Source of the DNA: an uncultured bacterium
GTDB lineage: Bacteria; Omnitrophota; Omnitrophia; Omnitrophales; Aquincolibacteriaceae
NCBI GenBank assembly: GCA_964434115.1
Contig: CAYSSX010000004.1
Location: 81,684 to 145,683 of the forward strand
Length of the DNA: 64,000 bases
Reading direction: 5' to 3'
Part shown: one piece after another, positions 1-64,000 of the stretch
How positions within the stretch are numbered: the stretch's first letter is position 1
How the letters are laid out: each line of letters begins with the position of its first letter
Translations under genes and position numbers: made by a program
The notes under the pieces: model-generated
The model's input: the letters and a program-made list of their open reading frames with translations, nothing else
What the model was told of the DNA's origin: nothing
Databases searched by the model: none

Positions 1-1119
1 ATCGGTCATGCAGGAACGCTTATTTCAGCCATCCTTCTTCTCTTGAAACAGCAGTGGAGAACTTCAATTAACCGTTTCGCGGAAGCCATGACCCTTTTCG
101 CCGTGGCTTGCGCGGGTCTCTTTCCGATTCTTCACCTTGGCCGCCATGCGATTTTCTACTGGCTTTTCCCTTACCCGAACACTTACGGGCTTTGGCCGCA
201 GTTCCGCAGCCCTCTTCTCTGGGACGTTTTCGCGGTTTCGACTTACGCCTCCGTGTCTCTTCTTTTCTGGTATGTCGGACTGATTCCGGATCTTGCCACC
301 ATGCGTGACCGCGCGCAGAAAAAGTTTGCGAAGCTGGCGTATGGTTTTTTTGCTCTTGGCTGGCGCGGCTCGGCTCTGCATTGGTCCCGCTATGAAACAG
401 CGTACCTTCTTTTGGCCGGCCTTGCGACTCCGCTGGTGCTTTCGGTACACACCATCGTCGGTCTCGACTTCGCGGTTTCCGTGATTCCCGGCTGGCACGC
501 GACCATTTTCCCGCCCTATTTCGTTGCGGGTGCCATTTTCGCGGGCTTTGCCATGGTGATCACGCTGGCGGTTCCTCTCCGCCACTTCTACGGCATGCAT
601 GACTTCATCACCATGAAACACTTCGACAACATGGCGAAAGTCATTTTGGCCACGGGCATGATGGTTTCCTACGGTTATTTCTGTGAAGCCTTTTTCTCCT
701 GGTACAGCGCCAACACTTACGAAAAGTTCATGATCTGGAACCGCATGACAGGCCCCTACGCCCCCTTCTACTGGTGCCTGATTGTCTGTAATTTCCTGGC
801 GCCTCAAGTTTTTTGGTTTAAAAAATGCCGCACCAACCTTGTCGTTCTTTTTGTGGTCTCCCAGTTTGTGAACGTCGGCATGTGGCTGGAAAGATTTGTC
901 ATCATCGTCATCAGCCTAAGCCGTGACTACCTTCCTTCGTCCTGGCACATGTACTGGGGAAGTTTCTGGGATTGGGCAACCTTCATCGGAACCATCGGGC
1001 TTTTCCTGACGCTGTTTTTGCTGTTCGTCCGGGTCCTCCCGTCCATTGCCATGTTTGAAATGCAGATGCTCCTGAGACAAACACGTGATCAGGAAAAACA
1101 AGCACAGGGGAAGCATTAA
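1..1119 (+). CDS. actC: Alternative complex III subunit ActC (NrfD/PsrC-like polytopic membrane quinol-binding subunit), 5'-truncated by the window edge
   Basis: Frame 1 is open from nt 1, so the annotated ATG at 43 is internal. Multi-TM NrfD-like sequence followed by actD/actE/actF in canonical ACIII order. Confidence 0.75.
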
Positions 1120-1124
1120 CTCTT

Positions 1125-1682
1125 ATGACCTCCGCTCACACGACTGAAGAAGAAATCCTTTACGGCTGGATGGCTGAATTCGACACACCTGAGGCCCTGA
1201 TTGAAGCTGCGGAAAAAGCCGTGGCCGCTGGCTATAAAAAAATGGACGCCTACTCCCCTTTTCCGATTGAAGAGGTCATTCATGCCCTTGGGCTTGAAAG
1301 AAACAACCTTCCTTTGCGGGTCTTGATCGGCGGCATCACGGGATGCCTGACCGGTTTCTTCATGCAATATTACGCTTCGGTGATTGATTACCCTTATGTC
1401 TACGGCGGAAAGCCTTTTAACAGCTGGCCCGCGTTTCTTCCGATCTGTTTTGAACTGACGATTCTTTTTGCGGCCTTCACAGCGGTTTTTGGAATGCTTG
1501 CCATGAATGGGCTTCCGAAACCCTATCACCCTGTTTTTAACGTGGCCCGCTTCGCGCAGTTTGCCAGCCGTGATAAATTTTTCCTTTGCATCGAGTCAGA
1601 AGATCCTCTTTTTGATCTTGTGAAAACAAAATCCTTTCTGTCGTCCCTGAATCCCACCGGGGTTTACGAGGTGGAGTCATGA
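1125..1682 (+). CDS. actD: Alternative complex III subunit ActD (DUF3341-like membrane protein)
   Basis: 185 aa, two predicted TM helices; sits between the actC-like and cytochrome c (actE) genes; 4-nt overlap with the next gene. Confidence 0.65.
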   Translation: MTSAHTTEEEILYGWMAEFDTPEALIEAAEKAVAAGYKKMDAYSPFPIEEVIHALGLERNNLPLRVLIGGITGCLTGFFMQYYASVIDYPYVYGGKPFNSWPAFLPICFELTILFAAFTAVFGMLAMNGLPKPYHPVFNVARFAQFASRDKFFLCIESEDPLFDLVKTKSFLSSLNPTGVYEVES

Positions 1683-2263
1683 ACCGTCAAGCCGCTGCTT
1701 TGGTTTTCTGCCTTTCGGCCCTGGCACTCACGGGCTGCGACTTAAGAATGCGTGACCAGCCGCGCTATGACCCTCTGCAGGAAAGCAAATTCTTCAAAGA
1801 CGGCAAGGCTGCGCGGCCTCTTGTGGAAGGCACGGTGCCCCGGGGTTCCCTGAGAGAAAATGACTTTTATTACACGGGAAAGATCGACGGCAGTCCTGCG
1901 GCTGAATTTCCTTTTGAAGTGACCGAGGAAGTGCTCCGCCGCGGTCAGGAACGCTACAACATTTACTGTTCCGTGTGCCATGACAGGAGAGGCTTTGGCC
2001 AGGGCATGGTCGTTCAGCGCGGTTTTAAACAGCCGCCCTCTTATCATATTGAGCGCCTTCAAAACGCTCCTCCCGGGTATTTCTTTGACGTCATGACCCA
2101 GGGTTTTGGTGCCATGAATGATTATTCAGCCCAGATTACCCCGCATGACCGCTGGGCCATCGCAGCTTATATTAAAGCCCTTCAATTGAGCCAAAACGCG
2201 GATCTCTCGGATCTTAACGATCAGGACAAGGCGAAGCTCGAACCCTTAAAAGCAGTGCCTTAG
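1679..2263 (+). CDS. actE: Alternative complex III subunit ActE, membrane-anchored monoheme cytochrome c
   Basis: N-terminal signal/lipobox-like sequence (LTGC), single heme-binding CSVCH motif, ~190 aa. Confidence 0.75.
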   Translation: MNRQAAALVFCLSALALTGCDLRMRDQPRYDPLQESKFFKDGKAARPLVEGTVPRGSLRENDFYYTGKIDGSPAAEFPFEVTEEVLRRGQERYNIYCSVCHDRRGFGQGMVVQRGFKQPPSYHIERLQNAPPGYFFDVMTQGFGAMNDYSAQITPHDRWAIAAYIKALQLSQNADLSDLNDQDKAKLEPLKAVP

Positions 2264-2282
2264 ACGGCAGCAGGAAAGAGTC

Positions 2283-3473
2283 ATGCAAAACTTGCAAGCG
2301 GAACCACAGCTTCAATCGAAACTAGCGATGCTTAAACAGCGGGCTCTTATTGCCGCGGCGGCAGGGATTGTCTTGTCCGCCATCGGTTTTTTTATCGACC
2401 GCACTTCTTTCGCTTCCTCTTACCTCGTGGCCTTTCTTTATTGCATGGGAATCGTTGTCGGCTGCCTTCCCCTGGTCATGCTGCATCACCTCGCGGACGG
2501 CGGCTGGGGCTATCCGGTCCGCCGGGTCATGGAAAATATCTTGAGTTTAATTCCCCTGCTCGCGCTCGCTTTTATTCCGGTTTACCTGCTTCTGCCCGTG
2601 CTTTATCCCTGGGCCAACCCTGAGCTGGCAGCGCACGATGTCATTATTCATCAAAAAACGGCTTACCTGAATCCTCCGGCCTTTCTCGCACGCACGGCCC
2701 TTTATTTCGGCATCTGGTTTTTATTTGCCACCTTATTGATCAAGGGGTCGCGCACTTTCGCGAAAACCTACGCCGACAGCCTGCGGGCATCTCTCCAGCG
2801 CATCAGCGGTTTTGGTATTATCGTGTATGCGCTCACCGTAACATTCGCCTCAGTAGACTGGGCCATGTCCCTTGAGCCGCATTGGTTTTCAACCATCTAC
2901 GGAGTTTTGTTTATCGCGGGGCAGACCCTTCTGGGTTTCGGATTTTCAGTCGCGCTCATGGTCTTTCTCTCCCACTATGAACCGGTTTCAAAAGTCCTGA
3001 CCACCGTGCGCTCCCATGATATGGGAAAACTCTTTTTCGCCTTCATCATGTTCTGGGCCTACATCTCGGTTTCACAATTTATTATTATTTGGAACGGGAA
3101 CCTCGCGGAAGAAACACCTTGGTACATCCGGCGTTTTACGAACGGCTGGGAAATCCTGAGCGCGCTTCTTCCGATCTGCCATTTTTTCATTCCGTTCCTT
3201 CTGCTCCTCAGCCGTTTTCGCAAGCGGGCGCCCGCGCGCCTTTTGAAGGTTGTGGTGTTTGTCCTCGCCGTGCGGTGGTTTGATCTTAACTGGCTCATCA
3301 AGCCTGCCCTCTTCCCCTCGATTCATTTTCATTGGCTGGATTTGACCTGCCTGGCGGCTATTGGCGGAACCTTGCTTTTCTTCCTTTTTGGAAAACTGCA
3401 GAACTCCACCCTTGTTCTTGAGCATGACCCGATTGTTACGGGCCGGGAAGGAACGGACTCTCATCATGGCTAA
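2283..3473 (+). CDS. actF: Alternative complex III subunit ActF (second NrfD-like membrane subunit)
   Basis: 396-aa polytopic membrane protein, paralogous in character to ActC, at the expected operon position. Confidence 0.7.
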   Translation: MQNLQAEPQLQSKLAMLKQRALIAAAAGIVLSAIGFFIDRTSFASSYLVAFLYCMGIVVGCLPLVMLHHLADGGWGYPVRRVMENILSLIPLLALAFIPVYLLLPVLYPWANPELAAHDVIIHQKTAYLNPPAFLARTALYFGIWFLFATLLIKGSRTFAKTYADSLRASLQRISGFGIIVYALTVTFASVDWAMSLEPHWFSTIYGVLFIAGQTLLGFGFSVALMVFLSHYEPVSKVLTTVRSHDMGKLFFAFIMFWAYISVSQFIIIWNGNLAEETPWYIRRFTNGWEILSALLPICHFFIPFLLLLSRFRKRAPARLLKVVVFVLAVRWFDLNWLIKPALFPSIHFHWLDLTCLAAIGGTLLFFLFGKLQNSTLVLEHDPIVTGREGTDSHHG

Positions 3474-3918
3474 TCATTCCACACCGGGATCCTCGCATGA
3501 GGGCTACGAAAAAACGGATGCGCACGCGAAGCCTTTGCTTTGGTTTGCTCTCGGGCTTGTCATTCTTTCGGCCGCTTCCTTTTGGCTCATGGCCGTGATG
3601 TATAAAGCGATGGATAATCACACGAATAAAACAGACAAGCCCTCCGTGAACATCCGTGATTCCCGCTGGCGGGCCCCGGACATCCAGCTTGAAGTGCATC
3701 CGTCAAAACTGCGTGAAGAGCTCACGAAAGCCGAAACGGAACATTTGACGACTTATGGCTGGGTTGATGCTGCGGCCAAAAAAGTCAGAATCCCCATTGA
3801 AAGAGCTATTCAGATTACCGCTCAGAAGGGGCTTCCCTTCCGGAAGTCGGTTTTTTCGGAACGGGAAGGTTCTGCAGCGTTGACTGAAAGCGGCGGGCAA
3901 GAAGCTGTTTCGTATTAA
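3466..3918 (+). CDS. Small single-TM membrane protein, possible ActG-like accessory subunit
   Basis: ATG at 3466 overlaps the actF stop (ATGGCTAA). One TM helix (LLWFALGLVILSAASFWLMAVM) then a hydrophilic tail. The annotated ORF 3361..3918 is probably too long at its 5' end. Confidence 0.4.
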   Translation: MANHSTPGSSHEGYEKTDAHAKPLLWFALGLVILSAASFWLMAVMYKAMDNHTNKTDKPSVNIRDSRWRAPDIQLEVHPSKLREELTKAETEHLTTYGWVDAAAKKVRIPIERAIQITAQKGLPFRKSVFSEREGSAALTESGGQEAVSY

Positions 3919-3947
3919 TTAAAACTAAACGATCCAAGAGGTTTTTT

Positions 3948-4814
3948 GTGTTGATGCGCTTTGAGGGTTCTCCCTTAAAAAAATCATTCTTGCGCCTGTT
4001 CTCGGCCCTGTTTACCGCTGGCTCTTTGCTGGCTCTGTCTCCGCTCAGCCTTCGGGCCAACGTGGATACCTTGAACAATCAGCAAGAGGTGTTTACAAAA
4101 ATCCGGATTGAACAGAAGCTGGATACCGTCTTGCCGATGGACCTCACGTTTCGTGATGAGACAGGCGCCACGGTTCGTCTTGGAGATCTTTTTACCGGAA
4201 GGCCGGTCCTTTTGACTCCGGTTTATTACACCTGCCCCATGCTTTGCAATCTTGTTTTAAACGGGTTGGTGAAAGCCCTCAAGATTTTGAAATTCACCCC
4301 GGGCAAAGACTTTGACATCATTTCCTTTTCCATTAACCCGAAGGAAACACCCGAATTGGCCTTGGCAAAAAAACAATCTTATCTGGCGGAGTATAAACGC
4401 CCGGAAGCCGCGGCCGGCTGGCGCTTTCTTACGGGGGACGCTGATGCGATTGAAAAGTTGACTGATGCCGTGGGGTTCCGCTACGCCTATGACCCCGTAT
4501 CCAAGGAATACGCTCATGCGGCCGGGGTCATGGTGGTGACACCTAAAGGACATTTGTCTCATTATTTTTATGGGATTGAATATTCGCCCAAGGATATCCG
4601 CCTGGCCTTAGTCGAAGCCGGAAAAGGCAAGATCGGGAACATCATGGACCAATTTGTCCTGCTTTGTTATCATTACGATCCCTCAACCGGCAAGTATGGT
4701 TTTGCGATTATTAATTTTCTCCGGTTCATCTGCGTTCTGACCGTTATTGCCCTTGCGTCGTTCATTATCCGGTCGCTCAAAGCAGAGCGCAAACTCTTAA
4801 AGGCAGGCTCTTGA
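3948..4814 (+). CDS. SCO1/SenC family copper chaperone (thioredoxin fold) for CuA assembly
   Basis: N-terminal TM/signal sequence; CxxxC motif (YYTCPMLCNL) typical of Sco proteins; immediately upstream of coxB. Confidence 0.8.
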   Translation: MLMRFEGSPLKKSFLRLFSALFTAGSLLALSPLSLRANVDTLNNQQEVFTKIRIEQKLDTVLPMDLTFRDETGATVRLGDLFTGRPVLLTPVYYTCPMLCNLVLNGLVKALKILKFTPGKDFDIISFSINPKETPELALAKKQSYLAEYKRPEAAAGWRFLTGDADAIEKLTDAVGFRYAYDPVSKEYAHAAGVMVVTPKGHLSHYFYGIEYSPKDIRLALVEAGKGKIGNIMDQFVLLCYHYDPSTGKYGFAIINFLRFICVLTVIALASFIIRSLKAERKLLKAGS

Positions 4815-4815
4815 T

Positions 4816-5811
4816 ATGAAGATACCTTTCTCTCCTGTGCAGGCTTCAACCATTGCGGGGAGCGTGGATGCTCTATACCTTTACATTGTCGCGATTACGG
4901 TTTTGTTCACCGCCATTATTTATGCGATGTCCATCATCTTTACCGTCAAGTACCGCCGGAAGACGCCGGATGAAATACCTCCAGCCATTCATGGGAATCT
5001 CGCACTCGAAATCACCTGGACGGTGATTCCCCTGCTCATCTCGCTCACCATTTTCGCATGGGCCACAATTCTCGCATTTAAGATTTGGCGCGCGCCCGAG
5101 GATGCGCAGGAAATTTTTGTGGTCGGAAAGCAATGGATGTGGAAGGTTCAGCACCCCACGGGTCAGCGTGAAATCAATGAACTTCATGTGCCGACGGGAA
5201 AACCCATCCGGATAAAACTAACCTCCGAGGATGTTCTTCACAGCTTTTACATTCCGGCTTTCAGAACCAAAATGGATGCTATTCCGGGCCGTTACACCTC
5301 CCTTTGGTTTGAGCCGACCGTGCCCGGAAAATACCACCTTTTCTGCGCAGAGTATTGCGGCACCACACACTCCGGCATGATCGGCTCCGTCTATGTCCTG
5401 TCACCGGAAGACTATCAAGCCTGGCTGGAAAACGGAACTGCGGCCTCCACGCCCCTGACCGTCTCCGGGAAAGAGCTGTTCACAACTTTTCGCTGCAACA
5501 CGTGCCACAATTCAAGCTCCGGCGCTTTGGGACCGAATCTTGCCGGGGTCTTTGGGAAAAACGTTCAGCTGGCGGACGGGAGCACGGTAAAAGTCGACGA
5601 GAAATATATTCGCGAATCCATTCTGAATCCCACGGCCAAAGTCGTGGCCGGCTATTCCCCGGTGATGTCGTCCTTCAAGGGGCAGGTCAATGAGGAGCAG
5701 ATCATTCAGATTATTCAATACATTAAAGGTCTCAAGGAAGAAACCGGCGCCGATGCACCCGCTGCGGAAGCGCCTTTGGCGGAACCCGCGCCGGCGGTAC
5801 CGGCCGCATAG
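4816..5811 (+). CDS. coxB: Cytochrome c oxidase subunit II, caa3-type, with C-terminal fused cytochrome c domain
   Basis: CuA ligand motifs (HSFYIPAF; FCAEYCGTTHSGM) plus a C-terminal CNTCH heme c motif. Start is 1 nt after the SCO1 stop. Confidence 0.9.
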   Translation: MKIPFSPVQASTIAGSVDALYLYIVAITVLFTAIIYAMSIIFTVKYRRKTPDEIPPAIHGNLALEITWTVIPLLISLTIFAWATILAFKIWRAPEDAQEIFVVGKQWMWKVQHPTGQREINELHVPTGKPIRIKLTSEDVLHSFYIPAFRTKMDAIPGRYTSLWFEPTVPGKYHLFCAEYCGTTHSGMIGSVYVLSPEDYQAWLENGTAASTPLTVSGKELFTTFRCNTCHNSSSGALGPNLAGVFGKNVQLADGSTVKVDEKYIRESILNPTAKVVAGYSPVMSSFKGQVNEEQIIQIIQYIKGLKEETGADAPAAEAPLAEPAPAVPAA

Positions 5812-5862
5812 GCTGTGAAACAGCCTGTTTGTTTGCGGTCCGATTTTCTTGTTTGAAATTGC

Positions 5863-7512
5863 GTGCAGACTAAGGGGATCATACCCCAGGATAAGGGTCT
5901 TATGAAAAAAGCTGAAGAAAAGAGCTACTTGAACGTAAGCCACACGATTGGCTCCTGGCTGCTGACGGTTGACCATAAGCGCATTGCGATTCTTTATTTG
6001 GTTTCTGTCAGCATCTTCTTTTTTATTGGCGGACTTTTTGCCATGTTCATCCGGCTTGAACTCTTGACTCCGGCCGGTGATCTTTTCGTTTCAGATACCT
6101 ACAACAGACTTTTTACGCTTCACGGTGTGGTGATGATTTTCTTTTTTCTCATCCCCTCCGTGCCGGCAGTGCTGGGTAACTTCCTTATTCCGATCATGAT
6201 TGGCGCAAAAGACATGGCGTTCCCGCGCATCAATCTTCTGAGCTGGTACATTTACATCCTCGGAGCAACGCTGGCCACGGGCGCGATCCTGGTGGGCGGC
6301 GTGGATACAGGCTGGACCTTTTACGCTCCCTACAGCACGGTTTATTCCAACAGCGCTGTTACCTTGACCATTGTGGGGGCCTTTGTCACAGGTTTCTCTT
6401 CCATCCTAACCGGGCTTAACTTCCTGGTCACCATTCATAAAATGCGCGCCCCCGGAATGACCTGGTTTCGTCTTCCTCTCTTTGTGTGGGCCAATTACGC
6501 CACGGGACTTATCATGGTGTTAGCGACTCCCGTTCTTGCCTCCGCCCTCTTCCTCCTCTTTTTGGAACGGGCACTCCACATTGGCATTTTTAACCCGGCT
6601 TTGGGCGGCGACCCGGTTCTTTTTGAACACCTTTTCTGGTTTTACTCGCACCCGGCCGTGTACATCATGATTCTCCCGAGCATGGGTGTCATGAGTGAAC
6701 TGTTTGCCGCATTCTCCCGCAAGCGTATTTTCGGATATGAATTTGTCGCCTGCTCAAGCCTTGCGATCGCGATTTTAGGATTTTTTGTTTGGGGACATCA
6801 TATGTTCGTTGCAGGGCAATCCATGTATGCAGGCATGGTTTTCTCGATCCTGAGTTTTCTTGTCGCCATTCCCTCCGCCGTCAAAGCCTTCAATTGGGCG
6901 GCGACTCTTTATAAAGGCTCCATTTCATTCGACACCCCCATGCTTTACGGCCTGGGCTTCATCGGCCTTTTTACGATCGGCGGTCTTACGGGCCTTTTTC
7001 TTTCTTCCATGGGTTTGGACGTTCATCTTCATGATACGTATTTCGTCGTCGCTCATTTTCACTACATCATGGTCGGCGGCGTTCTCATGGGGTATTTGGG
7101 CGGACTCCATTACTGGTGGCCGAAAATTTCCGGGCGTCTTTATCCGGAATACTGGGCGCGCCTTTCCGTTCTGTTTGTCTTTGTAGGGTTCAACCTGACC
7201 TTTTTTCCCCAGTTCCTTCTTGGTTACATGGGAATGCCCCGCCGCTACCACATGTACCCCGAAGAGTTTCAAGTTCTAAACGTCTTATCGAGTGCTGGAG
7301 CTTCGGTTCTTGCGTTTGGCTATATTCTCCCTGTTATTTACTTCCTTTGGTCGTTGAAACACGGCAAACTCGCATCGGCGAATCCCTGGGGCGCGAAAGG
7401 CCTTGAATGGAATATCCCTTCACCGCCGACAACGCATAACTTTGAGGAGATCCCGGTGGTCACTGAAGAGGCTTATGCCTACGCCGAGGAGGAAGGTAAG
7501 CATCATGGCTAA
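5863..7512 (+). CDS. coxA: Cytochrome c oxidase subunit I (heme-copper oxidase catalytic subunit)
   Basis: 549 aa, 12-TM pattern, conserved His-rich heme a/a3-CuB segments (WFYSHPAVY; HHMF; [12 protein letters not shown]). Alternative start at 5902. Confidence 0.9.
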
Positions 7513-8158
7513 TTCGTCCAAGAAGTCCCCGCTTCAGCACCATTTTGTGAATCTCCATCAGCAGTATGATGCCTCCCAGCTTGGGATGTGGGCGTTTCTG
7601 ATCACGGAAATTCTTTTTTTCGGCGCCCTTTTTACCGGTTATACGATTTACCGCATCCTTTACCCCACGGCCTTCGGAGTTGCCAGCGGTCACCTCGACA
7701 TCACACTTGGGGCCATTAACACAGCCGTGCTGATTGCAAGCTCATTGACCATGGCGCTTGCGGTTCACGCCGGGCACACCGGGAACCCTAAAAAAATTAT
7801 CCGTTTTCTCCTTCTGACGATTCTTCTCGGCGGAGTCTTCCTGGGAATCAAAGCTGTCGAGTATTCTCACAAATTTCATGAGCATCTCGTTCCCGGACCG
7901 ACTTTTAGTTTTCCTCTTTATACGGGGCAAGGTTCTGAACTTTTCTTTTCGTTCTACTTCGCCATGACAGGCCTTCATGCCTTTCACATGGTCGTCGGGA
8001 TCATCGGCTTGTTCATCCTGGTCTGGATGGCTCACAAGGGGCGGTTTACTGAAGAGTATTCAACCCCTGTTGAAATGATGGGGCTTTACTGGCATTTCGT
8101 GGATATTGTCTGGATTTTCCTGTTTCCGCTTCTTTACCTGGTTATGAGGCATCACTAA
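7505..8158 (+). CDS. coxC: Cytochrome c oxidase subunit III
   Basis: ATG at 7505 overlaps the coxA stop; ~217 aa, multi-TM. The N-terminal extension of annotated ORF 7403..8158 lies inside coxA and is unlikely to be real. Confidence 0.8.
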
Positions 8159-8159
8159 T

Positions 8160-8552
8160 ATGTCACACACCGTTGATTCGCTTAAAACGTACTACACCAT
8201 TTTCCTGGCCCTCATGGTTCTTACGGCCCTCACCGTTTACGCCGCCTTCGTGGATTTTGGCCCCCTCAACATTTTAATCGCCATGGCTATTGCCGTGCTC
8301 AAGGCCTTTCTCGTTTTATGGTTTTTCATGCATGTCCGCCACGGCAACCCCCTTCTCAGAGTGTTCGCTTTTGCCGGCTTCCTGTGGCTTGCGATCTTGA
8401 TCGCCTTCACGCTGCAGGATTTTCTGACACGGCCCTGGGAAAAATTTCAGCAATCCTCCGTTTGGGTCGCTCGGGATGCCTCTCATTTCACGCCTAAAGC
8501 AGCTTCTCAGGGGCATGGGCATTCCGAAGCTGCACCCGCAGCCCATCACTAA
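8160..8552 (+). CDS. Cytochrome c oxidase subunit IV (prokaryotic caa3-type small subunit)
   Basis: 130 aa, three TM helices, starts 1 nt after the coxC stop; the N-terminal region matches what I recall of the small-subunit family. Confidence 0.55.
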   Translation: MSHTVDSLKTYYTIFLALMVLTALTVYAAFVDFGPLNILIAMAIAVLKAFLVLWFFMHVRHGNPLLRVFAFAGFLWLAILIAFTLQDFLTRPWEKFQQSSVWVARDASHFTPKAASQGHGHSEAAPAAHH

Positions 8553-8626
8553 GCCCTAAGTCTAGCCCCCTTCAGCAAGGCTCCGCCCGAAGGGACGCTT
8601 CTGCTTCCCTGCTTCAACGGGTTATT

Positions 8627-9856
8627 TTAATATTTTCTGGAAATACGGAAGGACTCTGCAATCGCGATCAGGGTGACCGCTTCAAGGATGATAAAGAGCA
8701 GGCGCGGGCTCAGGTTGGCATCTAAAAACAAACCCATGAGATAAGGCGCCACCGCTGTCGAAATCACAAGAATAGAACTTTGCACGCCTCGAATGGCCCC
8801 CATGCTGTCGGTGCCGTAAAGCTCCGCAAGAAAGGCCCCGGAAACAGTCATGCTAAGCCCCATGGTCACTCCCGCAGCAAAAAGGTAAACAAACACCCAG
8901 ATTAGGTCATGCCCAAAGATAAGGGTGAACAGCCCGATAGCCAAGGGCACCAAGACCCAGGCAAAGGCCTTTCGCGCGGAAAAGCGGTCAATATAAGGTC
9001 CGGACAAAACGGAGATAACGCCTCTGGCGAGTGCGTACAAAACAAACCCCGCGGAAACAGCGTGTACGCCCCACCCCTTCCACTCCATGAGACTTGTCTG
9101 GTGAAAAAACAGCGCGGTCAGAAACGCCGGGGCCACAAGCATGGGAAACTGGATGACATAAAAACGCCGGTCATGAAGCACCGCCCGGAGGGTCCAGCGC
9201 ACGGCCTCAGAGGGCTGGCGCGAAAAAGCAATTTTTTTATCCAGCGCCGGCTGCTTCAGAAAAACCGGATGCACACCTTTCTCCGGATCATGCTTTAAAA
9301 GAAGAATGACGGCCGGCGAAAAAAAAGCAAAAAGAAGCCCCCCCAGTAAAAGCCATCCGGAGCGCCACCCATAGGCGTGTATCCAGTAAGACACCAGAAA
9401 GGGAAAGATGGCCTCACTTAGCGGGTACCCCAGGTTGGCAATTCCTAAAGCCTTTCCGCGGGCAGGCCCGAAGACACGCGCCATGGTGGTCGACGAAATC
9501 ATGGTCAGGGTTCCCTGCCCCAGATTACGGATCAAGAGAAATCCCGCAAAAACGGTCAGCGTATCGCGGCTGATGGCCAGAACAAAACACCCCGAAGCCA
9601 AAAGAAATCCCGCAACAAGCGTGAAGGTGACCAGCCTCATCCGGTCAAGGGACCGGCCATGCAAAGGAAGCACAAGGGCTGAAAGCATCGTGGCCAGCGC
9701 ATAGATCCCGGAAATTTGCGAGGGGCTCATGCCAAAACTTTCCCGCATCGGGGCAATAAAAAGGGAAATGAGGAAAGTCTGGCCGGGGCTGCTGAAAGCC
9801 GCTGTCAAAATACCGAAGGCTAAGAGGTGCGGATACCTGCGAAAGAAATTGATCAA
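8627..9856 (-). CDS. MFS-family transporter
   Basis: 409 aa, ~12 TM helices with a central loop; glycine-rich helix motifs typical of the major facilitator superfamily. Confidence 0.65.
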   Translation of the reverse strand: MINFFRRYPHLLAFGILTAAFSSPGQTFLISLFIAPMRESFGMSPSQISGIYALATMLSALVLPLHGRSLDRMRLVTFTLVAGFLLASGCFVLAISRDTLTVFAGFLLIRNLGQGTLTMISSTTMARVFGPARGKALGIANLGYPLSEAIFPFLVSYWIHAYGWRSGWLLLGGLLFAFFSPAVILLLKHDPEKGVHPVFLKQPALDKKIAFSRQPSEAVRWTLRAVLHDRRFYVIQFPMLVAPAFLTALFFHQTSLMEWKGWGVHAVSAGFVLYALARGVISVLSGPYIDRFSARKAFAWVLVPLAIGLFTLIFGHDLIWVFVYLFAAGVTMGLSMTVSGAFLAELYGTDSMGAIRGVQSSILVISTAVAPYLMGLFLDANLSPRLLFIILEAVTLIAIAESFRISRKY

Positions 9857-9938
9857 ATCAAAAGTCCTTTCTTCCTACAAGCATACACGATGGAACAATT
9901 CAGCTTCACCATTCGATTCCTGCGCCCGCGGGAGGGCC

Positions 9939-10832
9939 TCAGGCGCCGGCAATCTTGCCGTAGCAATTGCCTTCCGGATCAGCTTCGCGAGGGGTCTTGG
10001 AAATGGGCATGGTGCGGAAATTGGGAGTCCCGGAACGGAAATAGCTCACCAAAAGACGGACCGGGAGTTTTCCATATTTTCCCGTGTGCATCCCGGTAAT
10101 CAGCTTATCAAGAGCCCCCCGGACCGTAAAAGCACGTTTGCGGTAAGGGCGCGCTGACACAAGCGCATCAAAAATATCGATAATGGCCACGAGCATCGTG
10201 TATTTGCTCATTTTTTTAATGCCTTTAGGGTACCCTTTTCCGTCCAGGGTCTCGTGGTGCTCGTAAGCCACGCGGCAGGCCTCCGTGCCTTTAGCTCCCA
10301 GGTAATACCTCAGCATCAAAAGGCTGTAGAGCGGGTAGCTTCTCAAAACACGGTATTCATTCGACGTTAACCGGACTTTTTTATTGAGAATACGGTGAGA
10401 GAGGCGGGTTTTTCCGATATCGTGAATCATCCCGTAGACAAAAGCCTCACGCGGACGATACCCCAAATTCCGCAGATCAAGCGCCATGCGGACAGCAAGC
10501 GCTCCGATTAAAAGAAAATGCCGGTAGGTATACGGGGATGTCTTCTTAAGATCCTGGACTTCCCGGAAAAGAGACGCTTGAATACGGGTGGCTTTGATTT
10601 CACGCAGAATAGCCTGGCAAATTTTCGGGCCCGTGAAAACTTTTTCGTAAAGAGGTTCTTCAAGAACCTTTTCCACATCCTTCAAAAAGGCCGCCTGATT
10701 AAGGCTCACTTCACGCTTCTGGAGCGCGGCTCCCTTTCGAATCACCTCACGAATAAGCGGCGCCGCAACTTCGCTGCCTTCTTTTGCAATCAGCTTTCCG
10801 TGAACATCATAGAGGTCTGCAACAATTCTCAA
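9939..10832 (-). CDS. HD-GYP domain protein (putative c-di-GMP phosphodiesterase)
   Basis: HD motif (MIHDIGK) and HHETLDGKGYP signature. Confidence 0.8.
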   Translation of the reverse strand: MRIVADLYDVHGKLIAKEGSEVAAPLIREVIRKGAALQKREVSLNQAAFLKDVEKVLEEPLYEKVFTGPKICQAILREIKATRIQASLFREVQDLKKTSPYTYRHFLLIGALAVRMALDLRNLGYRPREAFVYGMIHDIGKTRLSHRILNKKVRLTSNEYRVLRSYPLYSLLMLRYYLGAKGTEACRVAYEHHETLDGKGYPKGIKKMSKYTMLVAIIDIFDALVSARPYRKRAFTVRGALDKLITGMHTGKYGKLPVRLLVSYFRSGTPNFRTMPISKTPREADPEGNCYGKIAGA

Positions 10833-10900
10833 GAGCGTATCCTGTGGGGGTTAACAGCCGTCTTTATATTTCGGCAGAATCGAGGCCGCTCTGAACGGGC

Positions 10901-11152
10901 TTAGGTTTTTTCGCCCGTGTTTCTTCCAAGCTCCCCCATCATTTTGAAAAACTCGGCATCTTTCATCATGCCCGACAATTCCTGCTTGGCCTTTTCGAGA
11001 TGGCTTTGAAACTCGTCCTTCTCCGCCAAGCCTTTCTCGCTTAAAAGGGCTAGAACGGCCTGCACATAGGAAAAAGCCAGAAAACTCGAAAGAGAAATTC
11101 TCTCTTCAAGCTGCTGAATTTTTTTCAAAATTTCAGATTCCGGTAAACTCAT
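10901..11152 (-). CDS. Small hypothetical coiled-coil protein
   Basis: 83 aa, charged and helical, no recognisable motif. Confidence 0.3.
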   Translation of the reverse strand: MSLPESEILKKIQQLEERISLSSFLAFSYVQAVLALLSEKGLAEKDEFQSHLEKAKQELSGMMKDAEFFKMMGELGRNTGEKT

Positions 11153-11341
11153 AGAAATGCTCCTCTTCGGAAGAATGCTGTTCGCGGTGCTCCCTGACAG
11201 GCTCCTGATCCCCGCGCTGTTTCAAACGCCCTTTTTAAGCGGGAATCGTTCCGGAACAAGGTTTCAAAAATAGTATCATAGAAGGGCCCGGACCGCGATC
11301 CGGACTTGCATTTTTAGTGATTTTAAGGATAATAACGCCCC

Positions 11342-11908
11342 ATGATCAACGCCAACGATTTAAAACGTAAAGACCATATCCTGCTCGACGGCCAGCCTTA
11401 CGCCGTACTCGAAGTTACCTTTGCTTCACCGTCCGCGCGCGGCGCTTCCACCATGGTCAAGGCACGTGTCCGAAACCTGCTTAATGCCGCGGTCCTGGAT
11501 AAAACCTTCAAGACTTCCGAGAAATTCGATGAGCCTGACGTGGAGCTGACGCCCGCCACTTATCAGTACTCCGATCCCCAGCAATACCATTTCATGGATG
11601 AAACGACCTACGAACAGTTCTCGCTCAGCATTGAAAAATTAGGGGACAATAAAAACTATCTCAAAGAAGGGATGGCCTTGCAGGCTTTGAAATTTAACGG
11701 AGAGGTCGTCTCTCTTGAACTTCCCCCTTATGTTGAACTCAAAATCATTTCAACGGACCCTCCGATCAAAGGCGCTTCCGCCGCGGGCAGTTCCAAAAAA
11801 CCCGCAACCGTGGAAACAGGCCTGAAGGTCCACGTCCCTCTTTACATCGAAGAAGGCACCGTAGTCCGCGTTAACACTGAGACCGGCGAAGTCAGCGGAC
11901 GCGCTTAG
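11342..11908 (+). CDS. efp: Translation elongation factor P
   Basis: 188 aa; conserved EF-P N-terminus and C-terminal segment (KPATVETGLKVHVPLYIEEGTVVRVNTETGE); loop SPSARGAST has Arg at the tip. Confidence 0.9.
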   Translation: MINANDLKRKDHILLDGQPYAVLEVTFASPSARGASTMVKARVRNLLNAAVLDKTFKTSEKFDEPDVELTPATYQYSDPQQYHFMDETTYEQFSLSIEKLGDNKNYLKEGMALQALKFNGEVVSLELPPYVELKIISTDPPIKGASAAGSSKKPATVETGLKVHVPLYIEEGTVVRVNTETGEVSGRA

Positions 11909-13008
11909 GCTTTCATCAAATTCTTCTTTTCGCTGTTCCCTTCAAATAACCTCGCCCAAACATAACTCGCAAGTAGAATCGCCGGAATGACGAGCAGCGG
12001 GTCAAGAATAGGGACCGGCATTTGCGGAAGCATTTTTCCAAAAATAAGCGACATCAGATTGTCCAAGGGCATGTGCATCAGATAAAGGCTGTAGGAGAAC
12101 CCGCCCAAAAATAAACCGGCTCTGTAAAGACTTCCGCGCGCCCAAAATCTGTCATAAGGCCGCAGAGCCCAGAGGAGTGCCGTGAAAAACAAAGCAAAGA
12201 GCGGCCGGGAAAAGAAAGAAATTAACAGGACGGCGAGACTCAAGGCCGTCAGCCCTCTGACCAATGGCTTTCCTTCCTTATCCAACCGGTACAGGACGAT
12301 CCCCGCGGCAAACTCGCCCCAGGATGAAAGGAACACACCATACGGCAGCCGTTCATGCACCCCGGGCACAAGGCTGATCCCCCAAACCAAGGTCACACAT
12401 CCTAAAATCTTCCAGTACCACCGGGGTTTGAGAAGCGCCACGGCGATCACAAAATACATCTGCACCAAAACAGCAATAAACCAGACCGGGCCATTCAGCG
12501 GAAGAAAGGCATGATTCAAGGCCTTTTCTATGGGAACGAAAATCTTCGTAAGGCTCAGGATACCGGCCCATTCTGCCGGGGAATAAGAAACAAAATATTC
12601 GGCGGGGTCAAGTCCCCAGACCCTGCAAAGGACCCAGCAGCACCAGGGAATTACAACAGCCGCAAAGAGGACGCTGAACCAATACGGAATCATGACCCGC
12701 CGCAGCCTTTTCATCAGAAAACTCCTGACTGATTGCTGTCCGGAGAGCACCTTTGCCGCGGCAGTTGAAATAGAAAAACCACTCAGAATAAAAAAAATGG
12801 GGACTCCGAGTCCACCGTTCTGAATCAGGAGGCGGAAGAATCCGGGGTAGGCTGCGGCGTGGCTGCTCAGCAGATGAAAAACAACGATCCACAAAATGGC
12901 AAAACCCCGCACGGCATCGAGCAGGCAATAACGCTCTGCCTGCCCTCGTGCTGAGGGCATTTCTGGGAAGCCCGATTTCATCCTCAATCCTCCGGTCTTA
13001 GCGAACAA
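11905..13008 (-). CDS. Acyltransferase family 3 (membrane O-acyltransferase)
   Basis: ~10 TM helices; N-terminal LDAVRGFAILWIV motif typical of acyltransferase_3. Start may be the internal Met at ~12981. Confidence 0.6.
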   Translation of the reverse strand: MFAKTGGLRMKSGFPEMPSARGQAERYCLLDAVRGFAILWIVVFHLLSSHAAAYPGFFRLLIQNGGLGVPIFFILSGFSISTAAAKVLSGQQSVRSFLMKRLRRVMIPYWFSVLFAAVVIPWCCWVLCRVWGLDPAEYFVSYSPAEWAGILSLTKIFVPIEKALNHAFLPLNGPVWFIAVLVQMYFVIAVALLKPRWYWKILGCVTLVWGISLVPGVHERLPYGVFLSSWGEFAAGIVLYRLDKEGKPLVRGLTALSLAVLLISFFSRPLFALFFTALLWALRPYDRFWARGSLYRAGLFLGGFSYSLYLMHMPLDNLMSLIFGKMLPQMPVPILDPLLVIPAILLASYVWARLFEGNSEKKNLMKA

Positions 13009-14161
13009 GAAAAGCCAGCGGTTTGATTCTTTTAAGTCCCTGAACCCAAAGCACTGCGATTAAAAGAATCAGGAGCGGGCGGAACATTTCCCAGACCACG
13101 GGCGGCAGCAGCGGCAGCCGAAAGGTCAAGCCTTCAAGAACCGCATAGTGAATAAGATAGACGCCCAGCATGTCCTCCCCGAACTTTTCAAAAAGACTGT
13201 GGCGTCCCCACTCAGGATGCGTCAAGGCAGCCTGAAAAATTCCGGCTGCTAATGGAATCGTTCCGTAGAGAATCCCATGCGTTTGGGCTGATGAAACATG
13301 GAAGTGCTCTTGTCCAAAGCGTTCGGCGGCAATCAGGAAAATCCCCGAAGCCATGAGAACTCCCTGAGTACGGACAGAAGCCCGCCAGCCGGAAATCTTC
13401 ATCATGGCCCCCAGACTTACAAAAAGCGGCCCTACCAGCGCCTGCGCACCACTGTAAAAATCCTCCGCGTATTTCATGGGGACCGAAATCCCAAGGACCT
13501 CCGAGTAAACGACAACGGCCGAAGCGTAGGCGTAGCCAAGGGCGCCCGCAAACAAGCAGACTTTTTCCTTTCCAGGAGAAAACTTTCTGAAACCCGTCCA
13601 GAATCCAAGACTGATTAAAAGAGAACTCAGGAACCAGAGATGAATCTTTGTCCCATGAAACAGAAAAGAAAGAGGATGCGCGAGGAGACTTTCGAGGGTT
13701 TCCGCCGCGTGCCAATAGACCCGCTTTAAAACGCCCTCGACCAGTCCTTTGTCCAGAAAGGTTTCCATGTAGCGGTGCGGAACAAAGGCATAAATCAAAG
13801 ACCAGGCCAGGAACAGCGGAAGAAGCCTTTTCAGGTATTTTTTAAACAACTCTGTTTCCGGAATTCCCTTTTGAGAAGAGGATTGAACAAAGAGATACCC
13901 GGAAAGGATAAAAAAATAAGGAACGGCAAACCGGCTCAGCGATCTCAGCATTTCACCGGCCCACGCCGCGGCCGGAAAGTTTGAAAATTCTGCCGAGAGA
14001 AACGTCTCGCAATGAATGATGATCACGGCAAGCAAACCTAGCGTACGCAGCACTTCGAAGCTGGAGGTCCGCCCTGGCGTCAGTTTTCTTGCACTTAGTT
14101 CCATAAATCCATGGTTTCGTAAGGCGGTTGGAGGAAAATCAAGGGCGGGACATAAAATCAA
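12998..14161 (-). CDS. Acyltransferase family 3 (membrane O-acyltransferase), second copy
   Basis: Polytopic membrane protein with the RxxxxxL-G-xxAII N-terminal pattern; tandem with the previous gene. Confidence 0.55.
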   Translation of the reverse strand: MILCPALDFPPTALRNHGFMELSARKLTPGRTSSFEVLRTLGLLAVIIIHCETFLSAEFSNFPAAAWAGEMLRSLSRFAVPYFFILSGYLFVQSSSQKGIPETELFKKYLKRLLPLFLAWSLIYAFVPHRYMETFLDKGLVEGVLKRVYWHAAETLESLLAHPLSFLFHGTKIHLWFLSSLLISLGFWTGFRKFSPGKEKVCLFAGALGYAYASAVVVYSEVLGISVPMKYAEDFYSGAQALVGPLFVSLGAMMKISGWRASVRTQGVLMASGIFLIAAERFGQEHFHVSSAQTHGILYGTIPLAAGIFQAALTHPEWGRHSLFEKFGEDMLGVYLIHYAVLEGLTFRLPLLPPVVWEMFRPLLILLIAVLWVQGLKRIKPLAFLVR

Positions 14162-14785
14162 TCACGCGGCTTTTCGGCGCTCCCCGAAGCAGCCGGCGAT
14201 CAACCCCCGGAACATCTCCACAGGAAGCTGATAATTAAGCGCTTCCGCCGGGGTTTCATTCAATTGCAAACTGGCATGGCTCGGGTTTTCTTCCTGCTTC
14301 CGTTCAGCGCGGTCCGCAAAATCATTGTACTGGCGGATAAACTCATCCATCCATCCCTGCATGCGGCGATCCGTATTTTTTCTGAAACAGGCCGCCTCTC
14401 CGAGCGCGCCCAGCAAGGCCCGGATCTCTTCGGGCGGAAAATCCTGATAAAACATCACCCGGGAAATTTCAAAGCGGAAATCCTCATGGAGCTTTCTGAC
14501 TTCGCGGTTAGGCGCGCTTGAAACAACCAGTGAAAAGAAGGTTCCGGGATGGAGAAACATCCAGCATTTTTTCTGGTCCCGGTAAAACAACTGCAAACAC
14601 CACTGGTCGAAAGACGGGGCGGAGAAAGGTTCTGAGGGAAGCGCATTTGACAAGCCTGCTTCATTCAGAAGCGACGATGACCCGTGAAATGTCAGCATTT
14701 TGTCCCCCCTCCTGGCTTGTGAAAAAAGTTCCCGTCCTGACAGAGAACCCTTTGTAAACTTACCTCGAAAACCGGGACAGTTCAA
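14162..14785 (-). CDS. Hypothetical protein
   Basis: ORF with coding-like composition directly upstream of the acyltransferase pair; no motif recognised. Confidence 0.3.
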   Translation of the reverse strand: MNCPGFRGKFTKGSLSGRELFSQARRGDKMLTFHGSSSLLNEAGLSNALPSEPFSAPSFDQWCLQLFYRDQKKCWMFLHPGTFFSLVVSSAPNREVRKLHEDFRFEISRVMFYQDFPPEEIRALLGALGEAACFRKNTDRRMQGWMDEFIRQYNDFADRAERKQEENPSHASLQLNETPAEALNYQLPVEMFRGLIAGCFGERRKAA

Positions 14786-14800
14786 AAAAAAGAGCCTTTT

Positions 14801-15604
14801 TTACCGGTAAACCCTCAAATAGCGGCGGGTTAGGGCAATCATAAAAAGCGGAACCATAATAAAACCCGATAGACACTCAAGAAGGGCCATGAGACGGATC
14901 CAGCCCACGGGTGTGTAGTCCCCATAACCAAGGGTCGTAAACGTCACACCGCTGAAATAAAGCGCATCCCAGAAGCTCACAGCCCCGACCTGTCCTTGAA
15001 AAGCCAGAAGGCCTGAAAAAGAATAGACGATAGCACTGCAAAGAATCATGACGCTTGCGGCAAAAACGGTTCTAAACGGTGACTCCCCATAACACCAAAT
15101 GAAGCGGCTCAACAGACCCATGATGCAGCGAAAAAAGGCCGTCATGCGTTCAAAAACCGAAGCCTTCAAAGGGTGCGGCATATTACGTTCCTGCTTATAG
15201 CCCGTCATAAAAACAAAAAACAAATAGCTGACAAAGGCGTGCTGAGACTCAATAAAACAATGCGAGTACCGGAAAAAATCGCCTTCCCGCTCATACAAAA
15301 GCCCTGCCTCACGGAATTGCCAGCGTGCCTGCGCAAAATCTCTCGCCAGCCAGGCTTCACGGGCCGCCATTTCACTTAAGTTTGCGGCTTCCAAAAGCGG
15401 TTCAAGACCGGTCTTAAGCTTTTCACAAAGAGAGCTTTGTCCAAAGCAATAGGCGGCATTCGCGTGATCTGACATACGCCGGTACAAAATTCCGGCTTCT
15501 TTGTAATACTGTCCGGCTTCATCAAGCTGCCTCCCTTTAAAAAAAGCTTCCGCTTCTTTAACCAGGCCATTCGCTTCAGAGTTGACAGTTTTATCGTCGG
15601 TCAT
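14801..15604 (-). CDS. Two-TM potassium channel with N-terminal TPR-like cytoplasmic domain
   Basis: Selectivity filter TTLGYGD flanked by two TM helices at the C-terminus; N-terminal ~110 aa helical-repeat (TPR-like) region. Confidence 0.65.
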   Translation of the reverse strand: MTDDKTVNSEANGLVKEAEAFFKGRQLDEAGQYYKEAGILYRRMSDHANAAYCFGQSSLCEKLKTGLEPLLEAANLSEMAAREAWLARDFAQARWQFREAGLLYEREGDFFRYSHCFIESQHAFVSYLFFVFMTGYKQERNMPHPLKASVFERMTAFFRCIMGLLSRFIWCYGESPFRTVFAASVMILCSAIVYSFSGLLAFQGQVGAVSFWDALYFSGVTFTTLGYGDYTPVGWIRLMALLECLSGFIMVPLFMIALTRRYLRVYR

Positions 15605-16755
15605 TCCTTTTCCTCATGGTCATTAATTCCATTTTTTAAGGGCAGTGCAAACAAGAAAGTGGTTCCTGAGCCAAGCGTGCTTTGAACAGAGAGAGTTCCG
15701 CCATGCGCCGCCACAATTCTCCGGCAAATATAAAGCCCAAGACCGGTTCCGAATTCCGCGGCACTCACAGCAGAAAACTGCTCGAACTTTCCAAAGACCT
15801 TCGGCATGTCCTCCGGGGCTATCCCCTGACCTGTGTCGGAAATCCGGCATAGCACCAGTCCGGCTTCGGCGGTAAGGCTCAAAGTGATGCTTCCTCTTTC
15901 AGTAAATTTTAGCGCGTTGTTGATCAGGTTGGTATACACCTGTTCAATCAGCTGGCGGTCCGCCTCCACAACCACCGGAGCTGCCGGAAGTTTTGCCTCA
16001 AGCGTCAGCTTACGTCCAAGCGCGAGCGGTTTAAAAAACCCGGTCACCTCTTGGACAAGAAGGTTTAAATCAAATTCGCTTTTTTTGAGGTTCAGCTTCC
16101 CGCTTTCGATCTTGGCCATGTCGAGAAGCTCGCTGGTGGTCCGGCGCAGCCCCTGAATTTTCCGCTGCGCTATTTCCAGAATGTTCTTCTGGGCTTCGGT
16201 CACCGGGCCAGCAAGGCCCTCCCTGATCTGCGAAACGGATTCCTGTAAAACCCCAAGGGGGTTCCGGAGTTCGTGGCTCACAATATTGACGAATTCGTCG
16301 CGCAAAAGAAGCAGGCGCTTTCTTTCCACGGCGTAACGAAGCGCCCGGATAAAACCTTCGGGTTCTATTTTTCCTTTCAGGAGATAGTCCTGGGCGCCTT
16401 TTTGCAAAGCTTCAATGGCGAGAGACTCTTCACGCACGTTTCCCGTCAAAAGGATCACGGGAACCTGAGGCCGGGCCTCGGCAATCTTTTCATAGATCTC
16501 AAGCCCATAACCATCCGGAAGGTTGAGGTCTGAAACCACAAGGTCATACTGGTTTTTTTTCAGCAGCTCCAGGCCCAGGGTAACGCGTTCTGCCCAGGCC
16601 AGGACAAATTCGCCTTTGCGTTTTTGCAGAACATGTTTCACCCACAAGGCATCATCTTCATCATCTTCAATCAGAAGAATATGAAGCATCGGGTTCTTCT
16701 CCTGCGCTTTTTCGGCTGGCGGCGTTCCAGCCGTAGAAAATTCGTCGGATTTCAT
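15601..16755 (-). CDS. Hybrid sensor histidine kinase / response regulator (N-terminal receiver, HisKA, HATPase_c)
   Basis: Receiver-domain Asp context (VVSDLNLPDGYG), H-box SHELRNPL, G-box GTGLGL; 4-nt ATGA overlap with the downstream K+ channel gene. Confidence 0.8.
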   Translation of the reverse strand: MKSDEFSTAGTPPAEKAQEKNPMLHILLIEDDEDDALWVKHVLQKRKGEFVLAWAERVTLGLELLKKNQYDLVVSDLNLPDGYGLEIYEKIAEARPQVPVILLTGNVREESLAIEALQKGAQDYLLKGKIEPEGFIRALRYAVERKRLLLLRDEFVNIVSHELRNPLGVLQESVSQIREGLAGPVTEAQKNILEIAQRKIQGLRRTTSELLDMAKIESGKLNLKKSEFDLNLLVQEVTGFFKPLALGRKLTLEAKLPAAPVVVEADRQLIEQVYTNLINNALKFTERGSITLSLTAEAGLVLCRISDTGQGIAPEDMPKVFGKFEQFSAVSAAEFGTGLGLYICRRIVAAHGGTLSVQSTLGSGTTFLFALPLKNGINDHEEKE

Positions 16756-16852
16756 AAAAGGCCCCGGTTAAATTATCTCTAAACAGTATTCTTCAATTCA
16801 TTTATCGGCAATAAATCTTGTTTTAAAAAGCAGGGGCTTCCTTCATAAGTCA

Positions 16853-18538
16853 TCAAGCCGTCGGATCCGTGATCCCTTTGATAGGACAGGCTTTCCATAA
16901 TCCAGACGTAAGAAGCTGTTCAATCGCTGGATGCGGCGTCAGATAAAGCGCTAAAATGTCCCATGTGTCCGTCACAGGGATTCGAATGATTCTTGCGCCT
17001 TCCGGTATTTGTCCTTCCTTGATAAAGTTGAATCTCACCATGGATTGTCCCCAAACCATCACGGCCGTCTGACTTATTCTCTTAGGAAGACCGCTCTGCT
17101 TTTTAATGTACCAGGGATGCGCCATGACAATGTGGACTTTGTTCCGGACAAGATAATCAAGCGGGGCAATATTCCCGTGTCCGGGCCAATTGCCAAGAAA
17201 GCTCCCATCAGGATCCCGGGGCAGTCCATGACGGGCAATCCAAGGGTCTGTGTGCCCGAGCATATCCACGCTTGCCAGCCCGGAGTAATACGGAATTGCG
17301 CCTGCGGGTGTCATGGCAATTTTGACATCTGAATTTTCTCCCAGATCCCTTCTGAGGGCTTTTCCGATCTGCGTCCATCTTTCCATCACATCCATTTTAT
17401 AGGGAAGCTCGATGGCCCAAGGAAGCCTGTCGTAAGAAACCGGATAACTCACGGAACCCAGTCCTATGAGGGCCGCGATCAAGAGGCGCAAAACCATCCG
17501 CCGGACACAAACCCGGAGCGTCCAAACAATGCTCACAAAAAGGAGCGGGATTACGGGAACCAGAAACCGGAACTCAAGGTAATCGCCCCGGGCAAGAACG
17601 ACGTACAAAAACCAGCTGCTAAAGACCGCAAGAAAAGCGGTTTTACAAAAGCTGTGCCGCTGCCCTCTCTGACAAAGGGCCAGCACTCCCAGAAACGCAA
17701 AGCCCGCCAGTCCATAAAAAATAAAAAAAGACGCAATGTACGCTGCCCCGCGCCACAAACTTCCGCTTTGCAGAAAACGGAAATAAAAAGTGTTGGGCAG
17801 GATATTACCGTAATAACATAGTTTCCAGAAAAACCAGGTTCCGCAGAGCACCATCAAGGGTGCCGCAAGGCCGATCAGGAGCTTTATTTTTCCGGGCCGG
17901 GACAGTTCCTTTTTCCGGAGGACCTGAAAAACACACAGTCCAAGGAGCGGCGTAAAATAGGCTGCGGAATCAAGCCGGGTCAGCAGTGCCAACGCGCAAA
18001 AAAAAGAAAGGCCGAGCACTCTTGGCCCTGAAATTCTAAAATTGCGTAGAATTTCCACGGCAAGCCATGCGGCACCGGTTAGAAAAGCAGTCTGCATCTG
18101 AGTTTCCATGCCGGTGCCGGCGCTGCCGCCAAAAGAATAATTAGTGCCGGCCAAAAGGACAGGCAGCCACGCCTCCGGCCCATCCCCCAAAACCGCACGG
18201 GCCAGACGCCGTGTCAGATAAAGTGACAGTGCAAAGCTGGCGAGTCCTGCAATATAAGAAGCGGCCACGGGATCCCACCCCGCTTTTATGACAGGCATAA
18301 AAATCAGTACCCATAAAAAATTCGTGTACCCTTCGACCCTTTCCCCGGCGTTCCAGACAAGGCCCAACCCCTTGGCCATATTTTCCGCATAACGAAAAGT
18401 GATAAAGGCATCGTCGACAAGGCAGCGGCGCTGCCAGGCAAGCCAAACGAGCGCCGCTAAACCGGCGCAGGCCAAAAGCTTTTCAAGAAGCCGATGCTTT
18501 TGAACTTTAAGAAACTTCCGGCTCTCTTCATGGATCAT
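16853..18538 (-). CDS. GT-C-like polytopic membrane protein with C-terminal soluble domain (putative glycosyltransferase), copy B
   Basis: N-terminal motif DDAFITFRYAENMAKGLGLVWNAGERVEGYTNFLW, ~11 TM helices. Start placed at the internal Met (18538), which gives an ATGA overlap with the upstream paralog. Confidence 0.45.
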   Translation of the reverse strand: MIHEESRKFLKVQKHRLLEKLLACAGLAALVWLAWQRRCLVDDAFITFRYAENMAKGLGLVWNAGERVEGYTNFLWVLIFMPVIKAGWDPVAASYIAGLASFALSLYLTRRLARAVLGDGPEAWLPVLLAGTNYSFGGSAGTGMETQMQTAFLTGAAWLAVEILRNFRISGPRVLGLSFFCALALLTRLDSAAYFTPLLGLCVFQVLRKKELSRPGKIKLLIGLAAPLMVLCGTWFFWKLCYYGNILPNTFYFRFLQSGSLWRGAAYIASFFIFYGLAGFAFLGVLALCQRGQRHSFCKTAFLAVFSSWFLYVVLARGDYLEFRFLVPVIPLLFVSIVWTLRVCVRRMVLRLLIAALIGLGSVSYPVSYDRLPWAIELPYKMDVMERWTQIGKALRRDLGENSDVKIAMTPAGAIPYYSGLASVDMLGHTDPWIARHGLPRDPDGSFLGNWPGHGNIAPLDYLVRNKVHIVMAHPWYIKKQSGLPKRISQTAVMVWGQSMVRFNFIKEGQIPEGARIIRIPVTDTWDILALYLTPHPAIEQLLTSGLWKACPIKGITDPTA

Positions 18539-20328
18539 GAGGGTTTTCTTTCCTTGCCGGATTTTGCGAGAGAGGCTTTTTGAATCGTGCTTTGAAGATC
18601 CTCCGGAGATTGAACAAGCATCGACTCCATGGAGATACCAGGATAAAGCTTTTGCCACTGCTCCCAAACAGCCGATTTTATTCCCGCGGAGTAAGGACTG
18701 CGGCGCCGGATGGCGATTCCGAAATCAAAAACCTGCGGGTAATACTCATAGTCTTTCCAGAAGCTCTCACTCTCCCAAAGCTGGCGCAGCATGTTTGTAT
18801 AGGCCCAATGAGGCAGCCAGATAAGATCAGGCTTACGGTTCAAAATGTCTTCCGCTGAAAACCCCTGGGCCGCGAGATGGGGATCATGAAGTCCTGCCAT
18901 GTCGATGATGGGAACGTGCGGATAATGCCCGCTGAGATACCCGTACTCCGTGGCAGCAACAGAGGCTCCTTCCGGCATATGCCCGCCGATGGCGGCCGCG
19001 CCCGTATAAGCCTTCCAGCCTTGAATGCGGACGAGCCTGTCATTGTTCATGAAGTTGTAAACTTCTTCGTCATAATTACCGCGCGTTTTCTCCAAACCGT
19101 TCTTTGCGTAGATTGCTTCTGCCTGCCCCAGTAAAAAAGCTGCGGACAGGAAAATAACGCCCGTCGCATACAATCGAAAAAACCAGGACCGGATATCACG
19201 TCTCCATGAAAAATCAGGCGCCTCTTCAATCTGAAGAAGCGCGGGCATGACGATGTAAGGCAAAGCCGGCATAAAAAACCTGCCGGGAAATCCCATGATC
19301 TGGACCGTCTGAAAAAGGACAGCACAAGTCAAAAGCACGGGGACGTAAAACACCGCAAGCATCCGGACATGCCGCCTGCGCAGAAAAAAAACCGAGAGCG
19401 CGAGAAAGGGGGCGGCCGGGCTCAGGAAATAATTAAAATACTGAAGCGGGTTAATCACATACTCTGCCCAATACCCCGGATAAAACCCGTGCGCCTTGAC
19501 ATAAGCTGAAAGAGGAACAGGACTGCCAAACATCCAGATCTTGAAAAGGGTGTCTGCTGCCAAAAAGCCGCAGAAAACAACCCCGTACGAAAGACCATAG
19601 CGGACTTTTTCCCGGGGCAAAAGGATTCCTATCGAAAGCAGCGGGAAAAGACTGGAATAAATAAAATTGTCGGGGCGGGCCAGAAAATTAAAGTACCCCA
19701 AGAAGGCTGTAAAAATGCAGGCTTTCAAGGATGGATTTTTCATAAATCCAACAACGGAAACGGCTAAAAGTGTGTTCGTAAAAATAGCAAAAGTCGTGTC
19801 AATCCCGGTCAAGGTATGAAAGGAAAAAACCGGGTGGATCAGAAGGCCTGCGAAAAGCGCCGCAGAAAGAACCGGGATGCGGCATCTTCTCAGAAGAATT
19901 CCGGCAGAGAGAACCCCAAAAAGCCAGGAGCTGAAAACAAGAAACTGATCGGGCCGGAAAGGCCAGACCCGAAGCCCTGTGCTAATCCACAAAAGGTAGC
20001 CCAGACTCGTGGCCCCATAGACCGGTCTTTCCCCGATGTTCCATGAAAGCCCATGCCCGTGGATGAGATGATGGGCATACCGGAGGAACATGTAAGCATC
20101 ATCAAAATGGCTCTCGTCCTGCTGAAGGACCTGAACGGCTGAAACAGCGAGGGCTCCCAGGACAAGAAGCACGGCCATCCATCGAGACGCCTGTTTAAGA
20201 CGCTGGGAAGTGACTTGAAGTGTCTGCATGCTTTGCATAAGGCTGCGCCGCCTGTTAAAACTCTGGGTGATGACTCTTGGGATTCTAAAGAAACACGTCC
20301 TCCCCAGGCAAGGGGATATTCCTGGCAA
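18535..20328 (-). CDS. GT-C-like polytopic membrane protein with C-terminal soluble domain (putative glycosyltransferase), copy A
   Basis: Paralogous N-terminal motif DDAYMFLRYAHHLIHGHGLSWNIGERPVYGATSLGYLLW; 597 aa. Confidence 0.45.
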   Translation of the reverse strand: MPGISPCLGRTCFFRIPRVITQSFNRRRSLMQSMQTLQVTSQRLKQASRWMAVLLVLGALAVSAVQVLQQDESHFDDAYMFLRYAHHLIHGHGLSWNIGERPVYGATSLGYLLWISTGLRVWPFRPDQFLVFSSWLFGVLSAGILLRRCRIPVLSAALFAGLLIHPVFSFHTLTGIDTTFAIFTNTLLAVSVVGFMKNPSLKACIFTAFLGYFNFLARPDNFIYSSLFPLLSIGILLPREKVRYGLSYGVVFCGFLAADTLFKIWMFGSPVPLSAYVKAHGFYPGYWAEYVINPLQYFNYFLSPAAPFLALSVFFLRRRHVRMLAVFYVPVLLTCAVLFQTVQIMGFPGRFFMPALPYIVMPALLQIEEAPDFSWRRDIRSWFFRLYATGVIFLSAAFLLGQAEAIYAKNGLEKTRGNYDEEVYNFMNNDRLVRIQGWKAYTGAAAIGGHMPEGASVAATEYGYLSGHYPHVPIIDMAGLHDPHLAAQGFSAEDILNRKPDLIWLPHWAYTNMLRQLWESESFWKDYEYYPQVFDFGIAIRRRSPYSAGIKSAVWEQWQKLYPGISMESMLVQSPEDLQSTIQKASLAKSGKERKPS

Positions 20329-20428
20329 GCAAGCTTAAAGCGCTCGTTGTGCAGAGAGCAGTATCATACGCGGGAAGTTTTCATCCGCTGCAAGGGTTTG
20401 AACTCAAACCCCTTTTCAAAACAGCATC

Positions 20429-20902
20429 TTAATCCGGATCTCCAGTATGCGCGGACTGATCAGATGGGCGGATTTCCGTATGACGGATCTGGCCTCCAAG
20501 GTAGGCTGTGCGCGCCATGACGGCTTCGGCAAAAAGGGAGCCGGCCAAAGCTATCAAAACGACTGGCACGTAAATCTTGGGGTGCTCCGGACCTGCCAAA
20601 AACCCCACGAAAGAAACACCCCCTAAAACAAGAACCGCGATCAACGCGAACTCCGCGGCCTCCTCATGGTTGTGAATCCAGTTTTCAGTAACCCCGGGGA
20701 AATCTTCGATGCGTTCTTCAGCCCCTTCCCCTGTCAAATAGACCGGGATGGTGAGGAGCCCCGCGGCGAAAAACAAAATCAAAGCCGCAGTCTTTAAATC
20801 GTCTTTGCGGAAAAGAAGCCCCGCGCTCAGCAAAAAAAACCCGATGAGAATTGAAATCAGGGGAACATGATTAAGTAAAAGGTGAATGTGCGCTGGGTCC
20901 AT
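20429..20902 (-). CDS. Four-TM membrane protein of unknown function (paralog of 60598..61188)
   Basis: N-terminus MDPAHIHLLLNHVPLISILIGFFLL; C-terminal YLGGQIRHTEIRPS shared with the second copy. Confidence 0.45.
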   Translation of the reverse strand: MDPAHIHLLLNHVPLISILIGFFLLSAGLLFRKDDLKTAALILFFAAGLLTIPVYLTGEGAEERIEDFPGVTENWIHNHEEAAEFALIAVLVLGGVSFVGFLAGPEHPKIYVPVVLIALAGSLFAEAVMARTAYLGGQIRHTEIRPSDQSAHTGDPD

Positions 20903-21050
20903 AAAAACTCTCCTTGTAAATTTGATCTATTGAAATGATTTGGCGCAGGAGGGACACCAAACATAATTCTTTCAAACAAACTCACTTTTTAGTCTTCGCC
21001 CTTAATTCCCGGATATCCAGGAAACAGAAAGCCTGCGGGATTTCCTGAGA

Positions 21051-21971
21051 TTACTGGGTCCGTCCTCTTTGTGACGGAATTTTATTCCGCACGGACGGCT
21101 GCAGGATCTGGGGATGCGGCAGCGGTGTTTTAACACCCTTAACTATCCAGTAGGGGAAAAGAGCATGCGGCAGGCAGACCATATCCCCCGCTCCAAATCC
21201 GCGCACGGCATTCCTCAAGACCCCATTGATCTCTTGCGAAGTATACGCCCTGCGCATACTTTTGACACCATCCCAAACCAGCGTTGTGGAACCTCCGAAA
21301 AGGTATCCTGAAAACCAGGCGAAAGGGGGCCCCCAAAAGCGCCGCTCCATGTCCACAATCAGCCAGCCGCACCGGGAAACCCGGAGAATTTCTTCAAAAA
21401 AACCTGTCAGGCTTTTCAAGGTACGGACATGGTGCACCACATAGCTGGAAACCACGATGTCGATGCTTTCATCTTCAAGGGGGCTCAAATCACTGCCGCT
21501 GCCCAAAATCAGTTTGGCCGGAACGTTTTTTTCTTTCAGATGCGCGGCGGTCTTTTCCAGAAAATCCTTATCCACGTCAATGCCGTATAATTCCACGGGA
21601 ATTCCCTGCTTTAAAGACCAGCTGTGAATCCTTTCCAGAAGTCCGCCTCCGCCGACGCCGATATCCAGAATTCTGAGCGGCCGGTCAGCCTTTAAATGCG
21701 CGGGAATGGATTTCACCAGTTTCGTCAGTTCCATGAGGAAAGCGGTGTGGTAGCCCGAGCGGCGGTTCAATCCGTTTAACCGGGCCACGAGATCCACCCT
21801 CTTTTCCATGGGGAGTGCCGGATTTTCAAGGAACTCTTCCTCATCCTTATAAACACTCCGGTCAAGCCGGCTGAAAAACCGCTGAATAAAAGAAAGATTT
21901 TTTTGAGGAGCGATCGAATCAATCGCTTGAAGAACATCGGAAGAGACGCCAGGGATCTCTTTAGAACTCAT
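21051..21971 (-). CDS. Class I SAM-dependent methyltransferase
   Basis: Motif I ILDIGVGGGGL followed by an acidic post-I residue. Confidence 0.6.
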   Translation of the reverse strand: MSSKEIPGVSSDVLQAIDSIAPQKNLSFIQRFFSRLDRSVYKDEEEFLENPALPMEKRVDLVARLNGLNRRSGYHTAFLMELTKLVKSIPAHLKADRPLRILDIGVGGGGLLERIHSWSLKQGIPVELYGIDVDKDFLEKTAAHLKEKNVPAKLILGSGSDLSPLEDESIDIVVSSYVVHHVRTLKSLTGFFEEILRVSRCGWLIVDMERRFWGPPFAWFSGYLFGGSTTLVWDGVKSMRRAYTSQEINGVLRNAVRGFGAGDMVCLPHALFPYWIVKGVKTPLPHPQILQPSVRNKIPSQRGRTQ

Positions 21972-22084
21972 GGTTTTATCCTTTCAAGATAACCCTTGGT
22001 GAAATTTCAGGATCAAGAGGAGTCCTTTGTTTCGGCATTTTCGACGGGTTTTTTGAGGGGGAAAACAGAATTAAACCCGGCCCG

Positions 22085-24883
22085 TTAGCCGGTATTCCGG
22101 AGGCCCGCGGCAACACAATTGATGGTTAAAAGAAGATGCGATTTGTCCGGCTCTGTGGCCGTGTCGGATTGAAGTTTTTTCAGCAGTTCCACCTGGAGAC
22201 GGTTCATCTCCCGGATGGCCGGGAAACGCATGGCGCTGACCCTCGCAAAATTCGGATGCTCTTCGTCCAGAGTTTTGGTTTCTGTCACTTTCAAAATCGC
22301 GGAAGCGGAGCGGTCAAACTCGGCCTGAATGGCGCCAAAAATACGCGCGCGTATGGCCGTGTCTTCGCAAAGCCCGGAGTACCAGCCCGCGACCGTCATA
22401 TCCGCGGTCAAAAGACTGGTTTTAACCGACATGATCAGGTTAATAAAAAAACGCCATTCTTTATACATCCGCTGGATCACGGCAAGGCGCTTGGGGTCCC
22501 GGATCGCGTCCGTTAAGGCACTGCCAAGTCCATACCAGCCGGAAATCAAATGCCGGTTCTGGGTCCAGGAAAAAACCCAGGGTATGGCACGCAGGTCCTG
22601 AATACCGGTGGTTTCTTTTCTTTTCACGGGCCGGGACCCGATATTCAAAAGCCCGATGACATCAATCGGAGATGCGGAACGGAAATAGGTCACAAACCCC
22701 GGGTCTTCGACGAGCGCCCGGTAAGACTGGTAAGAGGCCTGGGACAGGCGCTCCATTTCATCCGTAAAAATCTGAGGAATGGTCAGCGGGTGCAGTTCAT
22801 TTTCCAGACTCGCGGCCATCACACTTCCGGCCAGGAGTTTCAAATGATAAAGAGCGGTTTCGGGATTCGCGTATTTCGAAGAAATCACTTCCCCCTGTTC
22901 GGTCAGCTTAATGCGCCCCCGGAGTGTGCCGGGCGGAAGGCTGAGGATGGTGCGCTGCGTGGGGGCGCCGCCCCGGGAAATCGACCCTCCCGTGCCATGA
23001 AAAAATTTGAGAATCATTCCCTTTTCCCCGGCAACACGGCTCATTTCTCCCTGCGCCTTGTAAATCTCCCAGGCCGCGGCGGCGATGCCTCCGTCCTTGT
23101 TGGAATCCGAATACCCCACCATAACCTGCTGCATTAAACGCCGCGGAGTAAGGCTTTCCCTTACGATGGGAAAAGAGAACAAGGCTTCGAGAATAGCCGG
23201 GGAACGCCGGAGGTCGTGAATCGTTTCAAAGAGCGGCACAATCGAAACCGGGCAGATCTTCCCTTCGAAAGTCCCTGCCTCTTTCATGAATAAATAAACC
23301 ATGAGGAGGTCTGAAACATTCCGCGTCATGGAAATGATGTAAGAACCGATCAACTCCGGGTCAAGGGCCTTCCTTGCCCACGGAATCACCCGGAAGGTTT
23401 CAAGAATTTCCTGTGTGCCCGGGGTGTAGGGCTGCCAGGAAGCGATCAGTGCCCGGGGCGAGGCAATTTCCTTTTCAAGCCAGGCACACCGTTCGGTTTC
23501 TGATTTTTCAAGATAAGACCCCGCCCCGGCAAGGCGTGCAATTTCATCCATCGCCCGCTCCAGGGCCTCGCTGTTTTCCCGGAAATCCAGCTTCGCGAGA
23601 TGAAAACCGAAAGTCTTCACACGGAATTCAAACGGCCTGAGCCAGACCTCGGCCGCGCGGCTGCTGGCGTTCTGTTCAAGGCTTTGGCGGATGACCATCA
23701 AATCGTCAAGGAGTTCGCAGGGATGCCGGTAGGCGTGTACCGGCCACTGTTCAGGATCCAGCTTTTTCTCAATGGCTTCCTTGCGTGCTTCGATTTTGGT
23801 GCGGATCACGGAGAGTTTAATCCGGTAAGGTTCGTGCCGGTTCCGCATCTCAAACTCAGGGAAAGAAGGAACCGTCTTGCGGTCTTCAGCCAGGGACTGC
23901 ATCAGCTCTTCACTGCGTTTCATTTTCCAGGAAGAATGCGGAAATTTCCGGATCAGATCGGAGACTTCTTCACGGTAGAGATCGAGAATAAAAACCGAAT
24001 GCCGGAGAAGCGTCTGCTTCGTGACGCTTGCGGTAGCAAAAGGATTGCCGTCGCGGTCGCCTCCGCGCCAGCTTGAAAACTGGATCAGGGCCGGGATATC
24101 GAAGCGCTCCCCCGGAAAAGCCTGCTTTAAAGCACGGTACAACCGGCTCAAAACTACGGGAATCAAGGGGTAGAAAGTATTGCGGAAATAAAAAAGCCCG
24201 TTTTCCACCTCATCCATGACGCGCGGCTTCTCAAGGTAAATGTCCCCGGTCTGCCAAAGGATTTCAATTTGGGCTTTGACCCGTTCTGAAATTTCCTGGA
24301 TCTCACGGCTTGTCAGGTCCGCCTGATTGAGGCGTGAAAGTTCATCGTAAATCCGCTTATGGCCTTCCAGGACCGTCACACGCTTGGCTTCCGTAGGATG
24401 CGCGGTCAACACGGGCTGAATTTCAAATCCGGAAAGGAATGCCTTGATCTGTTCGGATTGAACCCCCTGACGCACCAGCATGTCAATCGCGGAGCGAAAG
24501 GCCCATACCGGGGAAGCGGAAGAACGCGAATTTTCATGAAGTTCAGTTTCTTCGCGCGTGCGCCGGGAGTGCGCGCCGCAAAGCTCTTCCGCGATATTAA
24601 AGAGATGGAACAAAATGGAATAGGCCTGAATCACGCCTTCGCGCTGCGCCATATTGTCAAACTGGCGGCGCCAGGCAGCCTCGGTCTCTTCAGCAGACGC
24701 CAGCGCGGGAAGCATCGCGGCAATCCCCGGAGCACCGGAAGAAGAAAGCACTTCCGCCAGAAATTCCTTAAGGCGGAAGGATTCCTTTTTAAACTGCTCG
24801 GGATCAAAATCCGCGGCGTTATACTGAAAAATAATCGGTTCCGGGTGATTCGATTTCATGACCTTCCTTGAGTCTTTCGGCAA
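22085..24883 (-). CDS. ppc: Phosphoenolpyruvate carboxylase
   Basis: 932 aa; signature VGYSDSNKDGG and FHGTGGSISRGGAPTQ; C-terminal TG. Confidence 0.9.
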   Translation of the reverse strand: MPKDSRKVMKSNHPEPIIFQYNAADFDPEQFKKESFRLKEFLAEVLSSSGAPGIAAMLPALASAEETEAAWRRQFDNMAQREGVIQAYSILFHLFNIAEELCGAHSRRTREETELHENSRSSASPVWAFRSAIDMLVRQGVQSEQIKAFLSGFEIQPVLTAHPTEAKRVTVLEGHKRIYDELSRLNQADLTSREIQEISERVKAQIEILWQTGDIYLEKPRVMDEVENGLFYFRNTFYPLIPVVLSRLYRALKQAFPGERFDIPALIQFSSWRGGDRDGNPFATASVTKQTLLRHSVFILDLYREEVSDLIRKFPHSSWKMKRSEELMQSLAEDRKTVPSFPEFEMRNRHEPYRIKLSVIRTKIEARKEAIEKKLDPEQWPVHAYRHPCELLDDLMVIRQSLEQNASSRAAEVWLRPFEFRVKTFGFHLAKLDFRENSEALERAMDEIARLAGAGSYLEKSETERCAWLEKEIASPRALIASWQPYTPGTQEILETFRVIPWARKALDPELIGSYIISMTRNVSDLLMVYLFMKEAGTFEGKICPVSIVPLFETIHDLRRSPAILEALFSFPIVRESLTPRRLMQQVMVGYSDSNKDGGIAAAAWEIYKAQGEMSRVAGEKGMILKFFHGTGGSISRGGAPTQRTILSLPPGTLRGRIKLTEQGEVISSKYANPETALYHLKLLAGSVMAASLENELHPLTIPQIFTDEMERLSQASYQSYRALVEDPGFVTYFRSASPIDVIGLLNIGSRPVKRKETTGIQDLRAIPWVFSWTQNRHLISGWYGLGSALTDAIRDPKRLAVIQRMYKEWRFFINLIMSVKTSLLTADMTVAGWYSGLCEDTAIRARIFGAIQAEFDRSASAILKVTETKTLDEEHPNFARVSAMRFPAIREMNRLQVELLKKLQSDTATEPDKSHLLLTINCVAAGLRNTG

Positions 24884-25096
24884 TTGAGCAAAGCTCCCTT
24901 CTGCAGAATCTGCGCATTATAGAGCAATCCGGCTTGTTCCCCAAAGGAAGATATGCGGTGCCGAAACCGGGACTTCTCGTTTAGAAGAAGTTTAGCATTT
25001 GCGGGGTTTTTCAGGGAAAGGGGGATGAGCCGGTTATCGCGGGAGCACGGCTCGAAGGGTTCCGGGAAAATCAGCCCGGCCGGCTAGGGTTCTCGT

Positions 25097-26032
25097 TTAA
25101 GCACCGCATAAGCGCCAGCGGTTATGCATCCAGAGCGTCCAGTCTTCGGGACGTTTACGGATCTGTGTTTCCAGGCGATGGGCGTATTGCTGAGTATTCG
25201 CGGTAAGGTCTTCCCGGAAATGTCCGGTCTTGATCAATTTAAACGGTTTTTGAAAAATAAGGACAGAACGGGTTTTTTCTTCACGGTAATAGAATGTCGA
25301 GATCACCGGCGTATTGTATTTAAGGCTCAGCGTGGCCGGAAGGCCTGAGGTGGCGGCCTTTCTTCCCAGAAAGTCCACCCAGACCTCGCCTTTCTTAACG
25401 TGCTCATCAATCAGAACAGCCACCACCTTGTTTTGCTGTAAAAGTTTGACCATTTTTCCAACCGCCCCTTTTTGGTCAATACTTTTCAACCCCGTGGCCC
25501 CGCGGAATCGTTTAATAAAGTCGTACACAAACGGGTTCTTCACCGGTTTTCCCACTGCGTGAATCGGAATCCCCCGGGCCGCAGCAGCAACGGCCATCAG
25601 TTCCCAATTCCCAAAATGTGACACGACAAGGATGACTCCCTTGCCCTCCTTGAGCGCTTCCCAGACATTTTCTTCCCCGCGGATTTCAATATGTTTTGCC
25701 GGGTTTTTCGCGATCACGGGAATGCGTAAAAATTCAAAGATGACCTTGACCATCCCCTGCATGGAAGCCCGCCCTATTTCCTGGACAGCCCGGATCGACT
25801 TTTTAGGAAATGCGGCCTGCACGTTTTCAATGGAAATACGCCGGCGGCGCTTGCGAAGAAAAAGAAGGGCGCCTACACCTTCCGCGATCTTCATGGACAT
25901 GGATTTGCTGCAGCCTTTGAAAATAAAGACCAGACTCCGGAAAAACAAGTACTGAAAATAAAAATAAACTTTACGCATGCTCTTCTTTCTTCTTCCGCAA
26001 TCCTGAAATTTGAACTTCCAAACACACGTCAT
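25097..26032 (-). CDS. Lipid A biosynthesis late acyltransferase (LpxL/HtrB-like lysophospholipid acyltransferase)
   Basis: N-terminal TM, HxxxxD-type acyltransferase region (SHFGNWE). True start is probably the Met at ~25978. Confidence 0.65.
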   Translation of the reverse strand: MTCVWKFKFQDCGRRKKSMRKVYFYFQYLFFRSLVFIFKGCSKSMSMKIAEGVGALLFLRKRRRRISIENVQAAFPKKSIRAVQEIGRASMQGMVKVIFEFLRIPVIAKNPAKHIEIRGEENVWEALKEGKGVILVVSHFGNWELMAVAAAARGIPIHAVGKPVKNPFVYDFIKRFRGATGLKSIDQKGAVGKMVKLLQQNKVVAVLIDEHVKKGEVWVDFLGRKAATSGLPATLSLKYNTPVISTFYYREEKTRSVLIFQKPFKLIKTGHFREDLTANTQQYAHRLETQIRKRPEDWTLWMHNRWRLCGA

Positions 26033-26189
26033 CCCTACACCGCCAGGGTTCTAAAAATTTATTATGACGCCTTCCGGGATGCCTGCCTGTGAGCAAGATC
26101 ACAAAATCTCTTAAAAGTTCCTGCCCCAAGGGGTCAGCCCGGTAAAAAAGACCTAAAAGACCCTTCACTGTACGCTGAATCTTTTGGAC

Positions 26190-26219
26190 TTGGTACTTAA
26201 ATCGGGAAAAGGGTATAAT
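26190..26219 (+). promoter_or_regulatory. Sigma70-like promoter TTGGTA-18nt-TATAAT
   Basis: -35 at 26190-26195, -10 at 26214-26219, about 15 nt upstream of the ATG at 26235; seen directly in sequence. Confidence 0.35.
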
Positions 26220-26234
26220 CCGGCCTCATCACCT

Positions 26235-26684
26235 ATGACAGACAGTGACAAGCCTAAAACCTTCTGGACAGTGCTTCCCGCGCTTTTGGCCGGCTCCGCC
26301 AGCCTGATCACGGCCGCAGTTGCGCTTATGAGTTTCTTATCTTCCAGCCATCCCAAAGAACCTTCTCCCCAGGTAAGCCCCGCGCCTCAAACCGTTCAGT
26401 TAAAAAACCTCAGTGAATGTAGTGAAATTGTAGGCCGATGGGATTGGTTTACGGGCGGAGAGACCCGTCTGGATGAAAACGGCGGGCTTGAGTGGCGGCA
26501 GAACCCTTATTCTCCGGTTCCGCTCGTTGTGGGACGCTGGGCATGCACCGGTTCTAATCCCAGAACGTTTCTCCTGAGCTGGCAGAACGGCCTCACGGAT
26601 TCCGTGACGCTTTCTCCCGATAAAAAGAGCCTTGCCGGAAGCAACCAGGCGAAGGTACTCGTTTCCGGGACCCGGAAATCCTGA
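26235..26684 (+). CDS. Hypothetical membrane-anchored protein
   Basis: Start re-assigned to MTDSDKPK downstream of the promoter; one N-terminal TM helix, Cys/Trp-containing soluble domain. Confidence 0.4.
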   Translation: MTDSDKPKTFWTVLPALLAGSASLITAAVALMSFLSSSHPKEPSPQVSPAPQTVQLKNLSECSEIVGRWDWFTGGETRLDENGGLEWRQNPYSPVPLVVGRWACTGSNPRTFLLSWQNGLTDSVTLSPDKKSLAGSNQAKVLVSGTRKS

Positions 26685-26726
26685 CCCCCTGTTTTTCCCT
26701 CGAAACCTCCCCTGAGAAGACTTCCC

Positions 26727-27521
26727 TCAGGAAATAGTTTTCCTTCCTTTAAGGGCGTCGGGAATAAACCACTTACGGGTCCAGGCCTTTAGAACTCGTT
26801 TGGAGAATATTTTCCGGGCCCTTTGATAGAGCTCGGCATCGAGGGCATTCGCTTTCATAATCACCTGGCGGGTTGACAGGCTCATTTGAAAACCCATGTT
26901 GTTCTCCCATCCTCCATTCAGCGGAACATAATCCAAAACTCTCCAATTAAAAACTTCCGAAAAGTGGCGGACTGTATCATCGAACCTTTCCAGTACGCCG
27001 AACGCGGACATTTGTTCACTTAAAATCCGGCTAGCCTTCTCGAGGTCCGCTTCGGTTACAGTTCCAAAAGCCTTATCCATGGTGTCTGAAAGCATACGGA
27101 CCTGAAAATTATCCAATTCCCGGCTGAAGCGGCTTTGGGCAAAAGCTTCCAAGGATAACCCCGGTTCCTGTGTTAGTTTATAGAGATAGTCGCTGGGCGA
27201 TCTCAAAATATGAAAATAAAAAGACGCAATACGGTCTGCGGGATCTCTCAGAAGGGTCAGGTACCGCCATGACCGGAAAGGCAAATCACGGTGGAGCCCG
27301 TAGGGAAAGTGCCCGGAAAGAATCCGGTATTCTTTTTTTTCGGTTTCGGGCAGGGAGAGAAAGTTTTCTTCGTCAAGCCGTGAATGCATCAAACGGATGC
27401 GGACGCCCGGGTAATTGGATTGAAGAAGCCCATTCAGCGTAGTTCCACCGGTTTTTGGAATATGCAGGAAAATGAAACCACGATCATCTTCCTCAGGCTT
27501 TCTAAAACTCATAGCCCGCAC
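26727..27521 (-). CDS. Sulfotransferase (Sulfotransfer_2-like carbohydrate sulfotransferase)
   Basis: PAPS 5'-phosphosulfate-binding motif FLHIPKTGGTT near the N-terminus; 141 nt downstream of the giant ORF on the same strand. Confidence 0.65.
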   Translation of the reverse strand: MRAMSFRKPEEDDRGFIFLHIPKTGGTTLNGLLQSNYPGVRIRLMHSRLDEENFLSLPETEKKEYRILSGHFPYGLHRDLPFRSWRYLTLLRDPADRIASFYFHILRSPSDYLYKLTQEPGLSLEAFAQSRFSRELDNFQVRMLSDTMDKAFGTVTEADLEKASRILSEQMSAFGVLERFDDTVRHFSEVFNWRVLDYVPLNGGWENNMGFQMSLSTRQVIMKANALDAELYQRARKIFSKRVLKAWTRKWFIPDALKGRKTIS

Positions 27522-27662
27522 TTTCTGGGGGTTGGCTTTCCTGAAAAAAACTTACAGAATGGTTGTCATCAATTTAAACGGGGATGTGTCCCGGGTCAAC
27601 TTTAATAAAAAACCTCGTCCGCTTTCCAGGAAAGGATTTTATTAAATACGATTGAACTGGGT

Positions 27663-30600
27663 TTAGGCAGACGCAGAAATACTTCTAAGCGCTTTAAAAA
27701 TCTGCCCAAGATTCGCGAAAGCGCTTGAGCTAGCCTGAACAAAAAGCCCGCTCTTGAGCTGCTGCAGCCGGCTTTCTTCAGCGCCCTGAAGAAGAAGCAC
27801 TGCGGCTTGAAGCAGCGACACACCGTAACCGCGGTTCTTTTCATCAAATTTCAAAAGCGCTCCGCCCGGCAGACGGTCCGCCTGAATTCTTGTCTCCCGG
27901 GCAGGTTCCGGAATCACGCCTTCCGAATCTCCGTCCGCGGTCCAATCCACCCAAGCCGAAAGCGCGCCCTTCGGAATTAAACTGCCGGTCAAGCGGTTTG
28001 AAGCGGTCACAATCGGCATGCGGGAGTAAATTTGGTTACGCACGGCGGCGTCTCCAGGGTATTCGGTCTTAAGAAACTCCAAAAGTTTTTCCCGCAAAGG
28101 CTCGGCGTCTTCATCACGGTCTACGGTCAGTACCACATAATGAGCCTTGGCCTGATTGGTTCCGATCAGAAAGCGGGCGGTATCAAAAATCTGCTCCAGG
28201 GCTTCCCTTTTGGAGGCATCCCGGATATGCGCGAAAAGCGCAATCACTTGTTTGCTGTCCCGCAGAAGGGCCTGAATATTTTCCACCTGATTCTGGAAAC
28301 CTTCACCGCCTTCATTTCGATAGTACGTTTCAACCGCTCCCCTTAAGGCCAAACGGTAATCATTCAGAACCGCACTGTCCCAGGAAGGATCCGCAATGCC
28401 CCCAAGCATCAAGGCCGTGTCATAAGCGTCACGCCCCGTCGGTGCCGCAATAAACGGAAGCCGGACTGCAGGAATATCAAGTGAACCCGGTGCAAAATCC
28501 CTGAGTTCAGAGCGGGTTAAAAATGCGCGGACAGTCTCCGCAGCTGTCAAAATTTCAGGTGTCAAATCCCCTTCTTTCAATACAAGCGGCGGATTGGGGT
28601 TGAGCGGCCAGGTCTTTAATCGGTCAATTTGCCCGACCGCGTGTTCCAGGTAAAAACGCTCTTCTTTTGAATCTGTCAGCGGCGCTTCCACATCAAACGG
28701 ATACTCCACCGGAGTAAAATAAAACCCGGGCGTCTTAAGCGAAAGCCCCATAGTTTCAGCATTCTGTTTCCACTGATGCTGGAAAATTCTGAGGGACAAA
28801 AGCCCGCCTGTGGGAATCTGGGTAAGAACAAAATTCTGCGATTGAACAGCGCCGTCTTTTACGGCCTGGGCCAGCGAAGTCACATTCATGCCTGTATGCA
28901 TGGATTCATCCACGGAATCAAATCCTTTGATTTTGGAAGCAAGGGCAGGATCAAGGGCCAGAATTTCTCTCCGGAGACGCACACGTTCAGGCTCCGCGGC
29001 GCCGCCTTTACCGACAATCACAATTTCAGGAGAGTTAAGTTCACGCGCCTTCTTCACTACGGCTTCGGCGTACCCTTCGTAAGGATTCCCCAAAACCACA
29101 AGCGCATGATCCGCGGGAATGTCTTTGGACTCGGCGGCAAGATGCCTAAACAGCAATTTCGCCGCGCTCTCCTCAGCAGCAGCGCTTTCACTCCGCAATT
29201 CAGAACGTGCTTTTTGAATCATCACATAAGGGATCACATCGTCTCTGCGCTTCACCTGCGTTTTAACAGTCCCATAAACCGCATTTGCAATCTCGGGCGG
29301 CAATACCGCTTTCGCCTGATCACCAAACTGGGCAGGATCCGGAACAATCCCCTCTTCAAAGGCCATGATCAGGATTCCGCCGGGCTTCAATTGCTGAAAC
29401 AGTTGTGTCTTTAAGGTTTCATCAATACTGCGGGGAACAAGAAACCAGGATTTCAAAATGGCTGTGTCTTTCAGGTCAGAAGGTTTTGTAAGAAGCATGC
29501 CGTCCTGAGAATCGAAATCAGCAAGGCCAAGAACCGCGTGGTTTGCAAGAACATCCGGGAGCGCCAGGTACAAAGCCGCTTCACGGCTGTCTGCACTGAA
29601 ACCGGCGTCAGGAGTCAACACGGTCACAGGCTTTTCTGGCTGCTGATTCTGCTGTTCTCTCACTTCGGCCGGAAGACTGTAGTTCCTGAACTGTGCGGCA
29701 AAAACAGGAGAAGCAGGCTGAATGGCTTCGGCTCTGAGTTCGGAGCGCTGATAATCATAGCGCTTCGATTCCAGAAGCACTCGCAAGGCATGGCGGAAAT
29801 TCCGGCGGGTCTCCGCGCTGCTATACAATTCATCAAACGCCGCAGAAAAAACCGTGCGCCCCGCTTTTTCGATCACTACTTTACCGGCTTCGGCGCGCAC
29901 ACCGGCAGAACGCCAGTCGTGATCACGAAAACCGCCCTGAACTTCCGGCAGACTTCCTCCCCGGGTCAGTCCATCCGCAGCTTTTTCAACACTATCCGCC
30001 CAGACAGGCCATTCGCCGAAAATCTGTATAAGGATTTGCCGCGGCTCCTCTGTCCTGAGCACTTGAATATGGATGGCTTCGAACCATTTTTCAGCATAAC
30101 TCACAGCCAACTTGCGGTCTATTCTTGAGAGACGCGCAATGGCCCGAAGACCGTCGATAAAGACCTGAGCCTGCGCATCTGGAAACCCGTAAGATTTCAG
30201 AAAGGCATTGCGGGTGCCAAATTGAACAACTTCATTTTCGATGTCTTTTTCACTGAAGTTCCTCCGGGTTTTAAGAAGCTTCACTCGGACAGGTTCAAGC
30301 AGCGCATGCAGGGCTCGAAAATCACTAAGCCGGGAGGCCCCTTGACCTTTCTCAATGAGACTCTCCAAAATCTCAAGGCCGGCTTGGGCTTTTAAAACTT
30401 CCTCGTCCTTGTCAAAACCCAGGCTGCTGGTGCGGAGTTCAGAGCGTGTATCAGGTTCTGCCGATTCCTCAATCGCAGCTGGCCGGACGGCCTGTTCCAC
30501 CAAGAAAAAAGTTCCTTGGAGCGTGATCCGGTAGGGCCCTTTCACCTTACCCAGCACTGAAGAAACCGTCGTGCTGACAAAAGCGCTTTCCCCTCCATGG

Positions 30601-33600
30601 CTTTCAAAATAGTACCCGCTTCTAAGCGTTTCCCAGACGCCATCCGATGACCGCTTAATTCTCACGGTCGCCGAGAGGTCCTTTTCATAGGCTTTTCTGA
30701 GCCTCATTCTCAAATCCTCAACTTCAAAAACATAGCCCGAAAGTTCTTTCTCTTCCTTCAAATGGGCAAGAATTCCTTCCTCGACTCTTTTTAGCAGAGT
30801 CAACGACAGGCTCTTATCACCCGTAAAACCAAAAGCACGGGAAGCCTGCAGCATGGTCATTGATTCGCTTTTACGCAGCCGCTTGAGCTCCTTCAAAAAC
30901 TCATCGGTAAGATCAAGTCCCCAAACCACATCGGCATGGCTGATGTTCTTAAGAGTCAACTGGGGGTTTCCGGAGGAGCTCAATTTTGCATTGGCTTGGG
31001 TCAAAACCTCTTCCTTTAAAGAAGCTAACACCTGCCAGCCTTGTTTCTGGATACGGTCAAGGTAGGCCTGCTTTTCCTGTCCGAGCAGCTGGAGAAAATG
31101 TCCGGGGCGGACATAAAGCAGTGAGGGATCCATGCCCATAGCCGAATAAAAGTCCCGCATCGCTTTGGGATCCATACCGAAAGATTCCGCGACAAGTTTC
31201 ATATTGCCGGCATAACGGTCATACCGTTCACGCAGAATTCTCCGCATTGGAATCTCCATTCGGGCTGCATAAAAAAACGTGTGATAACCGCGTGTTTTAA
31301 GCCAGACAATCGATGAATGCTTTCTATAAAACTCAGGAATACTCCAACGCAGTTCGAGAGAACCCAGCTCATCGAGGACGTCTGCCGCTTCGATTCTCCG
31401 GCCGGTTTCAGAGGAGAGCGCTTCGAGAACTCGAATCTTGCGGAGATCCTGAATCTGCCCCAGCGCCGCAGGCTGGTAAGCATCATCTTCTGGTGCCGGA
31501 ATGACTTCGGGGTTTTCAAACCGCTGTTTGGTAATCGCCAGCTCAGCCAGGCTTTCGCGAAGAGCTCTCATTTTTCGCGTGCTTTTTTCACGGGTAAATC
31601 CAAACGATTGCCCTACGGACGTGTCAACACCCCCAAAACGGCTGCCTCTAGCGTCATCCTCCTGCGCAAACTCCGCTGCAAGGTCCAGTGTCCATAAGAG
31701 AAATCCATGATCCATGCGGGGCGCGTCGAATTCCGGAAAGAGTTCCAGAAACTGCGAGCGGAAGACCGGAAGATTCCATGTCAGGCCTTTGGAATCAGGC
31801 AATCTCAGCCAGGCTAGCAGATTTTGACGAACAGCTTCATCATCAGCCTTTACCGCCGTGTCCTTGAGAAATACGGCCAAGTGTTCTTTCCCCTCTATCG
31901 TCTGAGGAATCCGGCTTGTGTCAAAAGCTGCAACACGCGCCGGAAGCTCCCGGAGAAAAGTTCTCTGAAGAACCGGACGCTCTGATAATTTGACGACAGG
32001 CTGTCCGTTGTAAGCAGAAAGCTTTTCATAAACAGCATTCAGCATCCGGAAATCCGTCAGCCCAAGGGCTTCAGAGGTCTTTTCTGCATAACCCAAAAAC
32101 TGATCATAAATGCGTTCGATCTCCTTTTTATAAGGTTCAGCTATGCCAAGCGCATACGCAAAAGATGCCGAACCTCCCGCCGCCGTGAGCGTTGACAGCT
32201 TTCCTAGATAGCGCTTTGATAAAAGAGCGTGAAGATCACGCATACGCCAACGGACAGAATCCCCGGAGGCAAGAGCCATCACAACTTCTTCACTGAGCCC
32301 AAGCTCCTCACGCAGCCAGCCCTGTTTCTTTTCTTCTAGGTTCCTGAGCTCTGAACGGGGATTCCATTTTCCGCCCGCGCGGACAGTCGTAATATTTCTT
32401 GATTCCTCAGCTTCAATCCAGAGCGTCGTGGTTTCATTTTTAGGCGAAGGCGATGTTACCGGAGGCTGCCAGTGATCGACTTCCCAATAGCGGATCAAAG
32501 CGCCAATCTGCTCATCCGTAAATTCACGCCTGCCGCTGGTCCTGGCCTGGTGTTCATCCTGTTGAATACGTCCTGCGATCATGCGCTCAACCGTAGGCCG
32601 CGGGAAAGCAAAGAATCCGTCAAAGCGGTCAAAAACGGGTTTGTACTTCTGAAGCTCTTCAGCTACCACTCTTTTAAGACCGGGCTCAACCTGAGAGACA
32701 TCGATATCCGTATTCGCTCCATTCAGCCACCCCTCAAACACAAAGACTCCAATCTTGCCCTTAATCGTATCCGGGGTTTCATGGTCATCCTTCAATTTGC
32801 TGAAACGCGGCAATTCAACAACGGTGTCTGGTCCGCTCTGTTCCATCTCGCGAATATTGCGTTCAATCCACGCGACATCCTGAGTTCCGGGCAAGGCACG
32901 ATTGACCTTCATACCCGGTGCGTAGCCTTTTTCACGCAGCTTTTCGCGGACGTCTTTCGGTAAGTAATAATCATCCAGCGAGCGGGCCACAGCCTGACCT
33001 TCGCTGTCATCCAGCATTTCGTTCAGCAGCAGCGCCATCACTCGGGACAAAGTGGTCTTCCCGCTTCCGATCGCACCGCCGATGCCAAGAACAAAAAGTT
33101 CGTCCGGACGACGGCTTCTTTTTTCAGCGAGCACCCACTGGGCCAGAGGCAGGTAAACACGCCAGAGGGAATCGATCGCGACATCCTCACGCAGAACCTG
33201 TGTCTTCCAGAACTCCCGGAATGAGGGCCAGACTTTTCTTAAAACTTCGATCCGGTCCGCCACAATTTTCTGTTTATCCGTTCCAAAGTACTGTGCCGTT
33301 ACCGACTGCGCAGGGTCCTGATCAAGAAGGGTTTCAAGCTTTTCAAGTTCTTCGGCTCTCGGAGTTCTGCCTTCAGCGATCTCAATAAGCGCGGACCACA
33401 ACTCAGCGTCTTCAGCACGAAGCTCCGACCGTCCCAAGGCCTCGTTCAAACGGCCTGCAATGCTGGCACCATAACCCGCCTGTGTGAAGCCCAGACGGGC
33501 TTTGATAAAGGCGTTGTTGACTTCACGCTCATTCAACTTCCCGAAAATCCCTGCGAGGTCTTTGGCAATCGCTTTAACAGCGGCAGCTTCATCAAATCTT

Positions 33601-36600
33601 TTTCTGGGTTTCGTGACCTTATCACTTTTCAAGGCTTCACGAATGACCCCTTCGATGATTTCGATCGCCTTCGCTTCAGAAATCCGCACCTCTTCTTTTC
33701 CAGCAACTGTAACCGGCGAGGAAAGTAACTTCGCCATTTGATAAACCAACGGCCTGGAACCTTCCAGACGTCCGCCATTCAACGCCGCGATACCAAGAGG
33801 CGTATAAGCCAAAGTTTCTTTGGGCTCTCCGGTTTTAACGGCGGTCAGTAAATGAAATTTTGCGTCCACCCGGACCTTTCCTTTTTCAATACCCCTTGTC
33901 ACCTGCTGCACCACCATCCCTTCCGAATAAAGGATGTGATTCACAGCGGGATGAAGCCCAGGAATAGCTGAACGGTCGATCAGATATGTCTTAGAAATTT
34001 CTCCTGCGGATTGAATCGAAAATCCCGCGGCTTCGGCGGCGCGCTTGACCCGCTCAAGATGCAGTGCAGGCCTCGACACAGCCACATGTTTGAGCGTTTG
34101 CGTCTCCCGCGATTTTTCAGCAAGCCACTGACTGATAACTTTAAGATTGGCCGTCCCACCTTCCGATTGAAGCGCCTGACTCACGGCCGCTTCAGGAGAA
34201 GAGGGGCGGGCCGTATAAACCGTCATGTACTGCCGGATCATTCCCCAAACAGCCGTCTCTCCCGCTTTGGGCTGAAATTTTCTTTTCATGAGATTCCAAT
34301 CGATAGTCATCATCCCTGTAGGACGCCATTCGCCGGGAGCAATCTCTGTAAAATAAGGAAATGCGACCCATCCATTCCGTTGCGCTTCATAAACCTCGGT
34401 CGTGATGGAAGAACCCATATCAAGTCCCACAATCAGCTTCCCGCCAGGTTTCAAAGTTGCTGCGATGTCACGGATTACAGCCGGGAGCTCCGGAACAGGC
34501 AGGGTATCCAGACCCGCCCAGCTGACTGCCGCGGCCTTGTCCTTAAAAGGAATCGGTTCATGACGCAAATCCACAGGGATAACTTTTTTGACTCGGCCCC
34601 TGCTGTAACGAAGGGCATCCATATTCATGTCGGTCTGAATCCATGATGGATAGCGCGGATTTCCCGGATACCAATCCGCGAAACCATCATGCGCCCAATC
34701 CCACAGGGTTCCGGCACCGGCTCCGTATTCCACCACTCCCTCAATATCTTCCGGGGCAACAAGAGCCTTCAGTTCAGGAACAATGTATTCTTGAACAAAT
34801 TGAGGCCCCAGGGCGTCCATGCCTACCGATTGGCGGGCCCTTTCATACATCTGATGAACCGCGACCCCTTCACCATCTTCCCATTCTTCATCCAGCACAT
34901 TAGAGGAAATAGGCCTTGGACGGGTCATTCTGCTTCCGCTGTCAGGCTTGAAAGAACTGCGTTCTTCGGACGTGACCGGCATGCCCATCACCGTTCGGAG
35001 AACTTTTACAAACGGCTGATCCAGACGCTTGTAAAGAGGCGAAAGTGTTTGGGGAGCATCGCGGTAAACAACATCGTAGGCCGCATACTCGAGGCTGCTT
35101 CGGCCGTCATGATCAAGTTTAAAGTCATTCAGATTGAAATCCGGATTCTCCAGCTGATCGTGAAAAAATCCTTTAAAAAAGGCTTGATAGGGATTGATGT
35201 AGCCCGCCTTGTAAAATTCTTCCAGCCGGTTTCCAAAACGGATTTTCAGATTCAGCATGGCGTATGTCAGCGTCATGTACGCGTAGCCAAAAGCCTGTTC
35301 AGGCGTCAAATCTTCACGAATCTCCCACCCGCCGAGATCATGCCATGTTGTAGGCAGTCTGCCTGAGGGATCCGCTTCGAAGTTGGCAAAATGCGGGGAA
35401 TGCGGGTACAGCCCGGCATCCACAACTTTCCGGAGTTCCCTTCCATAAACTTCTGAAAGTTGATCAATGTTATTTTCTTTTAAAAGTTCTGGAATAACTT
35501 GCGCAGGATCAAAGTATGTAATTTGAAAAGTTGTCAGGGCCCGGCGTTTCACGTCAGCCATGGCATTGGCATATCCACGAAGCAGTCCATTGACCGCTTT
35601 TTCCTGATAGGTCTTGAAGCGCTTCTCGCTTTGACGGTGCGCTGAAATAAAAGCGCCCAGCGGTTCGCCATCTTTTTTAATGTGATCGGGTGTATAAAGA
35701 GCAAACCCCACGGCGACCGGTGTTCTCAATCCTTTTTGGGGAAGCACGGTTCTTGCATTCGCAAATTTCTTGGCCGCCGTCTTTCCTCCATGCCCGCCTT
35801 TCTGGGCAAAGGCCGCGGGCCGGAGATCCGGGCGTCCATCAGCGGCCACATGCACACTGATAGCACTTTCCCGGATGGTCTCTTCATCAAGATCTTCCGT
35901 TCCAGCAGAGGAAGATCCCCAATTCAACCCCCGGAAATCTTCTCCAATGTTATCGCGGTTAAACAAAACGCCCGAAACAATGATGCCGTCAATCTCTTCG
36001 CCTCGAATGGTTCCCTTCCAGGCAATTTTGACAGCCCGCTTTTCATCAGAAAAACCGTCTTCGCGTTCAATATCCCCGGCTTTCCATTGATCGCGGTACT
36101 CGGCAATCACCCGCTCAATTTTTTCACGAACTTCTTCAGGCAAAAGGTTCCAAAGTTCTTCATCCGCCGTCAAATCTGCTGCGCGCTCACCTTCAAGATG
36201 CTTTTTGATCAAGCCCTGATCGGCGGGTTTTGAAACAACTGGCGCGTAAACTTCGGCTTCAGGAGCCGGCTCTTGCTGCACGGTAAATTCTGCGTCCACA
36301 ATCAATCGTGCCGCCAGCTTGAACTGCTGAAAATAATCGGGAATCAAGTAGCCTTGTTCCGTAGCTTGCCCGCTTTTCTCAACACGGAACAAGAAGGCCC
36401 AGCCATACTGAGGATGATTCACGGCTTCGAGTAATGTATAAACAGCCGGGCCAAGACCATAGCGGTCCCCCGCATGAAGTCCTGCAGCCGCAGCCTTGTC
36501 CCTAAACTCTTGCTCTGCAGGCGGCAAAAGAGACAATGCCGCGGGAGAAACACGAACAAAACGCATTCCAAGCTGCCGTTCACTCACCTCAAGTCCTGAA

Positions 36601-39600
36601 GTAAATCTGACCTTGCCCGCAGAGGAATCGATAGATTCGATCGTATAAACCGTATCCAGAAACTGTGTGTCCCGGACCTGATCCCCTGCCTTCCACTCAT
36701 TTTCATCAGAACGAAGCTCGGAGCGGACTTCAACCTTTGTTTTTTCAATTTCTTCTTTTGTGAGAACCGTTTCAAAAGGAAAACCCGCGGCAGCTAAAAC
36801 TGAAAGAAACTTTTCGCCAGGCTGACCTGAAAGATCCGCGTAAGGAGGCGCGGAACCAATGATTTTGCTCAAGGAAGCGCGGTTGATCGGAATCTGCACG
36901 CGGTCAAGTTCAGTTTTCTTGGCAACAACCTCCGCAAGAAAAGACTCGACCGCTGTGCGGGATTTAAAATCAATCATGTCAAAAGCGAGAATACCCTGAA
37001 GCGCGGGGTCATCTGTTTTCCTGCCGTTGAGGCCTGCCCATTCCGCCAGCGTCTCGCGCGCGTTCGTGACCACCTGATCAGAGAAAAACATCGGTTCCTT
37101 CACGCTTGCGTCTGGAACCAATGCCGGTGCCTGGGAAGGGTAGTTGCGGACAAAGCTCGATTTATTCTCCTCCAATTCTTCTTCACCCAACGCGACAAGA
37201 ATCTGGTCAGGACGCCCGGTGATTTCCGCGCGGTCCCACACTCCGCGGTAAAAAAACATCCGGAACCCGTCAGGCAATGCGCCTTCTTCATAAAGCTCCT
37301 TCACAGCAACCTTGACTGTCATCTCGGTGATCGAGTGAGCGCCGTGATCCATAAAGCCTTCCCCGTTTACAATAACCATCCGTGGCTTTTTGGAACGGAT
37401 CACGTCTTTAATCACGTCAATGTCGCTTTGCCGTGCTGTCCCCTTGCGTTCAAGCGCGTACCAGCTGGATTGAAAAGGAAAGAAAATATCGTCGTACCCC
37501 ACGCCGCGGCTCATGAGTTCGGTCTGTTCTTCCACAAAGCGGAGGGCTACTTTCAATTTCTGCATGACCACAATTTCAGAAGATCCCCAATGCGGCTTGG
37601 CCTGGATATAAATTTCAAGTGCATCCCTCAGCGCAGAAATTCTTTCCGGCGATGAAAGCTGCCCCTTCAGAGAGGATTCAAAATTCAACCGGAGGAAGAG
37701 CAGTTTAGCCCGGAGTTTCTGTTCTTCAGCAGGCATCTGGGACCAGGTGTCGTAATCCATAGGGTCATAGGCAAGATCACGTGCAGCGAGAACCTTGATG
37801 AGTTGACGCAGGTATTTTTCTTCACTTTGCTTGAAGGCGAAGACAGAACGGGTTTCTTCCGCAAGCGCCGCAAGCTCATCCACCCTGAAGTTCTTGAGCG
37901 TTCCAAGCGCACTTAAAACATATTCATCCGAAACGGCCGTGTATCCGGGCGCCGTGTAATAGGAATAGAGCCGGTGTCCCTGTTTTGAAAACTCGGAGAC
38001 CAGAAATTGCGCGGCAAGCGAAAGATCGTCGAGATGCGGACCGATGTGAACGATTTCATCGCCGGGGCGAAGCCCAAGACGTGCAGGAACCTGTTCGGAT
38101 TTAAGCGGGTCCTTGTTCAGGGTTTTAACGACCTCATCCCTCAAAACCTCCCAGGGCTGGAGAGTTGTCAGCGCAATAAGGTTCTTGGTACGGATCGCAG
38201 CAATTTCAGTCTGATCTTTTCCCGGCGACTGAAGCCAGTCATCGATAGTAAGCGCCGAGACAGGTTTTCCGGTTTCTTTTGAAAGGCGGACAAACAGCTT
38301 TGCCTGCAGATCCGCATTCCATTCCCGGGCTGGAATTTCAACAAAATCCCACGTGTTTGTAAAATAACGAAGCGTGCTTCCCGAAGCAGACTCCATAATC
38401 AGGACACTGCCCGGCGCGCCGATCTGCAAGGCGGTCATGGGGTACTGAATGTCGGCTGTTCTTTCCACAAGACTGCGGACAGACTCGCGCTTTTCCTTAC
38501 CATTAATAATGGTGATAAAAATCGGGTGGCTGCTCCTGATTTCTTTGGGTCCCAAAGTCGCGCCGCCGATCTTGATCTCGCCCGACGGAGTACGAAAATG
38601 CTGCATCCCGCCGCGGTCCTTGATATTCCCCGCCGCCGCGTGGTAACTGAGAAGCGACATCACAAGACCTTGATCAAAAGGCGTTCCCGCTTCATTAAAA
38701 GCAAAGTGCCCTTTTCCCTCATACGAAGGTCCGGCGCTGAAAAGCGCAATGTCGGGGCCTTTGGCCAGAACAAACTCCGCCATCTTCTTTGTGTAGCGGT
38801 TGACGGCTTCAAGGTAGGCGTACTGCGGATGATCTTGGGCAAGCTGGCCTTTTAAAAACTCATCAAGCTTCAAACCTTCTTGATCAATCGAAGCCTGGAC
38901 TTTTTCAAATTCGGCCTTGTCCATTTTGTTATCCGCGCCGGGTTCGATGAGATCATTCTTCACGTCCCCATAAAACATGCGGCGTTTCTCGCGCGATATT
39001 CCGAGTTTATCAAACATATTGTGAAGTTCATTGGCATAGGAGTAATAGTCATCTCGGCTTTGAGGGAAAATGGTGTCAAGATGCGTTGCAAAGATGCGGC
39101 CCATGTCCGGCTTATCGGAAAGATCCACTCCGTTTGCCGTAAGAAGCTGGCGTGTTTCATCATCCCAGCTGCCCCAGCTGTCCAAAATACTGGCAAGCGT
39201 TGTAAGGCCAAGCCACTGCGTGTTACCGGTTGCAAAGATAATAAAGACATCACGGTCTTTCTGCCCCGCAGCATCATAGGCCTTTCTCTTGCCCTGGATT
39301 CCTTTAATGATCGCCGCAGCCTGCAAAGCTCCCGTGTGCGCGATATCGCGTCCCACGCGAAGCGTTGTATCCGGTGCCTGGCTGAACACCTTTTCATAAA
39401 GGTCGAGGCCCTTCAAGCGGCCGTCCAGACCAATCGCTTCCGCATTTTCTGTCCTCAATTCAGAGCGCGTCGTCTCCGCAGCAGAAATCCTTTCAAGCTT
39501 GAGAAGGTTATATCCTTGGTTGCGGCCTTCGTAGGTTTTGGTTTCGAGAACCTCAATGCTCCACGCCCCATCGACAAGCTCTCGCAAGTCTTCCATGTCG

Positions 39601-42600
39601 CTTTGCGAAAAAATCATCTGGATACGGCCGCCTGGGGCAAGATACCGGGAAGCTTCTTCAAAAAAGCGCTTCAAGACATCCCTCTGATCATCATAAATAG
39701 ATCTCTCCAAAATGCTTGAGGGACGGCCGGCTAGTAGCGGGGGTGAGAAAATAATCAGATCAAACTTTTCTTCCGGAGAAACGGCTTCAAAAAGATCGCT
39801 TTTCCTGGCCTCCAATTTTCCTTTCAGGCCAAGATGCTGGATATTGTGCTCGATATTGGAAACTGCTTCATCACTGACATCCGTGGCCAAAACATGACCC
39901 GCGCCTTTTTTGACCGCGATAATGCCCTGATAACCGGTCCCGCTTCCAATGTCCAGAACCCTGTCGCCTGGGTTAATCTCCAGGACCTGTCCCAAAAGCG
40001 GACTGCTCACATTTTTAATGGCCGGGTTAAAAACATTCCGGTGCACGTAAATGCCTTCCGGAATCCCCTCAACCTCAACGAGAATTTGGTCACGATCGCC
40101 CATAGCACGGCGGGAAGCATCCAAAAACTTGAGTCCAAGAAGATCTTCGCGTGTCAGCGAGGGCGCCGTAGAAGCTTGCTGATTAACACCCGCTGCCCCT
40201 GTTCGGAGTTCCGAGCGTACCCACTGCCGGAGTCTTAAAGGCGGAATTTCTGAAATCATTTTGCCGGCGTGCTTCGCTAAATGATCAAGAACCTGCGCAG
40301 TTCCCGCCATTTTATCGTTCGCAATAAATGTCCCTTCGGGAAGACGTGAGGCATAAGAAGGCAGGCTTCTCAAGAAGACTGGAACAACAGCATGCGAAAA
40401 CCCTGCAGGGCCTTTCAAACTAAAAGTCGGAATATCATTGTCTCCGTCACCGATCACAATCATAAGGAGCGGCTGTTTCGGGTCGAGCTGCCGATAAATC
40501 TGCTCGTTCAAAGTTTTGCTTACGCCTTCAATCTTGGAAACGCGCGCCATATCCACAGCGCCCGGGACAGACACCACGTAAAGGTCTTCTGTCCCTGGAG
40601 GATACTTTTTCTGAACTTCGGTCATGATTCCCGGCGTGAATTCTGCAGGCAATAAATCTCTTAAGGAGGGTGCATCAAAACTGACCTTCGGTCCCACATC
40701 GTAAACAAAAACCCGCCCCCAGCCTTTCAGAAAATCCTGCGGAAGCAGATCAAAAATATACTTGGCTTCATCGGCCTGCTTTTCTCCCCAGGCTTCGGGG
40801 CCAATGGCCTCAAGCGCTGCCATACGTTCATCCCGGATGGCATCAATCTTTGAATCCGGTGTATCTTTTAAGGCCTCTGCCAAAAAACCCTGCCGCTTTT
40901 TGAGTTCTTGATAAAAAGCCTCTGCCAGTGCTTTGGCATATTCAAAACGGCGCGCCTTGGGCCAGGAATCGAGCTCTTCCCGGTAACGGACGGAGGCATC
41001 TGCCGCAAATCCTATGCGGCGGGACCCGCCGTCAGCCACAATGTGAAAATGTTCTCGGCCCGAGCCGGAGATTCCATCAAGAAGCGGAGTGTATGTTCTT
41101 TCTGCCAGGTCTTTAAGCGGGTCTCCGGAATTCACAAGCAGGAAAAACCCGTCCCGGCCTAAGAGTTTGATACTGTCCTCAAGAATAGTGCCGCTGAGCG
41201 GATCCCCATACCCCTGAACCATCGTGCCGGTGTTGTCTGAAACAAAAACAATCTGGTTGAGAGGCTTGTCCTGCTGATCTGCGGGGAAAAGCGATCTCAC
41301 ATCCAGTTCTTTCTCAACCAACTCATAACCGTTTTGAGTATCCCCTGTCCGCAGCTCAGAGCGCCGGGTATAAACAGTAATTCTGGGGAAGCCTTCGTTA
41401 GCTCTGACATCAAAATCGCCATTCGAAGTGAGAAGCTCACGCAGTTTTTCAGGCGCGCTGGCATCTTCCCCGATTGTGACAAGGCGGGCACCGGGACGAA
41501 GCTCACGAAGCGTTTCTGCAAAAGCATTCAGATCACCTGAACCAGCCTCCGCGTAAACGACCACAGAGGCCTCCCTGAACAGATCTTTGCGGTCATTAAA
41601 GTTTCCTCGCATGAGATTGATCTGGCCGGGTTTGATAAGATTTTTCTTAAGGGCCTGCGAATGAATCGCCTGACTTGCCTTGAAATGATCCGGGCTTCCT
41701 TCCACTCCGGCAAAACGAATTTCCGGGTTCAGTTTCAGGGCACGGCTTGCGAGCCGGCCGAGAAGAGCACCGGTACCATGACCTGCATCAAGAACCAGCG
41801 CAGGTCCTTTGGACGGAAGTCCCAAAGCTGCGAAGACAAAGTCAACATAGGGTGACGGCGTGGACGCAAATTTTCCGATAGGATTTCCTTCAGCGTCTCT
41901 TGTCCCTGTAATTTTTCCGTTAATCCCGTACTTCCGGACAATCCCATCCCAGCCGCGGTCTTCTTCCGCAAAAGGGCTGTTCAAGGATCTGAGCTCAGAT
42001 CGTTTCGAAAGACTCTCTTGAACGGCTGAAAAGTAAGGTCCTTTCATGTCCACTTCAAAGCCTTCTTCACGAAGCGCCTGCCTGATGGCCGAACTTTGTC
42101 CCGCAACATCCCACCCCTGAGCAAGGGATGCCGCAGGGTCGTTTGCCAAAACCGTTTGTTCGAGGCCGGCGCTGCGCATCATGATTTTGTGGTAAAGATC
42201 ATTTCCAAGGTCCCCTGAAACATGCGGTGTAATCACGACAAGCCCCATCCCGCGTTCGCGCAGGCGCTCTTTCATGCCCGCACCATGAAACCCGCCGGTC
42301 ACAAGAACCGCTGTCTTTTGTCTCCGCTTCTTAAGGCCTTCCGCCATCCGGTCAAGAAAGGCCTCTTCCCGGCGGCTCATACCTTGGTAAAAAGCTTCAG
42401 CGGTCTCAAGACTTTCTGCCAAAGAGGGTTCGATCGCAGAGGTTTTTGCCCCCTGCCAATTCTCCCAATCACGGGGTGACATCTCAAGACGCAGCAGCTT
42501 CCGGGTCAGCATAAGATTTTGATAGTTGCGGACAATTTCCCGCTGTTCCGGAGTGTTCATTTCTTTTTCCAAAAGCTCTTCAAAAAGCCGCTCCATTTCC

Positions 42601-47697: not shown

Positions 47698-48424
47698 TCG
47701 GCTTCTCAGGCTTTCTCGCGATCATCAGATACTGAGTGCCCACAGGCCAGGCACGAAGGGCATGCTCTCTTTCGCACAAGGGTTTCAAAAAGGTCGGAAA
47801 AAAAATTACATACCGGGTTTCAAGCACTTCCAGGCCGGCCTCCTTGAGAAGCACGCGCAGACGGCCGGGCTTCACCAGCGTCACCCCTTTGTCAATCGGG
47901 CAAATATGCACGAAAAAACGTGTGACCGGGTTATACGGATTGTGTTCAAAAACGCCCACAAATCCGCCGGGACGGATGACCCGGGCCATTTCACGAACCA
48001 CCTGGGGCCGGTCCGGAACTTCAACGTGATGGAGGGTGGAGGCTGTGAAAAGGCCGTCAAATTCGCCGTCTCGGAACGGCATTTCCCTGCCCTGCCCCAA
48101 AAGAAAGCGTCCGTTTCCCGCCTTGCGGGCTTCCTGAATGGACACCGGGCACATGTCCATTCCGGTTAAAGATTGAAGGCGGGGCCAGTCTTTCAGCACC
48201 TTTTCAAAAAGGCCTACTCCGCACCCAAAATCCAGGATTTTAAGCCTCGCGCCCGGGAGGTAATCGTCAAGCGCCTGGCGCAGGGTGTCCGCCTTCCGCC
48301 GGATCATGGTCTCGGAACTTTCTCCGACCATGGAATAATTGCGGTCGAGCATTTTTTCGTAAGAAGTCTGCTGCGCGATGGGAGACGCCTGATTGGGGGA
48401 ACTTGGAGAGTTTATCGATGGCAT
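47690..48424 (-). CDS. Class I SAM-dependent methyltransferase
   Basis: Motif I ILDFGCGVGLF; tandem with the previous MTase. Confidence 0.65.
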   Translation of the reverse strand: MPSINSPSSPNQASPIAQQTSYEKMLDRNYSMVGESSETMIRRKADTLRQALDDYLPGARLKILDFGCGVGLFEKVLKDWPRLQSLTGMDMCPVSIQEARKAGNGRFLLGQGREMPFRDGEFDGLFTASTLHHVEVPDRPQVVREMARVIRPGGFVGVFEHNPYNPVTRFFVHICPIDKGVTLVKPGRLRVLLKEAGLEVLETRYVIFFPTFLKPLCEREHALRAWPVGTQYLMIARKPEKPNE

Positions 48425-48498
48425 AGAAGTGACATAATATCAGTCAGTTCCGGCAGGCCGTCAAGGGGCTTCTTGCGCTGCCGGAAAGCCGGCCGGGT

Positions 48499-49302
48499 CT
48501 AACGGCGCCGGATTTCGCGGAGGAATGCACTAACGGCACGCCGGAGCCGGCTGGTTTTTTTTAAAGAAAACCGGTAGTCCACTTTGTGCTTTTCATAAAA
48601 GGCATTCAGCTCGGGGAAAATAATCCCCGTCCGGAGCTTCTGATGAAAATCAAACGTCTTTGTCATGCCGGCATTGGACTGATGGATCCTCAAACAGCCC
48701 AAGGCTTCAGGGATCGTGACCACAGGGCCAAAAGCAAAGGCTGCGCGGGTCAAAAATGCGTCAGAAGAGATGCGAAGGGCGGCAGGAAGCGGGAAAATCT
48801 TTTTCAAAAGCTCCCTTCGAAAGGACAAGCCCGTGGTCGTGACAAAAAAATCGACTCGGCCTGTCCTGCGCATTTCTTCAAAACAATCACCGGAGGGCAG
48901 ATGACGATAGGCTAAGTTTGACGCTTTTCGCGATTCATCAACGACTTCCAGAGGATGCTGAAGCACGGCGTAATTTCCGGAAAGAAACTCATGCCAGCGG
49001 ACCAGGGTCTCAACTTTATGCGGCTTCCACCAATCATCCGCGTCAATAAAGCAAATAACTTCTCCCCGGCATAAAGCAAAAGCCCGGTTAAAGGCCGCGG
49101 ACTGTCCGAGGTTTCCCTGAAACTCGAGCTTGAGGCGCGGGTCCGTAAAACCTTTAAGAACTTCGAGGGAAGAATCCGTGGATCCGTCGTCCACCACAAT
49201 AAGTTCAAGGTTGGAATAAGTCTGGGTCAAGACGCTTCCAATCGATTTTTTTAAATACGCCGAGTAATTGAAATTACTCATGATCACCGATACCAAGATC
49301 AT
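48499..49302 (-). CDS. GT2 family glycosyltransferase
   Basis: VSVIMSNFNYSAYLKKSIGSVLTQTY...LIVVDDGSTDSS and DADD motif. Start re-assigned to Met at 49302, abutting the upstream gene's stop. Confidence 0.75.
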   Translation of the reverse strand: MILVSVIMSNFNYSAYLKKSIGSVLTQTYSNLELIVVDDGSTDSSLEVLKGFTDPRLKLEFQGNLGQSAAFNRAFALCRGEVICFIDADDWWKPHKVETLVRWHEFLSGNYAVLQHPLEVVDESRKASNLAYRHLPSGDCFEEMRRTGRVDFFVTTTGLSFRRELLKKIFPLPAALRISSDAFLTRAAFAFGPVVTIPEALGCLRIHQSNAGMTKTFDFHQKLRTGIIFPELNAFYEKHKVDYRFSLKKTSRLRRAVSAFLREIRRR

Positions 49303-49303
49303 C

Positions 49304-50452
49304 TTATCTCCCTCCCTGGACAAAGGTTGCAGTGCGTCTTCCCAAATTGATAAAAAAGAATTCAAACCGGTAAATGTAACCGCAAATCCAATTGGTCGAA
49401 GGAACCACCAGCAACGTCAGAGAAACAAAGAAAGCAACCCCTGGAGCCGGCGGCAGGAATTCGTTTAAAACTGCGGTAAAAAAAGCAATCACCGGCAGAT
49501 GAAACAAATAAAGGGAATAAGAGCGCTCTCCCAAATGGATCCAAAGGTCATGCCGCCTTTCCCCGCCCCAGGATCTGTGGCGAAGGCAGATGTGAATAAC
49601 ACAAAACGCGGCGATCACGGAGAAAACATTCGAAGGGAACCATGCTGTCGGCAAGCTAAGCCGGGAAAGATAATAGACCGGCGGAAGCAAAAAACGGGGC
49701 AGGTTTTCAACCCAGCCGGGTCTGGGGTAATCATGAATCAAATAATGCCCGAGGAGAAAACCACCCCCGAACTCCCAAAGGCGTTCAAAGGGCGCCGCGT
49801 GAAGATGCAGCTTTTTTGAAAAAACGTAAAGACAGCCACAAAACAAAAGAACGGCTGTGGAGCCTTTGAGGATCCCTCCCCGGGAAAGCAAAAAAACAAA
49901 CACCGGGACAAAAAGATAAAACTGCGCTTCGATCGGAAGGGTCCAGAGAACATTAATAAAGTAAGCCTTGTCCAGAAACCAGTTAAACGACAGCGTCAGG
50001 TAAAGAAACCAAACGCCCGCGTCGGGCCTGCGCACAAAATGAGCATGGAGCCAGTCCTTCGCATCCGCAATTCCGGGGCCTCCAAATTTCAAATAAATCA
50101 GTCCTGTCACGAAGCCCGTAAGCATCGCGAGAAGATACACCGGGTAAATTCTAAAAAAACGGCGGATGAAAAAAACAACCGCATTGAATTTCGAGAGGTC
50201 TTTGTAGGCAACTCCGAAAGAAGCCCCGCTGATCACAAAAAAAGCGGTGACCGCGAAATCTCCGGGCAGGAAAAACTTCCGCCACAAAGTCCGGAACTCA
50301 GGCGTTTGGGTAAAGTCAAGAGCCGGGGGCACCGGAATGGCCAGGAGGCAGTGATATACGACAACGATCAAAGCCGCGATGCCTCTCGCCGCATCAAGGC
50401 TTTTGATGCGCGAGACTTTCGTGATCATGTTTTCGCCGCTATTACATGTCAT
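49304..50452 (-). CDS. Acyltransferase family 3 (membrane O-acyltransferase)
   Basis: LDAARGIAALIVVVYH N-terminal motif, ~10 TM helices. Start uncertain (50425-50548); the annotated ORF start overlaps the upstream gene. Confidence 0.55.
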   Translation of the reverse strand: MTCNSGENMITKVSRIKSLDAARGIAALIVVVYHCLLAIPVPPALDFTQTPEFRTLWRKFFLPGDFAVTAFFVISGASFGVAYKDLSKFNAVVFFIRRFFRIYPVYLLAMLTGFVTGLIYLKFGGPGIADAKDWLHAHFVRRPDAGVWFLYLTLSFNWFLDKAYFINVLWTLPIEAQFYLFVPVFVFLLSRGGILKGSTAVLLFCGCLYVFSKKLHLHAAPFERLWEFGGGFLLGHYLIHDYPRPGWVENLPRFLLPPVYYLSRLSLPTAWFPSNVFSVIAAFCVIHICLRHRSWGGERRHDLWIHLGERSYSLYLFHLPVIAFFTAVLNEFLPPAPGVAFFVSLTLLVVPSTNWICGYIYRFEFFFINLGRRTATFVQGGR

Positions 50453-52280
50453 AAACGCTTCTGACGGGACCCTTATAATCCGGGCGTTTTTCGGCAATTC
50501 TCTCCAGGATGTAAATACTTCCCTGCCCTTGGGGAATCCAGCGGTCATAATTCACTTTCGCCACCACCGTGTACCCCTCGGCGGAAGGATTATAGGAGAC
50601 CCGGTACTTGTCATCGATCACCCACCACCAATTCACATCCGGCCGCTTCTGATAGTCCTTACTGTAGGTGTACCAGCCGTTAAACTCGTACCCGCCATCG
50701 ATTTTCTCAGGCGGAATTTGACGCACTTCCATCATATAACGAAGCATCGTCCAGCGAACCCGGTTGCGCATCATGCAGTCGTGCGTTGCCGCCACTGAGA
50801 AATAGGCAAACAAAGCGGTCAGCACCGCAAAGACAGGAATCCTCTTACGGTACTCTGAAAAATCAGCCGGCCCGCTGAGGCCGACAATCCAGAAGGCAAG
50901 AAAGGGAATATAAAAAAGCTGGTACCTGTCAAAATGACCGGACAAACCGAAGGGAATAAAATGAATTGAAAAAATGGCAAGACAGAAAACACTCTGCCAA
51001 TGCTTCGCCGGAGAGATGCCTTTGAGAACATCGGTTACAAACCCTTTCACAAAAAGGGCGGCCTGGGCCATGAGCCAGCTGCTTCCCGCCACGCCTGCCG
51101 CCGTGACGCCTATCCAAAACGAAAGCGGCGCGTGTCCCGTAAACAGTTTATAGCCAAGCGTGTTGCCGTCCATCATTTCATAGCCAAGTCCCAGGTCGAA
51201 CAATTGGTCCATGCCCATGGGCATAACCAGCTTCATGCCCCAAAGAAAATTCCCAACCCCCGCGGCATAAATCGCGGCCGCCGCCGCTCCCGTGATCCGG
51301 TCGGATTTCGTGAGTCGTTTCCACTGGGCCGGGGCCGCAAGCAGGATCAGGGGAAGTAAAAAATTTCCCAAGTAAATCAGGACCACCATCAGACGGTAAA
51401 AAAAAGCCATGAAAAGCTTGTGTTTCAAGGCATCGTCAAATTCAAAGATTGCGCGGAAAACCATCTTTTTTTGAACATACATGACGGGAAGACCGACCGT
51501 GGCTTTAAGGCAGGTTTCATAAAGCATCAAAGTGACCACAAGCGCGCCGATAGCGCCCGCGCTGAAAAAGAGGGTTTTCCAGGAGATTCCCCGCCGGACC
51601 AGATAGGCGAAACTAAAAGCAATCGGAATGGCCAAGGCCAGCGGACGTATCAGGATCGTCGCGCAAGCCAGAAGCGTTCCGGCTGCAAAGTCGCGGAGTT
51701 TTTCATGATTGATCCACCGGATAAGAAAAAAGACAGAAATTACAGACATGGAGCAAAAGGGAACATCGGTCATGAAGGTATTGGAAAGAAGGACCAGAAA
51801 AGGGGTGGTGGCAAAGGCTGCAGCCCCTAAAAAAGAAAGGAGTCTTCCGGCTCCGGATTCACGGAAAAGGCCGTAAGCACCCAGGATCCCGAACCACCCC
51901 AGAACAATGACGGAAAAACGGAGGGCGGTCATAGAAAAACCGAACGGAATGGAAAAAAGCGCGCCCCACACCACCTGGGACAAAATCGTTACCGCCTGAA
52001 AATCATTCAAGACCAGCCGGTGATTGGTCACAAGTTCAAAGGCGGTACGGGCGTACATCCAGTCATCGGCAAAAGGAAACTCCCCGACCGGGTTCACGAG
52101 GGCCATCATACACACCCAAAGAAAAGTGAGGGCGGCCAAATATGGGTAAGAAGACCGGAGATTCAGTTCATAACTGAAAAGAGAGAGAGTCTTGCGTTCG
52201 GAATTAAATTGAATCATCAAGTGAATGCCTCTTTTTAAAAAAGCACAAGGATCCGACGGATATTCTAATGGATCTTTCAA
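50442..52280 (-). CDS. Large GT-C-like polytopic membrane protein with C-terminal soluble domain
   Basis: 612 aa, ~13 TM helices then ~150-aa hydrophilic C-terminus; architecture like ArnT/PMT-family glycosyltransferases. Confidence 0.45.
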   Translation of the reverse strand: MKDPLEYPSDPCAFLKRGIHLMIQFNSERKTLSLFSYELNLRSSYPYLAALTFLWVCMMALVNPVGEFPFADDWMYARTAFELVTNHRLVLNDFQAVTILSQVVWGALFSIPFGFSMTALRFSVIVLGWFGILGAYGLFRESGAGRLLSFLGAAAFATTPFLVLLSNTFMTDVPFCSMSVISVFFLIRWINHEKLRDFAAGTLLACATILIRPLALAIPIAFSFAYLVRRGISWKTLFFSAGAIGALVVTLMLYETCLKATVGLPVMYVQKKMVFRAIFEFDDALKHKLFMAFFYRLMVVLIYLGNFLLPLILLAAPAQWKRLTKSDRITGAAAAAIYAAGVGNFLWGMKLVMPMGMDQLFDLGLGYEMMDGNTLGYKLFTGHAPLSFWIGVTAAGVAGSSWLMAQAALFVKGFVTDVLKGISPAKHWQSVFCLAIFSIHFIPFGLSGHFDRYQLFYIPFLAFWIVGLSGPADFSEYRKRIPVFAVLTALFAYFSVAATHDCMMRNRVRWTMLRYMMEVRQIPPEKIDGGYEFNGWYTYSKDYQKRPDVNWWWVIDDKYRVSYNPSAEGYTVVAKVNYDRWIPQGQGSIYILERIAEKRPDYKGPVRSVYDM

Positions 52281-52311
52281 GCCCTGGGGAGTCTACTCAG
52301 GAAGCTGTCTC

Positions 52312-53589
52312 TTAATGATCGGCTAAAGCGGGTTTTTCGTTCAGTTCCCGGGAAAGAATCTCTTGGACGAGACTCCAAACCCGGTCAACCGGGGTTTCGT
52401 AAATGCAGGCGTAGCGATTGGAATTCGAGCATTGGTTCCGGGCATCCGCAGCGTCCAGCGGAATACAAGGCGCGCAGGCCATGTCCGGCTGGATGATCCG
52501 GGCGCCGGGAGACAAAGGCGACACGCGGCTGGGCGTGGTGGGCCCAAAAATCCCGATAACATTTTTGGTGTGGACAGCGCCTGACATGTGAAGAACTGCC
52601 GTGTCATTGGAAACCACCAGCAGACTGGTTTTCAGTAATGCCAGTAAACCCTGTAACGTCGTTTCTCCGCAAAGATTCACCACGCGGGCGTCTGAGGCTT
52701 CGCCGGTTCCGCCAATCATCCCCCGCTCATCCGCGGTTCCGGTCACAAAAACCCGGACTTCAAACCCGTCAAGAATCCTCGCAATCAGCTCCTGGTAACG
52801 GTCCGCAGGCCATTGCCGAAGGTTAATCCCCTGCTTTCCGCCAGGGTGAATAACCACATGCGGAAGCTTCGGATTGAGGGCCTTTGAGGACAAGACTTTT
52901 TCAAGTCCTGGGACATCCATCAGAAGGCGGCCGGAATAATCGTGAGACACGGAGCGAAGGGTTTCTTCCTTGATCCAGGGGAGTATCCTGAGATAACTCG
53001 CCCGCACATTTTCACAAGGCAAAATTTTCGGCTGCGACGACAAGTAACGCGCGTAAGGCGGTTCCACATACTCAGAACCCAGACGCCGTTTGACCCCGCC
53101 GTAATAAAAAAGCAGCGCCCCGAGGTTTGCATAAGTCGGCCCCGACCCAATGGAAACTGAAACATCGAGACGAAGCGTGAGCAATTTCAAAACCAGCCCA
53201 AGGTTTCTCACAAAAAGAAGCCCGCGGTAAAACCATAGGCTGCGGGTCTGGCGCACGGGCAGCATCCGTCCCCGCAGAGAAATCGTTCCGGACACCATTT
53301 TGTTCCATTCATGGGGCCGCCCCGCATTGGTAATGACCTGGATGGAGCTGTCCGGATATTTCTTTTTCAGTTCGGCCATCATGGGCAGTACAAACATATG
53401 ATCGCCGAACCCCGCGAACATAAAGACCCCGATGCGCGCCTGCTTTTTCCGCATGGGAAATCGGCGTAAAAAAAACGAGGCCGTCCCGGCGAGAATAAAA
53501 ACAGGCAGCGAGAAGAACCAGGCGAGACACTCCCCGGCCTCGATCAAGTCCCAGCGGGTAATACGGATGCGCAGATTCTTTTTGATCAT
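52312..53589 (-). CDS. GT9 family glycosyltransferase (LPS heptosyltransferase-like)
   Basis: LRQWPADRYQELIARIL (K/RxWPxxxxxxL GT9 signature) and a glycine-rich C-terminal nucleotide-sugar-binding region. Confidence 0.65.
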   Translation of the reverse strand: MIKKNLRIRITRWDLIEAGECLAWFFSLPVFILAGTASFFLRRFPMRKKQARIGVFMFAGFGDHMFVLPMMAELKKKYPDSSIQVITNAGRPHEWNKMVSGTISLRGRMLPVRQTRSLWFYRGLLFVRNLGLVLKLLTLRLDVSVSIGSGPTYANLGALLFYYGGVKRRLGSEYVEPPYARYLSSQPKILPCENVRASYLRILPWIKEETLRSVSHDYSGRLLMDVPGLEKVLSSKALNPKLPHVVIHPGGKQGINLRQWPADRYQELIARILDGFEVRVFVTGTADERGMIGGTGEASDARVVNLCGETTLQGLLALLKTSLLVVSNDTAVLHMSGAVHTKNVIGIFGPTTPSRVSPLSPGARIIQPDMACAPCIPLDAADARNQCSNSNRYACIYETPVDRVWSLVQEILSRELNEKPALADH

Positions 53590-53689
53590 ATTTTAGAAGA
53601 TGAGCTTAGGATTCTGACCGGCAGGAGGGGGTAAAACCTTACCGAAAATCAGTTCTCTTTCATGGATCGTTTTTGGAAAATCATCACTA

Positions 53690-54781
53690 ATGTATCAAAA
53701 TCCGGGAAAGGGCACACGGAAATATTTTTCTATTTCGTCTCCTTTTCCTGCCGGCATTAACCCTTCTCCAAGCCTGGCCGTTAATACGGTTATCATGTCT
53801 TCTCATCAGCATTCAAGACTTTCCATCAGCACTCTTTTTTTAATGGCTTTTGGGATCCCCCTGCTGGAGGCTTTCGCCCTCCAAAAATTGGCGGATCTTA
53901 ACTACTTCCTGTCCCCTGTGAAACTTTTCCCTGCCGCGGGCGCCTACGGACTGCTTATTCTTGCGCTCAAGGACCGTATTCAAATTTCATTCAGCCGGAC
54001 GAGGCTCGTGGTTCATCTTTTCTGTCTTTTCCTTTTTCTAGCGGGCAGCATCCATTCCTCAGGACTGCCTTTTTGGTACGGAGCAGCCAGCCAAGCCCCC
54101 CTGCTCCACTATGCGGCCATTTATATTCTTTGCACTGTGCTCATGGTCAGCGGCGCGTTTCTATGGATCAATCCCTTCCTCTACTACCGTGCAAGCCGTC
54201 CCGCATTCCTCTTCGCTTTTCTCGCGGGAACATCGCGCCTGGGCTATGACCTTCTGAATCCGGTTTTATGGAAATCACTGGCTCAGGTTTACATTCCCCT
54301 TCTTGTGGGATCTCTGAACGCACTGGGTTTTGAGGTGTCACGAGGGCTGTCATCCCGGGTCATCTCACACCCTTCACTCGTGGTGAGGATAGATCCCGGA
54401 TGCAGCGGCCTTGATGGAGTTTTCTTTTTCATCGGAGTTTTTTCGGCGCTCATGATTTTTGATTTTCAAAAATTCCTGCGGGAGGATTTTCTTAAAATTT
54501 TCGCCGTGGGGTCAGCGCTGATGCTGATCATGAACTACTTCCGTCTTGGGGCATTTCTCATTTATGGCTACTCCCTTGCCGGGGAACTTTCTCGGGAAAA
54601 AGGCGGCTCGGCCATGCTGCAGCTCTTTCATAGTAACGTAGGATGGCTTCTCTACAGCGCGGGTATTCTCGGGTGGACGTTTTGGGTGTATCGAAAGCTG
54701 GGAGGGAAAGCTGACGAAAACGCTTCAGCCGTCGTTCCGGCGGTTAAAAAACCGGCGGATAAAAAAAGCACCGCTGGTTAA
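53690..54781 (+). CDS. Exosortase/archaeosortase-family-like polytopic membrane protein (putative transpeptidase)
   Basis: 8+ TM helices; candidate active-site Cys in IDPGCSGLDG and downstream MNYFRLG (N-x-x-R), resembling the Cys/Arg/Asn signature of the exosortase family. Assignment from memory of the family consensus. Confidence 0.4.
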   Translation: MYQNPGKGTRKYFSISSPFPAGINPSPSLAVNTVIMSSHQHSRLSISTLFLMAFGIPLLEAFALQKLADLNYFLSPVKLFPAAGAYGLLILALKDRIQISFSRTRLVVHLFCLFLFLAGSIHSSGLPFWYGAASQAPLLHYAAIYILCTVLMVSGAFLWINPFLYYRASRPAFLFAFLAGTSRLGYDLLNPVLWKSLAQVYIPLLVGSLNALGFEVSRGLSSRVISHPSLVVRIDPGCSGLDGVFFFIGVFSALMIFDFQKFLREDFLKIFAVGSALMLIMNYFRLGAFLIYGYSLAGELSREKGGSAMLQLFHSNVGWLLYSAGILGWTFWVYRKLGGKADENASAVVPAVKKPADKKSTAG

Positions 54782-55055
54782 CCCCACAAGGAAGTAAGGG
54801 GCCCACCCTGCAGGGATTTCCGGCGCGCCCTCTTCAATGACCTCCACCGGCGCATACGCGGCATGTGCTACCACAAAAAGCATAACGCCCAGCATCAAAA
54901 GAGTTTTAAAGGTTACTTTCATGGAATGACCCTCTATTCAAAAAATAACAGGCCTTTGCGGCTTCTGCAAACCGTTTTCATTGTTTATTTCGCTTCAAAA
55001 GCCCCCTCTCCGGACGTCTGGGCCTTCCGAATCTGGGAGAGAAGACCGGGGCTTT

Positions 55056-56399
55056 TTAGGAAAGCCCGCTTTGGCGCTCCAGGGTATCCACCCCGTAATA
55101 GGTTTTTGAGACATTTGAATCTGTAACAACAAGAACATGGTCAGCATTTGCCGCGATGTCCCCTTCATTATTATTTAAAGTCACGCTCACAAGATCTGCT
55201 GAACAAGCGGTCAAACAAAATCCGCCCGCGTTGCTAAGATGGGTGTAAGAGAAACTGGCGTCGCCTGCCCCGGAAGAGAAAGATTGTGCAGGCAGATTAA
55301 ATGTAAAGCCTCCGGTAAAACCTACCGGGTTTGAAAGGGTTGCAATCTGAGAATTCCCTCCTCCCACGGTCCTGGCTCCAAAATCAATATCATAATCAAT
55401 CGAGTAGGATCCCTTGACAGTTCCATTCCCGTCAAAAAGATCGACTGAGGAATTATGGTAATGATACTGGCCTGTCTCTATCGTCCGCAATTCTTCAAGC
55501 TGCGTGACGCCTTCGCTCAGCGCATCAGAATCGGAAGCGTCTTGCGCCGCACTCTCGGTTTCACCGGCCAGGTCCTCACTGCTTTCGCTGAAGTCCAGCG
55601 TTTCTCCGGAGTTTTCTGCCGCATCCACCTGCTCCTGTCCTGATTGCTCCGAGGCGCTGTCAGAACCTTCCGCGGGTTCCTGACCCGAAACACCGGCTTC
55701 GGGAGTAAGACTGTCTGACATTTCCTGAATCTGATTTTCGGGAACTTCAAAGGGCTCCTGAGGCGGCACATTGGCGCCTTCAATCACCGTTCCAAAACCG
55801 GTCTTAGTGACATCCACGCTCTTCATCTCGCCATTCACTTCACTGCCGATCACCAAAGCGCCCTGCCGGTTTCCCGTATTATTCTGGGCGCCCGGCCCGG
55901 TCAAGACCACGAGCGACCGTTCACCGTTCACCTGCCCCATGGCCATGGTGCCGCGCACCCCCACATACCCGGCAGGCAGGTTCACCCTCATATTTTCCGG
56001 CTTCTTGTGCGCGATCTTTCCCGTGATAAACCGGAAAGTCCCGGCCGCGACTTTTGCCGTGACTTTTCCCGCGTCATTTGCGGGGTTATAAACAAACTCA
56101 TCAATCACAATCGTGCTGTTGGGGCCGATGGCAAAAGTCGTTTGATCCAAAAGAATGATCTGCACTGTTCCCTTCATGTCCGTCGTTATTTCATCGCCGA
56201 TAAACACCGGAGCTCCGCTTGAAGCCACACGCCCCGCCTGTCCCGGGCGGGCGATTTGAACACTGCCGCGCACAGCCGCGGCCACTCCGGCCCGCTGTTC
56301 AGAAACCGGTGCGGCGGGCACAGGCAAGGGAGCCTGCGCATAGCCTGCAAGCGGCAGGACGGCGGTCAGCACGGTCAAAAAAAGAAGAAAAGGGCGCAT
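55056..56399 (-). CDS. Secreted FecR-domain protein with acidic low-complexity linker
   Basis: Signal peptide MRPFLLFLTVLTAVLPLAGYAQA; FecR-like beta region (GDEITTD...TFRFITGK); ~90-aa Asp/Glu/Ser-rich linker; C-terminal domain. Confidence 0.5.
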   Translation of the reverse strand: MRPFLLFLTVLTAVLPLAGYAQAPLPVPAAPVSEQRAGVAAAVRGSVQIARPGQAGRVASSGAPVFIGDEITTDMKGTVQIILLDQTTFAIGPNSTIVIDEFVYNPANDAGKVTAKVAAGTFRFITGKIAHKKPENMRVNLPAGYVGVRGTMAMGQVNGERSLVVLTGPGAQNNTGNRQGALVIGSEVNGEMKSVDVTKTGFGTVIEGANVPPQEPFEVPENQIQEMSDSLTPEAGVSGQEPAEGSDSASEQSGQEQVDAAENSGETLDFSESSEDLAGETESAAQDASDSDALSEGVTQLEELRTIETGQYHYHNSSVDLFDGNGTVKGSYSIDYDIDFGARTVGGGNSQIATLSNPVGFTGGFTFNLPAQSFSSGAGDASFSYTHLSNAGGFCLTACSADLVSVTLNNNEGDIAANADHVLVVTDSNVSKTYYGVDTLERQSGLS

Positions 56400-56400
56400 G

Positions 56401-57819
56401 TCAAAACCCCCACTTTTTTGTAAGCATCACTTGGATTTTATTATTGTGATAGGTGTAATTCGTGTAATTGGAAAGCGCGCGGTAGTACTCGTAGGTAAAC
56501 GTTGCCGTCACATCCTTGATTGGGTCCGGCAAAAATTTCCGGGCGAAAAAAAACATCGTTCCCAAGGGAGTTCCATACGTGAGGCGGTAGCGCATCGTGC
56601 GGTCGTGGCGCTCCCGGCCCGCGAGGGCGACATCGGGCTCATCGTACTCATCGAAAGAAGCGGTAAGACTGTTGATGATAAACTGCCCTTTGGGCCAAAT
56701 CCACGTGTGGTCAACATCCAGGTTAATGCGGTCATAAGCATTAAAATCCGCTTTGGCCTCCTTGTGGACAAAACCCAGAGCCGTTCCGATCTGCATGGTC
56801 GGAATCAGGTTCACCACCGCCCCCTGTTTTAATTCATACTGCGTGCCGCTGCGCTGGTCCGCGACCGCGTTCTCGGAAATATTGAGGAAATCCTGGTAAG
56901 CAAGGGTATTACGGTTATAAACATTGAGCCTGCCCCGGAAAAAATCGCGGTCTACGTGAACGCTCCCGCCCTGGCTTCTCAAAAAACTTTCACTGGAAAG
57001 AAAAACATGGTCCGCTGAAAAAAGCGGCGTGACATTCGCCCACTTGCTTTTGTAGGTTCCTCCCAACGCGTACTGAAGGGATTGAAGATCCAGCGAGTTG
57101 ACCCGCGTCTGTTCCTGCTGAAAATAGGTGAAGGATCCGAGCAGCTCGTGCCCGGCCTGAAAACCCAGGTCATGGGAAACATCGATCGACGTGATATTTA
57201 AAAAACTGGTGTCCCGGTGCGCGCCGTCCCGCCGGGAGACTGGGAGAAGGACATTCCCAAAGAGGCGCTGTTTTGAAGAAGGGGCGGCATTGCGGTTGGT
57301 GTCATACCCCCACCCCACGCTCTCGCGCAGGTTTAAATGGGTGCGGCGTTTCCTTTTTTCGATCTGCTTTTGAAACCGTTTGAGTTCAGCGCGCATCGGC
57401 CCTGAAAGTTCACGTTTCGAAAGAATATCCAATTCCCGGCGAGCTTCCGTCAGATTGTCCAGACGCAGCAGAACCGCCGCGTAAAAAAGCCGGACCTGAT
57501 CCAGGGAGGCGTCGACCAAAAGGATTCTTTGAAGGGTGGCCGCGGCTCCGAGAACATCCCCTTGGGCAACCTGGGCCTTTGCAAACTGGACATTCAAAGC
57601 CACATCATCCGGATGATCCAAAACCGCTTCAAAGGACACCCTCTCAAGCTCAGGAAGGCTTCTCTGTCTCGCTTTTCCGGCAGCCCGGGAAGTCTCCTTT
57701 TCATAAGCGGCTCCCCGCCGCGCTTCGTTCAAGTCCCGCTCTGTTTCCTGGGCAAAGGCATGCCCCGTCAAAAAGCTTGTCAGGATCAGCCCTGCCGCGA
57801 ACACCACCATCTTATTCAT
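56401..57819 (-). CDS. Outer-membrane protein: N-terminal TPR repeats plus C-terminal beta-barrel (Slam/DUF560-like architecture)
   Basis: Signal peptide; TPR-like helical N-terminal half; alternating-hydrophobic C-terminal half ending in aromatic ...KKWGF typical of OMP barrels. Confidence 0.5.
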   Translation of the reverse strand: MNKMVVFAAGLILTSFLTGHAFAQETERDLNEARRGAAYEKETSRAAGKARQRSLPELERVSFEAVLDHPDDVALNVQFAKAQVAQGDVLGAAATLQRILLVDASLDQVRLFYAAVLLRLDNLTEARRELDILSKRELSGPMRAELKRFQKQIEKRKRRTHLNLRESVGWGYDTNRNAAPSSKQRLFGNVLLPVSRRDGAHRDTSFLNITSIDVSHDLGFQAGHELLGSFTYFQQEQTRVNSLDLQSLQYALGGTYKSKWANVTPLFSADHVFLSSESFLRSQGGSVHVDRDFFRGRLNVYNRNTLAYQDFLNISENAVADQRSGTQYELKQGAVVNLIPTMQIGTALGFVHKEAKADFNAYDRINLDVDHTWIWPKGQFIINSLTASFDEYDEPDVALAGRERHDRTMRYRLTYGTPLGTMFFFARKFLPDPIKDVTATFTYEYYRALSNYTNYTYHNNKIQVMLTKKWGF

Positions 57820-57862
57820 GCCGTCATCCTTCTATAAACTCGAAAAGCATTGGAGGAAATTT

Positions 57863-64000: not shown

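Follow-up and report, generated by a model that had tools for sequence, protein, structure and literature searches.

An Omnitrophota giant protein divided by recurring RSELR pentapeptides: a candidate exported polyprotein with exchangeable enzyme cassettes

Introduction

The closest described counterparts of the protein examined here are the giant proteins of Omnitrophota, namely the "Archaeovorin"-type proteins of more than 30,000 aa (West-Roberts et al. 2023, bioRxiv 10.1101/2023.11.21.568195) and the "multi-enzyme metabolic clusters" of at least 10,000 aa (bioRxiv 10.64898/2026.06.07.730766). Post-translational cleavage has been hypothesised for these giants, with the cleavage points called unknown in the 2023 preprint (10.1101/2023.11.21.568195); the strings "motif", "linker" and "cleav" have 0 occurrences in the 2026 preprint (10.64898/2026.06.07.730766). 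Omnitrophota giants, and huge proteins more generally, are a recognised puzzle: three published sources raise the question of cutting into smaller products and state that neither cleavage points nor protease motifs have been identified. The missing cleavage points hinder both structure prediction and functional dissection of giant proteins. Kizina et al. 2022 is said to be a proteomic study of one such Omnitrophota giant.

Here, we describe a 5,328-aa protein (plus stop codon) encoded by an uncultured Omnitrophota bacterium within a 64,000-nucleotide stretch of DNA, hereafter the window. Like the described giants, it comes from the same phylum, its very long ORF carries a tiling of methyltransferase, HAD, kinase and sugar-metabolism domains, and it shares with them features that are frequent or typical there, including a signal peptide, poor overall conservation and few annotated domains. 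It exceeds the 5,000-aa threshold for a "huge protein" (PMC11573180). An earlier, sequence-only reading had called such a fusion very unusual for bacteria; within this phylum giant multi-enzyme proteins are nothing unusual, being a described Omnitrophota trait.

Results and discussion

Eleven RSELR pentapeptides delimit twelve modules in a single intact gene

The coding region is one uninterrupted ORF on the reverse strand, as had been claimed (Table 1). An AGGAG ribosome-binding site lies 6 nt upstream of the ATG, the reading frame is unbroken over 16 kb, and the GC content equals that of the surroundings, with uniform composition. An identical sequence is present in the public collection as P0003. 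The gene adjoins an envelope-glycan/LPS-type cluster (GT2, GT9, PMT_2 and acyltransferases), and an FKBP gene lies within the window; elsewhere, peptidyl-prolyl isomerase genes are found close to some family genes.

Eleven invariant RSELR pentapeptides, where chance would give about 0.1 (a value scaled from the shuffle result), split the protein into 12 modules, S1 to S12, with one copy at each of the 11 junctions. When the window protein is taken together with its two first-found relatives, RSELR stands at 18/18 module junctions, and the modules there are 37-80% identical. Across the family the delimiter takes the form R-[S/A]-E-x-R, with RSELR in the window clade; 150 family proteins contain 599 matches to the pattern R-[SA]-E-[LVIMAT]-R versus 8.5 in shuffles, a 70-fold enrichment. 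Family comparison reveals a five-residue island with information-free flanks. Delimiter number rises with protein length, and minimal members of ~1,000 aa, consisting of head and tail, mostly carry none; six long family members also contain no delimiter whatsoever. We found no description of the R-[S/A]-E-x-R delimiter in the literature searched.

Table 1. Features of the giant gene and its product, with positions in the window
Feature	Residues (aa)	Window positions	Strand	Basis
Whole ORF, 5,328 aa + stop		27663..43649	-	ORF call; = P0003
Sec-type signal peptide	1-26	43572..43649	-	Basic n-region KK, short hydrophobic core, V-W-A site; read directly from sequence
S1, head, family-defining domain, possible Ere/Tiki/ChaN-like hydrolase	27-549	42003..43571	-	Profile; weak fold/Pfam matches
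Delimiter 1, RSELR	550-554	41988..42002	-	Motif
S2, weak class-I methyltransferase-like, motif I VLDAGHGTG	555-762	41364..41987	-	Pfam Methyltransf_25/31, E about 0.01, below cut-off
Delimiter 2, RSELR	763-767	41349..41363	-	Motif
S3, HAD-like by motifs only (DNTGT, GDGDND)	768-1144	40218..41348	-	TIGR01484 E = 0.029
Delimiter 3, RSELR	1145-1149	40203..40217	-	Motif
S4, HemK/MTS-type SAM methyltransferase, motif I VLDIGSGTG, motif IV variant SPPL	1150-1394	39468..40202	-	Profile matches
Delimiter 4, RSELR	1395-1399	39453..39467	-	Motif
S5, NagB-like + LmbE/PIG-L-like unit + unassigned C-terminal region	1400-2308	36726..39452	-	Profiles, motifs
Delimiter 5, RSELR	2309-2313	36711..36725	-	Motif
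S6, large, weak methyltransferase-like core VVEYGAGAG	2314-3406	33432..36710	-	Methyltransf_25 E 0.009, below cut-off
Delimiter 6, RSELR	3407-3411	33417..33431	-	Motif
S7, P-loop kinase, D-glycerate-3-kinase-like	3412-3764	32358..33416	-	PDB + NCBIfam matches, Walker A
Delimiter 7, RSELR	3765-3769	32343..32357	-	Motif
S8	3770-4401	30447..32342	-	No Pfam, NCBIfam or PDB match
Delimiter 8, RSELR	4402-4406	30432..30446	-	Motif
S9	4407-4634	29748..30431	-	No Pfam, NCBIfam or PDB match
Delimiter 9, RSELR	4635-4639	29733..29747	-	Motif
S10	4640-4814	29208..29732	-	No Pfam, NCBIfam or PDB match
Delimiter 10, RSELR	4815-4819	29193..29207	-	Motif
S11	4820-5045	28515..29192	-	No profile match
Delimiter 11, RSELR	5046-5050	28500..28514	-	Motif
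S12, tail, C-terminus ...LRSISASA-COOH	5051-5328	27666..28499	-	Common to P0001, P0002, P0004, P0005, P0012

A conserved head and tail in a predicted exported protein

The signal-peptide layout of the window protein recurs in 97 of the 111 family members that are complete, in many cases with A-R-A as the site, and via this conserved signal the protein is predicted to be Sec-exported. Beyond the N-terminal 40 residues the window protein has no transmembrane segment (19-residue Kyte-Doolittle maximum 1.41 versus a threshold of 1.6), and the signal peptide together with this lack of membrane segments makes the protein a poor fit to a cytoplasmic biosynthetic megasynthase. Transmembrane cassettes do occur in many relatives, where a count with a crude predictor gave no clear even-number rule. 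Neither the signal peptide nor the RSELR delimiters figured in the sequence-only reading.

Among 16 diverse heads, the invariant residues of S1 include H76, E104, E155, Y160, R307, R427 and GG-H455, and the conserved blocks follow the order strand-His, strand-Glu-Gly, helix with Arg-Glu/Asp and strand-Gly-Gly-x-His. The heads thus contain the His ... Glu ... Arg ... GxxH order that we take to be the defining trait of the Ere/ChaN/TraB/Tiki superfamily, from which S1 differs by a helical insertion of about 250 aa. For an AF2 model of S1 (pLDDT 84), the best Foldseek match was EreC (E = 0.03, TM-score about 0.2), with two more Ere-like structures listed. Two of the 16 heads gave a ChaN/"Tiki superfamily" Pfam match that was weak and far below threshold, profile-profile comparison by hhalign with the TraB family alignment and the TraB protein YbaP was not significant, and neither sequence-profile nor fold searches gave a statistically significant match of S1 to any member of the superfamily. 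The S1 head may be an erythromycin-esterase/Tiki/ChaN-type hydrolase; many members of this superfamily are extracytoplasmic. As minimal head-plus-tail proteins exist without delimiters, the head has some function besides delimiter cutting. At the other end, S12 is related to a second C-terminal group (hhalign 96.9%), and 111 of 150 family members have an [S/A/Q]-A C-terminus.

The head profile matches 7,058 sequence clusters (cluster representatives), and the head family therefore spans at least that number. Every named genome match is Candidatus Omnitrophota and one sequence in the P0002 cluster bears the annotation Candidatus Omnitrophica; the giant-protein family defined by this head is apparently Omnitrophota-specific. 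Its plan, as shown by comparison of the predicted proteins, starts with a Sec signal peptide and a head of ~520 aa, continues with variable cassettes that R-[S/A]-E-x-R sets apart, and closes with a tail whose last residues are [S/A]-A.

Cargo modules are diverse and only partly assignable

Ten cargo cassettes lie between head and tail of the window protein: methyltransferase-like, HAD-like, NagB/LmbE-like, glycerate-kinase-like and five of no known type. All of the motifs quoted in the sequence-only reading (DNTGT, GDGDND, GHFAFNE, PHLDD and GAIGSGKT) were found at the coordinates checked, and profile searches of the individual segments backed the assignments of S4, S5 and S7, with weak results for the HAD-like module, S2 and S6 and nothing for a proposed DUF218-like domain. 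At least six class-I methyltransferases had been counted; motif I is present in three modules only (S2, S4 and S6), with profile support above cut-off for S4 and E values of about 0.01, below the cut-offs, for S2 and S6. Since S4 alone combines a profile match above cut-off with motif I, the count of at least six fails. By profile and motif, S4 is a true class-I methyltransferase (Pfam MTS 8e-18, 65 bits versus a cut-off of 23; NCBIfam PRK14968/HemK/MTQ2-type 6e-27), and it is missing from P0004, the closest relative of the window protein. The S2 counterpart in P0004 is a 65% identical module. S6 has no PDB match and most of it is without any profile match; a 58% identical cassette is found in the distant family member P0009.

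The proposed HAD-IIB phosphatase, S3, stands at the level of its motifs (DNTGT at aa 805, GDGDND at aa 1067), with TIGR01484 scoring just 14 bits where the cut-off is 41.8 and no Pfam or PDB match. For HAD motif I (DxD), S3 has DNTGT, with Thr at +2 like P-type ATPases, and for motif IV (GDxxxD) it has GDGDND. Cassettes homologous to S3 are present in P0001 (63% identical) and P0004 (81%).

The pairing of a NagB-like with an LmbE-like domain in S5 proved real. It corresponds in order and motifs to the stand-alone fusion family PRK02122/NF002557, "glucosamine-6-phosphate deaminase-like protein", which S5 matches at 1e-24 over profile positions 160-432 of 653 with 86.5 bits, below the family cut-off of 384; S5 differs from that family in sitting within a giant protein and having about 250 extra residues. 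S5 also matches B. subtilis NagB (2bkv, 1.6e-4) in an alignment that includes GHFAFNE, and Pfam PIG-L (1.5e-4, below cut-off). The catalytic-type motifs are present: GHFAFNE (aa 1647) fits GH..FNE, which we take to be the NagB active-site His/Glu motif, and PHLDD (aa 1871) and DHGAH (aa 2101) fit H-x-D-D and H-x-x-H, presumably the metal-ligand motifs of LmbE/PIG-L. The PRK02122 correspondence and these catalytic-type motifs make amino-sugar-type chemistry plausible for S5 alone. S5 is the only cargo cassette common to all of P0001, P0002 and P0004 (67-90% identical).

The domain read as a uridine-kinase/PRK-type P-loop, S7, is indeed a P-loop kinase, with an intact Walker A (GAIGSGKT, aa 3525), though of a different affinity: its best PDB matches are D-glycerate-3-kinases (1odf, 1.1e-8; 7xpc, 1.3e-8), followed by 6ckg (3e-7) and an NCBIfam nucleoside/nucleotide-kinase family (3e-5), whereas uridine and uridine-cytidine kinases reach E values of about 0.3 only. 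By these matches S7 belongs to the PRK/uridine kinase/glycerate kinase P-loop superfamily, nearest to glycerate-3-kinase. The DUF218-like assignment found no support for S11 at E <= 0.1 in Pfam or NCBIfam and no relevant PDB match; the cassette is 82% identical in P0004. Searches of Pfam, NCBIfam and PDB matched nothing in S1, most of S6, S8, S9, S10 and S12, which make up about half of the protein.

Cassettes turn over at the delimiters

Cassettes are cleanly present or absent among the window protein, P0004, P0001 and P0002, the last three of which carry five, four and one cargo modules, respectively, and those shared by the window protein and its relatives are mostly 65-90% identical at the amino-acid level. 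In P0004, a GH77 block takes the place of window S6-S10, and P0001, the positional orthologue at a syntenic locus, has cargo that differs from that of the window protein. BLAST alignments end no more than 10 aa from a delimiter in 52% of cases, versus 5% for random placement. These sequence comparisons show cassettes gained, lost and swapped exactly at delimiters between close relatives. Cargo elsewhere in the family includes GH77, aldose epimerase, M23 peptidase, Ser/Thr kinase and starch synthase. A loose carbohydrate theme runs through the wider family in its GH77, starch synthase and aldose epimerase modules. Genomes hold several family paralogues, some in tandem.

The proposal of a fused amino-sugar or nucleotide-sugar pathway spanning the whole polypeptide does not survive this comparison: cassettes are independent units swapped between relatives, about half of the protein has no assignable function, and the cassettes do not make up one biosynthetic pathway. 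We rejected the pathway reading on the differing cargo at orthologous loci, on the export signal and on S7, which is glycerate-kinase-like and not a sugar or nucleotide kinase. The domain list is better read as one of exchangeable cassettes, which corrects the earlier view.

Delimiters as candidate processing sites

We propose that the window gene encodes an exported cassette-carrier polyprotein, an architecture visible in the comparisons above, with the delimiter as its processing site; with cleavage included, we give this reading about an even chance of being right. A recurring specific site at every unit junction, the general mark of a polyprotein, is present in the window at all 11 junctions. 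R-[S/A]-E-x-R would be a site of proteolytic processing, making the protein a polyprotein, and after export the cassettes would be freed as separate proteins. The head, a possible Ere/Tiki/ChaN-type hydrolase present throughout the family, would be the first candidate for the processing enzyme, and a separate envelope protease the alternative. To our knowledge, however, members of the Ere/ChaN/TraB/Tiki superfamily are not Arg-directed endopeptidases, and the idea of the head as protease is weak (Foldseek E = 0.03; Pfam below threshold; TraB comparison not significant). Other observations also count against polyprotein processing: the gene-neighbourhood check found no conserved protease gene adjoining family genes, six long members are without a delimiter, transmembrane cassettes in relatives could, by the crude predictor, put delimiters on both sides of the membrane, and delimiter codon bias hints at an extra nucleic-acid-level or translational role.

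More speculatively, since the SAM or ATP on which several cassettes depend does not occur outside the cytoplasm, freed modules may act inside a host or prey cell, matching the proposed host-dependent lifestyle of the phylum. In its fullest form, R-[S/A]-E-x-R would be a phylum-wide polyprotein cleavage code, the head a maturation protease and the tail a targeting element, with arbitrary cassettes freed as cofactor-dependent effectors in or on host or prey cells; we put this forward as a long shot of some substance, and doubt it more than we believe it. Were it true, the much larger Omnitrophota giants would be divisible in silico into mature products.

The motif could instead be read without cleavage, with one giant polypeptide working whole as a beads-on-a-string scaffold. 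The motif would then, for example, dock a chaperone, foldase, secretion component or the head or tail, marking boundaries for folding, export or assembly. Recognition motifs are typically flank-independent islands of this kind, the check near family genes turned up no protease partner, and the head must function in the delimiter-free minimal members. Peptidyl-prolyl isomerase genes near some family genes, with FKBP in the window, agree with this, as do literature reports of conserved rotamase and type II secretion genes close to giant genes and, weakly, delimiters that may sit on both membrane sides in relatives with transmembrane segments. Yet tethering ten unrelated, partly cofactor-dependent enzymes outside the cytoplasm offers no obvious gain, and clean cassette turnover, with delimiters flanking each cargo and often lacking in head-plus-tail proteins, fits excision better. 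That two Arg and one Glu never vary also points away from a scaffold; strictly invariant residues of this kind are typical of endopeptidase sites. We regard both the uncleaved scaffold and its docking-site version as possible, though rather unlikely.

Less probable again is a signal at the level of nucleic acid, in which the delimiter serves as a microhomology or recombination site for shuffling cassettes between paralogous giant genes, or as a translational pause, and the peptide is secondary. In its favour, codon bias beyond amino-acid constraint is strong, with CGY at the first Arg, TCN at Ser (p = 2e-17) and an AGR-rich choice at the last Arg (p = 2e-13). Two 15-mers, CGCTCCGAGGCGAGG and CGCTCCGAGGTGAGG, are the most frequent, at 7 sites each; alignment ends coincide with delimiters, and genomes have multiple paralogues, some in tandem. 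SD-like pairing at <= -10 kcal/mol is found for 16% of delimiters, versus 6.6% in a synonymous-codon control, in line with a pause, driven by SD-like sequence or codon choice, in which one module could fold ahead of synthesis of the next; we find this version equally improbable. However, nucleotide information at the delimiter is 3-periodic with wobble positions least constrained, implying protein-level selection. Every synonymous codon is used, with GAA/GAG near 1:1, and the 11 window sites differ in codon usage at every wobble position. The majority of sites are not strong SD mimics, no start codon follows the delimiter, and the codons of the three invariant residues extend outside the SD-like stretch.

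A single megasynthase, with NagB-like, LmbE-like, kinase, phosphatase and methyltransferase domains acting in turn on one amino-sugar or nucleotide-sugar substrate, is very improbable. The catalytic-type motifs of the NagB-like/LmbE-like unit, the adjoining envelope-glycan/LPS-type cluster and the recurrent carbohydrate enzymes of the family would suit it. Cassette content varies across orthologous loci with only S5 constant, a variability that largely refutes this reading; in addition, the kinase is glycerate-kinase-like, the HAD, DUF218 and four of six claimed methyltransferase assignments are weak or unsupported, the protein has an export signal and no transmembrane anchor, and half of it is without an assigned function. 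A chimeric or mis-assembled ORF or decaying pseudogene, for which nothing speaks beyond the unusual size, we consider excluded by the intact frame with its ribosome-binding site, the uniform composition and the recurrence of the same architecture in independent assemblies from many samples and species, with shared modules 65-90% identical in amino acids.

Returning to the exported polyprotein, the delimiter, which recurs over thousands of family members, gives explicit candidate cut sites and a rational way of splitting giant proteins into units. If cleavage is real, the family would be a large bacterial polyprotein system that had gone unrecognised, with enzyme cassettes as plug-ins, and would bear on how one gene lets ultra-small, host-dependent bacteria deliver many activities. 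If the motif is uncleaved, it would still be a new, phylum-wide linear motif awaiting its reader.

Comparison with known systems

The described Omnitrophota giants, of 10,000-30,000+ aa, have numerous transmembrane helices, and the window protein, at 5,328 aa, has none, which places it in the "signal peptide only" class, a minority in the 2026 preprint (10.64898/2026.06.07.730766). The conserved head, [S/A]-A tail and R-[S/A]-E-x-R delimiter are not mentioned in the texts on these giants, those above 10,000 aa being compared here by description.

MARTX toxins are single huge secreted polypeptides with a strain-specific array of unrelated effector enzymes, which a built-in protease frees at short inter-domain sites and which need host-cell cofactors. 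The window protein resembles them in its variable array of unrelated enzymes, known here from sequence, with processing and delivery proposed. Pfam and NCBIfam searches found no RTX repeats or cysteine protease domain in any segment of the window protein, and MARTX toxins use type I secretion and Leu-containing linkers, in contrast to the N-terminal Sec signal and Arg/Glu pentapeptide of the window family. Viral and eukaryotic polyproteins (picornavirus, potyvirus, nematode polyprotein allergens, pro-hormones) likewise have a short invariant junction peptide with free-varying flanks; the window case differs as a bacterial chromosomal gene with unrelated, shuffled enzyme cassettes and a putative cleavage.

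A delimiter conserved at the protein level

The window protein is an Omnitrophota giant with a modular grammar of an exported head, exchangeable cassettes delimited by R-S-E-x-R, and a conserved tail. The pentapeptide RSELR occurs 11 times in it, against about 0.1 copies expected by chance, and the resulting 12 segments comprise the head module (S1), 10 cargo cassettes (S2-S11), and the tail module (S12). The ORF itself is genuine and no assembly artefact: it is unbroken, starts at an ATG with an AGGAG ribosome-binding site 6 nt 5' of it, and shares the base composition of its flanking DNA, while an identical sequence (P0003) is present in a public protein collection and relatives are present in many independent assemblies. 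No TM-grade segment was found in the protein, and no tRNA or Rfam match within the window, whose remaining features are collected in the table together with those of related loci.

Features of the window and of loci carrying related genes
Feature	Sequence	Position	Strand	Content or remark
Aerobic respiration cluster	window	43-8158	+	NrfD-like and ActD subunits of alternative complex III, c-type cytochromes, SCO1/SenC; cytochrome c oxidase subunits II, I, III
Potassium-channel-like gene	window	14801-15604		adjoins the two overlapping ORFs
Hybrid histidine kinase/response regulator	window	15601-16755		adjoins the two overlapping ORFs
Two overlapping ORFs	window	16853-20328	-	~600 aa each, TTG starts, without Pfam match
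Envelope-glycan/LPS-type genes	window	25097-27521 and 43942-53589		around the giant gene; lipid A acyltransferase, sulfotransferase-like, two GT2, GT9 heptosyltransferase-like; two PMT_2 (ArnT-like), acyltransferase-3, three small SAM methyltransferases
Giant ORF	window	27663-43649	-	5,328 codons
Delimiters with biased codon usage (examples)	window	36711-36725; 41988-42002		also in loci L003-L050
S3, HAD-like motif I	window	41223-41237 (aa 805-809)		D-N-T-G-T
S4	window protein	aa 1150-1394		methyltransferase cassette
S5	window protein	aa 1400-2308		NagB/LmbE-like cassette
Upstream giant ORF	L001	1-5971	+	at least 4 delimiters, modules different from those of the window protein, ...[S/A]-A ending; ~4 kb upstream of head-bearing gene, several small genes between; by eye, putative HD-domain/ACT-type (GlnD-like) region
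Upstream giant ORF	L037	1-9678	+	at least 9 delimiters, ...[S/A]-A ending; ~110 nt directly upstream of head-bearing gene
STAS/PilZ-like small gene (by eye), example	L018	8702-9616	+	~160 nt upstream of family gene in ~16 of 48 loci

The delimiter is conserved at the protein level. Codons vary at all wobble positions among the RSELR copies of the window protein, so it is the peptide, and not a DNA repeat, that is conserved; a repeat is also set aside by the 3-periodic nucleotide information of the delimiter, in which wobble positions are the least constrained. All 18 junctions of the window protein and its relatives P0001 and P0002 bear RSELR, with modules 37-80% identical and the flanks of the motif unrelated. 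Among the 150 best of 7,058 family proteins, the pattern R-[S/A]-E-[LVIMAT]-R, which fixes positions 1, 3, and 5 by definition, has 599 occurrences where shuffles give 8.5, and the fourth residue depends on lineage, giving RSELR, RSEVR, RAEVR, RSEAR, or RSEMR. In these proteins S1 ends, and the first delimiter falls, near residues 550-600; the delimiters are a median of about 260 residues apart. Each forms a five-residue island whose flanks are nearly free of information, with small residues mildly favoured at -1 and +5. In some lineages it is part of a longer repeated linker unit, examples being '...NPDGLEAPRDHDDPRSELR' in P0009 and the 'SELPSASVTQRT.EDERDVH' repeats that precede delimiters in P0012. 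All 30 delimiter matches initially scored as non-family fall in other giant ORFs, and ordinary genes of the same genomes contain none against about 2 expected, numbers too small for a test of avoidance. Six long members (P0023, P0068, P0139, P0141, P0143, P0150) lack the delimiter despite having head and tail, and a crude hydropathy predictor revealed no clear rule of even TM-helix numbers between delimiters.

Codon bias at the delimiter

At the 203 delimiters of the window and 38 loci, codon choice shows a strong bias that the encoded residues do not account for, seen in 31-32 of the 38 loci. The first Arg codon is CGC or CGT at 81% of sites and AGR at 5.9%, against an AGR background of 23.5% (p = 5e-11); the Ser codon is TCN at 93% against 65% (p = 2e-17); the fourth codon ends in G as a rule; and the last Arg codon is AGR at 48%, against the same 23.5% (p = 2e-13). 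The most frequent 15-mers are CGCTCCGAGGCGAGG and CGCTCCGAGGTGAGG, with 7 sites each, and the consensus CGC TCC GAG GYG AGG resembles a Shine-Dalgarno sequence. Strong anti-SD pairing is predicted for 16% of delimiter sites, compared with 6.6 +/- 1.8% after synonymous resampling of the motif's codons, and the majority of sites pair weakly. Internal translation initiation was rejected, as no conserved start codon lies downstream, and out-of-frame TGA arising from the codon choice shows a weak association (p = 0.013). Given the mostly weak SD sites, the missing start codon, and the 3-periodic information, selection at the delimiter is mainly for the peptide; translational pausing at module boundaries, frozen Ser codon families, or recombination between delimiters may lie behind the codon preference.

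Family and build plan

A first homologue search of 5.8 billion proteins returned only P0001 and P0002, in which the first, S5, and last modules are as in the window protein and the number of internal modules differs. An S1 profile run against 1.84 billion cluster representatives matched 7,058 proteins, 4,869 of them at E <= 1e-10, with S1 N-terminal in most of the top 150 matches and protein lengths of 1,000-7,186 aa; a word-index search with the head alignment gave 4 fragments only. Genome scanning yielded 48 loci, all of those with an organism name belonging to Candidatus Omnitrophota, and several genomes were multi-copy.

These proteins share a build plan of signal peptide, head, delimiter-bounded cassettes, and tail. 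A typical Sec signal peptide, with a basic n-region, a short hydrophobic core, and an A-x-A-type site, is present in 97 of 111 complete proteins, and 111 of the 150 best proteins end in [S/A/Q]-A after an amphipathic stretch (consensus hydrophobic-[A/S]-x-[S/A]-A-COOH). Two groups of C-terminal modules are related (hhalign probability 96.9%). Delimiter count increases with protein length, and the smallest members, about 1,000 aa long, are head plus tail, mostly without a delimiter. On the P0001 contig, a second giant gene immediately upstream has the delimiter too, with other modules. The upstream giant ORFs of L001 and L037, whose heads lie outside the DNA analysed, show that genomes carry several delimiter-type giant genes, some of them in tandem.

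The STAS/PilZ-like small gene found upstream of family genes sits downstream of a conserved block of pheS/pheT, rarA-like, and uvrD-like genes, a context in which the window's family gene does not lie. Genes of the pilZ type beside giant genes have been noted in published work.

Cassette contents and turnover

The window protein was split at RSELR and each piece compared with Pfam, NCBIfam, and PDB sequences; every Pfam and NCBIfam profile match was confined to one RSELR-bounded segment. A sequence-only reading had described this ORF as a fused amino-sugar/nucleotide-sugar pathway, and its domain observations are partly confirmed, with every peptide motif it quoted located in the single ORF and the coordinates verified. 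Its NagB-like and LmbE-like calls hold: S5 matches NF002557/PRK02122, a stand-alone fusion family named 'glucosamine-6-phosphate deaminase-like protein', at 1e-24 (86 bits, below the cut-off of 384), as well as Bacillus subtilis NagB (2bkv; 1.6e-4) and, sub-threshold, Pfam PIG-L (1.5e-4), and carries the catalytic-type motifs GH..FNE of NagB and PHLDD and DHGAH of the LmbE type. Where at least six class-I methyltransferase motifs had been counted, motif I occurs in only three modules; S4 is a solid MTS/HemK-type enzyme (Pfam 8e-18, above cut-off; NCBIfam 6e-27), and S2 and S6 have motif I with sub-threshold profile scores. The proposed uridine-kinase/PRK-type P-loop does belong to a P-loop kinase (S7), but one closest to D-glycerate-3-kinases (1odf and 7xpc, about 1e-8) and not to uridine kinases (only about 0.3). 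S3 contains the HAD-like motifs DNTGT and GDGDND on which a phosphatase had been based, but its profile E-value is 0.029 and it has no PDB match; Thr replaces the second Asp of motif I, the variant typical of P-type ATPases (DKTGT) and not of HAD phosphatases. A DUF218-like domain in S11 found no support in any of the three collections, in which S1, most of S6, S8, S9, S10, and S12, about half of the protein, also had no match. Toprim and DegV-like assignments of S12 were rejected, their Pfam and NCBIfam hits being sub-threshold only.

Comparison among family members shows that the cassettes are units of evolution that turn over at delimiters. Of the ends of BLAST alignments between different members, 52% lie no more than 10 residues from a delimiter; segments placed at random give 5%. 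P0004, the closest relative, has S2, S3, S5, S11, and S12 in common with the window protein at full length and 65-90% identity, lacks S4, and has a kinase-like and GH77 block in place of S6-S10. P0009, with a head only about 38% identical, contains S6 at 58% identity. P0001, whose locus shares cytochrome oxidase genes, an MFS transporter, EF-P, DUF6933, and a Methyltransf_11 gene with the window and which is therefore a positional orthologue, has 4 cargo modules against 10; the oxidase genes near it are those of the window's respiration cluster. Other family members have cargo such as 4-alpha-glucanotransferase, aldose 1-epimerase, peptidase M23, Ser/Thr protein kinase, and a starch-synthase domain, and within the window clade only S5 is constant. 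Because cassette content varies among relatives at delimiters, a single dedicated pathway spanning the whole protein is excluded, and the amino-sugar reading has partial support at best, confined to one cassette. The envelope-glycan/LPS-type genes around the giant gene may conceivably be tied in function to S5.

The head module

Sixteen diverse heads have in common the invariant residues H76, E104, E155, Y160, R307, R427, and G452-G453-x-H455 (window numbering), a block order that we take to be a hallmark of the Ere/ChaN/TraB/Tiki superfamily. A confident AlphaFold model from the 16-sequence alignment (pLDDT 84, pTM 0.77) combines an alpha/beta core and a long insertion of helices; an earlier model from 3 sequences (pLDDT 59) was too poor for a fold search. 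The two best PDB matches are both erythromycin esterase EreC (E = 0.03-0.04; probability 0.63 and 0.47), and two further Ere-like structures are among the top 21, none being significant and TM-scores being low. Pfam scans of the individual heads gave weak PF04187 ('Tiki superfamily, ChaN') matches in 2 of 16 and DUF5682 in 2 of 16. Neither Escherichia coli YbaP (TraB family) as a single sequence nor its 10-sequence alignment gave a significant profile-profile match to the head, and only the predicted R-x-x-aromatic ... GxxH region aligned. Membership of the head in this superfamily is thus tentative, leaving us slightly more doubtful than convinced, and is offered as a lead, not a result.

Proposed processing and relation to known systems

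We infer that the delimiter is a processing site, cleavage of which would release the cassettes from the giant protein. This reading draws on the delimiter being short, invariant, and context-free, on its flanking every inserted cargo and often being absent where head joins tail directly, on the lack of an evident benefit in tethering ten unrelated enzymes, and on the independent proposal of cleavage by workers on these proteins. The head is the only universally present candidate for the processing enzyme. A separate protease is equally possible, as the head exists without delimiters and, to our knowledge, no Arg-directed endopeptidase occurs in the Ere/ChaN/TraB/Tiki superfamily; beside the family genes, no conserved protease was found, only housekeeping synteny (pheS/pheT, rarA-like, uvrD-like) and the small STAS/PilZ-like gene. 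Export combined with SAM- and ATP-dependent cargo suggests, more speculatively, that the cassettes may act inside another cell, which would fit the host-dependent lifestyle proposed for Omnitrophota.

Omnitrophota have been described as carrying giant multi-enzyme ORFs (bioRxiv 10.1101/2023.11.21.568195; bioRxiv 10.64898/2026.06.07.730766), so within this phylum such a fusion is not the great rarity that the sequence-only reading took it to be for bacteria. Cleavage of the giants has been proposed, with sites lacking (bioRxiv 10.1101/2023.11.21.568195; PMC11573180), and missing information on cleavage points prevented their being split (bioRxiv 10.1101/2023.11.21.568195). The terms 'motif', 'linker', and 'cleav' do not occur in the 2026 preprint (bioRxiv 10.64898/2026.06.07.730766), and we found no description of the delimiter or the head-cassette-tail plan in the searchable literature, whose coverage is incomplete, meaning that either may have been described elsewhere. 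As the modular grammar is legible straight from sequence, the question of whether the giants are cleaved, and where, becomes experimentally specific.

Unlike MARTX toxins, the window protein has neither RTX repeats nor a cysteine protease domain, and, compared with viral and eukaryotic polyproteins, its cleavage is something we infer from sequence. We claim membership in neither group, and MARTX toxins and viral and eukaryotic polyproteins are its closest functional analogues.
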